From UHGV virus genome UHGV-1343268: a stretch of 17,098 bases of DNA; one strand, 5' to 3'. The notes below the pieces were generated by a model. That model saw only the letters and a program-made list of their open reading frames with translations. It was not told the DNA's origin and made no database searches. This DNA comes from a virus. The position numbers and the translations under genes were made by a program. This document shows positions 1-17,098 of this stretch, one piece after another; positions within the stretch are counted from its first letter, which is position 1; each line of letters opens with the position of its first letter.

Positions 1-27
1 AAAATCAAAGCAATAAGCAGTGTCGTG

Positions 28-50
28 AAACCACCTTCGGGTGGTTTTTT
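28..50 (+). terminator. Rho-independent terminator-like hairpin, possibly the 3' end of a gene or sRNA upstream of the window
   Basis: Seen in sequence: 8-bp stem AAACCACC (28-35) / GGTGGTTT (40-47), TTCG loop, followed by a T-run to position 50. The transcript it would terminate is not identified. Confidence 0.45.
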
Positions 51-522
51 CGTATTTGTATTTTGTGCAATGGCGGTAGAGTGGCGATGGTGTGGCGATA
101 TGCAGAAACAATGGTAGTGCACGTGCTGTTTAAACTCTAAGGATGAAGCAGAATTCTTCTGCAGCTCCTCCGTATTTCGCATAGTGAACCAGGACCTCTG
201 TTAAACAAAAATTTTTCTGGGATTTTTTCACTCGACTTCATTTTTCCTCCTGCAATCCACCAACAGGTACCTGCGCTAATCTATCTTTTTAATCTGACAA
301 CATCTTGGGAAAAGGCAAATTCGTCAGATTTACTGTTTTTCTGCTGCCTCGAATGCCGATGTCTGAAGCGCTGATAAGAGTTCTATCTCTTTGATATAGA
401 TCTTTTTTTTGATGAATTGCACGACATATTATCGTTATGACACCTTCTTGTTAAAGGTATTGTACTCCTCATCTCGATTTTATGATGTGGGCTATGATTG
501 GTTAGTAATAGAGTGTATCGGT

Positions 523-804
523 ATGCGATGTGGTTTATTAATGGCAATCTGCCTTTGTTTAGTATCTTTTAGTGGATATGCAGCAACAGGAAAGTCTGAT
601 GCTCAGATCAAAAAAGAAATAATTAAAGAATCCATTGAATCTTATCCAGGCAATTGTGCGTGTCCTTATAATCATGCAAGGAATGGTAGTAGATGTGGTG
701 GACGCAGTGCATATAGCCGTAATGGAGGGTATGACGTGGTATGTTATGAGGGTGATGTTACCGATGAAATGATCCGGCAATGGAAGCAGGAGAATGCTGA
801 GTAA
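523..804 (+). CDS. Small Cys-rich exported protein of unknown function (about 93 aa)
   Basis: The supplied ORF runs 409..804; an internal ATG at 523 gives MRCGLLMAICLCLVSFSGYAA-TGKSD, a classic signal peptide (basic n-region, hydrophobic core, AxA-like cleavage site). The mature part is Cys-rich (CACPYNHARNGSRCGG). AT-rich codon usage. Start choice is inferred, not verified. Confidence 0.5.
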   Translation: MRCGLLMAICLCLVSFSGYAATGKSDAQIKKEIIKESIESYPGNCACPYNHARNGSRCGGRSAYSRNGGYDVVCYEGDVTDEMIRQWKQENAE

Positions 805-869
805 TCTCTTTTAACAGGTTTGTTGTGCGAGCATTATGTGCCGTTAACGGTACACTAGCTAGTGATTGT

Positions 870-910
870 TCCAAAAAGAAAACCCGCAGTTCTTACGCTG
901 CGGGTTTGTT
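870..910. terminator. Bidirectional intrinsic terminator between convergent genes
   Basis: Perfect 7-bp stem CCCGCAG (883-889) / CTGCGGG (898-904) with an 8-nt loop; A-run upstream (AAAAAGAAAA) and T-run downstream, so the minus-strand reading is hairpin plus TTTTCTTTTT. Sits between the stop of the 523..804 CDS and the hok-like ORF. Confidence 0.6.
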
Positions 911-992
911 GTTCATGTCTGTGAGATAGGGTGCCACTTCAGCCAACCTTAGCAACCGATTGACGGGGGATTGCTCCCCCGTCGCGGTTTCC

Positions 993-1133
993 TTACTGCT
1001 TACACTGTAAGAACGCCGCAAACTCCGCTCCCCAGAAGCTCATCCGTATTTCACACAGCGAACCGTGTAGCATCCAGATGATGAGGATTACCGTCACGCA
1101 GAACGTGATGGCTGTAAGCGATTTTTGCGACAT
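993..1133 (-). CDS. hok: Hok/Gef-family type I toxin-like small membrane peptide (46 aa)
   Basis: Manual minus-strand translation from ATG (complement of 1131-1133) to TAA (993-995): MSQKSLTAITFCVTVILIIWMLHGSLCEIRMSFWGAEFAAFLQCKQ. One hydrophobic transmembrane segment followed by SLCEIR and AAF, which match my recollection of the Hok/Gef signature (Hok has KSLCEIR...EVAAF). Below the 60-aa cutoff of the supplied ORF track. Confidence 0.6.
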   Translation of the reverse strand: MSQKSLTAITFCVTVILIIWMLHGSLCEIRMSFWGAEFAAFLQCKQ

Positions 1134-1323
1134 AGCGCTTGCTCCTTTGTTGGAGAGGCGCTAACCTATCACTTGCTTAAGGTAGATATGTTAGGGCCTC
1201 GGTTAAACAGAAATGTTTTCCGGGGCCTTTCCACATCCGGCCTTCGGGTATTCCTCCGACCATCAGCCGAAAGGCACCCGCGGGTAATCTATCGTTTTTT
1301 TGTTACTCCGGCAATTCTGCCTG

Positions 1324-1584
1324 TTAATTCTGAGGTAAAGGCAAACTCATCTGATTGTTTCCCCTGTGTGAAGCTGGCAGCTCATGCCACGGGATACCTT
1401 CCGAAGAGTGAACGCCGGAGGCGTGTTTTGATGTGAATTTATGGAAAGCTTCCAGTGTTGAGAAGCATACGCCGCATTCCAGGTTGTTACACTGGTAATA
1501 CTTTTGCCGCACAGTGTTTGAATCGTTTTCCGGACGACTGGTGCGGATTCGGGCAGATGCGCCACAAAGCGGACAACGGAACAT
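1324..1584 (-). CDS. ogr: Ogr/Delta-family zinc-finger late-gene transcriptional activator
   Basis: N-terminus MFRCPLCGASARIRTSR...YYQCNNLECGVCF has the C-x2-C...C-x4-C arrangement and MF-CPLC start recalled for P2 Ogr. Strong SD (AAGGGAGG) 5 nt upstream of the ATG at 1584. Lies downstream of D as in P2. At 86 aa it is longer than P2 Ogr (72 aa). Confidence 0.8.
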   Translation of the reverse strand: MFRCPLCGASARIRTSRPENDSNTVRQKYYQCNNLECGVCFSTLEAFHKFTSKHASGVHSSEGIPWHELPASHRGNNQMSLPLPQN

Positions 1585-1873
1585 AGCGACCTCCCTTAAC
1601 GTGGTGCTGCCGCTATTCTAAGTTGTAATAGCTCAGACTCCAACTGACAGTTTGCGCAGCCAGAATACAATCAAACCTAGCGGTACGCTTTGTGCGAAGA
1701 GCGGAAGTTCGCAACTCCAACAACTTTGATAACCTCCGCATAAATGGAAATCGGTTGCTTACATAAGTTTATTGGCTGAGGTGCATATCGGGAAGCAAGC
1801 GGGCAGTGCCATCTTATCTGTTACAATCCCGAAATGATTGTTCAGCCCGCTTTTTCTAACAGCATGTAAACAT

Positions 1874-3013
1874 TCAGCTGCAAATTTCGTTGTTGCTGCA
1901 TGTTATCTCTTCAAGTGCAGCGGCGTTATAATCAACGGAATGATCAACCTGTGATGTAGGTATGCCAAAAAATTCAACCCCTGACATAATCATGTTGCCG
2001 ATATTCTCTCGCTGTTTATCACTGAGCCTGTCCCACCACTCAGGGGATGAATATGTATTTTCGGCCTTTGTGAAGAAAAAATACAGAAGGGTATTGAACA
2101 TCCTGTTAGCTGGGATCTTAATTAGTGTCCGTATAAAACGTCTGATAATTGTTGAAGTTCTCAGCCAACTGAACACTACATATCCCTTACCTCCGCAGGA
2201 AAAAGCATTGAAACATACTTGTTCCGCCGACACTGTAAGATCGCTCAAATCCTGAATTTTGGTCCCATCGAAATCCCTCTCCGGTGAAAGAATTGACGAA
2301 ACTACAATTGGTAAAGGCTCTGCAAAAGTGAAGATAACACTTTCAATTTCTGAAAATTGCCTGCTAAGTAGGATGCGGTCGAGGCTAGTTTTAAGATTAT
2401 TTAATTCAATTATTGCTGCATTTAAGCCACTTTGGTGCTGGTCGATTAATTTCTGAATATAATACTGTTCAACTTGTAGCTTTCCTTTATCGGCATTTTT
2501 AGCAAAATCAGAAGATAGCACTCCCCCTTCTTTGGCATAAATTTCTTTAGACAATGAACGAAACATTAAGGCAAAGCACTGCTCGTCCGTGCCTGTAAAT
2601 TTTTCGTTCTCTAGGCATGAAAATAAGATTCTGTCATGAACTGCACAAAATCCTGTAAAAGTGGATGCCTGATTGATACCGATCTTCTCGGGAAGCCATT
2701 TTCCGTTGTTTCTCATCAGGCTTGCTAAGTTCATTATCACCCCCATGACGTGATTGCTGGAGTCGGCGATCGCCTTAAGGCTACTGCTCTTAGATATCGT
2801 ATGCGCCTGAACGATGCGTTTATCACAATCTTCGTGCATGGATGCTGGCGCATAACATGCCTTTCTCTGCGAGAGAGACTTTGAAAATTTCAGTGCCTCG
2901 GCTTTGGATACCGGAGTTTCACGATCTCGACCAAGATGGCACTTTTTATACTTAAGTCCTGAATTACACCAGCACTTATCATTTCTTCCTAATTTCACTT
3001 TATTGTTTCCCAC
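1874..3013 (-). CDS. Cargo protein with N-terminal SEC-C-type zinc-binding motif, function unknown (about 379 aa); candidate accessory or defence gene
   Basis: ORF on the same strand as D and ogr and inserted between them. N-terminus KCWCNSGLKYKKCH matches the SEC-C metal-binding motif (C-x-C-x8-C-H). Markedly AT-rich compared with the flanking phage genes. The annotated start is a GTG with no clear SD; an in-frame GTG five codons downstream (MKLGRND...) is an alternative. The remainder of the protein has no domain I can name. Confidence 0.7.
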   Translation of the reverse strand: MGNNKVKLGRNDKCWCNSGLKYKKCHLGRDRETPVSKAEALKFSKSLSQRKACYAPASMHEDCDKRIVQAHTISKSSSLKAIADSSNHVMGVIMNLASLMRNNGKWLPEKIGINQASTFTGFCAVHDRILFSCLENEKFTGTDEQCFALMFRSLSKEIYAKEGGVLSSDFAKNADKGKLQVEQYYIQKLIDQHQSGLNAAIIELNNLKTSLDRILLSRQFSEIESVIFTFAEPLPIVVSSILSPERDFDGTKIQDLSDLTVSAEQVCFNAFSCGGKGYVVFSWLRTSTIIRRFIRTLIKIPANRMFNTLLYFFFTKAENTYSSPEWWDRLSDKQRENIGNMIMSGVEFFGIPTSQVDHSVDYNAAALEEITCSNNEICS

Positions 3014-3412
3014 GAAATTAATGTTCTATAACAAAAACACTTATCGAAAATAGGTGTAATTTATCACTCCGGCAGCTAAAAGATCATCTGCCACATGCAC
3101 GATAATAAATCTTCCTTGCGTCATCATCTCCCTCTGTTCTTAAATCAGGTGTTGCCTGTGTGCGGAGGATTCGCGAAGTACAGTAGCCGAAATGCATGAT
3201 CTTACCCATCAATGGTGAGCACGCGATAATAAGTGAGTCCCTAATTGACCACTCATGGCAATACAACTTCAACCAGCATTCATGACCACTATCCGTGGAT
3301 TAACTGTTACATAAGCAACACCTGCTCTAGGCACAAAGCGGGCTGCCAGATTGGGTCTGGCACTGTGCTGTGAGTGTGTCAGTTCTGGTTTGAGTCAATA
3401 CATCTAATTTGC

Positions 3413-4513
3413 TCATTCTGTTTCTGCTATCCATTCCGGGATTTTTGCTTCAAGCTCAAGCTGTGTGGTAAAGCCGCTGTTATCAATGGTGTGCTCGGCT
3501 TTTGCAATAATCCAGTCCTGATTATCGATGTCACTTTTGAAGCCTGTCACCGTGCCATGCATTTCGGGATAGAGTTCTGCGCGTCCACGCGCCAGCGTGA
3601 TGGAGAATGATGCGGCTCCGCGTTGTAGCTGCTGCCACTTTGCCGCCGCTGCACGTCTTGCTGCCTGCTCGTTCTGATAAGTCTTGCGTAACACAAACAC
3701 GTTGCCTTCCGCACCTTCCATATAGTCACCTTCACGGCTGCTGCTTTTCTCCTTTTTCGGTTTGCGGCGTTTCACGCTGACTTTTTTCTTTTTCCCGTAA
3801 TTAAGATCAAGCCAGTAAGCACGTACCCCCGTATACGCTTCGCGGTCAGCAATGCGGAACTGATGGCGATCGCCACTGCTGCGCGTGATGGCGAACGATG
3901 GCAACGGCTGGCCCTGTGCGTTCACGCCACCGCCTGGCATGATGAATAACAGATTACTGCTTTTTACCGTAGTGATTGCGCCCAGCATTTCCGCCATGCG
4001 CGTAAGGAAGGACATGTCGCTTTCTTCGGTCTGGTCGGCGTGGTCGATTTCAATATCCATCAGCATTTCGCTGATTTGTGGTTTCAGACCGTACCGATGA
4101 GCGATGGCGGATACCACGCGCTCAACGGTCACATCATGCCAGGACACCTCACGTTTAACGTTAAATTCATCCCGAAAATCTGCGCTTCTGGCTGAAACAG
4201 TCAGCCTGTCCGGCGGTCCTTCGTGAGCGATTTCATCAACAATGTAAGTGCCTTTTTCTGTCAGCGGTTCTCCTTTCCAGCCAATGAGAACCGTCAGGCG
4301 CGCGCCCCGTGGCGGTAGCTGCAACTGACCATCCGCATCATCCAGCGTGATGGTGAGCAGGTCCGCTTCAAATCCCCGGTTGTCGGTCAGTGACAGGCTC
4401 ATCAGGCGCTCTGCCACGCCGGACAGTGTTTCCCCCTCCGCGAGAATATCAAAATCCGGCATTTTCACGGGGTCTGTGCTCTGACTGAGCAATTGCATGG
4501 TGGTATCGGTCAT
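3413..4513 (-). CDS. D: P2 gpD-like tail protein (late control D family)
   Basis: Supplied ORF 3413..4645; the likely start is the internal ATG at 4513 (MTDTTMQLLSQ...) preceded by GGGAGGGA. Length (about 366 aa) and sequence character are consistent with the gpD family; position next to ogr matches P2 synteny. Confidence 0.88.
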   Translation of the reverse strand: MTDTTMQLLSQSTDPVKMPDFDILAEGETLSGVAERLMSLSLTDNRGFEADLLTITLDDADGQLQLPPRGARLTVLIGWKGEPLTEKGTYIVDEIAHEGPPDRLTVSARSADFRDEFNVKREVSWHDVTVERVVSAIAHRYGLKPQISEMLMDIEIDHADQTEESDMSFLTRMAEMLGAITTVKSSNLLFIMPGGGVNAQGQPLPSFAITRSSGDRHQFRIADREAYTGVRAYWLDLNYGKKKKVSVKRRKPKKEKSSSREGDYMEGAEGNVFVLRKTYQNEQAARRAAAAKWQQLQRGAASFSITLARGRAELYPEMHGTVTGFKSDIDNQDWIIAKAEHTIDNSGFTTQLELEAKIPEWIAETE

Positions 4514-4670
4514 CTGTTCCCTCCCTGTGCGGCATGGTCGCATGTGCGTGCATAGGGGGTTACTGCTTTTTGTTGTCGCCGTGGCGGGAGAACGGCGCAG
4601 GGGAGAGATTACGCGCGTGGTGGGTGATGATTGTTGCCGAATCATTTAACGGATACAAGGGGCTGAAGCT

Positions 4671-5855
4671 ATGAGTGAAACTCGTTTTCATGGTGCCCGT
4701 GTTACGGAAAGTACCGACCTGGTAACAGCGATTAATGATGTTGATTCCAGTGTTATCGGTATCGTGGCAACGGCGGATGATGCGGACGCGGAGCTGTTCC
4801 CGCTGAACAAGCCCACACTGCTGACCCGCGTCAATGACGTGCTGGGAAAATGCGGGACTACGGGGACGCTTTATCGTGCGCTTAAGGCTATTGCAGACCA
4901 GGTGAGCACAAAAGTGATCGTCGTTCGCGTGGCTGAACACAAAGAAGAAGGCGGTAAGACGCAGGATCAACTGGTTATCGGTGGTTCTGAATCTGACGGC
5001 AGCTATACGGGGATGTATGCGCTGCTTGTTGCAGAGCAGGATGAAAGCATCGGATACCGTCCGCGTATTCTGGCCGCGCCGGAGCTGGACACGGAGGCGG
5101 TGACAAAATCCCTGTGCGTGATTGCGGGTAAACTGCGCGCGTTTGTGTATGCCTCATGTCATGACTGTAACACGATGGCTGAGGCAATTACCTACCGCCA
5201 GAAATTCAACGAACGTGAGGTGATGCTCTTATGGCCGGACTTCATCGCCTACAACCCGAAAAGTGGCAAAAACGAAACGTTCCCCGCGCCTGCCTATGCG
5301 TGCGGCCTTCGTGCGTACATTGACCATGAGCAGGGCTGGCACAAATCGCTGTCCAACGTTCCTGTTAAAAATGTGCTGGGGATGTCCAGGCATGTTTTCT
5401 GGTCGTTGCAGGCCGAAGACAGTGATGCCAACAGCCTCAACAACAAAGAAATCACGACCATTATTCGTCGCAACGGGTTCCGCTTCTGGGGCAACCGCAC
5501 ACCGGAAACGAACGCCTACATCTTTGAGGTGTATACCCGAACCGCACAGGTGCTGGCTGATTCAATTGCGGAAGCGCAGTTTGAAACCATCGACAGTCCA
5601 CTGACGCCTGCGAACGTGAAGGATGTTATCAGTGCCATCAGGGCAAAACTGGATTCGCTGGTTACTGCCGGGAAACTGATTGGCGCGGAGTGCTGGTATG
5701 ACGTGGTGGATAACAGCACCACGGATTTACGTCAGGGGCGTGTGCGTATTCGCTACAAATATACGCCCGTTCCGCCACTGGAAGACATGGAGCTTTACCA
5801 GACGTTTACTGATGAATACTTTGAACCCGCATTTGCGGTGCTGGGAGGTGCCTGA
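4671..5855 (+). CDS. FI: Contractile tail sheath protein (P2 gpFI-like)
   Basis: 394 aa. Shares recalled gpFI motifs: DADAE-FPLNKP near the N-terminus, LRAF, WPDF, EQGWHK-LSNV, RRNGFRFWGNRT, YTRTAQV, YKYTPVPPLE. SD AAGGGG 8 nt upstream of the ATG. Confidence 0.93.
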   Translation: MSETRFHGARVTESTDLVTAINDVDSSVIGIVATADDADAELFPLNKPTLLTRVNDVLGKCGTTGTLYRALKAIADQVSTKVIVVRVAEHKEEGGKTQDQLVIGGSESDGSYTGMYALLVAEQDESIGYRPRILAAPELDTEAVTKSLCVIAGKLRAFVYASCHDCNTMAEAITYRQKFNEREVMLLWPDFIAYNPKSGKNETFPAPAYACGLRAYIDHEQGWHKSLSNVPVKNVLGMSRHVFWSLQAEDSDANSLNNKEITTIIRRNGFRFWGNRTPETNAYIFEVYTRTAQVLADSIAEAQFETIDSPLTPANVKDVISAIRAKLDSLVTAGKLIGAECWYDVVDNSTTDLRQGRVRIRYKYTPVPPLEDMELYQTFTDEYFEPAFAVLGGA

Positions 5856-6367
5856 TGGCTGTACCAAAACATCTTCGCTTTTTTACGCTGTTTGTGGATG
5901 GTGAAAACGAAGTGGGTAAGGTGACGTCCGTCACTCTGCCTAAGCTGACGCGCAAAACCGACAGCTACCGGGGTGGTGGCATGATGGGTGCGGTAAGTAT
6001 TGATCTCGGTCTGGACGACTCCGCGCTTGATGCGAGCTTTGTCATGGGGGGCGCAGTTCGTGAGCTGTTCCTTAAGTATGGCGGCACGATTGACGGCACG
6101 CTGCTGCGTTTTGCGGGTGAATATTACACCGATGCAGAAAGCGACCTGTATGAAGTCGAAATGCGCGGACGTGTGACGGAAATTGATATGGGGGAAGCCA
6201 AACAGGGCGAAGCCACATCACACACTTACGCCATTAAAAACACCTACTACAAGCTGAGTGTTAACGATCGCCCGTTGTGGGAGATTGACCTGCTGAACTT
6301 CATTTACCGGAAGGACGGCAAGGACATTGTGCCCGATCGCATCCGTTCCGCGCTCGGGCTTGGCTGA
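5855..6367 (+). CDS. FII: Tail tube protein (P2 gpFII-like)
   Basis: 170 aa. Start overlaps the FI stop (TGATG) with GGGAGGTG as SD. Has the LPKLTRK...YRGGGM motif recalled for gpFII. Sits immediately after the sheath gene as in P2. Confidence 0.9.
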   Translation: MAVPKHLRFFTLFVDGENEVGKVTSVTLPKLTRKTDSYRGGGMMGAVSIDLGLDDSALDASFVMGGAVRELFLKYGGTIDGTLLRFAGEYYTDAESDLYEVEMRGRVTEIDMGEAKQGEATSHTYAIKNTYYKLSVNDRPLWEIDLLNFIYRKDGKDIVPDRIRSALGLG

Positions 6368-6421
6368 TAAGTAATATGCAGGCGGCGCAGTGCGTCGCCT
6401 CTGACTGAAAGGAGTTTCCTG

Positions 6422-6787
6422 ATGAAAGAGACGAAAAACATCGATACCGAAAACACGGTAGTTGCTGACACTGTGAAAGAAACCAGTGAGCGTGGTGTAA
6501 AACTTACCCAACCAATTGAGCGAGGCGGCGAAAAAATCACGTATGTGGAGATCACCGGGGCTATTGAGCAGGCTGGATCTCTGCGAGATTTGTCGCTGTC
6601 TGATGTGCTGAATCTGAAAGCGGAATCCATGTTTACGCTGCTGTCACGCGTGACATCACCGCGACTGGATGAAGTGACGATCAAAAAAATGGCATCCCGT
6701 GACTTTATTCAGTTATGTGTGGTTGCCGTAAATTTTTTGAGCGGTGCGGACTCTGGCGGGAAGAACGAACAGGCGACGGAAGCCTGA
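6422..6787 (+). CDS. E: Tail assembly chaperone (P2 gpE-like), zero-frame product
   Basis: 121-aa ORF with SD AAAGGAG, placed between the tube and tape-measure genes. Contains the slippery site TTTTTTG at 6733-6739. Confidence 0.85.
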   Translation: MKETKNIDTENTVVADTVKETSERGVKLTQPIERGGEKITYVEITGAIEQAGSLRDLSLSDVLNLKAESMFTLLSRVTSPRLDEVTIKKMASRDFIQLCVVAVNFLSGADSGGKNEQATEA

Positions 6788-6951
6788 TCACGGTTGTGTG
6801 CTTTGAGCACATAGAAGACTTTGTGGCAGATATTGCCGTTATTTTTAACTGGTCGCCCGCCGAAATCTTCATGATGACGCCCGGCGAAGTGGTTAGCTGG
6901 CGTGAGCGGGCGGCACTTCGCAGCGGGAATGCAGACAATGAAGACTCTTGA
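6422..6951 (+). CDS. E': gpE+E' fusion chaperone made by programmed -1 ribosomal frameshift
   Basis: The overlapping ORF 6715..6951 is in the -1 frame relative to E (start coordinates 6422 and 6715 differ by one in frame) and has no plausible start of its own. The heptamer T6G at 6733-6739 sits in the overlap. This matches the conserved E/E' frameshift of P2 and the analogous lambda G/GT. The E' ORF ends where T begins. Confidence 0.75.
6733..6739 (+). promoter_or_regulatory. Slippery heptamer TTTTTTG for the -1 programmed frameshift E to E'
   Basis: Seen in sequence, in the E/E' overlap with the correct frame relationship. Confidence 0.7.
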
Positions 6952-9745
6952 TATCCGGGTCGCTTTCAGCGCCGTTGACAGGCTGACCCGGCCTGCCGAA
7001 AACGCCCGCCGCCTGATGGGGCAGTTTGGTGACTCCATCCAGCGAACGCAGGGGGCGATTAAAAATCTCGAGCGTCAGGCTCGTTCATTTGAGCGCGCCC
7101 GCGACGCTGTCAGTAAAGCGGATGCGGGTATCGTGAAAGCACGACGCCAGCTTAACGCCCTTAATCAGTTACAACGCACGGGTACAGTGCTCAGCGAAAA
7201 ACAACAAAAGCTGATGCAGCAGTTAAGCACCCGGCTTGAACGCCTGAATGAATCGCGCACACGGGAAATTCAGAAAATGCGGGAGCTTGGCGGAGAGCTG
7301 AAACGCCACGGCATTTCCCTGACAGGCAGCGATAACACCATCCAGCAGGCCATCAGACGCACCGAACAGTACAACAACCAGCTTGAACGCGAACGGCAGG
7401 CGCTTGCGCGTGTAACGCGGGCGCGTGAGTGGTATTCGCGCGCGCAGGAAACCGCGGGAAAACTGAAAACAGGTGGTGCGCTGGCAATTGGTGCGGCAGC
7501 GGCGGGCGGCTATGCTGCCGGGCGTTTTTTGCAGCCCGCGATCGGGTTCGGCAAAGAGATGTCCCGCGTTCAGGCGCTGACGCGAATCGACCAGAACAGC
7601 CCGCAGTTTAAGGCGCTGCGTGAGCAGGCGTTAAAACTTGGCTCTGAAACGCAGTTCACCGCAGGCGATGCCGCCAGTGGGCAGGCATTTCTTGCAATGG
7701 CAGGCTTCACACCGCAGGCCATTCAGGCTGCGCTTCCCGGAGTGCTGAGCATGGCAACGGCTGGCGGTATGGATCTCGGCGAGACGGCAGATATTGGCTC
7801 AAATATCCTGACGCAGTTCGGCCTTTCTGCTGACCAGATGGACCGGGTCGGTGACACACTCACCGCAGCGTTTACCCGTACCAACACTGACCTTCGCGCA
7901 CTGGGCGAAACCATGAAATATGCAGGTCCGGTGGCGGGTAAGCTGGGAATATCGCTGGAGCAGGCCGCAGCGATGGCTGGTGTGCTGGCGAATATGGGCA
8001 TCAGAGGGAGTGATGCCGGGACGGCAATGCGTGCCAGCCTGGCTCGTCTGGCATCACCGCCAAAGGCGGCGGCAGAAGCTCTGAAAGAGCTGGGCGTGTC
8101 CGTCTCGGATGCCGGGGGTAAAATGCGCCCGATGGAGGATGTGCTGGCCGACCTTTATAAAGCCACCCGCAAATACGGGGAAGTTGACCGGGTATCGTTC
8201 TTTAAGGACATTGCCGGAGAAGAGGCTTTCACATCGTTTATGGCGCTCGTTGATGCAGTGGGTGACGGTTCCTTACCCAAACTGAGAAAAGAACTTGAAG
8301 GCGCGCGCGGTGAGGCTGAACGCACAGCAAAGGTTATGGCCAACAACCTTGACGGCGATCTGAAATCACTCGGCAGTGCATGGGAAGGGTTGCGCATCCG
8401 CATTGCAGATCTGATTGACGGTCCGCTGCGTTCTGTCACGCAGTGGCTCACGCGGGTGGTATCAAGGGTGACGGCGCTGGCGCAGGCCCATCCGGCACTG
8501 ACGCGCCAGCTACTGATAGCAGGCGGTGCGTTGCTGGCAATGACTGCAACGGTTGGCTCGTTGTCGCTGGCTATTGGTGTGCTTGCTGGTCCGCTGGCAA
8601 AACTGCGTCTTGGTTTTTCTCTCCTGACCGGATCAATGAATGCTGTCAGGGTCCTGCCAGCACTATGGGGAATGGTGACGGGTTCCGTTTCTTTACTGGG
8701 AGGCGCTATCGGGGCGCTGTTCAGTCCGGTTGGTCTTATCGTGGCTGCGCTTGCCGGAGCTGCCGTCCTTATCTGGAAATACTGGGATCCCATCAGGGCA
8801 TTTTTTGCCGGGGTGTTCAGCGGGATTATGGAAAGGCTGAACCCGTTGCGTGAAACCTTTGAACGGTTTGGCCCTGTTTTTGACGCAATCGGAAGCGGGA
8901 TCAGCCAGGTGTTTAACTGGTTTAAATCGCTGCTGTCACCGATGGAGTCCAGCAAGGAAACGCTGGATAAATGTACCAGTGCTGGCGAGATATTCGGTAA
9001 CGTTCTTGGCGGTGCGTTACAACTTGTTCTGACACCTGCAAAAATGCTACTGGATACGCTGGCGTGGATACTTGAAAAACTTGGCGTCCTTCCGGATGAA
9101 GCGGAAAGGGCGCGCAAGAAAATCGAAGACGCACAGCGTGCGGCCATTCTTCAGGATAAGGTTGCCTTACTTCAGGGGGACCTGGCGAAAATCAATCCGC
9201 CGAAGCCTGTGGAAAATGGCAATGGCACCGGAGGTGATAAACCCAAAGACAACAAACCGCTCACAGACAGCAATACCGGGACGCTACGCAGACTCAGCAA
9301 AATTGCTGATAACACAGGTAAGCTGGTTGATGAGACGAAAAAACGCATTGGCCCTGGCGATATTGTCTTTAAGAACCTGCCCCGCGCACTTGCTGTTCGT
9401 GGGGAGTGGCAGGAGCGGAAGATTGCGCAGGTCAGTAAGCCTGCCCCCGCAATTAATATCACACCCGTAGTCCCGGCTCCGCTGCCTCCGGCGCTGGTCC
9501 CTGTTGTTGCGGCCAGCTCCCGCCCGGTGGCGGAGGCCATACGATCGCCAGTGGCATCAGTTCCTGCAGCTTCCCGTAATCGGGAGCCTGCTGTCTCCAG
9601 ATTTGGCGGTGAAATTCATGTTCATCTGCATAACGTTGTTACGCAGAATCCCCGCGAACTGGCGAAACTGGTCGGTGAAATGGTCAGGGCAGAAATGGAA
9701 CGGCGCGCCCGTGCCGGGCGTGGCAGTTTTTACGATAAAGATTGA
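6938..9745 (+). CDS. T: Tail tape measure protein (P2 gpT-like)
   Basis: Very long ORF (supplied as 6902..9745, 947 aa). Coiled-coil-rich N-terminal half, hydrophobic Gly/Ala-rich segments in the middle, located directly after E/E'. Start is uncertain among GTG 6902, ATG 6929 and ATG 6938; 6938 is chosen because GGGA lies about 9 nt upstream. Confidence 0.9.
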   Translation: MKTLDIRVAFSAVDRLTRPAENARRLMGQFGDSIQRTQGAIKNLERQARSFERARDAVSKADAGIVKARRQLNALNQLQRTGTVLSEKQQKLMQQLSTRLERLNESRTREIQKMRELGGELKRHGISLTGSDNTIQQAIRRTEQYNNQLERERQALARVTRAREWYSRAQETAGKLKTGGALAIGAAAAGGYAAGRFLQPAIGFGKEMSRVQALTRIDQNSPQFKALREQALKLGSETQFTAGDAASGQAFLAMAGFTPQAIQAALPGVLSMATAGGMDLGETADIGSNILTQFGLSADQMDRVGDTLTAAFTRTNTDLRALGETMKYAGPVAGKLGISLEQAAAMAGVLANMGIRGSDAGTAMRASLARLASPPKAAAEALKELGVSVSDAGGKMRPMEDVLADLYKATRKYGEVDRVSFFKDIAGEEAFTSFMALVDAVGDGSLPKLRKELEGARGEAERTAKVMANNLDGDLKSLGSAWEGLRIRIADLIDGPLRSVTQWLTRVVSRVTALAQAHPALTRQLLIAGGALLAMTATVGSLSLAIGVLAGPLAKLRLGFSLLTGSMNAVRVLPALWGMVTGSVSLLGGAIGALFSPVGLIVAALAGAAVLIWKYWDPIRAFFAGVFSGIMERLNPLRETFERFGPVFDAIGSGISQVFNWFKSLLSPMESSKETLDKCTSAGEIFGNVLGGALQLVLTPAKMLLDTLAWILEKLGVLPDEAERARKKIEDAQRAAILQDKVALLQGDLAKINPPKPVENGNGTGGDKPKDNKPLTDSNTGTLRRLSKIADNTGKLVDETKKRIGPGDIVFKNLPRALAVRGEWQERKIAQVSKPAPAINITPVVPAPLPPALVPVVAASSRPVAEAIRSPVASVPAASRNREPAVSRFGGEIHVHLHNVVTQNPRELAKLVGEMVRAEMERRARAGRGSFYDKD

Positions 9746-9751
9746 GGAGTC

Positions 9752-10246
9752 ATGGCCATGATGATGATCTACGGCATGTTTGTTTTTGAGCTGCGCACGT
9801 TGCCGCATCAGCAGTTACAGCAAAATAAAAGCTGGCGGCATGTGAAAAATGAACGCGTTAACCGTTCAGCAAGCTGGCAGTATATCGGGGCAGGCGATGA
9901 TCGCATCGTTCTTTCTGGTGTGCTTTATCCTGAAATTACAGGTGGCGAAGTGTCGCTTTCGTTGCTGACCACGCAGGCATATACAGGACGCCCCTGGCCT
10001 CTGATTGATGGTGTCGGGCAGATTTACGGCATGTATGTACTGACTGAAACGAATACGACCCGCTCCGAGTTTGATCGCTACGGTAAGGCGAAAAAGATAG
10101 AATTTTCACTGACTCTTGAACGCTGTGATGAGGATTTGCGGGAGCGCCTGCAATCCTCATCGTTCAGCGATATGTTGTCCGGCTTCAAAGATAAGGTGAC
10201 ATCATCCCTTAATAGCGCGGCCAGCTCAGTTAAGGGGCTGCTCTGA
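9752..10246 (+). CDS. U: Tail protein U (P2 gpU-like)
   Basis: 164 aa, SD GAGGAG, immediately downstream of T. Size and position match P2 gpU. Confidence 0.82.
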   Translation: MAMMMIYGMFVFELRTLPHQQLQQNKSWRHVKNERVNRSASWQYIGAGDDRIVLSGVLYPEITGGEVSLSLLTTQAYTGRPWPLIDGVGQIYGMYVLTETNTTRSEFDRYGKAKKIEFSLTLERCDEDLRERLQSSSFSDMLSGFKDKVTSSLNSAASSVKGLL

Positions 10247-10322
10247 TTTAACGTATGTCGCCAATTTCCTGATGAAGGTGACTGGCGACTTGCTGTTGTA
10301 TGTCCTTCTCAGAAAATTGTTT

Positions 10323-10351
10323 TTGAATAACAAACAACAGGATTTTATAAT
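10323..10351 (+). promoter_or_regulatory. Near-consensus sigma70 promoter for the acetyltransferase cargo gene
   Basis: TTGAAT (10323-10328), 17-nt spacer, TATAAT (10346-10351), in an AT-rich intergenic region about 50 nt upstream of the cargo gene SD. Confidence 0.6.
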
Positions 10352-10402
10352 CTCTTAACCTTATAACATGTGTGGTCTGAAATAATAATTAAGGAGATTA
10401 TC

Positions 10403-10975
10403 GTGCTGTCTTACCTAATGGCAATTCACTTTGTTTTATTTGGGAACTCTACTAATTTAAAAAACTTCTGGAAACATGAAGTAATTCGGCGGAAACGTAT
10501 GGATATCTGGAGGCTTTTAAGAGAGAAAAAGCAGCGTAACAGGAATTTCCTTTTCTGGTGGCGGTTGGCTAACGAAATGTATATTAATGGTAATAAATTA
10601 CATAAGAAAGCAGCCAAGAAGTTAAACAGTAAAATAATTAACAAATTTGGTTGCGAAATTGGATTGGGCGCAAATATTGGAAAAGGGTTAACAATTCCCC
10701 ATCATGCTGGAATTGTTGTTCATTTTGCTGTTGATGCTGGTGAAAATCTGGTGTTACGACAGAATACGACCATTGGACAGATAGATGGTGACATACCTGG
10801 TTCAAGAGTAAAAATTGGTAGCAACGTTGATATCGGAGCTAATTGTTGCATCATTGGATTATCCCGTAAAATTGGGGATAATGTAAAAATAGGTGCAATG
10901 TCTTTTATAAATAAAGATATACCATCGAACTGCACATATATAACTAAAAAGAGCGGTGCTGTATTGTATAAATAG
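10403..10975 (+). CDS. Hexapeptide-repeat acyltransferase, serine-O-acetyltransferase (CysE/WcaB)-like; cargo gene
   Basis: The C-terminal half carries repeated [LIV]-G-x-x-x-x hexapeptide units (IGLGANIGKGLTI, KIGSNVDIGANCCIIG, KIGDNVKIGAMSFI) resembling the left-handed beta-helix of CysE-type acetyltransferases. Strongly AT-rich. SD AAGGAG (10391-10396) precedes an in-frame GTG at 10403; the ATG at 10418 is an alternative start. The supplied ORF begins at GTG 10370. Confidence 0.78.
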   Translation: MLSYLMAIHFVLFGNSTNLKNFWKHEVIRRKRMDIWRLLREKKQRNRNFLFWWRLANEMYINGNKLHKKAAKKLNSKIINKFGCEIGLGANIGKGLTIPHHAGIVVHFAVDAGENLVLRQNTTIGQIDGDIPGSRVKIGSNVDIGANCCIIGLSRKIGDNVKIGAMSFINKDIPSNCTYITKKSGAVLYK

Positions 10976-10984
10976 AGTACATAA

Positions 10985-11020
10985 AGCCATCGATATTTCT
11001 ATCGATGGCTTTTTCTTTTT
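10985..11020. terminator. Strong intrinsic terminator between the convergent acetyltransferase and tfa genes
   Basis: Perfect 11-bp stem AGCCATCGATA (10985-10995) / TATCGATGGCT (11000-11010), loop TTTC, then TTTTCTTTTT. The T-run overlaps the tfa stop codon. Confidence 0.75.
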
Positions 11021-11597
11021 ATTGTGGGGCGACTGGCCACTCAATATCTGCTGCTACTGTTGTATCAACACGATGCAACAATACTCGATATGTCTTCCAT
11101 GCAGCCAGTAACGATGTCTCTTCCTCCGTCGCAATATCTAAATCTATAGCATCCTGAAGTGGTGCAATATGCTCACTGGCTACCTGCATCAGGCTGTTTT
11201 TTGTTTCTTCCGCCTCCCTTATCCGAAATAGTTTTTCTGCTTCTGCATCTTTCACCCAGGATGTGCCGTTCCACTTCTGATACTCTCCATACGGCGACAA
11301 CCAGGTAACATTTTCCGGTAATGGACCGAGTTCAGAAATAAATAACGAGTCCCCTGATGCCACGTCATAAACCGTTTTACCCCGATGGTCTTCAACGAGA
11401 TGCCACGATGCCTCATCACTGTTGAAAACGGCCACGAAGCCAGCCGGAATATCTGGCGGGGCAATATCGGTACTGTTTGCAGGCAGACCTGTATGAGGTG
11501 GAATGTATGCATCACCTTCACCAATAAACTCATTGGTTCCGGTCAGTAGATTATAAATTTTTATGGTCCGTGAGTGTTCACTCATTCTGAATGTCAT
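11019..11597 (-). CDS. tfa: Tail fibre assembly chaperone (lambda Tfa / P2 gpG class)
   Basis: 192 aa. C-terminal [30 protein letters not shown] resembles the conserved Tfa C-terminus. The start ATG overlaps the tail-fibre stop (TAATG), indicating translational coupling. Confidence 0.85.
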
Positions 11598-13916
11598 TAT
11601 GCAAGCCTCACAATATAGTTAAATGCGATGTTTTTTACGGTGTTTTCTTTGTTACCCGTAGCGTTAACGGTGATGGTGTGTCCGTGGGGACCAATAATGA
11701 CAGAATGGGCATGAGCACCAATGCCGATAGTGTGGTTATGGGCACCGATATATACATTGTGAGCATGCCCGCCTGCGCTCGACGTGGTACCAGTACCTAA
11801 CGCAGCGTTATAACCGGCTGATACACCATTCCCCGCGCCAGTGTGACCAACAGGTATATTGTGTGAATGATTTCCAGCGCTATTCGTAGTTTTTGTGCCG
11901 TAATCAAATGAACTGGTCGTTTTAGTACCGTAATCAAACGACGATGTGGTTTTCGTCCCCAAATCCGTACTGGATGCGCTGGCGCTGTGGGTGTGCGATT
12001 TAATGCCGTCCTGTTCCTGAGACAATACGGCACGACCACTGCCGGGCTTGCCCTTAATCGTCCAGCCACGCATATCAGGAATAACGCCTGACGGATAAGC
12101 GACTGCAAGTTTCGGGTATGCAGATTTGTCAAAAGTCTGCCCCTGCATCAGGGCATAGCCAGACGGAACGGTATCTGATGGCCACGGGATTGGTGCACCG
12201 ACTGGATAAAACTCTGCAGGAGGATGAGCCGAGGTGTAAAGCTGCGCCCACGGCGACCAGTTTGCGTCGGTCGTATCCCGTCGTGAACGAATAAATGCCG
12301 GAGCATGAGCACCGCTTGTACCACTCCAGCCGATGAGTAACTCACCTTCGCCAACGGCTGTCATCCCTTTCAGGTGAATGATATTTCCATACGCTGTTGG
12401 ATATCCGTTGTTATACACCTCGTATAACTCAAGACCTGTTGCCCCCTGCGTATTGTCTGTCAGCGCGGTTACCCGACCTTTTGAAGACAGATTAACTGAT
12501 GATACTGCTGTTCCACCTGACGGTAATGCCCCGATCTCTGATGCCGTTGGCTTATTTCTGGAGTTATAGTCCCTTCGCCAGCCAGGTGAATAATCTGNNN
12601 NNNNNNNNNNNNNNNNNNNNNNNNNNNNNNNNNNNNNNNNNNNNNNNNNNNNNNNNNNNNAATGCGGATCGTCATCGCTGACTTTATCCCCATTACTTCA
12701 ATGACAGCTCCTGCGAGATGAATATTACCGCAGCCAGTATCAGTAATGATTTTATTATTGCCATAAGACCAGGAACCCTTGCACATCCAGTATGGATGGT
12801 TAAATGCTCCCTGAGAATCCAGCCACTCGATAAACTGTGCAGTCGTCCAGTCTCCTGTTGTTGTGCTTACTGACCCACCGAAGGCACGGCTGGCACCAAT
12901 ATTTTTCGTAAAGGTGTCTTTGCCAGGGATATCCGCACCGTTCTTATCTTTCTGCAGACGTTTCTCAGCATTGTCATTGGCTGCTTTTACTGCCTTTGGC
13001 GTTGCTGCCAGCGTTTCAGACGTGCTGTTGGTCGCGCTGCTTAGCTGGACTATCCCTTTCTGTGCTGTCGTTGCATCCTGTGCGGTGTATTTCCCGTCAG
13101 CCAGGTCATACGCGGCCTTAACTGCTTTTGGCGTTGCCGCCAGCGTTTCAGACGTGCTGTTGGTCGCGCTGCTTAGCTGGACTATCCCTTTCTGTGCTGT
13201 CGTTGCATCCTGTGCGGTGTATTTCCCGTCAGCCAGGTCATACGCGGCCTTAACTGCTTTTGGCGTTGCCGCCAGCGTTTCAGANNNNNNNNNNCAGCCA
13301 GGTCATACGCGGCCTTAACTGCTTTTGGCGTTGCCGCCAGCGTTTCAGAATCGCTGTTAGTGGCGCTACTGAGTTGAACAAAGCCTTTTGCGGTCAGCGA
13401 GGCATCCGGGTGACATCGTGACTGTTCATGCTCTTTCAGTTTGTTATCCACGTAATCCACTGTGGCCATCACCATGGTGTTATCCACGGTAAGCGCCACA
13501 GTGGCAGTGCTGGATACGGTCAGAATGGTGCGAAATGTTTGTGCACGTCCGGACCCTTCGGCAACGGCTGGCTTGTAACTTTCGGCAGTATTGCCCACCG
13601 CGATTAAATCGCCGTGCTCATCAAACACACCAATTTCCCGGATCCAGAATCCGCCCGTTTCTGGAGGAATAACCAGCTCCGCAATAATGCGGTTCTGATG
13701 TGTTGCGTCCAGGATGACGCGATTAACAGTGTGTCGCCACACCTCATGCACCAGACGGGTCTGCTTACTGTCTGGTGTGGGCAACGCGCCGCCACCGTCG
13801 CCCACGGCCATATGAGTCAGGCGGACAGGCTTACCATCTGGCGCGGCTGCCTGAGCTAATTTTTTGGCACCTGTATCGGTGATAACGGTTTTAAATTTTC
13901 GTGTTGTGGTACTCAT
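11597..13916 (-). CDS. H: Mosaic tail fibre protein (P2 gpH-like N-terminus, lambda Stf-like C-terminus); interrupted by two N-runs
   Basis: N-terminal ORF (13916 downward) [24 protein letters not shown]...HEVWRH...[15 protein letters not shown]...[13 protein letters not shown]...[20 protein letters not shown] matches the gpH N-terminal baseplate-attachment region as I recall it. C-terminal segment ...[34 protein letters not shown]...HxH repeats...[11 protein letters not shown] matches the lambda Stf-type tip. By manual translation the frame is continuous from the 12598-12660 gap to the stop at 11597. True length and frame across the gaps cannot be determined. Confidence 0.82.
12598..12660. 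other. Run of 63 ambiguous bases (N), assembly gap or masked segment inside the tail fibre gene
   Basis: Seen in sequence. Confidence 0.95.
12981..13400. repeat. Tandem 132-bp direct repeats (44-aa coding units) inside the tail fibre gene
   Basis: Units 13021-13152 and 13153-13284 appear identical on reading. Diverged partial copies flank them (about 12981-13020 and 13295-13400). The 10-N run at 13285-13294 replaces roughly 77 nt of a unit. On the coding strand the unit encodes ...[44 protein letters not shown]... Confidence 0.9.
13285..13294. other. Run of 10 ambiguous bases (N) inside the tandem-repeat array, probably a collapsed-repeat gap
   Basis: Seen in sequence; the flanking sequence shows repeat phase is not preserved across the N-run. 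Confidence 0.95.
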
Positions 13917-13918
13917 GC

Positions 13919-14449
13919 TTAATCGTCCGGATAAATGGTAATAACTTCACCGTCATGAGTTGCCGCCGCTGCAAAAATATCCCCCGGAATTTCCTGAATG
14001 ATATTCAGCCCTGTCATGTGGCGGCTGACCGGACGGGCATCAGCAATCAACCGCTCCATTTCCAGATACATTTCCTCCGTCACGCCACTGTCCAGTGTGC
14101 CGACTTCAACGGTAAATGTTCCCGGTTCTCCGCCGAACTCCCACCACTCAGACACGCGAATGAGGTATCCCAGCGGCTCAATGGCCCTGCGCAGTGCGCT
14201 GATGGTCCCTTTGTGTCGGTGTGTCAGCCATGCATCACGAATCACCTGTCGTTTTGTCTCTTCCGGCCAGTTGCGATCCCAGCGGTCAACGGAAAATGCC
14301 CAGGCGAGATAAGGCAGCAGGTGCACCGGGCAGGTGTCCGGCGACCACAGCGTGTTGAGGTCTACCGGGATGTCTGTAATGCGCGTTCCGACAGCTTCGG
14401 CACAACGCATGAAACTGCTGGCTGATGGTGGTAACAGTGAATTACTCAT
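13919..14449 (-). CDS. I: Baseplate protein (P2 gpI-like)
   Basis: Supplied ORF 13919..14482; the likely start is the internal ATG at 14449 (MSNSLLPPSASSFMRC...), which overlaps the J stop (AATGAGTAA). Motifs LW-PDTCP and LPYLAWAFSVDRWD match recalled gpI. Sits between J and H as in P2. Confidence 0.88.
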   Translation of the reverse strand: MSNSLLPPSASSFMRCAEAVGTRITDIPVDLNTLWSPDTCPVHLLPYLAWAFSVDRWDRNWPEETKRQVIRDAWLTHRHKGTISALRRAIEPLGYLIRVSEWWEFGGEPGTFTVEVGTLDSGVTEEMYLEMERLIADARPVSRHMTGLNIIQEIPGDIFAAAATHDGEVITIYPDD

Positions 14450-15338
14450 TGCGCCCACCTTCGCTGATGGTGAACGACTCACAGCGCGCCGCCTGTATGT
14501 CGCTGATGGCCATATTCTGTGTGGGTTCGATTATCTCCACGCGTTGCACACCGTGCACATGCAGTGCGGCAGCAATGGCGGACAACGCCACGTCCTGACC
14601 GATAAGCCCCTGCTCAGCCAGCCACTTCCTGAACGACGATTCAGCCGCCGCCAGAATAGGTTCGGATTCCGGGCCGGGGTAAAAGTACAGTTTTGCATTC
14701 AGCCGCCATGTCACGATTCTGGCGCTCTGTACCGTCAGGCGGTCGGCCACCGGGCGGGTATCCTCTGCATTCAGAACGGCGCGAACGGTATTAAGCAACG
14801 CCTCCGTTGCTGTGCCGTCGCCTTCAGTGGACAGGATGGAAACCGTCACATTTGCCGGAGACGGACTGATAGCCCGCGCATCACGCACCAGACCGCTGGC
14901 GCTGCGGGCAAAATACTCGTATGCACCTGACGGGCCAGCAACACTCAGGCCATCGTACGCCCGCTGCGCCCGCAGTCTCAGCGATGTGTCGCTTTCCATC
15001 ACCGCGTCGGTGGTATCCGTTGCCGGAGTGATAACCAGGCGCTTTGTGTTCATATTGCCCGCGAGGTTGTCCAGGTCTGTCCCGGTGCTGTGGCTTAACA
15101 TGCAGGCGCGTGCACCCTCATTGACCCGCTGGCGTAACAGCATTTCACGAAACGCTGTTGTCTGGGCGATAACGTTCAGGGGTTCCGATTCCAGCTCCAG
15201 CGCGGCGGAGACGGCTTCACGCTGTTCGGCAGGATAGGACGCAATCATCATGGCCTTTGTGTCAGCCAGAATTGCCTCAAAATCAGGCTTCGCGATGATG
15301 GCGGGTTCCGGTAACTGGGAAAGGTCAACAGCAGGCAT
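14442..15338 (-). CDS. J: Baseplate assembly protein J (P2 gpJ-like)
   Basis: 298 aa, between W and I, size as expected for gpJ. Assignment rests mainly on synteny and size. Confidence 0.88.
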   Translation of the reverse strand: MPAVDLSQLPEPAIIAKPDFEAILADTKAMMIASYPAEQREAVSAALELESEPLNVIAQTTAFREMLLRQRVNEGARACMLSHSTGTDLDNLAGNMNTKRLVITPATDTTDAVMESDTSLRLRAQRAYDGLSVAGPSGAYEYFARSASGLVRDARAISPSPANVTVSILSTEGDGTATEALLNTVRAVLNAEDTRPVADRLTVQSARIVTWRLNAKLYFYPGPESEPILAAAESSFRKWLAEQGLIGQDVALSAIAAALHVHGVQRVEIIEPTQNMAISDIQAARCESFTISEGGRNE

Positions 15339-15341
15339 GAT

Positions 15342-15692
15342 TTACTCCCTCAGCGTGATGGTTAACTCAACATTCTGCATGGTCTGCATGACAGTGCCCG
15401 ACAGCGTCACCCCGGCGCGGCCTCCCGCTTTCCAGACAACGTCGATGGCATCCAGGGCAATGCGGGGTTCCCATCGTGTCAGCGCAATCACGGCAGCACT
15501 CATGCATTGCAGACGCGTGGTGTTATTCATGGGTTCGTCAATCAAATCAGGCACAAGGCTGCCATATTCCCGTCGCATAACCCGGCTGGCCAGCGGGGTG
15601 GTCAGGATGTCCCTGACTGACTGTTTCAGGTGCTCCGTATCGTTCAGGTTTCCCGTCCCGTCCGGATTCATTCCTGTGTAGCGGGTTGTCAC
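15342..15692 (-). CDS. W: Baseplate wedge protein W (P2 gpW / T4 gp25-like)
   Basis: 116 aa, size and position (V then W then J) as in P2. Start overlaps the V stop (ATGA). Confidence 0.85.
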   Translation of the reverse strand: MTTRYTGMNPDGTGNLNDTEHLKQSVRDILTTPLASRVMRREYGSLVPDLIDEPMNNTTRLQCMSAAVIALTRWEPRIALDAIDVVWKAGGRAGVTLSGTVMQTMQNVELTITLRE

Positions 15693-16270
15693 TGCGGGCC
15701 TCCTGTCGAATCGCTGCCACCTTTAACGCCACCGTGTTTATGCGTATGCACTGTGATACCGTTTGAGGTGAAATTGCCGCCGCTGTGCGTGATATTGCCG
15801 CTCATCTTTCCCCCTTTTGTGACGTCAAGCGTCGCCGTTCTCAGAAGGTTTGTGCATTCCACGACGGGCGTATCCAGTTTCACGCTGACGGATGCCTGCA
15901 GGCTGGCTGTTTTCATGCCGCTGGCGCTCAGTGCGCCAGCGTCTGCGTCGTAGCGGAACACCGCGCCGTCCGGTGCGGTGATCACGATTTCTTTCAGGCT
16001 TTTGCCGGGGGCCGGACTGGCATCACTCCACAGACTGCCAATTATCATGGCGGTTTCCGGGTTGCCGCCAATGCAGGCAATTACCACCTGTTCGCCTGGT
16101 GATGGCGGTAGCCACACATTGAAGGCTCCCGCGCGCGTGGTGTTCCAGCGCAGCCAGCCTGTTTCCAGTTCGCCGCTGCGAACGCGCACGCGCCAGGACT
16201 TCTCATCAACTTCAGAGATGATCCCGGTGCGGATGATGTTGCTCAGCAGTCGCATGAGTTCTGCGCTCAC
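15689..16270 (-). CDS. V: Baseplate spike / assembly protein V (P2 gpV-like)
   Basis: 193 aa with a Gly-rich C-terminus; lies upstream of W. Start overlaps the stop of the preceding gene. Confidence 0.85.
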   Translation of the reverse strand: MSAELMRLLSNIIRTGIISEVDEKSWRVRVRSGELETGWLRWNTTRAGAFNVWLPPSPGEQVVIACIGGNPETAMIIGSLWSDASPAPGKSLKEIVITAPDGAVFRYDADAGALSASGMKTASLQASVSVKLDTPVVECTNLLRTATLDVTKGGKMSGNITHSGGNFTSNGITVHTHKHGGVKGGSDSTGGPQ

Positions 16271-16911
16271 CGTACAGCCTCCGCAATCCGGCCCAGCACC
16301 GTGTTATAAATCAGGCGCTCATCTGCCTGGCTGATACCCAGCAGCTCACGTACCGGGTAATCGGTGAAAATGCCCGGCGCAACCTGATCGCGCTCACCGA
16401 ACTGATGAACGCGTGCAATACGTGCGGCCACGCCGCTGTAACCCACCGTCACACCGGAAGCATCTGCACGGGCTTTCAGGTAGCGGGCGGTGCGCAGTTT
16501 TACGAACATGGGGACGCGCCTGGTGCTGTCCTGGTTGATGCGCTGGGTGCGTATTTCCAGAAAACGGTCAATGTCATCCCGGTAAAACGTGCGGATATTG
16601 TTTTTATCCTCATCCCACCCGGTAATGGTTCGCCCGTATTTCCCCGTGTCGTGATGCCAGTTTTTCAGCGTGCGTGCTTCGTTATTCCAGATAAAGCGAA
16701 TGCGCTCCTGTATCCGGGTTACGCGGCGTCTGCGTGGTGTCCATTCGGTCCCGTCCGGCGCTTTTTGTGACCGGATACGTGCCTGCTGGGCGCGACGTAA
16801 ATCCTGTGCCAGCTTTCTGGCGATGTTATTGATGGCCTGCTGATTCAGGCTGTCGCGGATAGCCTCAAAGGTTTCATCCACGCGGGTGAATGCCTTATCC
16901 ATCGCTTTCAC
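16267..16911 (-). CDS. S: Virion morphogenesis / tail completion protein (gpS-like)
   Basis: 214-aa ORF immediately upstream of V on the same strand, the position of P2 S. Start is GTG at 16911 or ATG at 16902 (GGGG about 8 nt upstream). Assignment rests mainly on synteny; it is larger than P2 gpS (about 150 aa). Confidence 0.55.
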   Translation of the reverse strand: MKAMDKAFTRVDETFEAIRDSLNQQAINNIARKLAQDLRRAQQARIRSQKAPDGTEWTPRRRRVTRIQERIRFIWNNEARTLKNWHHDTGKYGRTITGWDEDKNNIRTFYRDDIDRFLEIRTQRINQDSTRRVPMFVKLRTARYLKARADASGVTVGYSGVAARIARVHQFGERDQVAPGIFTDYPVRELLGISQADERLIYNTVLGRIAEAVR

Positions 16912-17098
16912 CCCACGTCACATCCTGGAATACATGCGACCAGTCGCCTTCGGAAGAAGGCAGACGGGGTTTTGGCTCCGGCAGGTGTTCTGCCTGCGGT
17001 GTGCCCTGACTGTTGCGCGTGATGCGAACGCGTTCCCGCAGGGGGAGCGTAAACAGGAGATCGGCGCTGTCATCGTCATTGATAACGGCAGAAAATTT
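16895..17098 (-). CDS. 3' portion of an upstream late gene, possibly gpR-like tail completion protein (partial, continues beyond the window)
   Basis: Manual translation of the minus strand gives an open frame from the window edge to TAA at 16895-16897 (...LLFTLPLRERVRITRNSQGTPQAEHLPEPKPRLPSSEGDWSHVFQDVTWGESDG). It overlaps the S start. Identity is inferred from position only. Confidence 0.35.
   Translation of the reverse strand, partial: KFSAVINDDDSADLLFTLPLRERVRITRNSQGTPQAEHLPEPKPRLPSSEGDWSHVFQDVTWGESDG

Follow-up and report, generated by a model that had tools for sequence, protein, structure and literature searches.

An accessory gene beside the attachment site of a P2-like prophage encodes a small four-cysteine protein predicted to be exported

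Introduction

A small AT-rich gene lies at the left end of the virus genome UHGV-1343268, beyond ogr, and raises two questions: does it belong to the phage or to the chromosome in which the phage had integrated, and what could its product do? The window referred to below is the whole stretch of 17,098 nucleotides that was analysed; positions are those of the window unless another locus is named, and + and − denote its strands. The gene and its start codon are treated first, followed by the prophage boundary, the neighbouring genes, the protein and its family, and the function of the product.

The small gene and its start codon

The longest open reading frame at the site, taken from the ORF listing, runs from 409 to 804 (+) and opens with TTG. 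The most likely true coding sequence is the 93-residue gene at 523–804 (+), starting with the ATG at 523. This start was accepted because the RefSeq coding sequence spans exactly 523–804 (WP_001303543.1, a 93-residue 'hypothetical protein') and because diverged homologues start at the equivalent methionine, each with a signal-like N-terminus of its own (alignment of 30 sequences). Two longer readings were dropped, one of 131 residues from the TTG at 409 and one of 130 residues from the ATG at 412, as given by metagenome gene callers; in both cases the N-terminal extension is not kept in diverged homologues. A sequence-only reading of the window had placed a small gene at 409–804 and had given its product roughly 93 residues. 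The product size is borne out by the RefSeq entry and the homologues, and the reading frame and its end at 804 are real, but the start at 409 was set too far upstream.

A word-indexed search returned 235 homologues of the 93-residue protein at E≤0.01, every one of them unnamed, and dN/dS among the E. coli alleles of the gene was 0.09–0.25, as estimated from few substitutions. The frame at 523–804 is therefore not a chance one, and a conserved, real coding gene is present. The surrounding DNA is AT-rich, as had been noted from the letters alone: the GC content over 401–800 is 0.355–0.42, compared with about 0.50–0.58 in the phage structural genes.

The 3'ETS-leuZ terminator stands upstream of the small gene. 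A consensus scan for sigma-70 promoters on the + strand upstream of the gene gave no match, which counts against the best explanation presented below. The hexamer TATGAT at 481–486, found by eye, is at most a candidate promoter element, and an alignment of the E. coli and Salmonella upstream regions was uninformative.

The prophage boundary

Base 1 of the window lies 16 nt past the tRNA-Leu gene leuZ. Bases 1–50 (+) are 100% identical to the K-12 sequence downstream of leuZ and form the last 50 bases of a 121-bp att direct repeat, that is, the end of 3'ETS-leuZ, which is repeated at the integrase end; the terminator hairpin of the 3'ETS-leuZ spacer is at 27–48, and phage-specific DNA, which has no similarity to K-12, starts at base 51. 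In K-12 MG1655, yecA follows directly after leuZ and 3'ETS-leuZ, an empty site without the small gene. Bases 1–1700 of the window are 100% identical to E. coli SCU-105, in which a complete P2-like prophage of ∼37 kb occupies the leuZ–yecA interval with its integrase end adjoining yecA. The two copies of the 121-bp repeat, 100% identical to each other, are at 269–389 and 37579–37699 of L009; the small gene, at 862–1143 of this locus, is situated 473 bp inside the left copy. The second copy, just beyond the integrase, consists of the 3' half of leuZ and the whole 3'ETS. The IMG/VR viral contig L108 (34,888 bp, about the length of one phage genome) shows the order integrase end, single att copy, hok remnant, small gene, hok, ogr and gpD. 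Such an order is that of attP, in an excised circle or, as could in principle be the case, in a tandem lysogen.

Of 5426 complete E. coli genomes, 616 (about 11%) contain the DNA of the gene; O157, O26, O103 and O111 strains are among them, as is the enterotoxigenic H10407. The leuZ contexts of SCU-105, O157 EDL933, ETEC H10407, M719, a 74%-identical allele and Salmonella were inspected, and in every one of them the gene lies beside hok/ogr or the remains of a P2-like prophage; in O157 EDL933, an IS30 element takes the place of hok and ogr. Diverged alleles are found at the same P2-like end, with 74% identity for the former allele and 57–68% in Salmonella. An 80%-identical E. coli allele (P0012; L190, 3166–6294) is located 330 bp from copA and not at the leuZ site, in a context that extends to the end of the contig, which stops before the neighbouring genes.

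The sequence-only reading had left the choice between prophage-end cargo and flanking host DNA, and had proposed a comparison with prophage-free strains. With K-12 as such a strain, the gene is absent from the leuZ–yecA interval and the junction falls at base 50/51. Ordinary host DNA would agree with the position of the gene next to a host tRNA operon, in the same orientation. This explanation was rejected because of the empty K-12 site, the position of the gene within the att repeats, the gene order in L108 and the P2-like surroundings at leuZ; presence in only 616 of 5426 genomes also speaks against it, and we give it practically no chance. The cargo half of the choice stands. Overall, the analysis places the prophage edge at base 50/51, counts the gene as part of the phage and revises its start codon.

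The phages P88 and Chuche are 96–97% identical to the window from about 871 onward (hok, ogr, gpD), with matches starting at 871–873. To the left of ∼871 the slot holds gp53 in P88 and com/mom-like genes in Chuche, and the att of both phages differs from that of the leuZ prophage. The small gene is dispensable, since these related phages do without it. A tblastn search of 50,697 deposited phage genomes gave no homologue of the small protein, so that the evidence for carriage by phages rests on prophages and viral contigs. The phage in question is a P2-like prophage related to P88 (genus Xuanwuvirus) and integrated into the 3' half of leuZ, and the gene at 523–804 is an accessory (moron-type) gene in a slot of variable content, with the attachment site on one side and hok/ogr on the other.

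The att core of 121 bp is unusually long: it takes in the 3' half of leuZ and all of the 3'ETS-leuZ small RNA, terminator included. The functional 3' end of leuZ and the 3'ETS of a lysogen are supplied by the phage, and a promoterless second copy adjoins yecA.

Neighbouring genes at the prophage end

A remnant of a second hok/sok locus, from which part has been deleted, was recognised at 163–330 (−) from short collinear matches. It matches the end of the hok coding sequence and the hok mRNA leader/sok region at 1037–1356, with the middle missing, and includes a degenerate open reading frame (137–241) that ends in GSLCEIR, as hok does. The remnant as a whole (137–330) stands between the att site and the small gene. 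In the Salmonella prophage there are two intact hok genes, both between the small gene and ogr, and the order thus differs.

A hairpin resembling a bidirectional terminator, called on both strands, is located at 880–907 between the small gene and the hok mRNA; the similarity to P88 sets in just upstream of it. The hok toxin gene is at 993–1133 (−; Pfam HOK_GEF, E 3.7e-07), which confirms the earlier description of the small gene as convergent with a hok-like locus. The sok antisense RNA region is at 1123–1279 (−; Rfam sok, 46.7 bits, E 8.4e-09, under the gathering score). Together, 993–1279 is the phage's own type I toxin-antitoxin module, adjoining the cargo slot. The late-gene activator ogr, which marks the conserved end of the P2-like genome, follows at 1324–1584 (−; Pfam Ogr_Delta, E 5.1e-14; RefSeq annotation).

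The second hok/sok copy at 163–330 and the onset of similarity to P88 and Chuche only at about 871 would also be accounted for if the segment 51–870, with the hok remnant and the gene, were the relic of an earlier leuZ prophage lying beside the present one. We consider this very improbable: there is no att copy between the gene and hok, the only two being at the outer ends; L108 links the whole segment to the integrase end via one att copy; and both Salmonella and the 74%-identical allele hold the gene at the same phage end. The segment is taken as part of the present prophage.

Two other sites in the window drew attention. A protein of 379 residues is encoded at 1874–3013 (−), between ogr and gpD, in AT-rich DNA (GC 0.35–0.44). 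Its RefSeq name is 'YecA family', an N-terminal SEC-C motif is the only recognisable part, and the PADLOC match was confined to this motif. In the related prophage L185 the slot is occupied by Thoeris genes (SIR2_2/STALD and ThsB_TIR); in strain M719 there is a TIR gene near it, and P88 and L108 have nothing in it. The slot resembles a hotspot for defence genes, here with an uncharacterised candidate at 1874–3013. Between the tail genes and the tail-fibre assembly gene, at about 10403–10975 (+), an annotated serine O-acetyltransferase is probably another cargo gene, possibly for acetylation of surface sugars.

Predicted signal peptide and export

By inspection of the sequence, residues 1–20 (523–582, +) are predicted to form a signal peptide, with a predicted signal peptidase I cut after G-Y-A. 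The N-terminus reads MRCGLLMAICLCLVSFSGYA up to the predicted cleavage point and ATGKSD after it. The features recognised by eye are a basic residue (R2), a hydrophobic core of 16 residues (3–18) and G-Y-A at −3 to −1 (G18, A20). Three extra cysteines inside the predicted signal peptide are not conserved. A strongly hydrophobic N-terminal 10-mer is present in 171 of 191 single-domain family members. A lipobox ([LVI][ASTVI][GAS]C) is absent from the E. coli protein, for which a lipoprotein reading was discarded, and a lipobox-like string occurs in only 11 of the 191 relatives. These features point to export by Sec and a cut after residue 20, which would yield a soluble periplasmic product of 73 residues.

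Cysteines and predicted fold of the mature domain

The predicted mature protein of 73 residues and its stop codon are encoded at 583–804 (+), a reading supported by the alignments, AlphaFold2, PHROG 27544 and the RefSeq coding sequence. Its cysteines C45, C47, C58 and C74 are invariant in the 30 and also in 106 aligned homologues, in accordance with the Cys-rich mature part that had been noted before. They follow the pattern C-x-C-x10-C-x15-C, with a spacing kept by 280 of 283 domain copies, and are among the 16 invariant columns across the 30 sequences. The family consensus after the signal peptide is SDAQIKKxIIKESIxSYPGNCPCPYNxARNGSRCGGRSAYSRxGGYxPxCYxxDVTxxMIxxWR. The first cysteine motif is CPC in 186 of 265 members (70%) and CAC in 29%, the E. 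coli protein having CAC.

AlphaFold2 gave a pLDDT of 78.8 when the signal peptide was included and 84.7 when it was left off, with a confident core (up to 93); in the model, two helices flank a loop-rich core that contains the cysteines. Foldseek comparison of two AlphaFold2 models with the PDB and BFVD gave no match at E≤0.001, and a sequence profile search of the PDB returned a single chance match (E 7.6). Judged from the alignments and the model, the domain would begin with an amphipathic helix and end with a second one, and between them the four cysteines would hold a loop core rich in Gly, Ser, Arg and Asn. Four cysteines in the oxidising periplasm are most simply read as two disulfides that DsbA would make.

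Size, range and genomic settings of the family

The sequence-only reading had recommended a homology search, which was carried out and led to an unnamed family; no identity emerged from Pfam, NCBIfam, PADLOC or the PDB. When 1.84 billion cluster representatives were searched with a profile, at least 2286 clusters (50% identity) matched at E≤0.001, 1444 of them at E≤1e-10, and the source names of the cluster members are all 'hypothetical protein'. The sole profile match of the protein is PHROG 27544 (E 7.2e-58; residues 13–93 against positions 1–81 of the 81 in the profile). The Pfam scan of the protein yielded only Sclerostin, at 18 bits against a cut-off of 27, and NCBIfam none; among 30 family members scanned against Pfam at E≤10 no family recurred. 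Zero families were matched at E≤1 in PADLOC-DB. A literature search on WP_001303543.1, the CPCPY/CACPY motif and leuZ P2-like prophages returned nothing relevant.

At least 338 GTDB species have a family member. Most of them are gamma-, beta- or alphaproteobacteria, such as Acinetobacter, Pantoea, Pseudomonas, Kosakonia, Klebsiella and Sphingomonas; a few carriers are among cyanobacterial and other metagenome-assembled genomes. Members are also found on 116 plasmids (including 35 from Xanthomonas and 30 from Pantoea), on islands that carry an integrase, on a contig with a relaxase and on an unrelated phage-like contig. Clustering of the neighbours at 80 genome loci revealed synteny within genera only and no gene family common across genera, which suggests that the protein acts alone. 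In 13 of 18 Acinetobacter species, cysD-cysN precedes the gene by 146 bp, with all of them on one strand, and in both Acinetobacter and Kosakonia the family occupies conserved chromosomal positions. The family is thus not specific to phages but mostly cellular, and in some genera it is a stable chromosomal gene.

The cysD-cysN pair of the Acinetobacter loci (2157–5267 of L046 and 12 others) encodes sulfate adenylyltransferase; the adjacency is confined to that genus and hints at a link to sulfur assimilation. Homologues of 48% identity are located ∼1 kb from the end of many IMG/VR proviruses of 40–52 kb (L149–L184; for example, 3974–4267 of L150). These Klebsiella-type homologues were set aside as evidence for phage carriage, a periplasmic transthyretin-like gene alongside suggesting host flank, which may have been swept in by the provirus caller. 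On the Xanthomonas citri plasmid plB (L023, 4920–7190), a family member lies 1.3 kb from a 'YecA family' (SEC-C) gene, beside avrBs3. A family member and a SEC-C gene are paired in the window as well, which may be coincidence.

Domain fusions

Among 40 longer family members that were scanned, the domain is fused to SH3_3 (14 members), PG_binding_1 or PG_binding_2 (4), SNase (3) and TonB_C (1). In ten long members scanned separately, the partners were SNase (2, both also within the set of 40), SH3_3 (1) and a GmrSD_C/HNH nuclease domain (1). Some members contain the domain twice. The identified partners are nearly all extracytoplasmic domains and therefore provide independent support for export; they suggest a location and do not define a ligand.

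Function of the small protein

The explanation that best covers the data, and which we regard as probable, is that of a P2-like prophage cargo gene for a Sec-exported four-cysteine domain that may serve as a binding module of the envelope. Its components differ in strength: the statements on gene, cargo and export are far firmer than the reading as a binding module. By analogy with the fusions, we tentatively propose that the small protein may be a disulfide-stabilised, ligand-binding module in the cell envelope. The domain, which in other bacteria is joined to secreted nucleases or to modules that bind peptidoglycan (SH3_3, PG_binding_1, TonB_C), would be a portable unit that is set beside wall-binding domains or nucleases. 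Ligand binding is a better guess than enzymatic activity because the domain is too small and loop-like. A lysogen with the phage copy would gain an accessory trait located in the envelope, one that phage growth does not need. In its wider form, the proposal is that the phage carries an undescribed extracytoplasmic domain, a portable binding module repeatedly acquired by phages and plasmids to alter the envelopes of their hosts; we put this at somewhat less than an even chance.

From position and signal peptide, the product had at first been likened to periplasmic inhibitors and immunity or exclusion factors, a suggestion that gained neither a match in PADLOC nor a conserved partner gene. Such a factor would protect the lysogen in the periplasm, either as a barrier to incoming phage DNA or as an inhibitor of a lytic enzyme (such as a muramidase of phage or host). 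The variable, AT-rich cargo slot of a temperate phage is a fitting place for it, the nearby ogr–gpD slot holds Thoeris genes in a related prophage, and the family recurs on phages, plasmids and islands; an envelope role against incoming DNA or wall hydrolases would also agree with the domain's fusions to periplasmic nucleases and to domains that bind peptidoglycan. However, besides the negative PADLOC result, no similarity to known lysozyme inhibitors or exclusion proteins was detected in Pfam, the PDB or with Foldseek, and the fixed chromosomal positions in Acinetobacter (13 of 18 species) and Kosakonia are untypical of defence genes. We judge a role in exclusion or inhibition to be unlikely.

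The invariant cysteines with their fixed spacing could alternatively belong to a periplasmic redox or metal protein, in which the C-x-C and the two distal cysteines would form a thiol/disulfide centre or a Cu/Zn site. CPC and CXC are known redox motifs, as in the active site of Mia40, and CPC is the consensus in 186 of 265 members. In Acinetobacter the gene comes after cysD-cysN, which serve sulfur assimilation and lie on the same strand, and one E. coli allele is beside copA, maybe by coincidence. Against this reading, metal sites made of four cysteines are seldom found in the oxidising periplasm, no conserved linkage to genes for redox functions or metal resistance is seen across genera, and the family has no conserved set of His, Met or acidic ligands; the fusions to nucleases and peptidoglycan-binding domains point away from redox chemistry. 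A redox or metal function is doubtful on these grounds, and a binding module of the envelope is retained as the preferred reading.

Comparison with known systems

As a genetic element, the gene is of a familiar kind, namely that of the AT-rich accessory genes which temperate phages carry at the end next to att. The genes old, tin and fun(Z) of P2 are accessory (moron or hotspot) genes of the P2-family phages. Like such genes, the small gene is AT-rich, has a terminator of its own, varies between otherwise collinear phages and adjoins the attachment site; it differs from them in that its product is small and exported, without a known defence domain, and in that the family has stable chromosomal members. 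PHROG 27544, a full-length match without name or function, represents the same protein family as it is met in prophages, whereas the family as a whole is far larger than its phage members and mostly cellular. With Mia40-type CPC/CXC proteins, the C-P-C consensus (C-A-C in the E. coli protein) is shared at the level of the motif only; similarity of fold or sequence between the small protein and CPC/CXC redox proteins was not detected.

The domain is a very common, highly conserved small one, predicted to be periplasmic, for which we found no family entry, structure or literature. Its fusions to cell-wall-binding domains and secreted nucleases offer a concrete start for a ligand search, and the E. 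coli prophage copy is an easy genetic system in which the domain can be tested.

The nearest analogue by usage is Excalibur (PF05901), a small extracellular domain that contains cysteines and binds calcium. The two domains are used alike, as short extracytoplasmic modules on secreted nucleases of the SNase type and the GmrSD_C/HNH type. The small protein differs from Excalibur in its four cysteines in C-x-C-x10-C-x15-C and in the absence of an acidic calcium loop, and PF05901 matched neither the protein nor, even at E≤10, any of 30 family members. By eye, an Excalibur-looking stretch is present in family member P0177, and a gene that combines SNase and Excalibur is located 2 kb from the Pseudomonas homologue.

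What the first reader, a model, noticed from the sequence alone, without database searches (positions are those of the whole stretch)
870..1323. Hok/Gef-like type I toxin locus immediately downstream of ogr
A 46-aa ORF (993..1133, minus strand), missed by the 60-aa ORF track, has the hydrophobic helix and SLCEIR...AAF signature of Hok-family toxins. A strong intrinsic terminator lies about 90 nt downstream of its stop, and the GC-rich, palindrome-dense 1134-1320 region upstream is the right size for the structured hok mRNA leader that would carry an overlapping mok frame and an antisense Sok RNA on the plus strand. If the 5' end is near 1300, the total predicted transcript is about 400 nt, similar to hok mRNAs. 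A type I toxin-antitoxin at the prophage end could stabilise the prophage or contribute to abortive infection.
Basis: partly seen in the sequence, partly recalled or inferred. Interest (0 to 1): 0.55.

Follow-up and report, generated by a model that had tools for sequence, protein, structure and literature searches.

The report
Hok-family toxin–antitoxin cassette on P2-like prophage
The small gene next to ogr is a real, conserved Hok-type membrane-toxin gene with the folded mRNA and antisense-RNA layout of a hok/sok toxin–antitoxin module, but databases already annotate it as Hok/Gef, so it is an ordinary member of a well-known family.

Summary
The 46-codon ORF at 993-1133 (-) passes Pfam HOK_GEF (30.1 bits; gathering score 22) and phrog_251 "MokW-like host killing" (82.8 bits). 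RefSeq annotates it as a Hok/Gef family protein (WP_000078920.1). Phage P88 annotates its 97.5%-identical locus the same way.

A module of about 440 bp (873-1314) has these hok-locus RNA features:
- a promoter giving a 5' end at 1279;
- a 5' GGGUGCC (tac) that pairs with GGCACCC at 929-935 (fbi);
- a mutually exclusive local 5' hairpin;
- a sequestered hok SD and start codon;
- a terminator at 880-907;
- on the plus strand, an invariant promoter-like site and hairpin where SokB and SokC lie in K-12.

Homologous modules occur in 1755 of 5426 complete E. coli genomes. In 17 diverse copies the ORF is intact, with dN/dS 0-0.5.

Two caveats:
- The Rfam sok model hits with E = 7e-9 but below its gathering score (46.7 bits against 59).
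- There is no mok frame overlapping hok. The upstream ORF stops 43 nt before the hok AUG.

Toxicity and the antisense RNA were not tested.

Verdict: correct but already known; low interest.

The parts
1286..1314 (-). hok promoter: -35 TTGCCG (1314..1309), 17-nt spacer, -10 TAGATT (1291..1286)
   Evidence: Read from the sequence. Homology among loci in unrelated contexts begins exactly at the TTGC of the -35. The -10 varies only as TAGATT/TACATT/TAAATT/TACAGT. It matches 8 of 12 consensus positions, below the scan tool's cut-off, so one search did not list it.
872..1279 (-). Predicted full-length hok mRNA, about 408 nt
   Evidence: The 5' end is inferred from the -10 spacing and from position 1 of the Rfam model. 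The 3' end is inferred from the terminator. Fold -175 kcal/mol, z -7.2. Not mapped experimentally.
1265..1279 (-). tac-like 5' element (GGGUGCC at 1279..1273, plus an extension to 1265)
   Evidence: It pairs with 929-944 in the MFE fold and in the 17-sequence consensus. The core is invariant. The extension stays paired in 93% of cells.
1246..1261 (-). Local partner of tac (ucb-like), forming the alternative 5' hairpin
   Evidence: When the 3' end is removed, tac refolds onto this segment. This hairpin is paired in 97.6% of cells across 17 loci, against 34-60% when the partners are slid.
1177..1236 (-). Upstream ORF of 19 codons (MWKGPGKHFCLTEALTYLP), a truncated mok-like frame. GAAGG lies at 1245..1241 and the stop UAA at 1179..1177.
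   Evidence: The AUG and GAAGG are conserved in 16 of 17 loci, but ORF length ranges from 1 to 79 codons and it overlaps hok in only 3 of 17.
1139..1167 (+). Predicted sok promoter: -35 TTGCTC (1139-1144), 17-nt spacer, -10 TAACCT (1162-1167)
   Evidence: Same geometry as R1 (TTGCGC, 17 nt, TATCCT) and hokC. The TTGC and the whole TAACCT are invariant in 17 loci. It matches only 6 of 12 consensus positions and one search did not list it.
1174..1232 (+). Predicted Sok-like antisense RNA, about 58 nt: a single-stranded 5' tail, then a GC-rich hairpin (1193-1229) and UUUCC
   Evidence: Fold -22.9 kcal/mol, z -3.6. It is complementary to mRNA positions +48 to +106. The annotated SokC and SokB cover +44 to +102 and +43 to +99 of their mRNAs. 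No expression data.
1142..1145 (-). hok Shine-Dalgarno GGAG, 8 nt before the AUG
   Evidence: Read from the sequence. In the consensus structure it is paired with CUCC in a local hairpin (columns 121-131 with 138-149, 96.5% of cells paired).
993..1133 (-). hok coding sequence, 46 aa plus stop
   Evidence: Pfam PF01848 above the gathering score. phrog_251. RefSeq WP_000078920.1, Hok/Gef family protein. Under purifying selection.
962..983 (-). 3'-UTR hairpin (GACGGGGGAG...CCCCCGUC)
   Evidence: Helix 16 of the consensus: 4 of its 9 pairs show compensatory changes and 98.7% of cells are paired.
929..944 (-). fbi-like 3' element (GGCACCC at 935..929, plus an extension at 944..939)
   Evidence: It pairs with the 5' end. 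The extension differs between loci yet still pairs, for example GGCUGAAG, GGUCGAUA, AUCGUA.
873..907 (-). Intrinsic terminator: stem 907..880 then a U run. It is bidirectional and also lies 3' of the plus-strand ORF 523-804.
   Evidence: Window 873 is also the left limit of homology with phage P88.

Best explanation
Window 873-1314 is an intact hok/sok-type type I toxin-antitoxin cassette. It is carried as accessory cargo between ogr and the leuZ attachment site of a P88-like (P2-family) prophage of E. coli.

Shown by sequence analysis:
- A 46-aa Hok-family peptide is encoded: an N-terminal membrane helix plus a C-terminal part with both cysteines hard-coded, as in HokA.
- It sits on a roughly 408-nt mRNA whose 5' end (tac) pairs with a 3' element (fbi).
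- tac can instead form a local 5' hairpin.
- The hok SD and AUG are buried in conserved helices.

Inferred by analogy with R1 hok/sok:
- The full-length RNA is translationally inert.
- Slow 3' trimming removes fbi, and the 5' end refolds.
- A short-lived antisense RNA of about 58 nt, made from the plus strand (about 1174-1232), pairs with the leader of the refolded mRNA and triggers its decay. Hok is then made only when the antisense RNA runs out.

Difference from R1: there is no mok frame reaching the hok start. Coupling must therefore be weaker, partial (through the 19-codon upstream ORF whose SD-like GAAGG is freed by the refolding), or absent.

Biological role is not resolved. The most likely roles are retention of the prophage or cassette, or help with lysis on induction, as shown for hokW-sokW.
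For: - Family hits: Pfam HOK_GEF 30.1 bits against 22; phrog_251 82.8 bits; the best NCBIfam hit is HokA.
- Conserved residues: all seven residues reported as more than 80% conserved in Hok (M1 C16 T18 L30 C31 E32 E41, preprint 10.1101/2025.08.07.668861) align with M1 C12 T14 L26 C27 E28 E37 here.
- Existing annotation: RefSeq and phage P88 already label it Hok/Gef.
- Rfam: the RF01794 match at 1279..1123 has E 7e-9. The positive controls hokC, hokB and R1 hit on the same (sense) strand.
- RNA structure: tac/fbi pairing appears in the MFE fold and in the 17-sequence consensus. 97.1% of cells are paired against about 40% when slid, and 14 pairs show compensatory changes. The alternative 5' hairpin is also conserved.
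- ORF conservation: intact in 17 of 17 loci, dN/dS 0-0.5.
- Distribution: homologous modules in 1755 of 5426 E. coli genomes, in several unrelated prophage contexts. The module boundaries fall at the -35 hexamer and the terminator.
- Sok: the promoter geometry and antisense position match R1, sokC and sokB.
- Internal contrast: a truly decayed copy lies in the same window at 126-300.
Against: - No transcript, toxicity or antitoxin data exist for this locus.
- The Rfam score is below the gathering threshold (46.7 against 59), as it is for the whole subfamily (31-51 bits).
- The mok-like frame stops 43 nt before the hok AUG. In R1, premature mok stops upstream of hok abolish toxicity (PMC9841398).
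- Both predicted promoters are weak matches to consensus (8 of 12 and 6 of 12) and were not called by the scan.
- The tac/fbi core is invariant, so it offers no covariation evidence. The consensus structure was also derived from the same alignment on which it was scored.
- The MFE fold of the 3'-truncated RNA still buries the hok SD.
Confidence: 0.87

Rival explanations
1. The locus is a Hok-family gene that is translationally silenced or attenuated in its native context, a domesticated or decaying TA. The leader ORF needed to open the hok start is truncated, so Hok is rarely or never made from the native transcript.
For: - The upstream ORF ends 43 nt before the hok AUG in this allele. Only 3 of 17 relatives keep an overlapping frame.
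- In R1, stop codons in mok upstream of hok suppress toxicity (PMC9841398).
- The literature reports that chromosomal hokA, hokB and hokC failed to mediate post-segregational killing (summarised in 10.1101/2025.08.07.668861).
- The hok SD stays paired in the fold of the truncated RNA.
Against: - The Hok ORF is intact and under purifying selection in lineages with truncated upstream ORFs, for example dN/dS 0.24-0.28 against L008 and L009.
- Promoters, tac/fbi, the SD and the terminator are all conserved.
- A really decayed copy, with a 128-nt deletion, lies 0.7 kb away and looks very different.
- hok has its own GGAG at good spacing from the AUG.
Confidence: 0.2
2. The cassette's main role is to help the phage, as hokW-sokW does: Hok is released on SOS induction and speeds lysis and phage release. 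On this view it does not act as an addiction or abortive-infection module.
For: - hokW-sokW of the Stx prophage Sp5 increases phage release about 2-fold after mitomycin C (PMC8621323).
- hok genes are about 4-fold enriched in prophages (10.1101/2025.08.07.668861).
- The module recurs in several kinds of functional temperate phage: P88, Stx phages and other lambdoid prophages.
Against: - HokW is a different, HokC-like 51-aa peptide.
- Nothing here links this locus to induction.
- P2-family phages are typically not SOS-inducible (general knowledge).
- R1 hok/sok is documented to act in plasmid maintenance and phage exclusion (cited in PMC8621323).
Confidence: 0.25
3. The ORF is a chance small ORF inside the ogr 3' region or terminator, with no toxin function.
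For: ORFs of 46 codons are common by chance: one search lists 53 ORFs of at least 20 aa in the first 3 kb.
Against: - Curated HMM hits.
- Conservation with a codon-position bias in substitutions.
- The same module occurs without ogr in other contexts.
Confidence: 0.01

Closest known systems
hok/sok of plasmid R1 (archetypal type I TA; Pfam PF01848, Rfam RF01794)
   Same: - A small Hok peptide with a membrane helix and the conserved C, T, LCE and E residues.
- An mRNA of about 400 nt with 5' tac and 3' fbi pairing and an alternative 5' hairpin.
- An antisense promoter with the same -35, 17-nt spacer and -10 geometry next to the GCCUC hairpin.
- An antisense RNA of about 60 nt over the leader.
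   Different: - Protein identity is only 12 of 31 aligned residues.
- The peptide is 46 aa, not 52.
- The Rfam score is below the gathering score (46.7 bits against 87 for R1).
- There is no mok start at the R1 position (AUAUC instead of AUAUG) and no frame overlapping hok.
- It is carried on a prophage, not a plasmid.
HokA of E. coli K-12 (NCBIfam NF007290)
   Same: - It is the closest characterised peptide: 17 of 40 residues identical, sharing MxQK...W, SLCE and AAFLxCK.
- Both cysteines are hard-coded, so no TadA recoding is needed (10.1101/2025.08.07.668861).
   Different: - It scores 35.8 bits against the equivalog cut-off of 89, so it is not a HokA orthologue.
- The K-12 hokA leader is cut by IS150 and its mokA is a pseudogene, so the RNAs cannot be compared.
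hokW-sokW of Stx prophage Sp5/933W
   Same: It is a prophage-borne hok/sok module that has been shown experimentally to be a type I TA (PMC8621323). The PHROG family name "MokW-like host killing" covers both.
   Different: - HokW is 51 aa and starts MKQQKAM, which is HokC-like.
- Its leader (GCGGGUGCUUGAGGCUAUCUGCC) is of the canonical Rfam type.
- Stx phages also carry a separate 46-aa copy that is 84% identical in DNA to this locus.
gp52 of Escherichia phage P88 (Xuanwuvirus) and the RefSeq protein WP_000078920.1
   Same: The protein is identical. The DNA is 97.5% identical over 873-1624, with the same position next to ogr.
   Different: - The RNA parts (Sok, tac/fbi) are not annotated in those records.
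- The DNA between the terminator and the att site differs from P88.

Membership tests
Hok/Gef toxin family (Pfam PF01848) | Match to the family HMM at or above the curated gathering score | tested here: met
   30.1 bits against 22, E 3.7e-7, residues 7-44 on profile positions 5-42 of 42. Also phrog_251, 82.8 bits.
Hok/Gef toxin family (Pfam PF01848) | A peptide of about 50 aa with one N-terminal hydrophobic helix | tested here: met
   46 aa. Residues 6-22 have mean Kyte-Doolittle hydropathy 2.58, against 2.66 for R1 Hok.
Hok/Gef toxin family (Pfam PF01848) | Conserved residues M1, C16, T18, L30, C31, E32, E41 (R1 numbering; 10.1101/2025.08.07.668861) | tested here: met
   All seven align with M1, C12, T14, L26, C27, E28, E37. 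The second cysteine (position 48 in R1 numbering) is hard-coded as C44.
Hok/Gef toxin family (Pfam PF01848) | Membrane damage or growth arrest on expression | not testable with these tools
42 of 45 diverse Hok homologues were toxic in 10.1101/2025.08.07.668861, but this sequence was not found in the held supplements.
HokA equivalog (NCBIfam NF007290) | Score at or above the curated cut-off | tested here: not met
   35.8 bits against a cut-off of 89. It is the closest clade, but this is not an orthologue.
hok/sok type I TA locus (R1 paradigm) | Long-distance 5' (tac) to 3' (fbi) pairing in an mRNA of about 400 nt | tested here: met
   GGGUGCC at 1279..1273 pairs with GGCACCC at 935..929, plus an extension. 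The pairing is kept in the 17-sequence consensus, helices 1 and 2 at 100% and 93% paired.
hok/sok type I TA locus (R1 paradigm) | A mutually exclusive local pairing of tac (metastable or tac/ucb hairpin) | tested here: met
   Predicted once fbi is removed. Paired in 97.6% of cells across 17 loci. This is in silico only.
hok/sok type I TA locus (R1 paradigm) | A mok reading frame that starts in the leader and overlaps the hok start | tested here: not met
   No start codon at the R1/hokC mok position. The frame from the conserved AUG at 1236 stops at 1177, 43 nt before the hok AUG. It overlaps hok in only 3 of 17 relatives.
hok/sok type I TA locus (R1 paradigm) | A cis-encoded antisense Sok RNA with its own promoter, complementary to the leader | tested here: inconclusive
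   An invariant TTGC, 17-nt spacer and TAACCT, plus a hairpin, lie at the position of the annotated sokB and sokC. The promoter is a weak consensus match, was not found, and there are no expression data.
hok/sok type I TA locus (R1 paradigm) | Match to the Rfam RF01794 (sok/hok leader) covariance model at the gathering score | tested here: not met
   46.7 bits against 59 (E 7e-9, full-length match to model positions 1-157). Controls: hokC 118, hokB 110, R1 87 bits. Relatives of this locus score 31-51 bits.
hok/sok type I TA locus (R1 paradigm) | 3' processing that activates the mRNA, and RNase III decay of the Sok-hok duplex | not testable with these tools
   This needs Northern blots or RACE in wild-type and rnc backgrounds.

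The most novel reading that the evidence does not exclude
This 46-aa, HokA-like, prophage-borne subfamily may be a natural mok-independent variant of hok/sok. The overlapping leader frame has decayed in most lineages: the upstream ORF is 1-79 codons long and is a bare AUG-UGA in two loci. The toxin ORF, tac/fbi, the SD-burying hairpin and the sok promoter nevertheless stay conserved. Control would then rest on RNA refolding plus antisense-triggered decay, or on initiation at a minimal upstream ORF, rather than on translational coupling. The antisense-overlap segment is also the most divergent part (72.5% mean identity). That would fit diversification into non-cross-reacting specificity types among co-resident copies, of which there are up to 9 per genome.
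Probability: 0.3. Interest if true: 0.4.

Novelty: already known. Interest (0 to 1): 0.18.

Why it matters
It matters little for discovery. The gene is already named in RefSeq, in PHROGs and in phage P88, and prophage-borne hok loci have been catalogued and one has been characterised.

It has three modest uses:
- It shows that the Rfam gathering score misses this whole Hok subfamily, so the RNA components go unannotated.
- It supplies a natural series of alleles, with the leader ORF from 1 to 79 codons, for testing whether mok coupling is dispensable.
- It is another case of a TA cassette moving as a discrete module, from promoter to terminator, between P2-like, lambdoid and Stx prophages.

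Tried and rejected
- The Rfam search at gathering threshold found nothing in the region. Only the E-value mode showed the sok hit.
- The promoter scan found neither the hok nor the sok promoter, because both fall below its cut-off of 9 of 12. Both were placed by comparison with relatives instead.
- I looked for mok at the R1/hokC position and in both alternative frames and found no usable start or open frame. The 28-aa ORF (1263..1177) and the 21-aa ORF (1234..1169) are not conserved as coding sequence, because indels in that stretch are not multiples of three.
- The genome-contig scan returned only 6 loci. Three carry non-enterobacterial labels (Planococcaceae, Vagococcus, Xanthomonas) and are probably contamination, so it added little diversity.
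- PADLOC has no model that matches the peptide.
- Literature searches for this locus in P88 or next to ogr found nothing specific.
- Neither the peptide nor its accession was found in the held supplements of the Hok catalogue preprint.
- I rejected identity with hokW. That peptide is 51 aa and HokC-like.
- I rejected the idea that the locus lies outside the prophage. The att repeat ends at window 50.

Full report
**1. Where the window comes from**

The first 1700 bases are 100% identical to the E. coli SCU-105 chromosome, immediately after the glyW-cysT-leuZ tRNA genes. A 121-bp perfect direct repeat covers the 3' part of tRNA-Leu and its terminator, and its left copy ends at window 50. The second copy lies 37 kb away, just past a phage integrase and next to the chromosomal yecA. 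Window 51-17098 is therefore inside a P2-family prophage. Its closest sequenced phage is P88 (Xuanwuvirus), 97.5% identical over 873-1624. ogr lies at 1324-1584 (-), Pfam Ogr_Delta 52.4 bits.

**2.

- The ORF at 993-1133 (-) encodes MSQKSLTAITFCVTVILIIWMLHGSLCEIRMSFWGAEFAAFLQCKQ.
- It passes Pfam HOK_GEF (30.1 bits, gathering score 22, E 3.7e-7).
- It matches phrog_251 "MokW-like host killing" over its full length (82.8 bits).
- Its best NCBIfam hit is HokA, but far below the equivalog cut-off (35.8 against 89).
- Residues 6-22 are as hydrophobic as the R1 Hok helix.
- All seven residues reported as more than 80% conserved among 1264 Hok peptides (preprint 10.1101/2025.08.07.668861) are present. 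Both cysteines are hard-coded, as in HokA.
- RefSeq annotates the ORF as "Hok/Gef family protein" (WP_000078920.1). P88 annotates it as gp52, "MokW-like host killing".
- The terminator (stem 907..880 plus a U run) lies 85 nt past the stop codon and is bidirectional.

**3. It is a conserved, mobile module**

- A distant BLAST search with 872-1300 finds homologues (74-100% identity) in 1755 of 5426 complete E. coli genomes, up to 9 per genome. All are annotated Hok/Gef.
- The contexts differ: next to ogr in P2-like prophages at several integration sites, between lom/J and tail-fibre genes of lambdoid prophages, in Stx phages, and next to an L31 paralogue.
- Upstream homology between these contexts begins exactly at a TTGC that fits a -35 hexamer. 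Downstream it ends at the terminator in most loci. The lambdoid and Stx-phage copies L003, L012 and L013 have a different 3' end.
- In 17 distinct copies, including Salmonella and E. albertii, the ORF is always intact at 46-47 codons. Against the window allele, dN/dS is 0-0.5 and changes concentrate at third codon positions.

**4. RNA anatomy**

- **Promoter and 5' end.** TTGCCG (1314..1309), a 17-nt spacer and TAGATT (1291..1286) place the 5' end at G1279. That is also position 1 of the Rfam match.
- **Long-range pairing.** The 408-nt RNA 1279..872 folds at -175 kcal/mol (z -7.2). The 5' GGGUGCCUUUCGGCU pairs with the 3' GGCUGAAG.UGGCACCC at 944..929. This is the tac/fbi arrangement of hok mRNAs as described in PMC9841398.
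- **Comparative support.** The RNAalifold consensus of the 17 sequences keeps this pairing. On that structure 97.1% of cells are paired, against 37-45% when the partners are slid. Fourteen pairs show compensatory changes, a count reached by only 2 of 500 shuffles. Two caveats apply: the structure was derived from the same alignment, and the tac/fbi core never varies. The extension does vary in sequence while remaining paired.
- **Alternative 5' hairpin.** Removing the 3' end makes tac refold onto 1261..1246. This alternative hairpin is paired in 97.6% of cells across the loci. Two mutually exclusive conserved pairings of the 5' end are what the R1 model requires.
- **Buried start signals.** The hok SD (GGAG, 1145..1142) sits in a conserved local hairpin. 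The AUG region pairs with codons 37-41, and that helix is 100% kept.

**5. The antisense partner**

On the plus strand, TTGCTC (1139-1144), a 17-nt spacer and TAACCT (1162-1167) reproduce the geometry of the R1 sok promoter (TTGCGC, 17 nt, TATCCT) and of hokC. The TTGC and the whole -10 hexamer are invariant in all 17 loci. A start near 1174 followed by the hairpin at 1193-1229 gives an RNA of about 58 nt. It would be complementary to mRNA positions +48 to +106. The annotated SokC and SokB cover +44 to +102 and +43 to +99 of their mRNAs.

This overlap segment is the least conserved part of the module: 72.5% mean pairwise identity, against 86.5% for the adjacent promoter and SD segment. That would fit diversified pairing specificity. 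None of this has been shown experimentally. The promoter matches consensus at only 6 of 12 positions and was not called by the scan.

**6. Rfam**

RF01794 ("sok") models the sense-strand hok leader. hokC, hokB and R1 score 118, 110 and 87 bits on the hok strand. The window scores 46.7 bits (E 7e-9, full model length) and its relatives 31-51 bits, all below the gathering score of 59. This is a divergent subfamily that standard Rfam annotation misses.

**7. The mok problem**

At the position of the R1 and hokC mok start, the window reads AUAUC instead of AUAUG. A conserved AUG (1236..1234) is preceded by GAAGG, a motif that is paired in the full-length fold and freed in the refolded one. This AUG opens a frame of only 19 codons, ending at UAA 1179..1177, 43 nt before the hok AUG. 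Across the 17 loci the frame is 1 to 79 codons long. It overlaps hok in three loci, is AUG-UGA in two, and one locus lacks the AUG. Indels in the stretch are not multiples of three.

In R1, stop codons in mok upstream of hok abolish toxicity (PMC9841398). So either this subfamily does not need mok, or translation of hok is attenuated. Purifying selection on hok in lineages with truncated frames favours the first option. This is an inference.

**8. Function**

The mechanism is inferred by homology. The biological role is open:
- R1 hok/sok maintains plasmids and excludes phage.
- hokW-sokW of prophage Sp5 aids lysis and phage release after mitomycin C (PMC8621323).
- hok genes are about 4-fold enriched in prophages (10.1101/2025.08.07.668861).

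Nothing here discriminates among these roles.

**9. Verdict**

The overlapping mok frame is absent, and the 5' end is at 1279 rather than about 1300. The locus is already annotated and belongs to a thoroughly studied family, so interest is low. The one mildly novel thread is the apparent loss of mok coupling in this subfamily.

Noticed in passing
window 126-300 (-): A second, decayed hok module lies next to the att site. It keeps a recognisable promoter (TTGTCA...TAGATT), a mutated tac (GCAGGUACC) and the Sok-target region. A 128-nt deletion then removes the sok promoter, the SD, the AUG and hok codons 1-23, leaving degenerate codons 24-46. The 34-aa ORF at 137-241 with FLFNRGP and GSLCEIR is this fusion. 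A related prophage (L008) has an intact hok module about 230 nt past the end of the tRNA-Leu gene.
   Followed up: partly
window 1-50, and L024 69-189 with 37379-37499: A 121-bp perfect direct repeat (the last 55 nt of tRNA-Leu leuZ plus its terminator) bounds a 37-kb P2-like prophage. ogr and hok are at the tRNA end and the integrase at the yecA end. Window 1-50/55 is present in 5421 of 5426 E. coli genomes. The stretch from about 55 to 872 is present in only 583.
   Followed up: yes
window 523-804 (+); the longest ORF runs 409-804: A Cys-rich 93-aa hypothetical protein (WP_001303543.1) with a possible signal or membrane segment. It matches phrog_27544 (unknown function, 193.7 bits) and weakly a "membrane associated protein" moron family. 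It is absent from phage P88 at this position and shares the bidirectional terminator with hok.
   Followed up: partly
window 1874-3013 (-): A 379-aa protein with an N-terminal SEC-C metal-binding motif (Pfam 34.4 bits), annotated "YecA family", is inserted between ogr and gene D. It has no PHROG hit, and its only PADLOC hits are weak ones to the SEC-C motif region. P88 lacks it: there the match runs from ogr almost straight into gene D. It is probably a moron or candidate defence gene.
   Followed up: partly
window 11056-11254 (-): A full-length Rfam hit to IS009 (RF02111, 177.2 bits against a gathering score of 117) lies inside the tail-fibre assembly gene (11019-11597).
   Followed up: no
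window 10403-10975 (+): A gene annotated as serine O-acetyltransferase sits between the tail genes and the tail-fibre assembly gene. It is likely another moron.
   Followed up: no
L014, L015, L016 and window 1123-1279: The Rfam family RF01794, named "sok antitoxin", actually matches the sense strand of the hok mRNA leader, from +1 to the hok AUG, in hokC, hokB and R1. Strand calls from this family therefore indicate the hok strand, not the Sok strand.
   Followed up: yes
L017, L018, L021 (genome contigs): Identical or near-identical copies of this E. coli prophage hok module appear in assemblies labelled Planococcaceae MAG, Vagococcus sp. and Xanthomonas pisi. Contamination of those assemblies is the likeliest explanation.
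   Followed up: no

Follow-up and report, generated by a model that had tools for sequence, protein, structure and literature searches.

A predicted Rugutis-family gene in an inverted-repeat cassette between genes D and ogr of a P2-like Escherichia coli prophage

What does the single large gene in the AT-rich DNA between genes D and ogr of a P2-like Escherichia coli prophage encode, and how was this DNA inserted there? A preliminary description of the window, the whole stretch of 17,098 nucleotides analysed here, had placed an AT-rich island at positions 1585–3412 and proposed that its one large ORF is plausible defence cargo in a variable slot. E. coli chromosomes, that of O26:H11 strain 11368 among them, match the window at 99–100% identity. 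In this strain, the window starts just past the glyW-cysT-leuZ tRNA cluster and then runs into a P2-like prophage, which adjoins a tRNA-Leu gene. The order of genes is hok/sok, ogr (minus strand), the SEC-C-encoding ORF (minus), D (minus) and FI-FII-E-T-U (plus), followed by an acetyltransferase gene (plus) and then G, H, I, J, W and V (minus).

Both conserved flanks of the slot were confirmed with Pfam and PHROGs. The left flank is ogr, the late-gene activator (1324–1584, minus strand; Pfam Ogr_Delta, 52.4 bits), which RefSeq lists as an ogr/Delta-like zinc finger protein. The right flank is gene D, the tail or baseplate hub (3413–4513, minus strand; Pfam Phage_GPD; phrog_52, E 1.7e-163), a 366-aa CDS in RefSeq whose longest ORF extends to 4645. 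Set against the gene order of P2, the FI-U block is inverted in place, so that D and ogr form a unit transcribed divergently from FI. Despite this inversion, D and ogr are still neighbours in empty alleles.

The preliminary description had named a base composition like that of the flanking phage genes as an argument against imported cargo; both GC and GC3 proved to be lower in the island. The GC content is 0.425 across 1585–3412 and 0.412 for the ORF, compared with 0.531 for the rest of the phage (42% against 53%), and the GC3 of the ORF is 0.41, compared with 0.56–0.60 for the tail genes. This places the island about 2 SD under the mean of equal-sized windows of the phage. Elsewhere in the phage, only a second cargo region at about 10.4–12.6 kb is similarly AT-rich.

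Alignment to the empty allele of E. coli UMNK88 (L004), in which 42 bp separate the D stop from the ogr start, defined the inserted DNA as 1626–3402 (1,777 bp). The empty allele holds a single copy of TCTAAGTTG, and the occupied allele one copy at each end: TCTAAGTTG at 1617–1625 on the left and TCTAATTTG at 3403–3411 on the right, where it abuts the D stop codon. The island is thus a discrete insertion, flanked by a target-site duplication of 7–9 bp. Its two ends are terminal inverted repeats of about 90 bp. End 1, downstream of the cargo gene (1618–1713, plus strand), was delimited by repeat search, end alignment and nhmmer (E 8e-23, this end being itself part of the model-building set); end 2 lies upstream of the gene (3312–3408, minus strand; nhmmer E 1.3e-22). 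Within them, a terminal pair of 29 nt (1621–1649 with 3377–3405) and a subterminal pair of 36 nt (1674–1709 with 3317–3352) can be distinguished.

The ORF that the preliminary description had reported at 1874–3013 on the minus strand, with an N-terminal SEC-C motif, was recovered as a gene for a 379-aa protein; its delineation draws on BLASTP, hhalign, dN/dS and start codon conservation. The gene was followed in four contexts, namely the window prophage, an integrative island of Salmonella, a second island in E. coli (L094) and the Pantoea chromosome. Translation is predicted to start at the first GTG (3013), which is kept in all four, while an alternative GTG at 2998 shows no conservation across them. 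The gene is annotated as a CDS in every match listed among the 80 E. coli genomes that contain the whole region, and the 90% cluster of the protein holds 419 member sequences. Between the four enterobacterial orthologs, dN/dS was 0.13–0.22 (371 codons compared in a gap-free alignment). These values indicate a functional gene under purifying selection, and the truncation or pseudogene state that the preliminary description had considered was not found; the gene is intact.

Homology among the four contexts reaches past the ORF and, in the second E. coli island, spans the whole 1.78 kb, with the inverted repeats sitting exactly at the island boundaries in both copies. The ends of the L094 copy carry a 6-bp repeat, GATAGC, and our search found no empty site for it. 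A block at 3245–3320 (minus strand) upstream of the gene is kept in all four contexts and is a candidate promoter or leader; L094 lacks part of the sequence that separates this block from the start codon. A scan for promoter and terminator consensus sequences found none above the shuffled background and none in the DNA upstream of the gene, and an Rfam scan of 1200–3700 returned a partial sok match outside the island and matches at chance level, with no family match within the island. A 62-aa ORF at 3084–3272 was rejected as a gene because it is not conserved in the three other contexts. Of the earlier suggestion that the 0.3–0.4 kb on either side of the ORF could hold a promoter or small elements, the former survives only as a candidate, in the conserved block; this sequence consists mainly of the inverted-repeat ends together with that block, and no additional genes were found.

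The cassette therefore contains one conserved ORF. No conserved partner gene was found across eight different contexts, since the neighbouring genes differ in every context examined. These contexts were taken from contig look-ups with the exact protein; a profile search of genome contigs with the family alignment had keyed on SEC-C and yielded three true relatives among 80 loci. The Salmonella ortholog lies in an integrative island between an integrase gene and genes for AlpA and a primase. It adjoins an AAA_15/AAA_21 and DUF4435 gene pair, which we take to be of PARIS type. PARIS has been tabulated with the identical Pfam pairing (PMC11381338). A copy in Klebsiella aerogenes is located at a prophage edge and one in Pseudomonas near a zeta toxin and an integrase; several ortholog contexts are mobile or defence-rich.

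To what family does the protein belong? A tblastn search of plasmids matched a 359-aa 'SEC-C domain-containing protein' on the Lactococcus plasmid pUCCL633A (NZ_PP589699.1). BLASTP aligned the two proteins over nearly their full length (E 3e-37, 26% identity, 358 columns), and a profile-to-sequence comparison with hhalign gave a probability of 100% (E 2.9e-45, 322 aligned columns). From the strain and plasmid name, the length of 359 aa and the motif, we infer that this comparator is Rugutis, described as pUCCL633_059, a 359-aa protein with a SEC-C motif (PMC11381338). On the strength of both similarity searches, the window protein is assigned to the Rugutis family as an enterobacterial, prophage-borne member. 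It had been presented as a protein of unknown function; it now has a known relative, the family having been described in Lactococcus in 2024–2025. Common to the two proteins are SEC-C at the N-terminus, a body of about 360 aa that resembles no solved structure and a single-gene arrangement on a mobile element. They differ in setting, a Lactococcus plasmid for Rugutis against a Gram-negative host, a P2-like prophage and an inverted-repeat cassette for the window protein, and in the zinc knuckle, which is C-x-C...C-C in Rugutis (PF02810 27.3 bits, aa 8–26) and C-x-C...C-H in the window protein.

The family is large. Word-indexed searching gave 297 matches to the window protein, and an exhaustive profile search reached 7,337 representative clusters at E ≤ 0.001, with 1,480 at E ≤ 1e-30; 'Listeria phage' matches from tblastn came from unverified contigs and were left out of the evidence. 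Model and structure searches of the kind that the preliminary description had called for returned little, the homology to Rugutis apart. Pfam, NCBIfam, PHROGs and PADLOC recognised only SEC-C in the query and 40 diverse relatives, and PADLOC-DB v2 gave no system match beyond SEC-C, its matches to the E2, E1-E2 and PDC-S12 models covering a motif of about 25 residues. The predicted fold (pLDDT 88) has no significant neighbour among the solved structures of the PDB, as has likewise been reported for Rugutis. According to a 2026 paper, Rugutis is absent from PADLOC and DefenseFinder, which is why the protein looks like an orphan to standard tools.

An alignment that includes Rugutis and relatives lacking SEC-C located the conserved core of the family at aa 53–152 (2558–2857, minus strand). 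C53, C63, H71, L79, C123, H126, D127, F131, E135 and R152 are invariant, and S117, T118, F119, G121, F122, Q145, D247, E318 and N319 nearly so. In the predicted model, a strand ends at H71, and C123-x-x-H126-D127 starts a helix after a beta-hairpin. C53, C63, C123 and H126 may form a second, structural zinc site, next to which H71, D127, E135 and R152 could constitute a catalytic-type cluster. Read in this way, the invariant residues make a metal-dependent enzyme, perhaps a nuclease, the most likely effector. No match to any nuclease family or fold was obtained, including the HNH or His-Me finger type with its beta-beta-alpha-metal motif and catalytic His and Asn/His. A distant link to DUF4238 or HNH, suspected from the AH(T/S)I...GFCxxHD motifs, was dropped after finding no support in Pfam, NCBIfam or PADLOC for the query and 40 members.

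We then asked whether D–ogr is a recurrent variable slot, as had been surmised. The region was matched in 1,468 of 5,426 complete E. coli genomes, 80 of which match the whole query including the island. From all matching records, 40 evenly spaced ones were sampled, and about 29 had both flanks; the slot was empty in 17 of the latter. Its other occupants encode a PIN protein of 500 aa, a TIR/SEFIR protein of 304 aa belonging to a known type of defence gene (PADLOC bSEFIR, E 1.4e-44), a DUF3800 protein of 389 aa, a protein of 340 aa that weakly matches RiboL-PSP HEPN, and 221-aa and 384-aa proteins without known function; an IS element was also found. Every insert other than the IS element is a single gene, on either strand. 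Across E. coli, D–ogr is thus either empty or occupied by one of at least seven unrelated single-gene cargos, and such polymorphism marks a hotspot for defence or accessory genes. Like the P2 old/tin and P4 hotspots, it is a variable locus between conserved phage genes with interchangeable, mostly single-gene anti-phage systems; those hotspots sit elsewhere in the genome. Rousset et al. (2022) mention neither a D–ogr slot nor Rugutis-like cargo.

Rugutis is a single-gene system that lowers the plaquing of lactococcal phages and works after DNA injection (Grafakou et al. 2024 NAR, 2025 PNAS). Its action resembles that of Abi systems, with protection at low MOI and collapse or stasis at high MOI, and its assays used a high-copy vector. 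Escape mutants of phage c2 carry mutations in the large terminase's ATPase domain, and expression of the c2 terminase was more toxic in Rugutis cells than in controls. Because the terminase of escape mutants was still toxic in Rugutis cells, the terminase-trigger model is incomplete and unsettled. That Rugutis recognises the terminase directly is a hypothesis. Activation by the large terminase has been drawn as a parallel between Rugutis and Avs (PMC12184496). Avs is a possible functional analogue of the window protein in this respect; the latter has no STAND ATPase, and no relationship in sequence or fold was detected between the two. A separate observation counts against terminase sensing in the prophage: a system of this kind on a phage that itself encodes a terminase would need an explanation of how it avoids its own phage.

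By analogy, the E. coli protein would be expected to behave like its Lactococcus counterpart. It would probably be made in the lysogen and stay inactive until the late stage of a superinfecting phage, when a phage large terminase could switch it on, directly or indirectly; the activated protein would then halt the cell ahead of progeny release. Since identity is only 26% and the host is Gram-negative, the protein may depart from Rugutis in specificity and even in activity. Taken as a whole, we consider it likely that the island is a moron cassette between D and ogr with a metal-dependent effector of the Rugutis family acting by abortive infection. The earlier suggestion of defence cargo gains from the homology to an experimentally validated anti-phage system and from the polymorphism of the slot.

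The gene could instead be a toxic, addiction or lysogenic-conversion gene unrelated to defence, or a family member without anti-phage activity in Enterobacteria. Activity of the E. coli protein is predicted by homology across a low identity to Rugutis, a hok/sok addiction module lies close to the island, and for the P2 Z-region cargos, AJ512681.1 gives no annotation beyond 'putative lysogenic conversion proteins'. Against this stand the retention of all family-invariant residues under strong purifying selection, the enrichment of defence-type genes in the slot and beside the orthologs, and the nearest characterised relative, which is a defence system. We regard such a gene as unlikely.

The inverted repeats raise the question of how the island moves. 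An alignment of seven ends, drawn from four loci, extends over about 90 bp and has the consensus TGTATTAGCTCAGA...CTGACA...AATCTGACAG...GTGCC..AGCGGAAGTTGC. A profile of these ends detected paired, inward-facing copies around the Z/fun-orf30 region of P2 and the 'Z-region' of P2-EC48 (nhmmer E 1e-12 to 1e-17), neither of which belonged to the model-building set. Paired ends also surround two genes that each adjoin an integrase, an unrelated 331-aa gene in a lambdoid prophage and a 515-aa gene in an Stx2c phage. They further enclose the Z slot of phage 899 and, as a complete cassette, an HTH gene carried by an IncFIB plasmid of Salmonella. The ends at other D–ogr alleles are weaker. With the consensus end, blastn matched 796 plasmid records (497 from Klebsiella, which dominates the single-end matches) and 112 phage records. 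A high-copy MITE was rejected, the cassette end being single-copy per genome.

The island thus shares with the Z/fun and Z-region inserts of P2-like phages an AT-rich cargo among conserved late genes, flanked at both ends by inverted repeats of one family (about 90–110 bp); it differs from the P2 Z/fun inserts in its cargo and in its position, D–ogr instead of G–FI. The inverted repeats themselves are not new, since a 'left/right inverted repeat' is already annotated in the P2-EC48 Z-region (GenBank AJ512681.1; Nilsson et al. 2004). What may be new is where they occur: at D–ogr, flanking a Rugutis-like gene, and also in Stx phages and on plasmids.

Could the protein be the mobility enzyme of the cassette, a transposase or recombinase, and not a defence effector? 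Terminal inverted repeats and a target duplication are present, yet no recognisable transposase was found in the cassette, and the conserved metal-binding-type core with its unfamiliar fold would suit such an enzyme. The same repeat family, however, surrounds unrelated cargos (P2 Z/fun and the 331-aa, 515-aa and HTH proteins), other alleles of the slot carry PIN, TIR and DUF3800 genes, and most members of the protein family come without these repeats; nhmmer found no ends in L009–L011, L097–L098 or the Lactococcus plasmid. We therefore consider a mobility enzyme highly improbable and return to the defence effector. Near two plasmid copies that were inspected, there was no autonomous, transposase-bearing version of the cassette. 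Tentatively, at somewhat below even odds, the ends may mark small mobile cassettes, non-autonomous and with one or two genes each, that are moved in trans and shuttle single-gene defence or other accessory genes. Such cassettes would use the fixed insertion points G–FI and D–ogr in P2-like phages, would insert next to int in lambdoid and Stx phages and would also enter enterobacterial plasmids, with the Rugutis-like gene as one passenger.

The SEC-C zinc-binding motif covers aa 10–27 of the protein (RNDKCWCNSGLKYKKCHL; 2933–2986, minus strand; Pfam PF02810, 34.4 bits against a cut-off of 20.4) and has matches to 1ozb and 1sx0, peptides of the SecA C-terminus. It is absent from relatives on the Klebsiella plasmid pKPN5 (hhalign probability 99.8%), in Bradyrhizobium and on Staphylococcus plasmids. 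Because some members of the family do without it, the knuckle is best read as an accessory docking or regulatory module. With SecA, YecA and YchJ the protein has only this knuckle of about 20 residues in common, which its own superfamily can dispense with.

RefSeq names the protein 'YecA family protein', and its motif matches SecA, YecA and YchJ peptides, which might suggest a cytoplasmic metal-binding protein of the YecA type that serves the Sec pathway or the ribosome as a housekeeping-like accessory. This reading can be set aside as extremely improbable, since the likeness ends with the motif and the gene is patchy, AT-rich and located on mobile elements. With PRK10396, the YecA-type model of NCBIfam, the score is 17.9 bits against a cut-off of 149 and comes only from the model's own C-terminal motif, and Pfam finds no other domain in a protein whose SEC-C is N-terminal. 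Membership of the YecA family is effectively refuted by this domain content. The clear homology to a housekeeping protein that the preliminary description had looked out for thus shrinks to a single short motif, and the RefSeq name, which rests on that motif only, is a misnomer.

Membership in the Rugutis family provides a functional lead for a gene that is common in Shiga-toxin-producing E. coli (O26, O103, O111 and some O157 strains) and is at present both misnamed and invisible to PADLOC and DefenseFinder. It places the protein in a large family whose members occur on plasmids of Gram-positive bacteria, in enterobacterial prophages and in satellite-like islands; the conserved Cys/His/Asp/Glu/Arg core offers direct targets for mutagenesis. 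D–ogr is documented here as a further variable defence slot of P2-like prophages. The shared ends tie it to the cassettes of P2 Z/fun, Stx phages and plasmids and could help to explain the exchange of defence genes among them. If the cassette reading is true, these elements would account in physical terms for the very fast 'swapping' of defence genes that has been reported at the P2 and P4 hotspots.

A family of ~90-bp terminal inverted repeats bounds cargo cassettes of one or two genes. In the window, these repeats lie at 1618–1713 and 3312–3408, on either side of the SEC-C gene, and are accompanied by a target duplication of 7–9 bp. Cassettes with such ends were also located at 6792–8431 of L094, a second E. 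coli island carrying the same cassette, at 3496–5245 of L106, the Z/fun region of phage P2 (P2 15359–17108), and in the comparison loci L104 (2327–4093), L105, L108 (4997–5878), L110 (3694–5679) and L111 (3495–6826). Their settings include the Z/fun and D–ogr sites of P2-like phages, positions adjoining int in lambdoid and Stx phages, and enterobacterial plasmids. Inverted repeats of this kind were already annotated for one P2-like Z-region (GenBank AJ512681.1). No mobility enzyme was found for the inverted-repeat cassettes.

Insertion of the cassette may change the transcription of ogr, because the cassette end appears to supply a candidate -35 element for which the empty allele has no comparable counterpart. 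In cargo-carrying alleles, a TTGGAG hexamer contributed by the cassette end lies just upstream of ogr (window 1617–1650, minus strand), and a TAGAAT hexamer in front of the gene follows 17 nt downstream; these assignments come from reading the sequence.

The window holds further accessory genes. A second AT-rich cargo gene (10370–10975, plus strand; GC3 0.33), annotated in RefSeq as a serine O-acetyltransferase, has U on one side and the tail-fibre assembly gene on the other, and a profile search detected no cassette inverted-repeat ends around it. Between ogr and the prophage end, at about 993–1280 on the minus strand, is a hok/sok-type toxin–antitoxin module, recognised by the Hok/Gef protein in the RefSeq annotation; the Rfam match to sok is partial (28.6 bits), being cut off by the search boundary.

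Relative to window 3413–4513 and 11019–16911, the FI-FII-E-T-U tail operon (4671–10246) is inverted in place when compared with the gene order of P2; D–ogr therefore diverges from FI. U faces the tail-fibre genes in this prophage. The D–ogr region is matched by 1,468 genomes and, among the matches listed, D adjoins FI in all records with both genes. The tail-fibre gene H (11597–13916, minus strand) is split into at least three ORFs, and 12594–13295 is not homologous to the H gene of O26:H11 strain 11368, which is intact and encodes 710 aa. The prophage of the strain with the split gene may be defective or mosaic at its receptor-binding region.

An ortholog of the SEC-C protein with 86% identity is encoded in an island at 5726–15694 of L009, a locus from Salmonella Typhimurium contig AAJPNL010000026.1. 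Its surroundings of integrase, AlpA and DUF927 primase, together with an AAA_15/AAA_21 and DUF4435 gene pair of PARIS-type domain combination, suggest a satellite-like defence island. Superfamily members without the SEC-C motif were found on plasmids (L100, L101 and L102), among them L100 2992–4134 on Klebsiella pneumoniae MGH 78578 plasmid pKPN5 (hhalign probability 99.8%). One of these plasmid members adjoins a P-loop NTPase and another a DUF262 protein. The members lacking SEC-C define the minimal conserved core of the superfamily.

Follow-up and report, generated by a model that had tools for sequence, protein, structure and literature searches.

The contractile tail of phage P2 (Peduovirus P2, NC_001895) is encoded by the genes V, W, J, I, H, G, FI, FII, E/E', T, U, D and ogr, of which FI-U, D and ogr are co-directional with V-G, with D in final position in the F operon. 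P2 late promoters have TGT-N12-ACA in common and are Ogr-dependent (PMC3931495). The homologous genes are laid out differently in phage P88 (Xuanwuvirus P88, NC_026014), where they run from ogr and D through FI-U to tfa-H-I-J-W-V-S-R. Here we analyze a stretch of 17,098 nucleotides of the virus genome UHGV-1343268 (hereafter, the window), in which the order and the strands of the structural genes are identical to those of P88.

Tail module of a P88-like prophage

Pfam searches and annotation revealed a P2-like (Peduoviridae) contractile tail gene set comprising V, W, J, I, H, tfa (G), FI, FII, E/E', T, U, D, S/R (R partial) and ogr (Table 1). The sheath-to-U block FI-FII-E/E'-T-U lies on the plus strand and the minus strand encodes ogr, D and (R)-S-V-W-J-I-H-tfa, with FI and D divergent and separated by 157 bp. 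The canonical P2 order is therefore absent, and the inversion of this block relative to P2, first noted in a sequence-only reading of the window, is borne out. The window proteins share 32-61% identity with those of P2 (25% for S), with E displaying weak similarity (32% in tblastn), and D is 49% identical to P2 D and 98-99% identical to the D proteins of P88 and the O26 prophage. A D start at 4513, which gives the 157-bp gap, is favored over a longer open reading frame extending up to 4645 by the RefSeq annotation and by an alignment of start codons across relatives. E' is reached by a -1 shift at the slippery heptamer T TTT TTG (6733-6739), which is likewise TTTTTTG in P2, and the two products are annotated in O26 as a tail protein and a GpE family protein. 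The ogr product matches NCBIfam NF007241 with an E-value of 1.6e-11, below the curated cut-off.

Table 1. Features of the window, with position, strand and supporting evidence.
Feature	Position	Strand	Evidence or remark
ogr/Delta-like zinc-finger late activator gene	1324-1584	-	RefSeq annotation of 100% identical O26 copy; tblastn
YecA/SEC-C-motif cargo gene between D and ogr	1874-3013	-	Pfam SEC-C; annotated YecA family
gpD baseplate hub / late control D gene	3413-4513	-	Pfam Phage_GPD
D-FI intergenic region, proposed bidirectional late promoter	4514-4670	both	Sequence
Proposed -10 hexamer of D promoter, GACCAT	4534-4539	-	Start predicted near 4527
Putative P2-type activator (Ogr) site TGTCGCCGTGGCGGGAGA, TGT-N12-AGA	4574-4591 (centre 4582.5)		Alignment
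Proposed -10 hexamer of FI promoter, GATGAT	4626-4631	+	Start predicted near 4638
FI tail sheath gene	4671-5855	+	Pfam Phage_sheath_1, Gp18_domIII_N, sheath_1C
FII tail tube gene	5855-6367	+	Pfam Phage_tube, E 7.5e-47
E (6422-6787) and E' (-1 frame, ends 6951), tail assembly chaperones	6422-6951	+	Annotation, frames
T tape measure gene	6938-9745	+	Pfam PhageMin_Tail; annotation
U tail gene, last gene of inverted block	9752-10246	+	Pfam Phage_P2_GpU, E 5.5e-39
Putative sigma-70-like promoter ahead of cargo gene, TTGAAT-17-TATAAT	10323-10351	+	Consensus scan, 10/12 matches
Hexapeptide-repeat (serine/sugar O-) acetyltransferase cargo gene	10403-10975	+	Pfam Hexapep; NCBIfam EpsC/CysE/WcaB-like
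Hairpin terminator between cargo gene and tfa, 13-bp stem	10983-11012	+	Terminator scan
tfa / G tail fibre assembly gene	11019-11597	-	Pfam Caudo_TAP, E 1.1e-40
H tail fibre gene	11597-13916	-	Pfam Phage_tail_fib, Phage_fiber_2, Collar
I baseplate gene	13919-14482	-	Pfam Tail_P2_I
J baseplate gene	14442-15338	-	Pfam Baseplate_J
W baseplate gene	15342-15692	-	Pfam GPW_gp25
V baseplate gene	15689-16270	-	Pfam Phage_base_V/spike/Apex
S tail completion gene	16267-16911	-	Pfam Phage_tail_S
Putative R tail completion gene, partial at window end	16895-17098	-	Coordinate transfer from O26 annotation

Over the matched parts, the window is 97% identical to P88 and 99% identical to the prophage of E. coli O26:H11 11368, with equivalent prophages (99% identity) in O111 and O103 strains. 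The match to P88 extends over 67% of the 17 kb, the unmatched third corresponding to cargo and fibre genes and the window representing only part of a prophage; in ICTV practice, the genus level corresponds to roughly 70% nucleotide identity or more over the full length. The window comprises the tail end of a prophage of the P88-like group (Xuanwuvirus-type, Peduoviridae), and at least 80% of its whole length is covered at 99% identity in 172 complete E. coli genomes. Unlike the window, P88 has no YecA-like gene between D and ogr, and at its U/tfa junction it carries a DNA invertase gene and an alternative fibre/tfa cassette in place of the acetyltransferase gene. The O26 11368 prophage has the identical layout and harbors both cargo genes, as the window does. 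Most relatives also lack the YecA-like gene, and in them, as in P88, ogr follows D after approximately 40 nt.

A single inversion fixed in a clade of P2-related phages

The layout of the window is shared by phages of five ICTV genera, represented by P88, SEN4 (with SEN5; Salmonella, Senquatrovirus), phiT5282H (Enterobacter, Novemvirus) and the Klebsiella phages 3LV2017 (Reginaelenavirus) and ST16-OXA48phi5.4 (Reipivirus), in all of which the FI-U block is inverted and D and FI diverge. The D proteins of SEN4/SEN5, phiT5282H, 3LV2017 and ST16-OXA48phi5.4 are 62-78% identical to that of the window, and their fibre, cargo and early regions differ from it. Because these five genera within the family share the inverted order, gene order is not a criterion for Peduoviridae. 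In contrast, Fels-2 (Felsduovirus) and the relatives examined from Citexvirus, Tigrvirus and Piscesmortuivirus carry a homologous P2-type tail module in the co-directional arrangement, indicating that this order is the ancestral one; the synteny comparison with P2 and Fels-2 envisaged in the sequence-only reading accordingly sets both apart from the window.

We surveyed the layout of 80 genome loci centered on D against the identity of their D protein to that of the window. The inverted arrangement was observed directly in all 59 loci with D identity of at least 60%, which span about 30 genera, and the co-directional one in all 21 loci with D identity of 53% or less. The co-directional order is also that of P2, Fels-2, an Aeromonas peduovirus and the Citexvirus and Tigrvirus phages examined, as well as of Pseudomonas and Burkholderia relatives. 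Neighbor-joining trees of D, of FI, FII and U, and of all four proteins define the inverted loci as one clade without any nested co-directional locus. The monophyly of the inverted set therefore indicates one ancient inversion, fixed in the clade. The variable content of the junctions, which are cargo hot spots, could be taken to suggest repeated independent inversions, but the topology of the three trees and the retention of both the size of the D-FI gap and its motif layout across the whole clade make recurrent origin very improbable. The FI-FII-E/E'-T-U block was hence flipped a single time, in an ancestor shared by a large group of enterobacterial P2-related phages to which at least the genera Xuanwuvirus, Senquatrovirus, Novemvirus, Reginaelenavirus and Reipivirus belong.

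The distribution of the two block junctions in complete genomes bears on whether the orientation seen here could be an artefact of this assembly. A 501-nt probe spanning the D-FI junction matched 1373 of 5426 complete E. coli genomes and was contiguous in 1359 of them, a quarter of those searched, the rest of the matches including at least one partial match; the junction running from U through the cargo gene to tfa is contiguous in 496. Two stretches of N in the window (12598-12660 and 13285-13294) do reflect gaps from assembly or masking, but these fall within the repeat-rich fibre gene H, which contains a 132-nt tandem repeat and has an intact counterpart of 2133 nt in O26, and both block junctions are free of gaps. 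With the same order repeated in independently sequenced phages and in the 59 loci, mis-assembly is barely conceivable. Among the origins put forward in the sequence-only reading, an ancestral, lineage-specific inversion thus stands and mis-assembly does not.

A programmed switch, in which an invertase flips the FI-U block in the manner of the G segment of Mu or the C segment of P1, is brought to mind by the invertase gene at the U/tfa junction of P88 and by the Fels-2 invertase directly upstream of FI. The P88 enzyme, however, serves the neighboring alternative fibre cassette, and the uniform orientation of the 59 related loci and the contiguity of the probe in 1359 of the 1373 matching genomes render such a switch extremely improbable. 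No invertase gene was identified among the window open reading frames examined, and the search for recombination signatures returned neither inverted repeats flanking the FI-U block nor gix/hix-like sites in the window. A fixed inversion is the standard condition of P88-like prophages, and the layout, described as non-canonical and unusual in the sequence-only reading, is ordinary for a very common prophage group comprising P88 and its relatives. The P2-like reference phages P88, SEN4/SEN5, phiT5282H, 3LV2017 and ST16-OXA48phi5.4 have divergence of D and FI as their rule, which is the outcome that the sequence-only reading had named as making the arrangement ordinary. Our literature search found no paper discussing this inversion or the D/FI promoter.

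The D-FI gap as a candidate bidirectional late promoter

The divergence of D from FI cuts D off from the FI operon and leaves it in need of a promoter of its own, as had been recognized from the sequence; whereas D closes the F operon in P2, here it heads its own divergent unit. The intervening region measures approximately 150-160 nt in nearly all relatives, and its sequence and motifs in P88/O26-type prophages are the same as in the window. We aligned 57 distinct, phylogenetically related D-FI intergenic sequences and found that their strongest conserved element is TGT-N12-ACA, whose spacing to the FI start codon is nearly constant, with information contents of 2.0/1.8/2.0 bits for TGT and 1.9/1.0/1.7 bits for ACA. 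The element is kept with at least four of six matches in all 57 sequences and is perfect in 34. The window site is a 5/6 match, with AGA for ACA; P2 activator sites are also of the TGT-N12-ACA type, and those of PO and PF, which read CCA, are equally 5/6 matches. By our own estimate, about 0.65 such 5/6 matches are expected by chance in 157 bp, and perfect TGT-N12-ACA instances elsewhere in the window occur at chance level. Support for the activator site therefore rests on its conservation, among sequences that are phylogenetically related.

The site is flanked on both sides by NANNNT hexamers. On the FI side, 56 of the 57 relatives have the hexamer at exactly 34 nt from the dyad, with near-invariant A, A and T, and on the D side 51 have it at the same distance, with information content peaking there; at other spacings (26-42 nt), it is present in only 0-10 sequences. 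The conserved dyad and flanking hexamers were also located in SEN4, phiT5282H and 3LV2017. The D-FI gap is the single place in the window presenting this hexamer-34-site-34-hexamer geometry, and the SEN4 genome contains exactly two perfect instances, at P/O and D/FI. The same geometry characterizes the divergent P/O late promoters of P2, with mapped starts (3016 and 3127) that each lie 55.5 nt from the center of the site. Given this correspondence, D probably shares the Ogr-dependent activator site of FI. The gap also presents the other hallmarks of an Ogr/Delta-dependent late promoter, namely a partial dyad near -55, a position deduced from the -10 hexamers, and, separated from that dyad by the same interval as in P2, a putative -10 element lacking a good -35; the ogr gene in the window is compatible with such a promoter.

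These directly observed motifs and their geometry suggest that the inversion carried the FI late promoter, with its dyad-symmetric Ogr-binding site, next to the D start, and that the 157-bp gap most likely functions as a late promoter that is bidirectional and Ogr-dependent. A single site of the TGT-N12-ACA type would then precede two divergent starts by about 55.5 nt each, the rightward serving FI-FII-E-T-U and the leftward D, the downstream YecA-like gene and ogr. The transcription start sites, the binding of Ogr and the Ogr dependence of D are all predictions from sequence. Taken jointly, a single fixed ancestral inversion and a late promoter shared by D and FI constitute a reading in which we place strong confidence.

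It could instead be argued that, after the same fixed inversion, D relies on an Ogr-independent promoter of its own, leaving the TGT-N12-ACA site to FI alone. The hexamer on the D side is a weak one, the predicted D leader spans only about 14 nt, and a conserved CGCGCGCG block between this hexamer and the activator site might be a separate regulatory element. However, the D-side hexamer keeps its exact mirror spacing in the large majority of relatives noted above, the geometry is that of P2 P/O, where a single annotated site serves both promoters, and a consensus scan predicted no sigma-70 consensus promoter in 4514-4670. Furthermore, the same CG block adjoins the P-gene promoter hexamer in P2, P88, SEN4, phiT5282H, 3LV2017 and ST16-OXA48phi5.4, and therefore accompanies a known Ogr-dependent promoter. 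An Ogr-independent D promoter is, on these grounds, unlikely.

The D-side half of the proposed shared promoter resembles the P-gene promoter half, with a -10 hexamer followed by the CGCGCGCG block. We are inclined to think that one ancient inversion created a second bidirectional late promoter, PD/PF, of exactly the same build as PP/PO, and that its D half may point to a distinct, undescribed sub-class of leftward late promoters. If so, PD/PF would be a case of one activator site driving two divergent RNA polymerases.

The U/tfa junction carries a mobile fibre cassette

Between U and tfa, the window harbors an acetyltransferase gene in a low-GC stretch (GC 0.385). Its product is annotated as a serine O-acetyltransferase, with Hexapep and EpsC/CysE/WcaB-like matches that all fall below the curated cut-offs. 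The sequence-only reading had this gene and tfa converging on a shared terminator; a hairpin is indeed present between them, but its T-run is on the plus strand only, and a shared terminator is thus borne out only in part. Rather than resulting from the inversion, the convergent pair of acetyltransferase gene and tfa constitutes a mobile fibre cassette, which is also found in a P1-like phage at approximately 96% identity.

Gene order of the tail module

ORF listing and Pfam scans identified the window as a P2-type tail module, in which D and FI are divergent across 4514-4670. In the P2 reference record, in contrast, V through ogr are all co-directional. The strands of the window thus bear out the claim of the sequence-only reading that the block FI-FII-E/E'-T-U is inverted relative to P2, and they confirm its corollary that D no longer belongs to the F operon, as FI through U lie on the plus strand and D on the minus strand.

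Coordinates of genes and predicted elements in the window
Feature	Position	Strand	Remarks
ogr	1324-1584	-
SEC-C/YecA-like gene	1874-3013	-	379 aa; SEC-C motif N-terminal; annotated YecA family
D	3413-4513	-
D-side hexamer	4539 to 4534	-	GACCAT
Activator site	4574-4591		TGTCGCCGTGGCGGGAGA; AGA replaces ACA
FI-side hexamer	4626-4631	+	GATGAT
FI (sheath)	4671-5855	+
FII (tube)	5855-6367	+
E	6422-6787	+	E' in the -1 frame, via T TTT TTG at 6733-6739
T (tape measure)	6938-9745	+
U	9752-10246	+
Acetyltransferase promoter	10323-10351	+	putative; sigma-70-like
Hexapeptide acetyltransferase	10403-10975	+	low-GC
Hairpin	10983-11012		T-run on plus strand only
tfa	11019-11597	-
H (fibre)	11597-13916	-
I, J, W, V, S	13919-16911	-
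R	window end	-	truncated

The YecA-like gene between D and ogr is missing from P88 and most relatives, where ogr directly follows D, and is probably lineage-specific cargo. Between this gene and the end of D lies an imperfect 37-nt inverted repeat (3125-3161 and 3309-3345; 73% complementary, 147 nt apart), which encloses a 62-aa ORF without a family match and may be the scar of a cargo insertion. A gene for a Hok/Gef family toxin is located between the window-start end and ogr (window ~990-1130; 3682-5133 in L002, the locus of O26 11368). In O26 11368, a tRNA Gly-Cys-Leu cluster, likely the attachment site, abuts the prophage, and the window starts just past this cluster.

The inverted order defines a clade of peduoviruses

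The arrangement is already known and ordinary, being present in ICTV-classified deposited genomes, in routine RefSeq annotation and in a quarter of complete E. coli genomes. Escherichia phage P88 (Xuanwuvirus, Peduoviridae) is 97% identical to the window and has the same gene order. The whole-genome records of SEN4 (Senquatrovirus), phiT5282H (Novemvirus), 3LV2017 (Reginaelenavirus) and ST16-OXA48phi5.4 (Reipivirus) share its layout, with V-W-J-I-H-tfa rightward, U-T-E-FII-FI leftward and D(-ogr) rightward. We placed 13 window proteins by tblastn on 80 loci centred on D homologues, using contigs from one genome per species. The block is inverted in all 59 loci with D identity of at least 60%, and co-directional in all 21 with D identity of at most 53%. 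The inverted loci come from Escherichia, Salmonella, Citrobacter, Enterobacter, Klebsiella, Kosakonia, Serratia, Pectobacterium, Brenneria, Erwinia, Pantoea, Edwardsiella, Hafnia, Yersinia, Providencia, Morganella, Xenorhabdus, Photorhabdus and others. The arrangement had been called unusual, a description that fails for this lineage given the five phage genomes and the 59 loci.

The block is co-directional in Fels-2 as well as in a Pseudomonas Citexvirus, a Burkholderia Tigrvirus and an Aeromonas peduovirus, so the P2 order is ancestral. Neighbor-joining trees were built for D, for FI+FII+U and for all four proteins; each groups the inverted loci into one clade that contains no co-directional locus. 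A single ancient inversion, subsequently fixed, is the most parsimonious reading; this clade, together with the uniformity of the 59 loci, supports the earlier proposal of an ancestral inversion or lineage-specific arrangement. The inverted order is a reliable synapomorphy of the P88/SEN4-type clade, distinguishing it from P2, Fels-2 and the remaining co-directional peduoviruses examined, and should not be flagged in prophage annotation as an anomaly or mis-assembly.

According to published work, P88 can be induced chemically and lyses many E. coli strains, the related Citrobacter phage PhiSM shows spontaneous activity, and SEN4/5 form plaques. We found no discussion of gene order in the papers on these phages, and in our literature search neither the inversion nor a D promoter was explicitly described for P88/SEN4-type phages.

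The chromosome of Symbiopectobacterium purcellii MEX carries three related inverted-type prophages (loci L008, L009 and L013). A 226-kb contig labelled 'Vagococcus sp. WN89Y', a Gram-positive genus (NZ_JBQPOM010000071.1; locus L004), holds a prophage that shares 98% identity with the E. coli prophage of the window and is probably a contaminated or mislabelled assembly.

Block orientation is neither an assembly artefact nor a switch

The whole window is matched in 172 complete E. coli genomes (~99% identity, coverage of at least 80%), and the RefSeq annotation of O26:H11 11368 shows the same strands. The D-FI junction was probed with 501 nt that run from the 5' end of D across the gap into the 5' end of FI; of 5426 complete E. 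coli genomes, 1359 contain this stretch uninterrupted. An unbroken U-acetyltransferase-tfa junction occurs in 496 genomes. Two N runs (12598-12660, 63 bases; 13285-13294, 10 bases) both fall within the fibre gene H, away from both block junctions. The orientation of the block is not an assembly artefact: the contiguity of the D-FI junction and the position of the N runs rule out the mis-assembly that had been offered as an option.

The N runs are adjoined by a 132-nt tandem repeat (12989-13284; 2.2 copies, 98% identical). H is seemingly split in three ORFs, with frame shifts across the N runs, and it looks broken because of these runs and the repeat. Breakage of the fibre gene in a decaying prophage was rejected as an explanation, since the frame breaks coincide with the same features. 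The O26 copy of H is intact (2133 nt), and window positions 12594-13295 have no alignment to O26. In some E. coli genomes the D-FI junction is present as many as three times.

Nor is the block a switch. Its orientation is uniform across genomes, and recombinase sites or inverted repeats at the two junctions were rejected, as no inverted repeats pairing the junctions were found and the window contains no gix/hix-like site.

In P88, a DNA invertase together with an alternative fibre/tfa cassette in inverted orientation occupies precisely the U/tfa junction (8251-10399 of its locus L001), and the co-directional Fels-2 has an equivalent invertase directly upstream of FI (4375-6395 of locus L089). 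One inversion breakpoint therefore adjoins the invertase position; that an invertase mediated the ancient inversion is pure speculation, and the window retains no site resembling a crossover site.

A predicted bidirectional late promoter between D and FI

We aligned 57 distinct D-FI intergenic sequences, which are related rather than independent, anchoring them on the best dyad. Most alignment positions were saturated, at 0.1-0.4 bits. The triplets TGT (2.0/1.8/2.0 bits) and ACA (1.9/1.0/1.7 bits) are separated by 12 nt and, by sequence, are the activator motif of P2 late promoters; the four late promoters of P2 have TGT-N12-ACA in common and are Ogr-dependent (summarized in PMC3931495). On the FI side, the A, A and T of a GAttAT hexamer reach 1.9-2.0 bits. 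Its D-side mirror, AATCAT on the D strand, shows 1.6, 0.8 and 1.4 bits at positions 2, 5 and 6. At exactly 34 nt from the dyad, a NANNNT hexamer is present in 56/57 sequences on the FI side and 51/57 on the D side; at all other spacings from 26 to 42 nt, 0-10 sequences have one.

In the 17-kb window, this symmetric geometry of hexamer, 34 nt, site, 34 nt and hexamer occurs at the D-FI gap only. If transcription starts 7 nt past each hexamer, at ~4638 (FI) and ~4527 (D), both starts would be 55.5 nt from the dyad centre at 4582.5. The divergent P/O late promoters of P2 have the same build (hexamer, 34 nt, TGT-N12-CCA, 34 nt, hexamer). The distance from the site centre to each of their mapped starts (3016 and 3127) is 55.5 nt, and in the P2 record one annotated activator site serves the two promoters. 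The SEN4 genome contains exactly two perfect instances of the geometry, at P/O and D/FI, and P88 two corresponding ones. The D/FI row of ST16-OXA48phi5.4 was left out, its site search being misplaced and its FI annotated with a longer N-terminus.

The two perfect matches of a plain TGT-N12-ACA search of the window (837-854 and 3022-3039) are at chance level and not promoter-positioned. By itself the motif is no evidence; what counts is conservation and geometry. The imperfect activator site of the window is not significant by itself. A promoter scan gave no match to a sigma-70 consensus promoter in the D-FI gap, and its matches cluster in the low-GC cargo gene.

These data suggest that the inversion would have put the FI promoter's activator site, with its dyad symmetry, beside D, so that the gap is predicted to act as a shared Ogr-dependent promoter. 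The F operon of P2 has late read-through into ogr; since ogr lies ~40 nt after D in most relatives (tblastn on the loci), the D unit would keep this read-through as well. Overall, we consider it reasonably probable that the inversion made a second bidirectional late promoter in the style of P2 P/O, with a CG-rich element like that of the P promoter on the D side. The shared-promoter model is a modest, testable addition and one that P2 biology would predict. The symmetric geometry indicates the exact position at which to seek the D promoter, and offers a testable case of an operon rearrangement absorbed by two-way re-use of a dyad-symmetric activator site.

An alternating CG block (consensus CGCGCGCG; TGCGTGCA at window 4545-4552), conserved across the clade, is located a few nucleotides away from the D-side -10 hexamer. 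The same block adjoins the hexamer of the P-gene (terminase) promoter in P2, P88, SEN4, phiT5282H, 3LV2017 and ST16-OXA48phi5.4 (L003, L085, L084 and L091-L093). We did not observe it on the O side; on the FI side the one exception is a CGCGCG run, present in the window and P88.

The U/tfa junction

The acetyltransferase lies in low-GC DNA with its own putative promoter. The region from this gene through tfa to the fibre tip (from ~10410 or ~10480 to ~12200 or ~12210) is 94-96% identical in the P1-like Punavirus vB_EcoM-Ro157c2YLVW and phage JL22, and parts of the window match many Stx-converting phages. In the Punavirus, acetyltransferase and tfa are convergent, as in the window. Convergence is therefore a trait of a mobile fibre cassette, and we rejected it as a consequence of the inversion given this cassette and the matches in other unrelated phages. 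The segment resembles a cassette for host range or surface modification that moves horizontally. A terminator shared by the convergent genes had been proposed; the hairpin is present, but with a T-run on one strand only it gives this proposal no more than half its support.

At this junction P88 has its DNA invertase and alternative fibre cassette, versus the acetyltransferase in the window, and other relatives have almost nothing. By analogy with the Z/fun position of P2, the U/tfa junction is a variable cargo slot.

Follow-up and report, generated by a model that had tools for sequence, protein, structure and literature searches.

The intergenic region between the genes D and FI of a P2-like prophage raises the question of which late promoters serve two genes that are read away from each other. 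Late transcription in P2 requires Ogr and the alpha subunit of RNA polymerase (rpoA109 phenotype). In the window, by which the whole stretch of 17,098 nucleotides analysed here is meant, D and FI are divergently transcribed from the two sides of a gap of 157 bp (4514-4670), and an earlier sequence-only reading found no perfect copy of the textbook Ogr box, TGT-N12-ACA, in it. Whether the box is missing, or has been missed, is examined below from the annotated sites of related phages, the conservation of the gap and the geometry of the promoters that it could hold.

Prophage identity and gene order

Similarity to known genomes identifies the window as an E. coli prophage of the P88-like type, within the P2 family. 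Megablast searches gave 95-97% identity to P88-like phages (Xuanwuvirus, Peduoviridae) across the shared two-thirds, and in E. coli O103, O111 and other strains revealed prophages matching the window at 99% and integrated beside a tRNA-Leu gene. On the plus strand FI is followed by FII, E, E', T, U and then an acetyltransferase moron, while tfa, H, I, J, W, V, S and R are encoded on the minus strand (Table 1). Compared with P2, the FI-to-U block is inverted and D is not the last structural gene of the F operon; unlike in P2, the start of D lies 157 bp from FI, on the opposite strand. The same gene order, including the divergence of D and FI, is found in P88 and phiSM (Xuanwuvirus), phiT5282H (Novemvirus) and Kp4877-2 (Reginaelenavirus), and the divergent D/FI order is already known from deposited genomes of these three Peduoviridae genera.

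The SEC-C/YecA-like gene that lies between D and ogr is probably a cargo insertion. Its GC content is 41% compared with 51% for the window, and P88 and the other relatives examined do not have it, their ogr genes lying on the same strand no more than about 40 nt beyond D.

Table 1. Coordinates of genes, predicted regulatory elements and hairpins in the window, and annotated activator sites of P2, 186 and P4
Feature	Position	Strand	Description
Terminator-like hairpin, bidirectional	880-907	.	3' of hok
hok	993-1133	-	hok/gef-family toxin gene at prophage end
ogr	1324-1584	-	86 aa, Ogr/Delta-family activator; Pfam Ogr_Delta
SEC-C/YecA-like gene (probable cargo)	1874-3013	-	379 aa; Pfam SEC-C motif
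D (gpD, tail/baseplate hub)	3413-4513	-	Pfam Phage_GPD, 65 bits; RefSeq annotation of near-identical prophage
Predicted D transcription start	4526-4528	-	near 4527, about 55.5 nt from box centre
-10-like hexamer, predicted D promoter	4534-4539	-	GACCAT; relatives AATCAT, GATCCT or AATTAT
Predicted Ogr-type activator box	4567-4593	.	TTTTT-GTTGT-N12-AGA-AC; from sequence and conservation
-35-like hexamer, predicted FI promoter	4603-4608	+	GAGAGA; relatives GTGAGA or GTGAGT
-10-like hexamer, predicted FI promoter	4626-4631	+	GATGAT; relatives GATTAT
Predicted FI transcription start	4637-4640	+	about 55.5 nt from box centre; leader about 33 nt
FI (gpFI, tail sheath)	4671-5855	+	Pfam sheath domains; heads FI-FII-E-E'-T-U
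Strong hairpin terminator, 13-bp stem	10983-11012	.	between acetyltransferase moron and convergent tfa
P2 PF activator site			TTGT-GCTGTCGATTAG-CCA
P2 PO/PP activator site			TTGT-GTCAGTGATAAG-CCA
P2 PV activator site			TTGT-CTGGTAGTTCTA-CAA
186 pV/p12 and pJ sites			right half CCA
P4 Psid and PLL sites			right half ACA, perfect

Literal consensus searches

A literal scan of 4514-4670 for TGT-N12-ACA returned no match, in agreement with the sequence-only reading, and the perfect motif was likewise absent by literal scan from the O/P intergenic region of L002, a near-identical complete prophage. The whole window contains two perfect copies (837 and 3022) compared with 4.6 expected by chance, and in both the window and L002 the number of literal matches is at or below chance. 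These matches, at 837 near hok, at 3022 and at L002 43097, 3' of Q, were set aside as they lie outside late intergenic regions; the copy at 3022-3039, directly 5' of the cargo gene, is probably due to chance.

When the same literal pattern was applied to P2, none of its annotated activator sites matched. The activator sites and transcription starts of P2 were taken from its RefSeq record and the sites of 186 and P4 from annotated GenBank records (Table 1); the P2 PF and PO/PP sites each have one mismatch to TGT-N12-ACA and the PV site has two. The textbook Ogr box is a consensus, the invariant part of which is (G)TTGT and the last A, 12 + 2 nt further on. Relaxing the pattern to one mismatch gave 85 matches in comparison with 83 expected and is uninformative alone, and the D/FI site described below was identified by conservation and geometry, not by a loose pattern.

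The conclusion that the gap has no Ogr box was thus a false negative: a predicted site, TGT-N12-AGA, is present at 4574-4591, one mismatch off the consensus, and the missing box is largely an artefact because the search pattern was too strict. As P2's own promoters deviate from the consensus, literal scans will falsely call Ogr boxes missing in P2-like prophages.

A predicted variant activator box in the D/FI intergenic region

Positions 4567-4593 of the window read TTTTTGTTGT-CGCCGTGGCGGG-AGAAC, i.e., TTTTTGTTGT-N12-AGAAC, with the core TGT of the predicted box at 4574-4576, the spacer at 4577-4588, the AGA at 4589-4591 and the centre at 4582.5. The same motif is present in the O/P gap of L002 as TTTTGTTGT-AAGAAAACGGCC-AGAAC, and with no mismatch allowed TGTTGT-N12-AGAAC occurs at just two sites in the 49 kb of L002, namely in the D/FI and O/P gaps.

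A position weight matrix (PWM) was built from relatives only, with the window-type sites left out. In the 33-kb prophage it ranked the O/P and D/FI sites first and second (24.5 and 22.3 bits), followed by a third-best match of 13.2 bits; the maximum in shuffled versions of the prophage averaged 12.3 +/- 2.4 bits and reached 22.4 bits in one of 200 shuffles. The score alone is not overwhelming, and the case for the box, as a sequence prediction, rests on position and conservation. In the complete genome of phiT5282H exactly two boxes were detected, at FI/D and P/O, with 27.6 bits each and a next-best match of 7.6 bits. Further PWM or pattern matches on the minus strand, at L002 33506 (inside a DUF6645 cargo gene) and at 9023, 14406, 3690 and 7203 of the window, were rejected as chance, having noise-level scores or lying inside or antisense to genes.

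Altogether, the D/FI gap appears to hold a one-mismatch Ogr-type late-activator site, the position of which suggests its use by both divergent genes.

Conservation of the box in related prophages

A search of genome contigs with FI revealed 23 loci at 69-98% identity, and D is divergent from FI in all 23. These loci belong to Salmonella, Citrobacter, Edwardsiella, Enterobacter, Kosakonia, Symbiopectobacterium, Erwinia, Mixta, Pantoea, Izhakiella, Kluyvera, Trabulsiella and Serratia, with one further contig labelled Vagococcus; FI relatives at 33-48% identity, which had no D within 3 kb upstream, were left out. Across the loci examined, spanning about a dozen enterobacterial genera, the box is kept and the 12-nt spacer varies. 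A MAFFT alignment of 14 distinct diverged D/FI gaps shows no variation in the T-run, in TTGT or in the A of AGA, with a freely changing spacer, and the O/P regions of IMG/VR relatives with terminases 73-92% identical have the same conserved frame with a variable spacer. A search of viral contigs with V returned just relatives of 96-98% identity and was uninformative on divergence.

Perfect copies of TGT-N12-ACA were detected at orthologous positions in three cases, namely the D/FI site of the Kluyvera prophage L022, the O/P site of IMG/VR L137 and both the D/FI and O/P sites of Klebsiella phage Kp4877-2, in which D and FI are divergent and followed by ogr, as in the window clade. Homology, and not resemblance alone, thereby links the window element to the textbook box. 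AGA, sometimes replaced by AGG, forms the right half of nearly all sites of the Xuanwuvirus and Novemvirus types.

Thirteen phage records match the D/FI intergenic region at 92-98% identity, and none has a regulatory feature annotated there; neither ogr nor late promoters are mentioned in the papers examined on P88 and phiSM.

The Ogr homologue and the right half-site

Regarding the activator itself, the sequence-only reading described an Ogr homologue longer than P2 Ogr, and its length of 86 aa was confirmed. The protein scores 52.4 bits against Pfam Ogr_Delta (cut-off 26.3), has a CX2C-X24-CX4C arrangement with all four Cys conserved and is 35% identical to P2 Ogr, from which it differs by a 2-aa insertion in the zinc-finger loop and a longer C-terminus. 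Its relatives in the clade are of 82-88 aa and have the C-terminal extension in common. Their loops are X22 or X24; AGA boxes accompany both, and the X24 relative L022 has ACA. Loop length as the cause of the half-site was rejected, there being no clean correlation between X22/X24 and AGA/ACA.

The proposal that the recognition site may differ is supported in part: the right half of the predicted box is AGA compared with CCA in P2 and 186 and ACA in P4, and its G stands at a position that is C or A in all characterised sites; its connection with the length of Ogr or with the loop insertion was not upheld. The box is here assumed to be bound by an Ogr-type protein. That the Xuanwuvirus/Novemvirus Ogr proteins (84-88 aa), with their conserved C-terminal extension and in some cases an X24 loop, have co-evolved with an asymmetric T-tract-GTTGT-N11-CAGA site, the right half of which is no longer ACA/CCA, is an idea we regard as doubtful; if true, the late-promoter specificity of the clade would be shielded in part from activators of the P2, 186 and P4 types and hence from cross-activation by or of P4-like satellites.

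A different explanation is that the canonical box is truly absent and that the longer Ogr recognises another element, for example the imperfect GC dyad pointed out in the sequence-only reading. This dyad exists (CGCCGT 4577-4582 / ACGGCG 4592-4597), and its existence, the lack of a perfect TGT-N12-ACA in the gap and the altered loop and C-terminus of Ogr all agree with this explanation. As a recognition element, however, the dyad does not stand: it sits in the variable spacer and right flank of the predicted box, is lineage-specific and is lacking at the O/P site and in almost every relative, their spacers being different, and it is the surrounding TTGT...AGA frame that is conserved instead. 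Moreover, P2's own sites are equally imperfect, and X22 and X24 relatives share one box type, with a perfect ACA in the X24 relative L022, so that recognition of the dyad in place of a box is highly improbable.

In P88 (L001, NC_026014) an ogr gene 99% identical to that of the window is located at 1082-1339 and is unannotated in the RefSeq record.

Predicted promoters

The geometry of the predicted promoters was obtained from an ungapped, box-anchored alignment of all loci. On the FI side the -35-like hexamer is at a constant 11 nt past the box in all relatives and the -10-like hexamer begins 43.5 nt from the box centre in 16 of 16 relatives, with A2 and T6 invariant; the best FI hexamers in the window are GAGAGA-17-GATGAT. 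From the position of this -10-like hexamer and the geometry of P2, FI transcription is predicted to start near 4638. The -10-like hexamer of D begins at the mirror position, likewise at a distance of 43.5 nt, and A30 and T34 of alignment A1 do not vary; the predicted D leader of about 14 nt holds the Shine-Dalgarno sequence GGGAGGG (4525-4519). The corresponding elements at the other box are TTGAGA and CATCAT, separated by 17-18 nt, on the O side and TAATCT on the P side, and hexamers with A2 and T6 are thus found 43.5-44.5 nt from the centre on the FI, D, O and P sides.

These distances are those of P2, in which the -10 hexamers are GAAACT at +43.5 (PO) and GAAAAT at +44.5 (PF) from the box centre and the mapped starts lie at 55.5 nt (PO and PP) and 56.5-58.5 nt (PF). 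A consensus scan detected no sigma-70 promoter in 4400-4800 of the window, which fits the expectation for activator-dependent promoters. The -35 and -10 assignments in the window are weak matches by design, and all promoter assignments are predictions. An alternative -35 candidate, GCGTGG (4615-4620) with a downstream -10, was discarded, as it disagrees with the ungapped alignment and would put the box near -68.

Several sequence features of the gap vary between lineages. An alternating CGCGCG(CG) run lies between the -35-like and -10-like hexamers (4612-4617 in the window, 40003-40010 in L002) and is also present on the D side of most relatives (L008-L037), the side differing by lineage. The window has A at 4604 where L002, L006 and L007 have T, changing the -35-like GTGAGA to GAGAGA, and this A might weaken the predicted PF in this prophage. 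An inverted repeat, ATGATT/AATCAT (4627-4632 / 4640-4645), brackets the predicted FI start in window-type (Xuanwuvirus) sequences only.

Comparison with P2, 186 and P4

The predicted arrangement at D/FI resembles that at PP/PO of P2 and p12/pV of 186, where a single quasi-palindromic TTGT-N12-NNA is located mid-way in a divergent gap of 154-173 bp, with a -10-like hexamer about 43.5 nt from the centre, a poor -35 and an activator of the Ogr_Delta family. In the window clade this divergent shared-box arrangement occurs twice (O/P and D/FI), whereas P2 and 186 have no second pair, and the right half is AGA, not the CCA of P2 PP/PO and 186 p12/pV. The O/P box is moreover flipped, the TTGT half facing O in L002 (39958-39981) and P (orf12) in P2 (3057-3087) and 186 (3798-3817). 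The D/FI box also resembles P2 PF and 186 pJ in lying 5' of the gene for the tail sheath, with the degenerate half nearer to that gene and TTGT farther away, and the distance from TGT to ATG is 97 nt in the window compared with 91 nt at P2 PF. The P2/186 operon reads FI-FII-E-T-U-D-ogr, while that of the window ends after U, with D-ogr predicted to be read oppositely from the same box.

The left half (G)TTGT and the N12 spacing are common to the window box and the annotated sites of P2, 186 and P4. The T5 run before GTTGT is a feature of the window clade and is absent from the P2, 186 and P4 sites, and the clade PWM did not detect the P2 or 186 sites. These two differences, together with the fact that binding of Ogr to the box is a prediction, would be compatible with the T-tract/TTGT...AGA element being bound by IHF, a host regulator or another phage protein, or being a mere bend, with late activation not via Ogr. 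We consider this very unlikely, since mapped Ogr/B/Delta sites have an identical core and spacing, the element is confined to the two divergent late regions, with perfect textbook boxes as orthologues, and an Ogr homologue is kept beside D throughout the clade.

S/V overlap and proposed late operons

The sequence-only reading further proposed that S overlaps the start of V and that R-S-V-W-J-I-H-tfa forms one operon. The overlap was verified: it comprises the 4 nt GTGA (16267-16270, minus strand), with the S stop codon TGA at 16269-16267 and a GTG start codon of V at 16270 preceded 7 nt upstream by GGAGG, and the annotations of P88 and phiT5282H show the same overlap of 4 nt. V-W-J-I-H-tfa of the P2 V operon is homologous and in the same order. 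In P2, however, S and V are separated by a terminator, orf30 and an activator site, whereas the window has the overlap there and no box was found; the separate PV of P2 goes together with the insertion of the terminator and orf30.

Upstream of V and R, PWM scans of the window, L002 and phiT5282H did not detect a box, nor did a loose geometry scan (TTGT-N12-NNA with an A2/T6 hexamer at 43-45 nt) find a candidate there in the window or L002, and no convincing minus-strand terminators were found between O and tfa. The overlap and the lack of a detectable PV-type box support the single operon, and together with the divergence of D and FI they also support the wider claim that the late-promoter architecture is unlike that of P2. 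The simplest reading of the sequence is probably a single operon that extends for about 13 kb from PO to tfa, likely ending at the hairpin 10983-11012. A weak PV-like promoter inside S is possible, as PV of P2 itself matches the consensus poorly.

Such a cryptic PV-type promoter, or use of the D/FI box by FI alone with D transcribed from an unrelated weak constitutive or early promoter, would leave the map with other promoters than the two boxes provide. The D-side -35 region is not conserved and the D -10 GACCAT is weak, and weak internal promoters escape motif scans, the P2 PV being only TGT-N12-CAA. Nevertheless, we regard either variant as unlikely: in all relatives the D hexamer has A2 and T6 at the distance seen for FI, O and P, the gap contains no sigma-70 consensus, gpD is a structural tail protein needed late, and the scans for geometry and terminators returned nothing that would separate V or R from the genes upstream.

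Proposed model of late transcription

The whole explanation that we consider probable from these comparisons is that a variant Ogr box centred at 4582.5 is shared by divergent, Ogr-dependent promoters PF and PD. We infer that the phage's Ogr homologue binds the D/FI box and recruits RNA polymerase to both promoters, in parallel with P2 Ogr and 186 B acting at the single site common to PP/PO and p12/pV, and that the centre of the box would lie about 55.5 nt upstream of both activator-dependent starts (PF near 4638, PD near 4527). A second copy of the box, centred at 39969.5 of L002, would serve O and P, with predicted starts about 55 nt to either side; with no third box, all genes from O to tfa, R-S-V-W-J-I-H among them, would form a single long operon. 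The PD transcript would carry D, the cargo gene, ogr and hok and end at the hairpin 880-907, the likely end of leftward D-(cargo)-ogr-hok transcription; ogr would thus still be among the last genes of a late operon, as it is in P2.

An inversion of the box and the FI-to-U block relative to P2 would explain this layout: it would leave D and ogr without the F-operon promoter but beside a quasi-symmetric box, and the inverted block would keep TTGT distal to FI, as at P2 PF. The deviations from the P2-type late system are thus the second divergent pair PD/PF, the lack of a PV found and the AGA right half with its T-rich flank.

The model gives a testable promoter map of two boxes and four promoters (PO, PP, PF and the new PD) with no PV, for a group of prophages that is widely distributed among pathogenic E. 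coli (O103, O111 and relatives) and in other Enterobacterales. The location of ogr downstream of D could create positive feedback, and a quasi-symmetric activator site may let an operon be split by inversion without a new regulatory element. The significance is modest, being the extension of a well-understood system.

Other features of the window

The moron, a serine O-acetyltransferase gene (10370-10975, plus strand) with a GC content of 35%, is wedged between U and the convergent tfa and has its own sigma-70-like promoter, TTGAAT-17-TATAAT (10323-10351); similar acetyltransferase genes adjoin the tail-fibre genes of Stx and other coliphages.

The tail-fibre gene H (11597-13916, minus strand) is broken into ORFs in three frames (13916-13182, 12786-12469 and 12418-11597) and contains 132-nt tandem repeats at 12965-13425. 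Positions 12594-13295 of the window do not align to L002, which is elsewhere 98-99% identical. Gene H could be a disrupted or mosaic fibre gene, or could vary in its repeat copy number.

Follow-up and report, generated by a model that had tools for sequence, protein, structure and literature searches.

The tail region of the 17,098-nucleotide stretch of viral DNA analysed here (UHGV virus genome UHGV-1343268, a P2-like E. coli prophage; hereafter the window) carries, at positions 10247-11020, an AT-rich cargo unit that encodes a serine acetyltransferase (SAT)-like acyltransferase of the left-handed beta-helix (LbH) superfamily. Comparisons with other genomes indicate that the gene is dispensable moron cargo and not a conserved P2 structural gene, and that it moves with the tail-fibre assembly gene (tfa) and the fibre tip as a cassette among unrelated phages. 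We see about an even chance that its product is an O-acetyltransferase of an envelope glycan, probably the LPS core, which masks the phage receptor.

Layout of the cargo unit and its neighbours

The unit has a GC content of 0.36, as compared to 0.53 in its flanks, and is made up of a TTGAAT-17-TATAAT site, an AAGGAG Shine-Dalgarno sequence, a 190-aa ORF and a 13-bp hairpin terminator (Table 1). An earlier note on this DNA had listed a promoter, a Shine-Dalgarno sequence, an ORF and a terminator in an AT-rich unit, and each of them was found where that note had placed it. The neighbours are gpU on one side and a convergent tail-fibre assembly gene on the other.

Table 1. Coordinates of the cargo unit's elements and of the adjoining genes in the window
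Feature	Position	Strand	Evidence
gpU tail gene	9752..10246	+	PF06995 E 5.5e-39, phrog_76
Imperfect inverted repeat GTCGCCA...TGGCGAC just 3' of U	10257..10289	+	14-nt arms, 79% complementary
Sigma-70-like promoter TTGAAT-17-TATAAT	10323..10351	+	10/12 consensus positions
Shine-Dalgarno AAGGAG	10391..10396	+	6 nt upstream of GTG 10403
Acetyltransferase CDS, 190 aa	10403..10975	+	GTG 10403 to TAG 10975; phrog_2154 E 3e-86
Intrinsic terminator	10983..11020	+	perfect 13-bp stem 10983-10995 / 11000-11012, 4-nt loop, T-run to 11020
Tail-fibre assembly (chaperone) gene, gpG/Tfa equivalent	11019..11597	-	PF02413 (Caudo_TAP) E 1.1e-40, phrog_105
Tail-fibre gene, gpH equivalent	11597..13916	-	Collar domain, phrog_295; N-terminal part matches Phage_tail_fib

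gpU is the last gene of an inverted FI-FII-E-T-U block, and the acetyltransferase gene (AcT in the gene orders below) is here co-directional with this late FI-U operon. The unit had been described as an insertion between U and the tail-fibre genes; the position is right, and the reading as an insertion at that junction is not, because the neighbourhood of U and the tail fibre results from inversion of the FI-U block in this lineage, and in relatives with the canonical gene order the slot is the P2 hotspot between G and FI (Z/fun). gpU lies outside the mobile cassette, as homology with other AcT-bearing backbones ends to the right of gpU, at about 10300. The imperfect inverted repeat just 3' of U, which from its sequence could mark where the U transcript stops, is not within the shared cassette either.

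An invertible segment in this window is ruled out, since 9000-14500 has no long inverted repeats and there is no invertase ORF; L183 and JL22 differ in this respect. We note that the tail-fibre gene holds two runs of N, at 12598-12660 and 13285-13294.

The promoter-like site, proposed earlier as a near-consensus promoter, indeed agrees with the consensus at 10 of 12 positions, and 51 nt separate the end of its -10 element from the start codon. In the 17-kb window, counting either strand, no more than five sites reach 10/12 matches or better, this one among them. When the 156-nt intergenic region is shuffled, a match of this quality turns up with P ~0.055, a figure that makes the match suggestive and not significant alone. 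L174 and L143, whose lineage retains only 70% amino acid identity in the ORF, have exactly this site; it is degenerate in L133 and L142, and P1-like elements have TTGACA-18-TAAAAT instead. Inspection by eye found no P2 late-promoter dyad (TGT-N12-ACA) upstream of the gene. From the consensus match we infer that the gene may be expressed from the repressed prophage. AT-rich DNA may be silenced by H-NS, and such silencing of this gene is possible given its AT-richness. The Shine-Dalgarno sequence and its spacing are kept in all four of these relatives (L174, L143, L133 and L142), and homologues have ATG at the position aligned with the GTG start.

The hairpin downstream deserves its earlier description as a strong terminator: the perfect 13-bp stem folds at -18.1 kcal/mol (z = -6.5), and 0 of 200 shuffles folded as well. 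It occupies the 43-nt gap between the two convergent stop codons, overlaps the tfa stop codon (11019-11021), and is conserved in P2-like, P1-like and L133-type elements.

An Rfam scan of 9700-11700 gave a single real match (IS009, inside tfa) and no match to the promoter and leader. Sub-threshold Qrr and ncr1575 matches on the terminator hairpin were taken as noise.

Fold and subfamily of the acetyltransferase

The protein has a helical N-terminal domain (residues 1-82) followed by an LbH domain, with a variable loop at residues 126-135. Pfam Hexapep stays just under its cut-off (23.9 bits vs 27), and 20 NCBIfam LbH families match at E <= 0.002, including EpsC (6e-21), cysE (1e-16) and WcaB (2.5e-14). 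PDB sequence matches are serine acetyltransferases and cover residues 54-180. The AF2 monomer model has a pLDDT of 85.5, and the best 50 Foldseek matches in the PDB are all LbH serine acetyltransferases (TMq 0.58-0.71). The earlier assignment to a hexapeptide-repeat, SAT-like acyltransferase of about 190 aa is thus borne out by NCBIfam matches, model and fold comparison alike. The catalytic dyad is kept in the family: the position of CysE D143 is Asp or Glu in 34 out of 34 members (Glu85 here), that of CysE H158 is His in 33 out of 34 (His100 here), and the catalytic residues are invariant across genera. By analogy with the LbH superfamily, the protein is presumably a homotrimer with active sites at the subunit interfaces. 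Membrane anchoring and a signal peptide were rejected, because no hydrophobic segment was predicted (maximum 19-residue hydropathy, KD19, 1.1).

As to the subfamily, profile comparison places the protein among SAT/WcaB-like enzymes and below the equivalog cut-offs of both CysE and WcaB. The family profile is nearer to WcaB (hhalign E 3.5e-23, 35% identity, probability 99.5%) than to CysE (E 1.9e-17, 27% identity), and WcaB's own NCBIfam matches come in the same order as those of the phage protein, with EpsC ahead of cysE. The protein is not a WcaB equivalog, because it scores 53 bits vs the cut-off of 196, and its location differs too, as the gene sits in a prophage tail region outside the wca cluster. 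The CysE cut-offs are missed widely (61.1 bits vs 210.65 for TIGR01172, cysE; 36.1 vs 397 for PRK11132). Xenobiotic (CatB/Vat-type) models are absent among the NCBIfam matches.

At the residue level, the profile alignment to CysE begins at CysE residue 112, so that most of the SAT N-domain is absent, Asp92 included; the protein's N-terminal part is about 82 residues long, with about 32 of these aligned to CysE helices. CysE D157, R192 and H193, which we take to bind serine/cysteine in the SAT structures known from E. coli and H. influenzae, correspond to Pro99, Ser134 and Arg135, positions that are variable across the family. The C-terminus (...SGAVLYK) is also variable and has no Ile tail of the kind that docks into CysK. 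A true serine acetyltransferase identity is made very unlikely by the missed CysE cut-offs, the absent N-domain and the unconserved serine-binding residues, and the database name 'serine acetyltransferase' is unsupported by these residue-level and HMM tests.

Two known systems are closest in fold. WcaB, the E. coli colanic acid O-acetyltransferase, and EpsC-type SAT-like acetyltransferases from exopolysaccharide loci are of a similar size class (162-190 aa) and share with the phage protein a short helical N-terminus, then an LbH domain, and the core G-x-[DE]-I ... HH-G-x-V-V. The phage gene, in contrast, is a lone gene on phages and plasmids, and its product stands apart by an N-terminal motif, FWWRLANEMY, and by a strand that reads RQNTTIG. 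CysE (e.g. PDB 1T3D, 4N69, 6WYE) has the two-domain fold and the Asp/Glu-His dyad in common with the phage protein, which differs in having neither the ~110 N-terminal SAT residues nor the serine-binding residues and the CysK-binding tail.

Cargo status and linkage to tail-fibre cassettes

Of 50,697 phage records, only 15 have a homologue, and in the sister prophage EcPF18, with a U gene 96% identical, the slot is filled by a DNA invertase together with a different fibre cassette; both results agree with the earlier view of the gene as cargo rather than a structural component. The gene is found in 530 of 5426 complete E. coli genomes (~10%). Its carriers include many listed as human isolates, strain 55989, strains named O55:H7 and O111:H11, and P1-like phage-plasmids. 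Judged at the sequence level, the unit has the marks of a moron, namely its own promoter and terminator and a deviant composition, and it is an ordinary kind of prophage cargo. Across alleles dN/dS is 0.12-0.26 with dS up to ~1.9, and 73 of 74 copies are intact, which indicates purifying selection; the gene has also been kept intact together with tfa in an IS-eroded prophage remnant.

This slot is already known in P2 as the Z/fun hotspot; fibre swapping and invertases have been described for a hotspot that lies between FI and the tail-fibre genes (preprint 10.1101/2024.10.15.618418). We found no functional study of the gene in the literature. The sole paper that discusses it calls its role unknown (PMC9603915), and the role of 'sacF' in JL22 is explicitly given as unknown.

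The proper place of the gene is at the 3' end of tfa. Out of 72 viral loci, 62 have a convergent tfa or fibre gene at most 400 bp downstream of the acetyltransferase gene. Among species-level genome loci, 75 of 79 have no tail-fibre or tfa gene within that distance, and some of these 75 are still in or beside prophages or plasmids. Nucleotide identity profiles show that the C-terminal tip of the fibre co-transfers with tfa and the acetyltransferase gene, the latter lying exactly at mosaic breakpoints. Such cassettes were seen on several backbones: P2-like prophages with inverted FI-U; P2-like elements with the canonical order G-AcT-FI, where the late operons on both sides run antisense to the gene, which therefore must be self-transcribed; P1-like elements, where it lies inside the cin-invertible C segment; and lambdoid and E217/DUF2612-type myovirus prophages. 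The fibre-tip/tfa cassette (~92% identity) is present without the acetyltransferase gene in 4515 of the 5426 genomes, K-12 included, so the linkage could be mere hitch-hiking at a module boundary.

Candidate function and its alternatives

Across the 79 species-level loci, neighbouring gene families are mostly heterogeneous and informative in a minority. For most species-level homologues (40-50% identity) the neighbours are uninformative, e.g. POT transporter/GGDEF in Rahnella, and many homologues are stand-alone genes on plasmids or at prophage ends. The informative contexts are a Xenorhabdus prophage with int, AcT-GT25 and a putative fibre gene (a fibre by synteny only), a Gilliamella prophage in which AcT-GT9 is convergent with the side tail fibre and J, the order GT9-AcT-LbH in Orbaceae, and hldE-msbA-LPS kinase-AcT-neuB in Halopseudomonas/Pseudomonas. 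The putative association with the LPS core comes from these four independent neighbourhoods; two of the LPS-core contexts of distant homologues are prophage pairs adjoining tail-fibre genes.

Among the roles proposed in the earlier note, genomic context favours the modification of a surface glycan. A specific O-antigen or capsule target, also proposed there, is less likely than a serotype-independent one, because the carriers include differently named serotypes and because the contexts in Orbales, Halopseudomonas and Xenorhabdus speak for the LPS core. To our knowledge, textbooks do not list O-acetylation among the modifications of the LPS core in E. coli.

The envelope-glycan reading would run as follows. 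The protein would be soluble and cytoplasmic and would act as an O-acetyltransferase that depends on acetyl-CoA, as a member of the SAT/WcaB-like branch within the LbH superfamily; its Glu85-His100 dyad would deprotonate the acceptor hydroxyl. The acceptor would most likely not be L-serine; it would rather be a sugar of an envelope glycan built on the cytoplasmic face of the inner membrane, with the LPS core (or LOS) as the leading candidate and O-unit, ECA or colanic acid intermediates as alternatives. An acetylated structure would then appear on the surface of the lysogen, and masking of the receptor could provide superinfection exclusion against phages with related fibres and lower the number of progeny lost on cell debris. 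Side effects on serology or on the interaction with the host are possible. Since the gene is exchanged as one block with the fibre tip and its chaperone, receptor masking would be the most economical role.

A genuine serine O-acetyltransferase, acting as an auxiliary metabolic gene that raises the O-acetylserine/cysteine supply in the lysogen or during phage growth, would fit the RefSeq and PGAP name (serine (O-)acetyltransferase), the nearest solved structures and fold matches, which are all SATs, and the conserved dyad. We consider it very unlikely in view of the scores far under the equivalog cut-offs (61 vs 210.65 for cysE; 36 vs 397 for PRK11132), the missing N-domain with Asp92, the unconserved D157, R192 and H193, the ...VLYK end instead of the CysK-binding Ile tail, the profile nearer to the polysaccharide enzyme WcaB, and the cysE gene that E. 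coli already has. Acetylation of a small molecule, a metabolite of the nucleotide-sugar pool, an antibiotic or a phage-related molecule, with detoxification, anti-phage defence or counter-defence as the outcome, draws on the richness of the P2 Z/fun slot and other P2 hotspots in defence cargo (PMC9122126; preprint 10.1101/2024.10.15.618418), on weak matches to LbH enzymes such as LacA and Maa (E 1e-6 to 1e-4), and on the many stand-alone homologues without glycan genes nearby. However, PADLOC matched no defence-system family at E <= 0.01 (a result that speaks neither for nor against an exclusion role), CatB/Vat-type models are missing from the NCBIfam matches, the strongest relatives are SAT/WcaB/EpsC-type, and the informative neighbourhoods hold LPS-core glycosyltransferases and kinases, so we regard this explanation as unlikely.

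The position beside tfa (in 62 of the 72 viral loci and across five or more phage backbones) also allows for a service to the virion, in which the enzyme modifies or helps to assemble the tail fibre or its chaperone. This is highly improbable: the fibre tip and tfa do without the gene in the 4515 genomes mentioned above, as do cultured P2 and most phages, the gene is usually antisense to the late tail operon and has its own promoter-like site and terminator, and 75 of 79 species-level loci have no such downstream neighbour, although some of these are in or beside prophages or plasmids. Least credible of all is the idea of a now functionless gene at a recombination boundary, either a selectively neutral passenger or a remnant in decay, as might be read from the location exactly at mosaic breakpoints and the degenerate promoter of some carriers. 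It is already largely contradicted by the dN/dS values over dS up to ~1.9, the 73 intact copies out of 74, the catalytic residues invariant across genera, and the intact copy in an eroded prophage remnant.

Phage genes with roles comparable to the proposed one lend the envelope-glycan reading some precedent. NeuO is a soluble LbH enzyme of prophage CUS-3, with a gene that adjoins the tailspike gene. It belongs to an LbH subfamily different from that of the phage acetyltransferase, and no NeuO entry appears among the PDB sequence matches at E <= 0.01 or the best 50 fold matches. Phase variation of the NeuO type, through tandem heptanucleotide repeats at the 5' end, was rejected, because a TRF scan of 10200-11050 gave no tandem repeat even with the minimum score set to 30. 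In PMC13001214, NeuO is described as a prophage-encoded O-acetyltransferase of the K1 capsule, a surface polysaccharide used by phages, that brings about lysogenic conversion with phage resistance. A difference from NeuO is that carriers of the present gene include strains that differ in named serotype (O55:H7, O111:H11).

P2 Z/fun cargo has the same position in the genome as the acetyltransferase gene, in the variable slot that separates FI from the tail-fibre genes. In T5, llp adjoins the receptor-binding gene, and cor lies downstream of the tail genes in phi80/N15-type phages. Both place a receptor-blocking function beside a receptor-binding gene, which for the acetyltransferase is a proposal. 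Exclusion phenotypes have been demonstrated for Z/fun, llp and cor, and their proteins are not enzymes of the LbH acyltransferase fold.

A further step, which we put forward tentatively and would not bet on, is that the acetyltransferase is the third part of an exchanged module of fibre tip, chaperone and receptor modifier, and O-acetylates an LPS-core or other serotype-independent sugar recognised by this fibre family. If so, a P2-like, P1-like, lambdoid or other phage that gains the fibre cassette would gain matched superinfection exclusion as well, and the variability of loop 126-135 together with intragenic mosaicism would reflect diversified acceptor specificity. On this module reading, the location inside the P1-like invertible C segment would keep the enzyme expressed whichever fibre is displayed.

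If the envelope-glycan reading is untrue, the gene simply adds to the uncharacterised cargo of a known hotspot. It is carried by roughly a tenth of complete E. coli genomes and by P1-like phage-plasmids, in all of them under the label 'serine acetyltransferase'; if the reading is true, this annotation would need correcting, and a receptor-modifying enzyme would be genetically coupled to a receptor-binding cassette. Should the LPS core or another common envelope glycan be acetylated, the gene would be an unrecognised lysogenic-conversion factor for phage susceptibility, relevant to phage therapy and phage typing and possibly to serology or innate recognition.

Layout of the acetyltransferase unit and its surroundings

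The AT-rich unit described in the earlier note, with a TTGAAT-N17-TATAAT promoter, an AAGGAG SD, an ORF of about 190 aa and a strong terminator, is found in the window part by part (see the table). GC content is 0.36 in the acetyltransferase gene vs. 0.53 in its flanks, and the GTG start is supported by homologues, which have ATG at the aligned position. A promoter match of this quality has a chance of ~0.055 in shuffled spacers and, taken alone, is statistically weak; the site is unchanged at every base in L174 and L143, a lineage with ORF divergence down to 70% amino acid identity. The hairpin (folding energy -18.1 kcal/mol, z = -6.5) and its T-run occupy the 43 nt between the acetyltransferase stop codon and that of tfa, the convergent tail-fibre assembly gene.

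Features of the acetyltransferase unit and of the surrounding window
Feature	Position	Strand	Remarks
ogr	1324-1584	-	
SEC-C gene	1874-3013	-	379 aa
D	3413-4645	-	
FI-FII-E-T-U	4671-10246	+	
gpU	9752-10246	+	left neighbour; PF06995, E 5.5e-39
AT-rich spacer			156 nt, directly past gpU stop
Promoter-like site TTGAAT-17-TATAAT	10323-10351		inside spacer; consensus match 10/12
SD AAGGAG	10391-10396		6 nt ahead of GTG 10403
Acetyltransferase ORF	10403-10975	+	GTG 10403 to TAG 10973-10975; 190 aa
Terminator	10983-11012 (hairpin)		perfect 13-bp hairpin, then T-run
S-V-W-J-I-H-G	11019-16911	-	
Tail-fibre assembly gene	11019-11597	-	convergent with acetyltransferase gene
RF02111 (IS009) match	11056-11254	-	177 bits vs. 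gathering threshold 117
N runs in H	12598-12660, 13285-13294		
Tandem repeat in H	12965-13425		132 nt, 2.2-3 copies, 92-100% identity

Within 3413-16911, the FI-U block is inverted relative to D and S-G, unlike in P2, where these tail genes are all co-directional. The inversion is a real lineage trait, because the same layout is found in E. coli 55989 and in the 70%-diverged lineage L174-L177, and D must therefore be transcribed apart from FI-U. Between ogr and D, which abut in E. coli 55989, the window has an additional AT-rich cargo gene (GC ~0.40); its product has an N-terminal SEC-C zinc motif, its PADLOC matches are weak and motif-driven, and the gene is a possible defence candidate in the third P2 hotspot. 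The Rfam match is full-length and lies wholly within the tfa coding region, so what this family models may be a transcript derived from tfa and not an RNA gene in its own right. The N runs and repeat in the tail-fibre gene H suggest a repetitive shaft that is difficult to assemble or has been masked.

Fold, family and active site of the protein

The protein belongs to phrog_2154 of PHROGs (E 3e-86), a function-unassigned family. Its Pfam Hexapep score is slightly sub-threshold, its NCBIfam matches (EpsC 6e-21, cysE 1e-16 and WcaB 2.5e-14) are all far under the curated cut-offs, and its PDB sequence matches are serine acetyltransferases (SATs), limited to residues 54-180. The AF2 model (34 homologues as input, pLDDT 85.5) has five N-terminal helices followed by a beta-helix, and the best 50 Foldseek matches against PDB are SATs in 50/50 cases. 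These results bear out the proposed hexapeptide-repeat (left-handed beta-helix, LbH) nature of the protein; sequence searches assign it to the SAT-like branch within this superfamily, and the predicted structure agrees. In a profile comparison of the kind proposed in the earlier note, WcaB, the colanic acid O-acetyltransferase, is the nearer match to the family (E 3.5e-23, 35% identity); CysE gives E 1.9e-17 and 27% identity.

Using verified E. coli CysE and WcaB sequences as references, we found Asp/Glu at the CysE D143 position in 34/34 family members and His at the H158 position in 33/34, so the catalytic dyad is retained. The RefSeq name of the gene is 'serine acetyltransferase', and the SAT-type fold and the dyad fit the SAT likeness noted before; a true SAT, however, is contradicted, as four membership tests oppose it and leave the RefSeq name unsupported. 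The positions aligned with serine-binding CysE D157, R192 and H193 are not conserved across the family, and the acetyltransferase lacks both the Asp92-bearing part of the CysE N-domain and the CysK-docking C-terminal Ile. No transmembrane segment is predicted in its sequence. With the dyad kept, no such segment and SAT/WcaB-type profile and fold matches, the protein is a soluble, active-looking SAT/WcaB-like O-acetyltransferase.

Genomic slot and co-transfer with tail-fibre genes

The acetyltransferase gene is cargo and not a structural gene, as had been proposed. The exact unit is found in 530 of 5,426 complete E. coli genomes and on 35 PLSDB plasmids (mostly about 90-100 kb); by tblastn, just 15 of 50,697 phage records have a homologue. 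In the EcPF18 prophage (L183), whose U is 96% identical, the slot is taken up by a DNA invertase together with a different fibre-tip/chaperone set. Between U and H (6524-9227), this prophage has the recombinase, a fibre-tip fragment lacking a promoter and two tfa genes in convergent orientation, an arrangement that resembles a host-range switch of the Gin/Cin type within a P2-like phage. The location between U and the fibre genes holds for the window, but only because FI-U is inverted in its lineage: in more distant P2-like phages of canonical order (L144, L147, L148, L159 and L022), G and FI flank a 65%-identical homologue that is antisense to the late operons on either side. That position is the classical Z/fun hotspot, a mixed-purpose slot for fibre swapping and invertases (2024 preprint 10.1101/2024.10.15.618418). 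In a sister P2-like lineage (L174-L176, 7617-8605), the acetyltransferase is separated from the functional tfa by a tfa fragment (87 aa) and a class-I methyltransferase-like gene (222 aa), which speaks for repeated cassette insertion there.

According to nucleotide identity profiles, the shared block starts at ~10300, just 5' of the -35, and spans the gene, terminator, tfa and fibre tip; P1-like elements share homology from ~10500 only and have their own upstream region with TTGACA-18-TAAAAT. In L174, promoter and terminator are 92-98% identical vs. just 60-70% in mid-ORF, which points to mosaicism within the gene, focused on the LbH strands and variable loop 126-135. The acetyltransferase adjoins tfa in P2-like prophages of two gene orders, P1-like phage-plasmids, a lambdoid prophage with J, Stf and Tfa (L142) and an E217/DUF2612-type myovirus prophage (L134). 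In the P1-like phage JL22, 602-nt inverted repeats (3394-3995 and 8256-8857; 99% identity) adjoin cin and flank 4.26 kb with S-tip, U, acetyltransferase, tfa and stf-tip, so that the gene lies inside the P1 C-type invertible segment. Among the 72 viral loci with sufficient downstream sequence (many near-identical copies), 62 have a convergent tfa/fibre gene within 400 bp downstream.

A virion-assembly role is contradicted, since the gene is antisense and dispensable: 4,515 genomes, K-12 Rac and Qin included, have this fibre tip and tfa (~92% identical) but not the enzyme, and fibre function therefore does not need it. A neutral remnant is contradicted by purifying selection, which preserves the gene: pairs formed with the allele of the window have dN/dS values of 0.12-0.26 (dS reaching ~1.9), 73/74 full-length copies are intact, and in strain 319, where an IS3 element eroded the prophage, acetyltransferase and tfa persist. 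A small-molecule or defence enzyme is possible, with no specific support found and no PADLOC match for defence.

Gene neighbourhoods and proposed role

Neighbours of species-level homologues (40-50% identity) are mostly uninformative, and LPS-core-type genes are found beside homologues in four independent contexts. A Xenorhabdus bovienii prophage (L180/L181, 8001-9393) has an integrase, then co-directional acetyltransferase-GT25, facing a gene for a 404-aa protein without Pfam match (beside baseplate genes; a putative tail fibre by synteny with L134 only). In Gilliamella bombicola (L050, 8001-9800), co-directional acetyltransferase-GT9 converges on the side tail-fibre gene and J of a prophage; both pairs look like two-gene LPS-conversion modules. 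The order is GT9-acetyltransferase-second LbH protein on an Orbaceae chromosome and hldE-msbA-LPS kinase-acetyltransferase-neuB in Halopseudomonas and Pseudomonas species. Lone homologues adjoin integrases, lie at a prophage end beside hok and a copA-like P-type ATPase gene, or share a contig with a relaxase gene; one (50% identical) is found on EPEC EAF-type virulence plasmids (L169-L173, 7001-7594), just 3' of the bfp (bundle-forming pilus) operon, among IS elements.

Named serotypes differ among the listed E. coli carriers (O55:H7, O111:H11), which argues for a serotype-independent acceptor. We infer that LPS core is the leading candidate, because P2, P1 and Mu fibres bind it as their receptor. 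The enzyme would be a cytoplasmic, presumably trimeric LbH protein using acetyl-CoA. Its acceptor would be a sugar hydroxyl, activated by Glu85 and His100, of an envelope-glycan intermediate that is lipid- or nucleotide-linked and still to be exported; once acetylated, the surface would be bound less well by fibres of the type transferred with the gene and perhaps by other fibres too.

Such an exclusion gene adjoining a receptor-binding gene would resemble T5 llp and cor, exclusion genes so placed. The closest functional precedent is NeuO, an LbH enzyme on prophage CUS-3; NeuO is from another LbH subfamily and phase-variable, whereas no tandem repeats are found at the acetyltransferase gene. 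This prophage-encoded O-acetyltransferase acts on the K1 capsule and raises phage resistance (PMC13001214).

The annotated gene (noted as unexplained in one paper, PMC9603915), the hotspot and phage-borne LbH O-acetyltransferases as a kind are already known. What is new is that the acetyltransferase is shown not to be CysE, that it consistently moves together with fibre cassettes among unrelated phages and can lie inside a P1-type invertible segment, and that its relatives have LPS-core neighbourhoods.

Follow-up and report, generated by a model that had tools for sequence, protein, structure and literature searches.

The shuffling of modules among phage tail fibres was already recognised in the early 1990s, and early accounts are said to be those of Haggård-Ljungquist et al. 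in 1992, Hendrix and Duda in 1992 and Sandmeier in 1994. Among the phages with related fibres, P2 has the fibre protein gpH (NP_046775) and a gpG-type chaperone, P88 has an invertible Mu-type Sv/U/U'/Sv' segment with an invertase, and Mu has a gix site and an invertase. The needle tip of gp37 in T4 is the receptor-binding site, in which individual residues have been mapped as receptor contacts, and gp37 binds both LPS and OmpC (PMC6957217). The Stf protein of lambda binds OmpC, and reciprocal lambda-P2 Stf chimeras are functional, which provides an engineered precedent for exchanges of this kind (PMC11338833).

The stretch of DNA analysed here, 17,098 nucleotides in full length and hereafter called the window, very probably encodes the receptor-binding tail fibre and the cognate Tfa of a P88-like E. 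coli prophage (Xuanwuvirus, P2 family), as a mosaic of at least four modules (Table 1). The fibre gene is located on the minus strand, with its start at 13916 and its stop codon at 11597-11599, and the span 11019-13916, which a preliminary description made from the sequence alone had taken to be a fibre and chaperone region, does enclose the fibre gene and tfa (11597 to 11019). In that description the fibre was treated as one continuous reading frame and both gaps were missed; in the window, the gene is cut into three pieces in three different frames because of two runs of N.

Table 1. Features of the fibre region and its surroundings, with positions in the window.
Feature	Position	Strand	Evidence
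Fibre piece A (aa 1-207): gpH-type N-terminal domain and first Phage_fiber_2 repeat	13296..13916	-	Pfam, identity to P2 gpH
Assembly gap of 10 N within tandem repeat	13285..13294		Run of N; shift from frame 0 to frame 2
Tandem 132-bp (44-aa) Phage_fiber_2 shaft repeats	12966..13349	-	TRF, PF03406
Mu S'-type knob domain 1 (AEKRLQKD...AMTIRI)	12661..12975	-	PDB 8JU3, Mu Sv', PhiR29
Assembly gap of 63 N, frame-changing	12598..12660		N run, alignment to closed genome
End of knob domain 1 and knob domain 2	12209..12597	-	Mu Sv' alignment, PhiR29
Collar, HxH needle and head, six HxH motifs	11600..12208	-	PF07484, PDB 2XGF
Head loop between ascending and descending HxH strands, hypervariable, presumed receptor contact	11768..11860	-	Alignments
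tfa, tail fibre assembly chaperone, 192 aa	11019..11597	-	PF02413, E = 1e-40
Terminator-like hairpin with a stem of 13 bp, located where tfa and the acetyltransferase gene converge	10983..11012		Consensus match only
Hexapeptide-repeat acetyltransferase gene, GC ~36%, not part of the fibre	10418..10975	+	PHROG 2154, E = 4e-86; weak Pfam Hexapep

The proximal module is of the gpH type, as had been proposed for the first 200 or so residues: the first 207 residues match PF12571 (residues 6-153; E = 5.4e-55; profile positions 3-149 of 150 in Pfam) and are 70% identical to residues 4-204 of P2 gpH. This N-terminal stretch of about 207 residues, with PF12571 and Phage_fiber_2 repeats, is shared both with gpH, to which there is no similarity beyond residue ~250, and with gp39 of P88. 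The gene context is also that of the P2 and P88 systems, in that the fibre gene directly follows gpI (PF09684; 13919-14482), with gpJ (14442-15338) upstream and tfa downstream, an order that is kept in closed genomes. Furthermore, piece A is continuous at 97% identity with the P88 backbone genes I, J, W and V.

The shaft is built from tandem repeats with a 12-residue core motif, for which TRF gave a period of 132 bp, 2.2 copies and a 98% match, and two of the 132-bp units are 100% identical. PF03406 was identified by Pfam once in piece A (E = 3.5e-20) and in three stretches of piece B (E = 2e-51), amounting to one and three repeat copies, respectively. Identical 55-mers flank the 10-N gap (13230-13284 and 13295-13349), which fits a repeat that was not resolved in a k=55 graph assembly, and the reading frame across the gap is restored either by a 77-nt fill of the repeat unit or by merging the 55-nt overlap. 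The true copy number is three, four or more, and two to four copies are present in closed genomes. It is possible that expansion of the identical repeats tunes the length of the fibre.

The middle of the fibre, about 250 residues, is neither gpH-like nor similar to Stf of lambda PaPa but of the Mu S' type. The structure of the Mu tail fibre S/S' (PDB 8JU3), which represents S' in the G(-) form, matches the knob region with an E-value of 2e-86, and residues 249-503 of an intact relative align with residues 17-250 of Mu Sv' at 49% identity, with 69-80% identity in the first knob (69% to Sv' residues 17-123 for knob 1 of the window). At the DNA level, knob 1 is 96.5% identical to the stf gene of the lambdoid phage PhiR29, and the segment with the end of knob 1 and knob 2 is 98% identical to the same gene. 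The junction from repeat to knob (RL.KD.NGADIP) is shared with Mu S (5YVQ). Mu S' continues into a C-terminal receptor-binding domain of its own, whereas the window fibre has a gp37-type collar and needle in that place.

The distal module shares the collar, the HxH needle, the head and an identical set of 11 C-terminal residues with T4 gp37, the rest of which (1026 residues in full) is absent from the window. Pfam identified the Collar domain PF07484 (E = 1e-11), and the structure of the T4 gp37 tip (PDB 2XGF) was matched with an E-value of 4e-77 in an alignment that reached the last residue. Over ~205 residues, the identity is 66-69% to T4 gp37 and 65-69% to lambda Stf (orf-314). The assignment of the last 300 or so residues to the lambda Stf/T4 gp37 type was thus right about the type, but the module is only ~203-207 residues long. 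All of the sequence strings that had been quoted for the tip are present, with the iterated unit occurring twice and a third time in part.

Six HxH motifs are present in the last 332 residues, where shuffling of the residues gave a mean of 0.72 and six or more motifs in 2 of 100,000 shuffles. The conservation of these motifs relative to gp37 also held, in that six of the seven HxH positions in T4 align; the exception is H915-x-H917 on the ascending strand, in place of which the window fibre has a second SFDYGTKTT unit. The indels are matched on both strands, with the loss of H915-x-H917 from the ascending strand and a spacing of 9 residues on the descending strand vs 14 in T4. The descending strand is thereby 5 residues shorter than in T4, which predicts a shorter needle with six metal sites. 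In T4, the needle is a trimer stapled by iron held by pairs of histidines, and the 66-69% identity to 2XGF suggests that the needle described here would also be a metal-stapled trimer. Lambda Stf differs in having eight HxH motifs and a head insert that is larger by ~43 residues, and its N-terminus, with the tail attachment and the Ala/Ser-rich shaft, is absent from the window fibre.

The preliminary description had considered the fibre a mosaic of two parts, a gpH N-terminus joined to a lambda Stf C-terminus, and had read the receptor from the type of tip as LPS core or OmpC. Both ends of this model are borne out, given the gpH-like N-terminus and the lambda/T4-like nature of Tfa and of the last ~205 residues, and the binding of gp37 to LPS and OmpC (PMC6957217) and of lambda Stf to OmpC (PMC11338833) fits the receptor assignment. 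However, the model overlooks the 250-residue Mu S'-type module between the two parts as well as a break inside the tip, where the head loop is unlike those of T4, lambda and PhiR29. The DNA match to stf of PhiR29, which belongs to the lambdoid PhiR29/mEp460 Stf type, is 96-98% across knob and collar (window 11921-13059), breaks in the stretch 11735-11920 that includes the head loop, and is absent across the loop itself, the PhiR29 loop being unrelated. We therefore consider the two-part model improbable and favour a mosaic of at least four modules.

Nor does the tip type fix the receptor class. Of the 11 T4 residues mapped as contacts, only 4 are kept in the window tip, and none of the three OmpC-specific ones, in a head-loop alignment to T4 that is itself uncertain, and lambda Stf, a known OmpC binder, keeps only ~3 of the 11. 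Our guess for the receptor is a sugar of the LPS core and not OmpC, and the guess is weak because of the uncertain alignment of the head loop to T4. The head-loop allele of the window was found in 213 of 5,426 complete E. coli genomes and also in the P1-like phage Ro157c2YLVW.

The start codon of tfa overlaps the stop codon of the fibre gene (ATAATG), and the proposal of a lambda-type chaperone downstream of the fibre agrees with the 89% identity to lambda Tfa over 191 residues. T4 gp38 is a distant homolog (29% identity, E = 3e-18). Only the C-terminal 66 residues (127-192) match P2 gpG and Mu U, at 42% identity, and the chaperone thus differs from the gpG type of P2 in being lambda-type except for this segment. 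A lambda-like Tfa that has only its C-terminal domain in common with gpG of P2 and U of Mu agrees with the modular model of Tfa outlined in PMC9608196. In NCBIfam, neither the fibre nor Tfa was assigned to a family.

The backbone of P88 is 97% identical to the window over 3403-10252 and 13296-17098, and P88 has its invertible segment and invertase where the window has 10253-13295. The same flanks around a different fibre segment support the host-range cassette swap that had been postulated. The P1-like phage Ro157c2YLVW gave a 94% DNA match over window positions 10411-12240 and carries, as does PhiR29, a donor-like segment. In P88, a serine invertase gene, inverted crossover sites and an alternative Sv'/U' pair on the opposite strand are all found in the corresponding position, in place of which the window carries a single fixed cassette together with a lambda-type Tfa and an acetyltransferase. 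We also considered a Mu/P1-type invertible switch, which was first suggested by the fragmented reading frames and an ORF of ~200 residues beside tfa. This was ruled out because the fragmentation is due to the N runs, the ORF encodes the acetyltransferase, and the gix site and invertase of Mu are absent: no invertase ORF was identified in the window, the Mu gix 26-mer was not found in the window with up to 3 mismatches allowed, and no long inverted repeats were detected within 10200-14000. A dip in GC content at 12501-13000 was dropped as an indication of mosaicism because the 63 N in that interval contribute to it.

Another explanation to be weighed is that the prophage is defective and the gene has decayed into a pseudogene, from which no functional fibre is made. 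The gene is incomplete in the window, where ~67 nt and some number of 132-nt repeats are missing, and its integrity is inferred from relatives. Furthermore, the fibre and gpW genes are frameshifted in one related closed genome, which shows that decay does occur in this prophage family; in an O157:H7 relative, the tape measure gene is disrupted by an IS element. Against this, all three sequenced pieces of the fibre gene are open over their whole length, both changes of frame fall exactly on the N runs and are removed by fills of the expected length, and the neighbouring tail genes in the window are all intact ORFs. Closed genomes have 67 nt (~22 codons, TTPTTSSGGGTTNAQFTYINHGT) where the window has 63 N, according to an alignment in which query positions 1257-1319 correspond to H1 positions 1060-1126, and insertion of this fill and the 77-nt repeat-unit fill yields a reconstructed fibre ORF of 796 residues, vs 752 if the two 55-mers overlap. 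In closed E. coli genomes, the same gene is a single ORF of 708-710 residues. A pseudogene is therefore, in our view, unlikely.

Most improbable of all is an assembly artefact in which the N runs join contigs from P2-like and lambdoid prophages of the same genome into a mosaic that is absent in the cell. The gene does contain two N runs with a change of frame at each, and an E. coli genome has Stf-like sequence at a median of 2 places, a situation in which short-read assemblies break. However, no gap interrupts 3403-12597, the stretch that includes the gp37-type tip and tfa as well as the P2-type tail genes FI-U; piece B (12661-13284; 624 nt) alone floats between gaps and is collinear with closed genomes, and a chimeric scaffold is rejected by the closed genomes JNE151685 and PS1Thumoskin9, in which the same gene is a single ORF with the same flanks.

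We hypothesize that the mosaic fibre of the P88-like prophage would work as follows. The gpH-type N-terminal domain would plug the fibre into a P2-type baseplate, and the shaft is formed by the 44-residue Phage_fiber_2 repeats, a conserved 15-residue motif of which also acts as a recombination joint common to the fibres of P2, lambda, Mu and P1. The shaft is followed by two Mu S'-type knob domains, the collar and a needle that would be intertwined and stapled by metal ions, with the six HxH motifs per chain giving six predicted octahedral sites in the trimer, and the small head loop at the end would touch the receptor. The homologies of the modules, their breakpoints and the gene context are observed, while the formation of a trimer, the binding of metal and the action of the chaperone are predicted. 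Tfa is translated from the overlapping start codon; its lambda-type N-terminal domain may bind the gp37/Stf-type tip, while its conserved C-terminal helical domain could drive trimerisation. The distal two-thirds of the fibre and tfa were probably gained through homologous recombination, with lambdoid or P1-like phages as partners, and stand in place of the invertible Mu-type cassette of P88.

The fibre is a genuine mosaic, but the shuffling behind it is of an ordinary, textbook kind, with an allele that is common in sequenced E. coli, and the region opens no new question. Its value is that of a worked example of host-range re-tooling in temperate coliphages, in which a conserved P2-type baseplate adaptor is combined, at a shared repeat motif, with distal modules in circulation between phages of the lambdoid, Mu-like, P1-like and T4-like groups, and in which the matching chaperone travels with the tip. 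It is of use in the annotation of prophages and in the choice of junction points for the engineering of fibres or tailocins.

The acetyltransferase gene is located within the segment that differs from P88, and its scores against EpsC, CysE and WcaB in NCBIfam were all below the cut-offs. One speculative hypothesis, which we consider doubtful, is that it is a lysogenic-conversion enzyme that acetylates the surface polysaccharide seen by gp37-type tips and thereby shields the lysogen from superinfection, in which case tip, chaperone and enzyme would make up a mobile three-gene module. A strict linkage of the enzyme to the tip allele found no support, since the enzyme is present in 530 of the 5,426 E. 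coli genomes vs 213 for the tip, and O157:H7 and strain 2013C-3342 keep the acetyltransferase with other fibres. The order fibre-tfa-acetyltransferase is found again in a range of temperate phages, P2-like and P1-like ones among them, in which the enzymes have diverged to 35-45% identity. Two terminator-like sites were identified within 10200-11100, vs 0.2 expected from shuffled sequences.

Our comparisons place the window in the tail-gene region of an Escherichia coli prophage of the P2 family, with 97% identity to Escherichia phage P88 (Xuanwuvirus, Peduoviridae) in each of two stretches (Table). The fibre encoded here is a new combination of modules that are themselves well known and, as judged by sequence comparison, is made of at least four segments that differ in their nearest relatives. 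A preliminary description had presented it as a two-part protein, with a P2 gpH-like N-terminus, a lambda Stf-like tip and a Tfa chaperone. That interpretation was right in kind and the observation behind it was real: the positions 11019-13916 exactly bracket two minus-strand genes, the fibre gene and tfa, and every string quoted was found in the window sequence. However, two gaps had gone unnoticed, the module sizes were off, and both a Mu S'-type module between the two parts and an additional break in the tip were left out.

Features of the prophage tail region (window coordinates)
Feature	Position	Strand	Remarks
Fibre gene	start 13916, stop 11597-11599	minus	
tfa	11597 to 11019	minus	ATG overlaps fibre stop codon
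gpD, FI, FII, E, T, U	within 3403-10252		P88-like stretch
Fibre-gene start, genes I, J, W, V	within 13296-17098		P88-like stretch
Acetyltransferase gene (hexapeptide repeats)	10370/10418-10975	plus	low GC, ~36%; directly downstream of tfa, convergent
N run, 10 N	13285-13294		inside 132-bp tandem repeat, identical 55-mers either side
N run, 63 N	12598-12660		67 nt in closed genomes
379-aa ORF	1874-3013	minus	N-terminal SEC-C motif (PF02810, E 2e-8); no other family match
62-aa ORF	3084-3272		inside 1625-3402

Residues 1-207 comprise an N-terminal domain of the P2 gpH type (PF12571, E 5e-55; 70% identity to gpH residues 4-204) and, in addition, the first Phage_fiber_2 repeat. The shaft is built of 44-aa Phage_fiber_2 units, the 12-residue core motif of which is common to P2 gpH, lambda Stf, Mu S and PhiR29 Stf, and the homology to P88 ends inside this motif region, at 13295/13296. 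The middle module of about 250 aa aligns to the Mu G(-) fibre S' (PDB 8JU3, E 2e-86), with 69-80% identity in the first of its two knob domains and 49% over Sv' residues 17-250, whereas no similarity was found to P2 gpH or lambda PaPa Stf. Its DNA shares 96-98% identity with the side tail fibre gene of the lambdoid phage PhiR29_1.

The last ~205 aa comprise a collar (PF07484), a needle and a head, and match the crystal structure of the T4 gp37 tip (2XGF, E 4e-77, 66-69% identity) and lambda orf-314 (65-69% identity), which bears out a C-terminus of the Stf/gp37 type, albeit as a module of this corrected size. The fibre contains six HxH motifs, as compared to seven in T4 gp37, eight in lambda Stf and a mean of 0.72 in residue shuffles, among which six were reached in 2 of 100,000. 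Six of the seven T4 motifs have an aligned counterpart, and the position of T4 H915-x-H917 is taken by a second SFDYGTKTT unit. The spacing is 42 / 34 / 9, 9, 9 in the window and 32, 14 / 37 / 14, 9, 9 in T4; the ascending strand has one motif less, and at the corresponding level the descending strand is shortened by 5 residues. Read as coupled indels, these differences would give a shorter needle with six predicted metal sites. A needle stapled by metal ions is as such known from T4 (Bartual et al., 2010, also cited in PMC6957217).

A further breakpoint was found within the tip: the PhiR29 DNA match is interrupted across 11735-11920, and the head loop between the two HxH sets (11768-11860) resembles none of its counterparts in T4, lambda and PhiR29. 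Of the eleven T4 residues to which contacts with LPS or OmpC have been assigned (PMC6957217), four (I933, G940, G942, Y949) are conserved here, with none of the three OmpC-specific ones among them. Lambda Stf, which binds OmpC (PMC11338833), itself retains no more than about three of these residues. The type of tip does therefore not fix the receptor, and the earlier assignment to the LPS core or OmpC class was an overreach; as a weak guess, we favor an LPS core sugar over OmpC.

The 192-aa Tfa protein (PF02413) shares 89% identity with lambda Tfa from end to end and 29% with T4 gp38. P2 gpG and Mu U resemble only its C-terminal 66 residues (42%), and thus the chaperone type tracks the tip rather than the backbone. 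This pattern fits the modular model of Tfa, which assigns binding of the fibre tip to a variable N-terminal domain and trimerisation to a conserved helical domain at the C-terminus. It is likewise in line with reports of lambda and Mu chaperones that remain part of the virion (PMC9608196, citing North et al., 2019).

The fibre gene is interrupted in the window by the two N runs, which break it into pieces of 207, 208 and 332 codons in three different frames. The 10-N gap has the look of a repeat that a short-read graph assembly left unresolved. Filling the gaps with 77 nt of the repeat unit and with the 67 nt of the closed genomes gives one clean 796-aa ORF, and merging the overlap at the 55-mers likewise keeps the frame, so that the repeat number may be 3, 4 or more. 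Two 132-bp units among the shaft repeats (12966-13349) are 100% identical in DNA, which points to recent expansion or assembly collapse. Closed-genome relatives carry 2-4 Phage_fiber_2 copies, and fibre length thus varies in 44-aa steps. In closed E. coli genomes, the same gene is a single ORF of 708-710 aa with the same neighbours, the proteins being annotated in RefSeq as 'phage tail protein' and 'tail fiber assembly protein'. DNA identity to these relatives is 96-98% outside the repeat region and the first knob, the latter being only 78% identical in the closed genome PS1Thumoskin9. Since the gp37-type tip, tfa and the P2-type genes FI-U all lie on the gap-free stretch 3403-12597, the linkage of a lambda/T4-type tip to a P2-type tail is independent of scaffolding.

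In P88 the flanks are the same, but the region from the N-terminal part of the fibre to gene U is a Mu/P1-type invertible segment (Sv, U, U', Sv') with a DNA invertase; the window showed no invertase ORF, no gix site at up to 3 mismatches and, within 10200-14000, no long inverted repeats. Distal fibres of yet other kinds occur in further members of this prophage family: the middle module differs in strain 2013C-3342, and an O157:H7 strain has an additional macro-domain gene. The P1-like phage vB_EcoM-Ro157c2YLVW is 94% identical to window 10411-12240, which extends from the collar-to-tip region through tfa to the acetyltransferase gene, and there this stretch occupies the usual place of the P1 invertible C segment. 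Taken together, these comparisons identify the region from the fibre N-terminus to gene U as a recombination hot spot. For P88, experiments have demonstrated that hypervariable regions of the fibre determine host range (PMC5285337), and engineered lambda-P2 Stf chimeras are functional (PMC11338833). Some part of the query is matched in 4,493 of 5,426 complete E. coli genomes, the specific head-loop allele in 213. The macro-domain protein gene was observed between the fibre gene and tfa in the version of this prophage carried by E. coli O157:H7 F3113 (NZ_CP038374, locus positions 5727-6629).

The best matches of the acetyltransferase were EpsC, CysE and WcaB, all under the cut-offs, and its RefSeq label is 'serine O-acetyltransferase'. 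The fibre-tfa-acetyltransferase layout recurs in Ro157c2YLVW (enzyme 92% identical in amino acids), Citrobacter phage phiNP (45%), Escherichia phage 613R2 (35%) and Hafnia phage yong2 (35%). The gene was identified in 530 of the 5,426 E. coli genomes, O157:H7 and O104:H4 among them, and in 66 plasmid places; against the 213 genomes with the tip allele, this indicates no strict linkage. It may be a conversion gene that modifies surface polysaccharide.

The tail genes FI-FII-E-T-U (4671-10246, plus strand) are inverted relative to P2 and convergent on H and tfa (11019-16911, minus), with gpD (3413-4645, minus) set apart from gpU. This arrangement is shared by P88 and closed E. coli prophages, and it is thus a feature of the Xuanwuvirus lineage rather than a strain-specific rearrangement. 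Finally, the ~1.8 kb between a hok/gef-like region and gpD (1625-3402) have no counterpart in P88, and their GC content of about 39-43% suggests another accessory insertion.

Follow-up and report, generated by a model that had tools for sequence, protein, structure and literature searches.

A P2 gpH-type prophage tail-fibre gene with an array of exact 132-bp units, probably of naturally variable copy number, and its short-read assembly gaps

The tail-fibre gene in a 17,098-nt stretch of the viral genome UHGV-1343268 (the window) contains exact tandem 132-bp units directly beside a run of N, with another such run further along the same gene. The locus therefore raises the question of how many units this genome carries, what the runs of N conceal, and whether the number of units differs between otherwise identical prophages. 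The analysis favours, with a probability of about 0.8, an array of exact PF03406 units that occurs naturally in one to three copies and is present here in at least two, with the runs of N being products of short-read assembly.

The gene and its surroundings comprise the following features.
11597–13916, minus strand: tail-fibre gene of the P2 gpH type, including both runs of N (synteny, Pfam, exact protein P0122)
13458–13901, minus strand: N-terminal baseplate-attachment domain, aa 6–153 (PF12571 Phage_tail_fib, 182 bits)
11600–12211, minus strand: collar and T4 gp37-like His-x-His needle tip, aa 549–752, the putative receptor-binding end (PF07484; PDB 2xgf)
11019–11597, minus strand: tail-fibre assembly chaperone tfa (PF02413 Caudo_TAP, E 1e-40; RefSeq annotation of relatives)
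13919–14449, minus strand: gpI baseplate protein, 176 aa (PF09684)

Judged from sequence, the gene encodes a tail fibre of the P2 gpH type and belongs to a P88/Xuanwuvirus-like Escherichia coli prophage. Pfam matches to the window ORFs identify homologues of gpV, gpW, gpJ and gpI upstream of the fibre gene, giving the order gpV–gpW–gpJ–gpI–fibre–tfa, as in the P2-like tail module. The sheath, tube, tape-measure and gpU genes, together with a hexapeptide acetyltransferase gene, converge on this group from the left. The same layout is annotated beside serS in complete E. coli chromosomes in RefSeq (L001–L003).

The fibre gene is represented by 2,320 nt and, as written, its reading frame is broken by both runs of N, leaving three ORF fragments. 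The gene was reconstructed by deleting the shorter run (10 N) together with a duplicated 55-mer and by replacing the longer run (63 N) with the 67 nt found in relatives. The result is an open frame of 2,259 nt encoding 752 aa, equal to the exact protein P0122. Its N-terminus (~300 aa, aa 1–319) has 93% identity to Xuanwuvirus fibres, that of phage P88 included, and 68% to P2 H, its middle part resembles the Mu fibre protein S in a search of PDB sequences, and its tip matches the sequence of T4 gp37 (PDB 2xgf, E 1.2e-77). By homology to the structures of Mu S and T4 gp37, the fibre would be trimeric, mounted on the baseplate and receptor-binding.

A large internal part of the gene (11921–13191) is 97.5–98.4% identical to a lambdoid side-tail-fibre (stf) gene (L010), and E. 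coli genomes that match the fibre region do so at a median of two places per genome. Both observations would suit a mis-scaffold of two prophage fibre genes, a P2-like H and a lambdoid stf, in which no single gene carries a duplicate. However, over 25 contigs without gaps, drawn from independent assemblies and among them complete chromosomes, have the N-terminus, the exact units and the distal part in one piece and with 100% identity to the window, which makes such a chimaera scarcely credible.

The repeated portion of the fibre belongs to the PF03406 ‘phage tail fibre repeat’ family (Phage_fiber_2), which a profile search finds in three stretches with 206 bits and an E-value of 4e-62, against a curated gathering score of 22 bits. 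The best stretch (aa 173–213) covers profile positions 1–41 of 42. A motif returns at intervals of 44 aa in the protein of the window, as it does in 119 of 120 homologues. The description of a tail-fibre gene with in-frame 44-aa shaft modules, made from the DNA letters alone, is thus borne out by the family match. In coding order, the array comprises the following parts.
13350–13400, minus strand: unique opening stretch of the first PF03406 module, 15 aa given, upstream of the exact units and diverging from them from 13350 on
13153–13284, minus strand: exact unit B, a 44-aa module of PF03406 period, equal to unit A
13021–13152, minus strand: exact unit A, a 44-aa module with 0/132 differences from unit B
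12889–13020, minus strand: terminal diverged module, in which the perfect period continues for the first 14 nt only

Tandem Repeats Finder reports this array at 12989–13284 with a period of 132, 2.2 copies and 98% matches, and the tract of perfect period 132 spans 278 nt (13007–13284). The period breaks after 13284, where base 13350, the next beyond the gap and the repeated 55-mer, is unlike base 13153. The terminal module is identical to the exact unit at 63 of 132 nt and 17 of 44 aa, and at 82% of positions over the 55-mer. Each exact unit is translated in frame on the minus strand into 44 aa, one repeat period. A perfect duplication of 132 nt cannot be due to chance, and these head-to-tail copies have the form of a VNTR. 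The two identical 44-aa-encoding units proposed by the sequence-only reading are thereby confirmed, as is its placing of both runs of N in one gene; on the minus strand, the 10-N run adjoins the units and the 63-N run lies 0.62 kb downstream in the coding direction.

The window contains only these two runs of N, which differ in kind.
12598–12660, no strand: sized scaffold gap of 63 N, in place of 67 nt in 34/34 spanning loci
13285–13294, no strand: scaffold join of 10 N where the repeat either loops or exits, with a content of −55 nt for two units or +77 nt for three
13295–13349, no strand: 55-nt copy of 13230–13284 at the start of the right-hand contig, 100% identical, the extra copy being absent from gap-free relatives

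The 63-N gap covers ordinary, non-repetitive sequence that is unconnected with the repeat. In every one of the 34 related loci that have both flanks, the site holds exactly 67 nt, with one common sequence in 30 of them, and the scaffolder's estimate was 4 nt off. The 67-nt fill codes for TTPTTSTGGGTTNAQFTYINHG and has one base more, which opens the following Thr codon. The suggestion that this gap is a sign of a longer gene is not upheld. Assembly was plausibly difficult here because the stretch is ~98% alike to lambdoid stf genes, a likeness that would account for tangling of the short-read graph nearby.

The 10-N run bears directly on copy number. Since it is flanked on both sides by the same 55-mer (13230–13284 = 13295–13349), it marks a contig overlap or loop branch and not a lost stretch of measured length. 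L004 (GCA_052505665.1), a contig free of gaps, matches the window at 100% in three blocks and carries two exact units. Its two blocks on either side of the 10-N join have 55 nt in common, and 67 nt are present at the 63-N site. L013, L016 and others are likewise contiguous and 100% identical at this place. The run lies where a k=55 de Bruijn graph would fork, one path re-entering the repeat and the other leaving it, and where a scaffolder joined the left and right contigs with their 55-mer overlap left in.

The left contig contains a unit-to-unit junction, so the window genome has at least two exact units, and the 10-N gap hides about one unit at most. The earlier point that the scaffold leaves the copy number open holds, in that the join fits −55 nt with two units and +77 nt with three. 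SPAdes-type scaffolders write a minimum ‘artificial gap’ of 10 N where contigs are estimated to abut or overlap, and the run here presumably resembles such a clamped, non-positive size estimate. The literature yielded no usable account of what 10-N runs in SPAdes scaffolds stand for. Because a third unit would leave 77 nt hidden, yet the run has the look of a clamped estimate, the window genome is likely to have exactly two units.

A further unit under the 10-N gap, making the true fibre the three-unit, 796-aa form, is a possible but less likely alternative. The three-unit form is known from a locus whose surroundings equal the window over 9608–17098, and an assembler working at k=55 is blind to the difference between two and three units. 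In L017, which carries the same allele with an 89-N gap inside the array, the region measures 931 nt as written, where 963 nt would be expected for three units and 831 nt for two. Set against this, the hidden stretch would be 77 nt long in a scaffold whose other gap is well sized (63 N for 67 nt), ten N are what a clamped non-positive estimate would be expected to produce, and the commonest full-length form has two units.

Much longer arrays, of four or more units, or other sequence missing within the gaps, would have made the gene considerably longer, as had been proposed. An assembly-graph loop may in principle be walked any number of times, and related fibres have up to six modules. Nevertheless, exact look-ups of zero-, four-, five- and six-unit proteins of this allele returned none from ~15 billion sequences, although long arrays seldom assemble from short reads; the 63-N site holds its 67 nt in all 34 relatives; and the size of the 10-N run speaks against a gap of at least 209 nt. 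An array of this length is very improbable. The claim that the gene could be considerably longer than 2.3 kb does not stand, since two units would give 2,259 nt (752 aa) and three 2,391 nt (796 aa), against the 2,320 nt represented, and no four- to six-unit form was found.

Copy number can also be read from the same allele elsewhere. The same prophage was located by exact look-up of the gpI protein of the window, which served as an exact-match handle, and the fibre forms were sought by exact look-ups of synthetic full-length proteins in a collection of ~15 billion proteins. Three forms were found.
One exact unit: 708 aa, 7–10 contigs
Two exact units: 752 aa, 9–14 contigs
Three exact units: 796 aa, 5 contigs, of which 4 are complete chromosomes

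Loci with one unit are L011, L012, L018–L020 and L035–L041, those with two are L004, L013, L014, L016, L021 and L025–L034, and those with three are L015/L023 (CP056613.1, a complete 5.23-Mb chromosome) and L024. Drafts that show one unit include GCA_012092695.1 and GCA_052409825.1, and those that show two include GCA_011933585.1 and GCA_011981885.1. The surrounding sequence hardly differs between the forms. L013, L015, L016, L017, L019 and L020 have 100.000% identity to the window over all common non-N sequence (~7 kb). L023 with three units, L025 and L028 with two and L036 with one show 0 mismatches over 10 kb upstream and 0–3 downstream, and the one-unit locus L037 is 100% identical to the window over 4585–12597 and 13295–17098. 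Identical backgrounds of the one-, two- and three-unit forms extend over 7–22 kb. Variation between one, two and three exact units, with 0–3 mismatches in about 20 kb of flanking sequence, is the behaviour of a VNTR, the three-unit form being the only one found in complete chromosomes. The sequence-only reading had called the copy number possibly variable, and the same allele is indeed recorded with each of these numbers.

A copy number fixed at two, as L004 alone had suggested, was dropped, the protein P0027 (the same fibre allele minus one unit) and the gpI look-up having given one- and three-unit versions. Among 5,426 complete RefSeq E. coli genomes, which do not include NZ_CP056613.1, the exact unit is absent and the best match is 95.6%, in lambdoid stf genes. 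Scans for exact patterns were empty, with genome_contigs and viral_contigs searched for the 55-mer and metagenome_contigs for the unit junction.

These counts come from assemblies, and it may be asked whether all carriers have three units, or some other fixed number, and short-read assemblers collapse the array. The 796-aa form alone is found in complete chromosomes (four of its five contigs), every one- or two-unit form stems from a draft or a metagenome assembly, and the 708-aa form comes mainly from MEGAHIT metagenome contigs. The flanks are identical across the forms, as if there were one underlying sequence, and short-read under-counting of identical tandem domains is on record (PMC6868369). 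The locus is also a difficult one: the gpI protein occurs in 164 blocks of the collection, in 124 of which the longest carrying contig is shorter than 5 kb, and L022, a Logan contig, covers 567+30 nt of the fibre gene and then ends, as expected of a k=31 unitig meeting a repeat. The confinement of three units to long assemblies decides nothing, however, as detection bias would give the same pattern; the three-unit form would be missed by short reads because its 410-nt perfect tract rarely assembles.

Graph logic argues against such a collapse. The longest exact repeat is 14 nt with one unit and at least 146 nt with two or more; with one unit the array is therefore a linear path in any assembler. 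A well-covered loop edge, in contrast, should not be skipped by a unitig-type assembler (MEGAHIT at k=109–141, Logan at k=31); the contig should break there instead, as L022 does. The one-unit MEGAHIT contigs L037–L040 run straight through, which implies that unit-to-unit junction k-mers were lacking and that these contigs represent true one-unit molecules. Furthermore, the ‘METAG-scaffold’ pipeline by itself yields both one-unit (L041) and two-unit (L029, L032 and L033) forms, three units are present in the SPAdes-style NODE contig L024, and in the wider family whole-unit indels separate alleles that large contigs and chromosomes often carry. Some of the low counts at this array, at least, are probably genuine. 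A wholesale assembly artefact is improbable, and the polymorphism of one to three units is very likely real.

Variation of this kind is not confined to one allele. Close homologues have two to six modules, always spaced by 44 aa, and an identical adjacent pair of modules is present at the protein level in 25 of 120 of them. Two common alleles of 686 aa and 642 aa are 98.2% identical and lie one contiguous 132-nt indel apart; their perfect period-132 runs measure 149–161 nt, a length like that in the window array.

The arrangement suggests how the forms might arise. A short array of 44-aa PF03406 modules would occupy the proximal shaft, after the baseplate-attachment domain, with the exact 132-bp units in the middle of the array. 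Exact, in-phase direct repeats could undergo slipped-strand mispairing or unequal homologous exchange, and we infer replication slippage or unequal exchange as the origin of the copy-number changes. Whole modules would be gained or lost with the frame kept, producing the 708-, 752- and 796-aa fibres in otherwise identical prophages. Each module would add length to a trimeric proximal shaft between the attachment domain and the receptor-binding distal part, and the number of modules would accordingly set the length of that shaft.

Two kinds of switch were considered for this locus and set aside. An on/off phase-variable locus was rejected because the unit is a multiple of three (132 nt, 44 codons), and the 708-, 752- and 796-aa forms are all open. 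An invertase-switched fibre of the Mu G, P1 C or e14 P type had been suspected from a 201-aa ORF near tfa and from gaps at possible crossover sites; it was ruled out by the identity of this ORF, which is a hexapeptide/serine O-acetyltransferase and not a recombinase, and a search for inverted crossover sites in 10000–14000 gave only short, imperfect inverted repeats. It is also conceivable, but doubtful, that the array acts as a fast, reversible switch of shaft length within clonal populations, with the ambiguous join reflecting a mixture of two- and three-unit (or one-unit) molecules and the number of modules tuning adsorption or host range; were this so, module number might, for example, adjust how far the fibre extends through O-antigen or capsule.

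In practical terms, two scaffolding artefacts would make this gene enter annotation as a pseudogene or in three pieces, and it can be repaired with confidence save for one unit of uncertainty. More broadly, catalogues of fibre diversity drawn from short reads are distorted where the receptor-binding genes of phages contain exact domain repeats, most assemblies breaking at the present array. The 708-, 752- and 796-aa fibres form a natural near-isogenic series on identical prophage backgrounds, in which any effect of PF03406 module number on fibre length, adsorption or host range could be seen.

Compared with known systems, the fibre shares with P2 gpH and the fibre of phage P88 (Xuanwuvirus) its position after gpJ and gpI and before tfa, and the succession of PF12571 and PF03406 modules. 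It differs from both in that the distal two thirds are ~98% identical to lambdoid stf and the tip is T4 gp37-like. Conserved fibre motifs of this kind reportedly serve as sites of exchange between unrelated phages, as described by Haggård-Ljungquist and by Sandmeier in the 1990s, and exchange at such motifs fits the mosaic junction inside the array seen in the comparison with the stf gene. In the present allele, the internal modules repeat one another without a difference in their DNA, whereas adjacent units of other alleles show 81–95% DNA identity.

The 44-aa unit is the same repeat (206 bits) as that of the PF03406 fibres of lambda Stf, Mu S and the collagen-like fibres of EHEC prophages. 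Originally recognized in lambda stf, this domain (Pf2) is widespread among prophage fibres, and its structure and function are little known (PMC3368898). The variation in fibre length that PMC3368898 reports concerns collagen and coiled-coil segments and not the number of Pf2 domains; here, in contrast, the number of Pf2 domains itself varies in an otherwise identical background.

The ruckeri species of Yersinia offers a parallel for the assembly problem: the identical tandem Ig-like domains of yrIlm break or are under-counted in short-read assemblies (PMC6868369). There, as here, in-frame exact repeats longer than the k-mer or read lead to breaks, gaps and perhaps low counts, although yrIlm is a bacterial surface adhesin and not a phage fibre. 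The runs of N and the many short contigs at the fibre locus are explained in this way, because the exact tandem domains exceed the k-mer or read length.

A parallel for the biology is provided by the P2-like (RSA1-like) tailocin fibres of Pseudomonas syringae, in which the loss of entire repeats has given shorter natural variants (PMC12208367). Repeated shaft or knob units and differences of whole repeats are common to both. The tailocin repeats belong to another family and host, they are diverged, and their indels separate distinct fibre types, whereas the variation described here is between exact copies within one haplotype. Whole-module indels in PF03406 fibres are already a known theme, and the present locus is a well-documented fresh instance of it, a phage-fibre repeat array of polymorphic length.

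The distal two thirds of the P2-type fibre gene (window 11921–13191) match positions 1478–2752 of locus L010 from a different E. coli at 97.5–98.4% identity in sequence comparison. The partner in L010 is a lambdoid stf gene annotated as 'prophage tail fiber N-terminal domain'. Because the stf homology begins within the array of PF03406 modules, this repeat resembles a site of crossover in a fibre mosaic. The fibre gene also carries a second, smaller repeat.

11886–11945: small in-frame tandem repeat of 30 nt, in the T4 gp37-like tip region of the fibre gene

The tandem copies are 73% identical to each other and code for a recurring decapeptide motif, which varies in both number and sequence between relatives, with fewer decapeptides in L010 and a variant copy in the annotated relative L001.

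Beside the tail-fibre assembly gene (tfa) lies a further gene.

10370–10975, plus strand: hexapeptide/serine O-acetyltransferase gene

It is located between gpU and the fibre cassette, convergent with tfa. Since a serine acetyltransferase gene likewise adjoins tfa in the lambdoid prophage L010, the arrangement suggests that the gene is cargo moving along with the fibre–tfa module.

From position 9608 to its end at 17098, the window is identical to the complete chromosome CP056613.1 (L023), whereas window 3403–9607, comprising the sheath, tube and tape measure, diverges from it by approximately 5%, with differences concentrated at 6000–7000 and 7500–8500. This change from divergence to identity suggests that a recombination boundary lies close to where the tape-measure gene ends.

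The prophage end beyond gpD seems to be a site where cargo varies.

1874–3013, minus strand: 379-aa ORF, located beyond gpD, whose sole Pfam match is an N-terminal SEC-C motif
3413–4645, minus strand: gpD

In the closest relatives, the same end holds ogr, hok and serS (L003 and L023) or a PIN_12 protein (L027 and L035). Separately, the relatives L013–L016 and L023 possess an inserted gene for a 626-aa DUF1737/SASA/DUF6645 protein, which separates the lysis genes from gpR and is an unusual, large gene to find within a P2-like late operon; it lies just beyond window position 17098, such that part of it would fall just outside the window.

The sheath-to-gpU block occupies the plus strand, the gpV-to-tfa block the minus strand, and the two converge at the acetyltransferase gene. 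A scaffolding error is ruled out as the origin of this layout, because annotations of complete E. coli genomes show the same arrangement. In P2, by contrast, the order is co-linear, rather than split into two convergent blocks as in the window.
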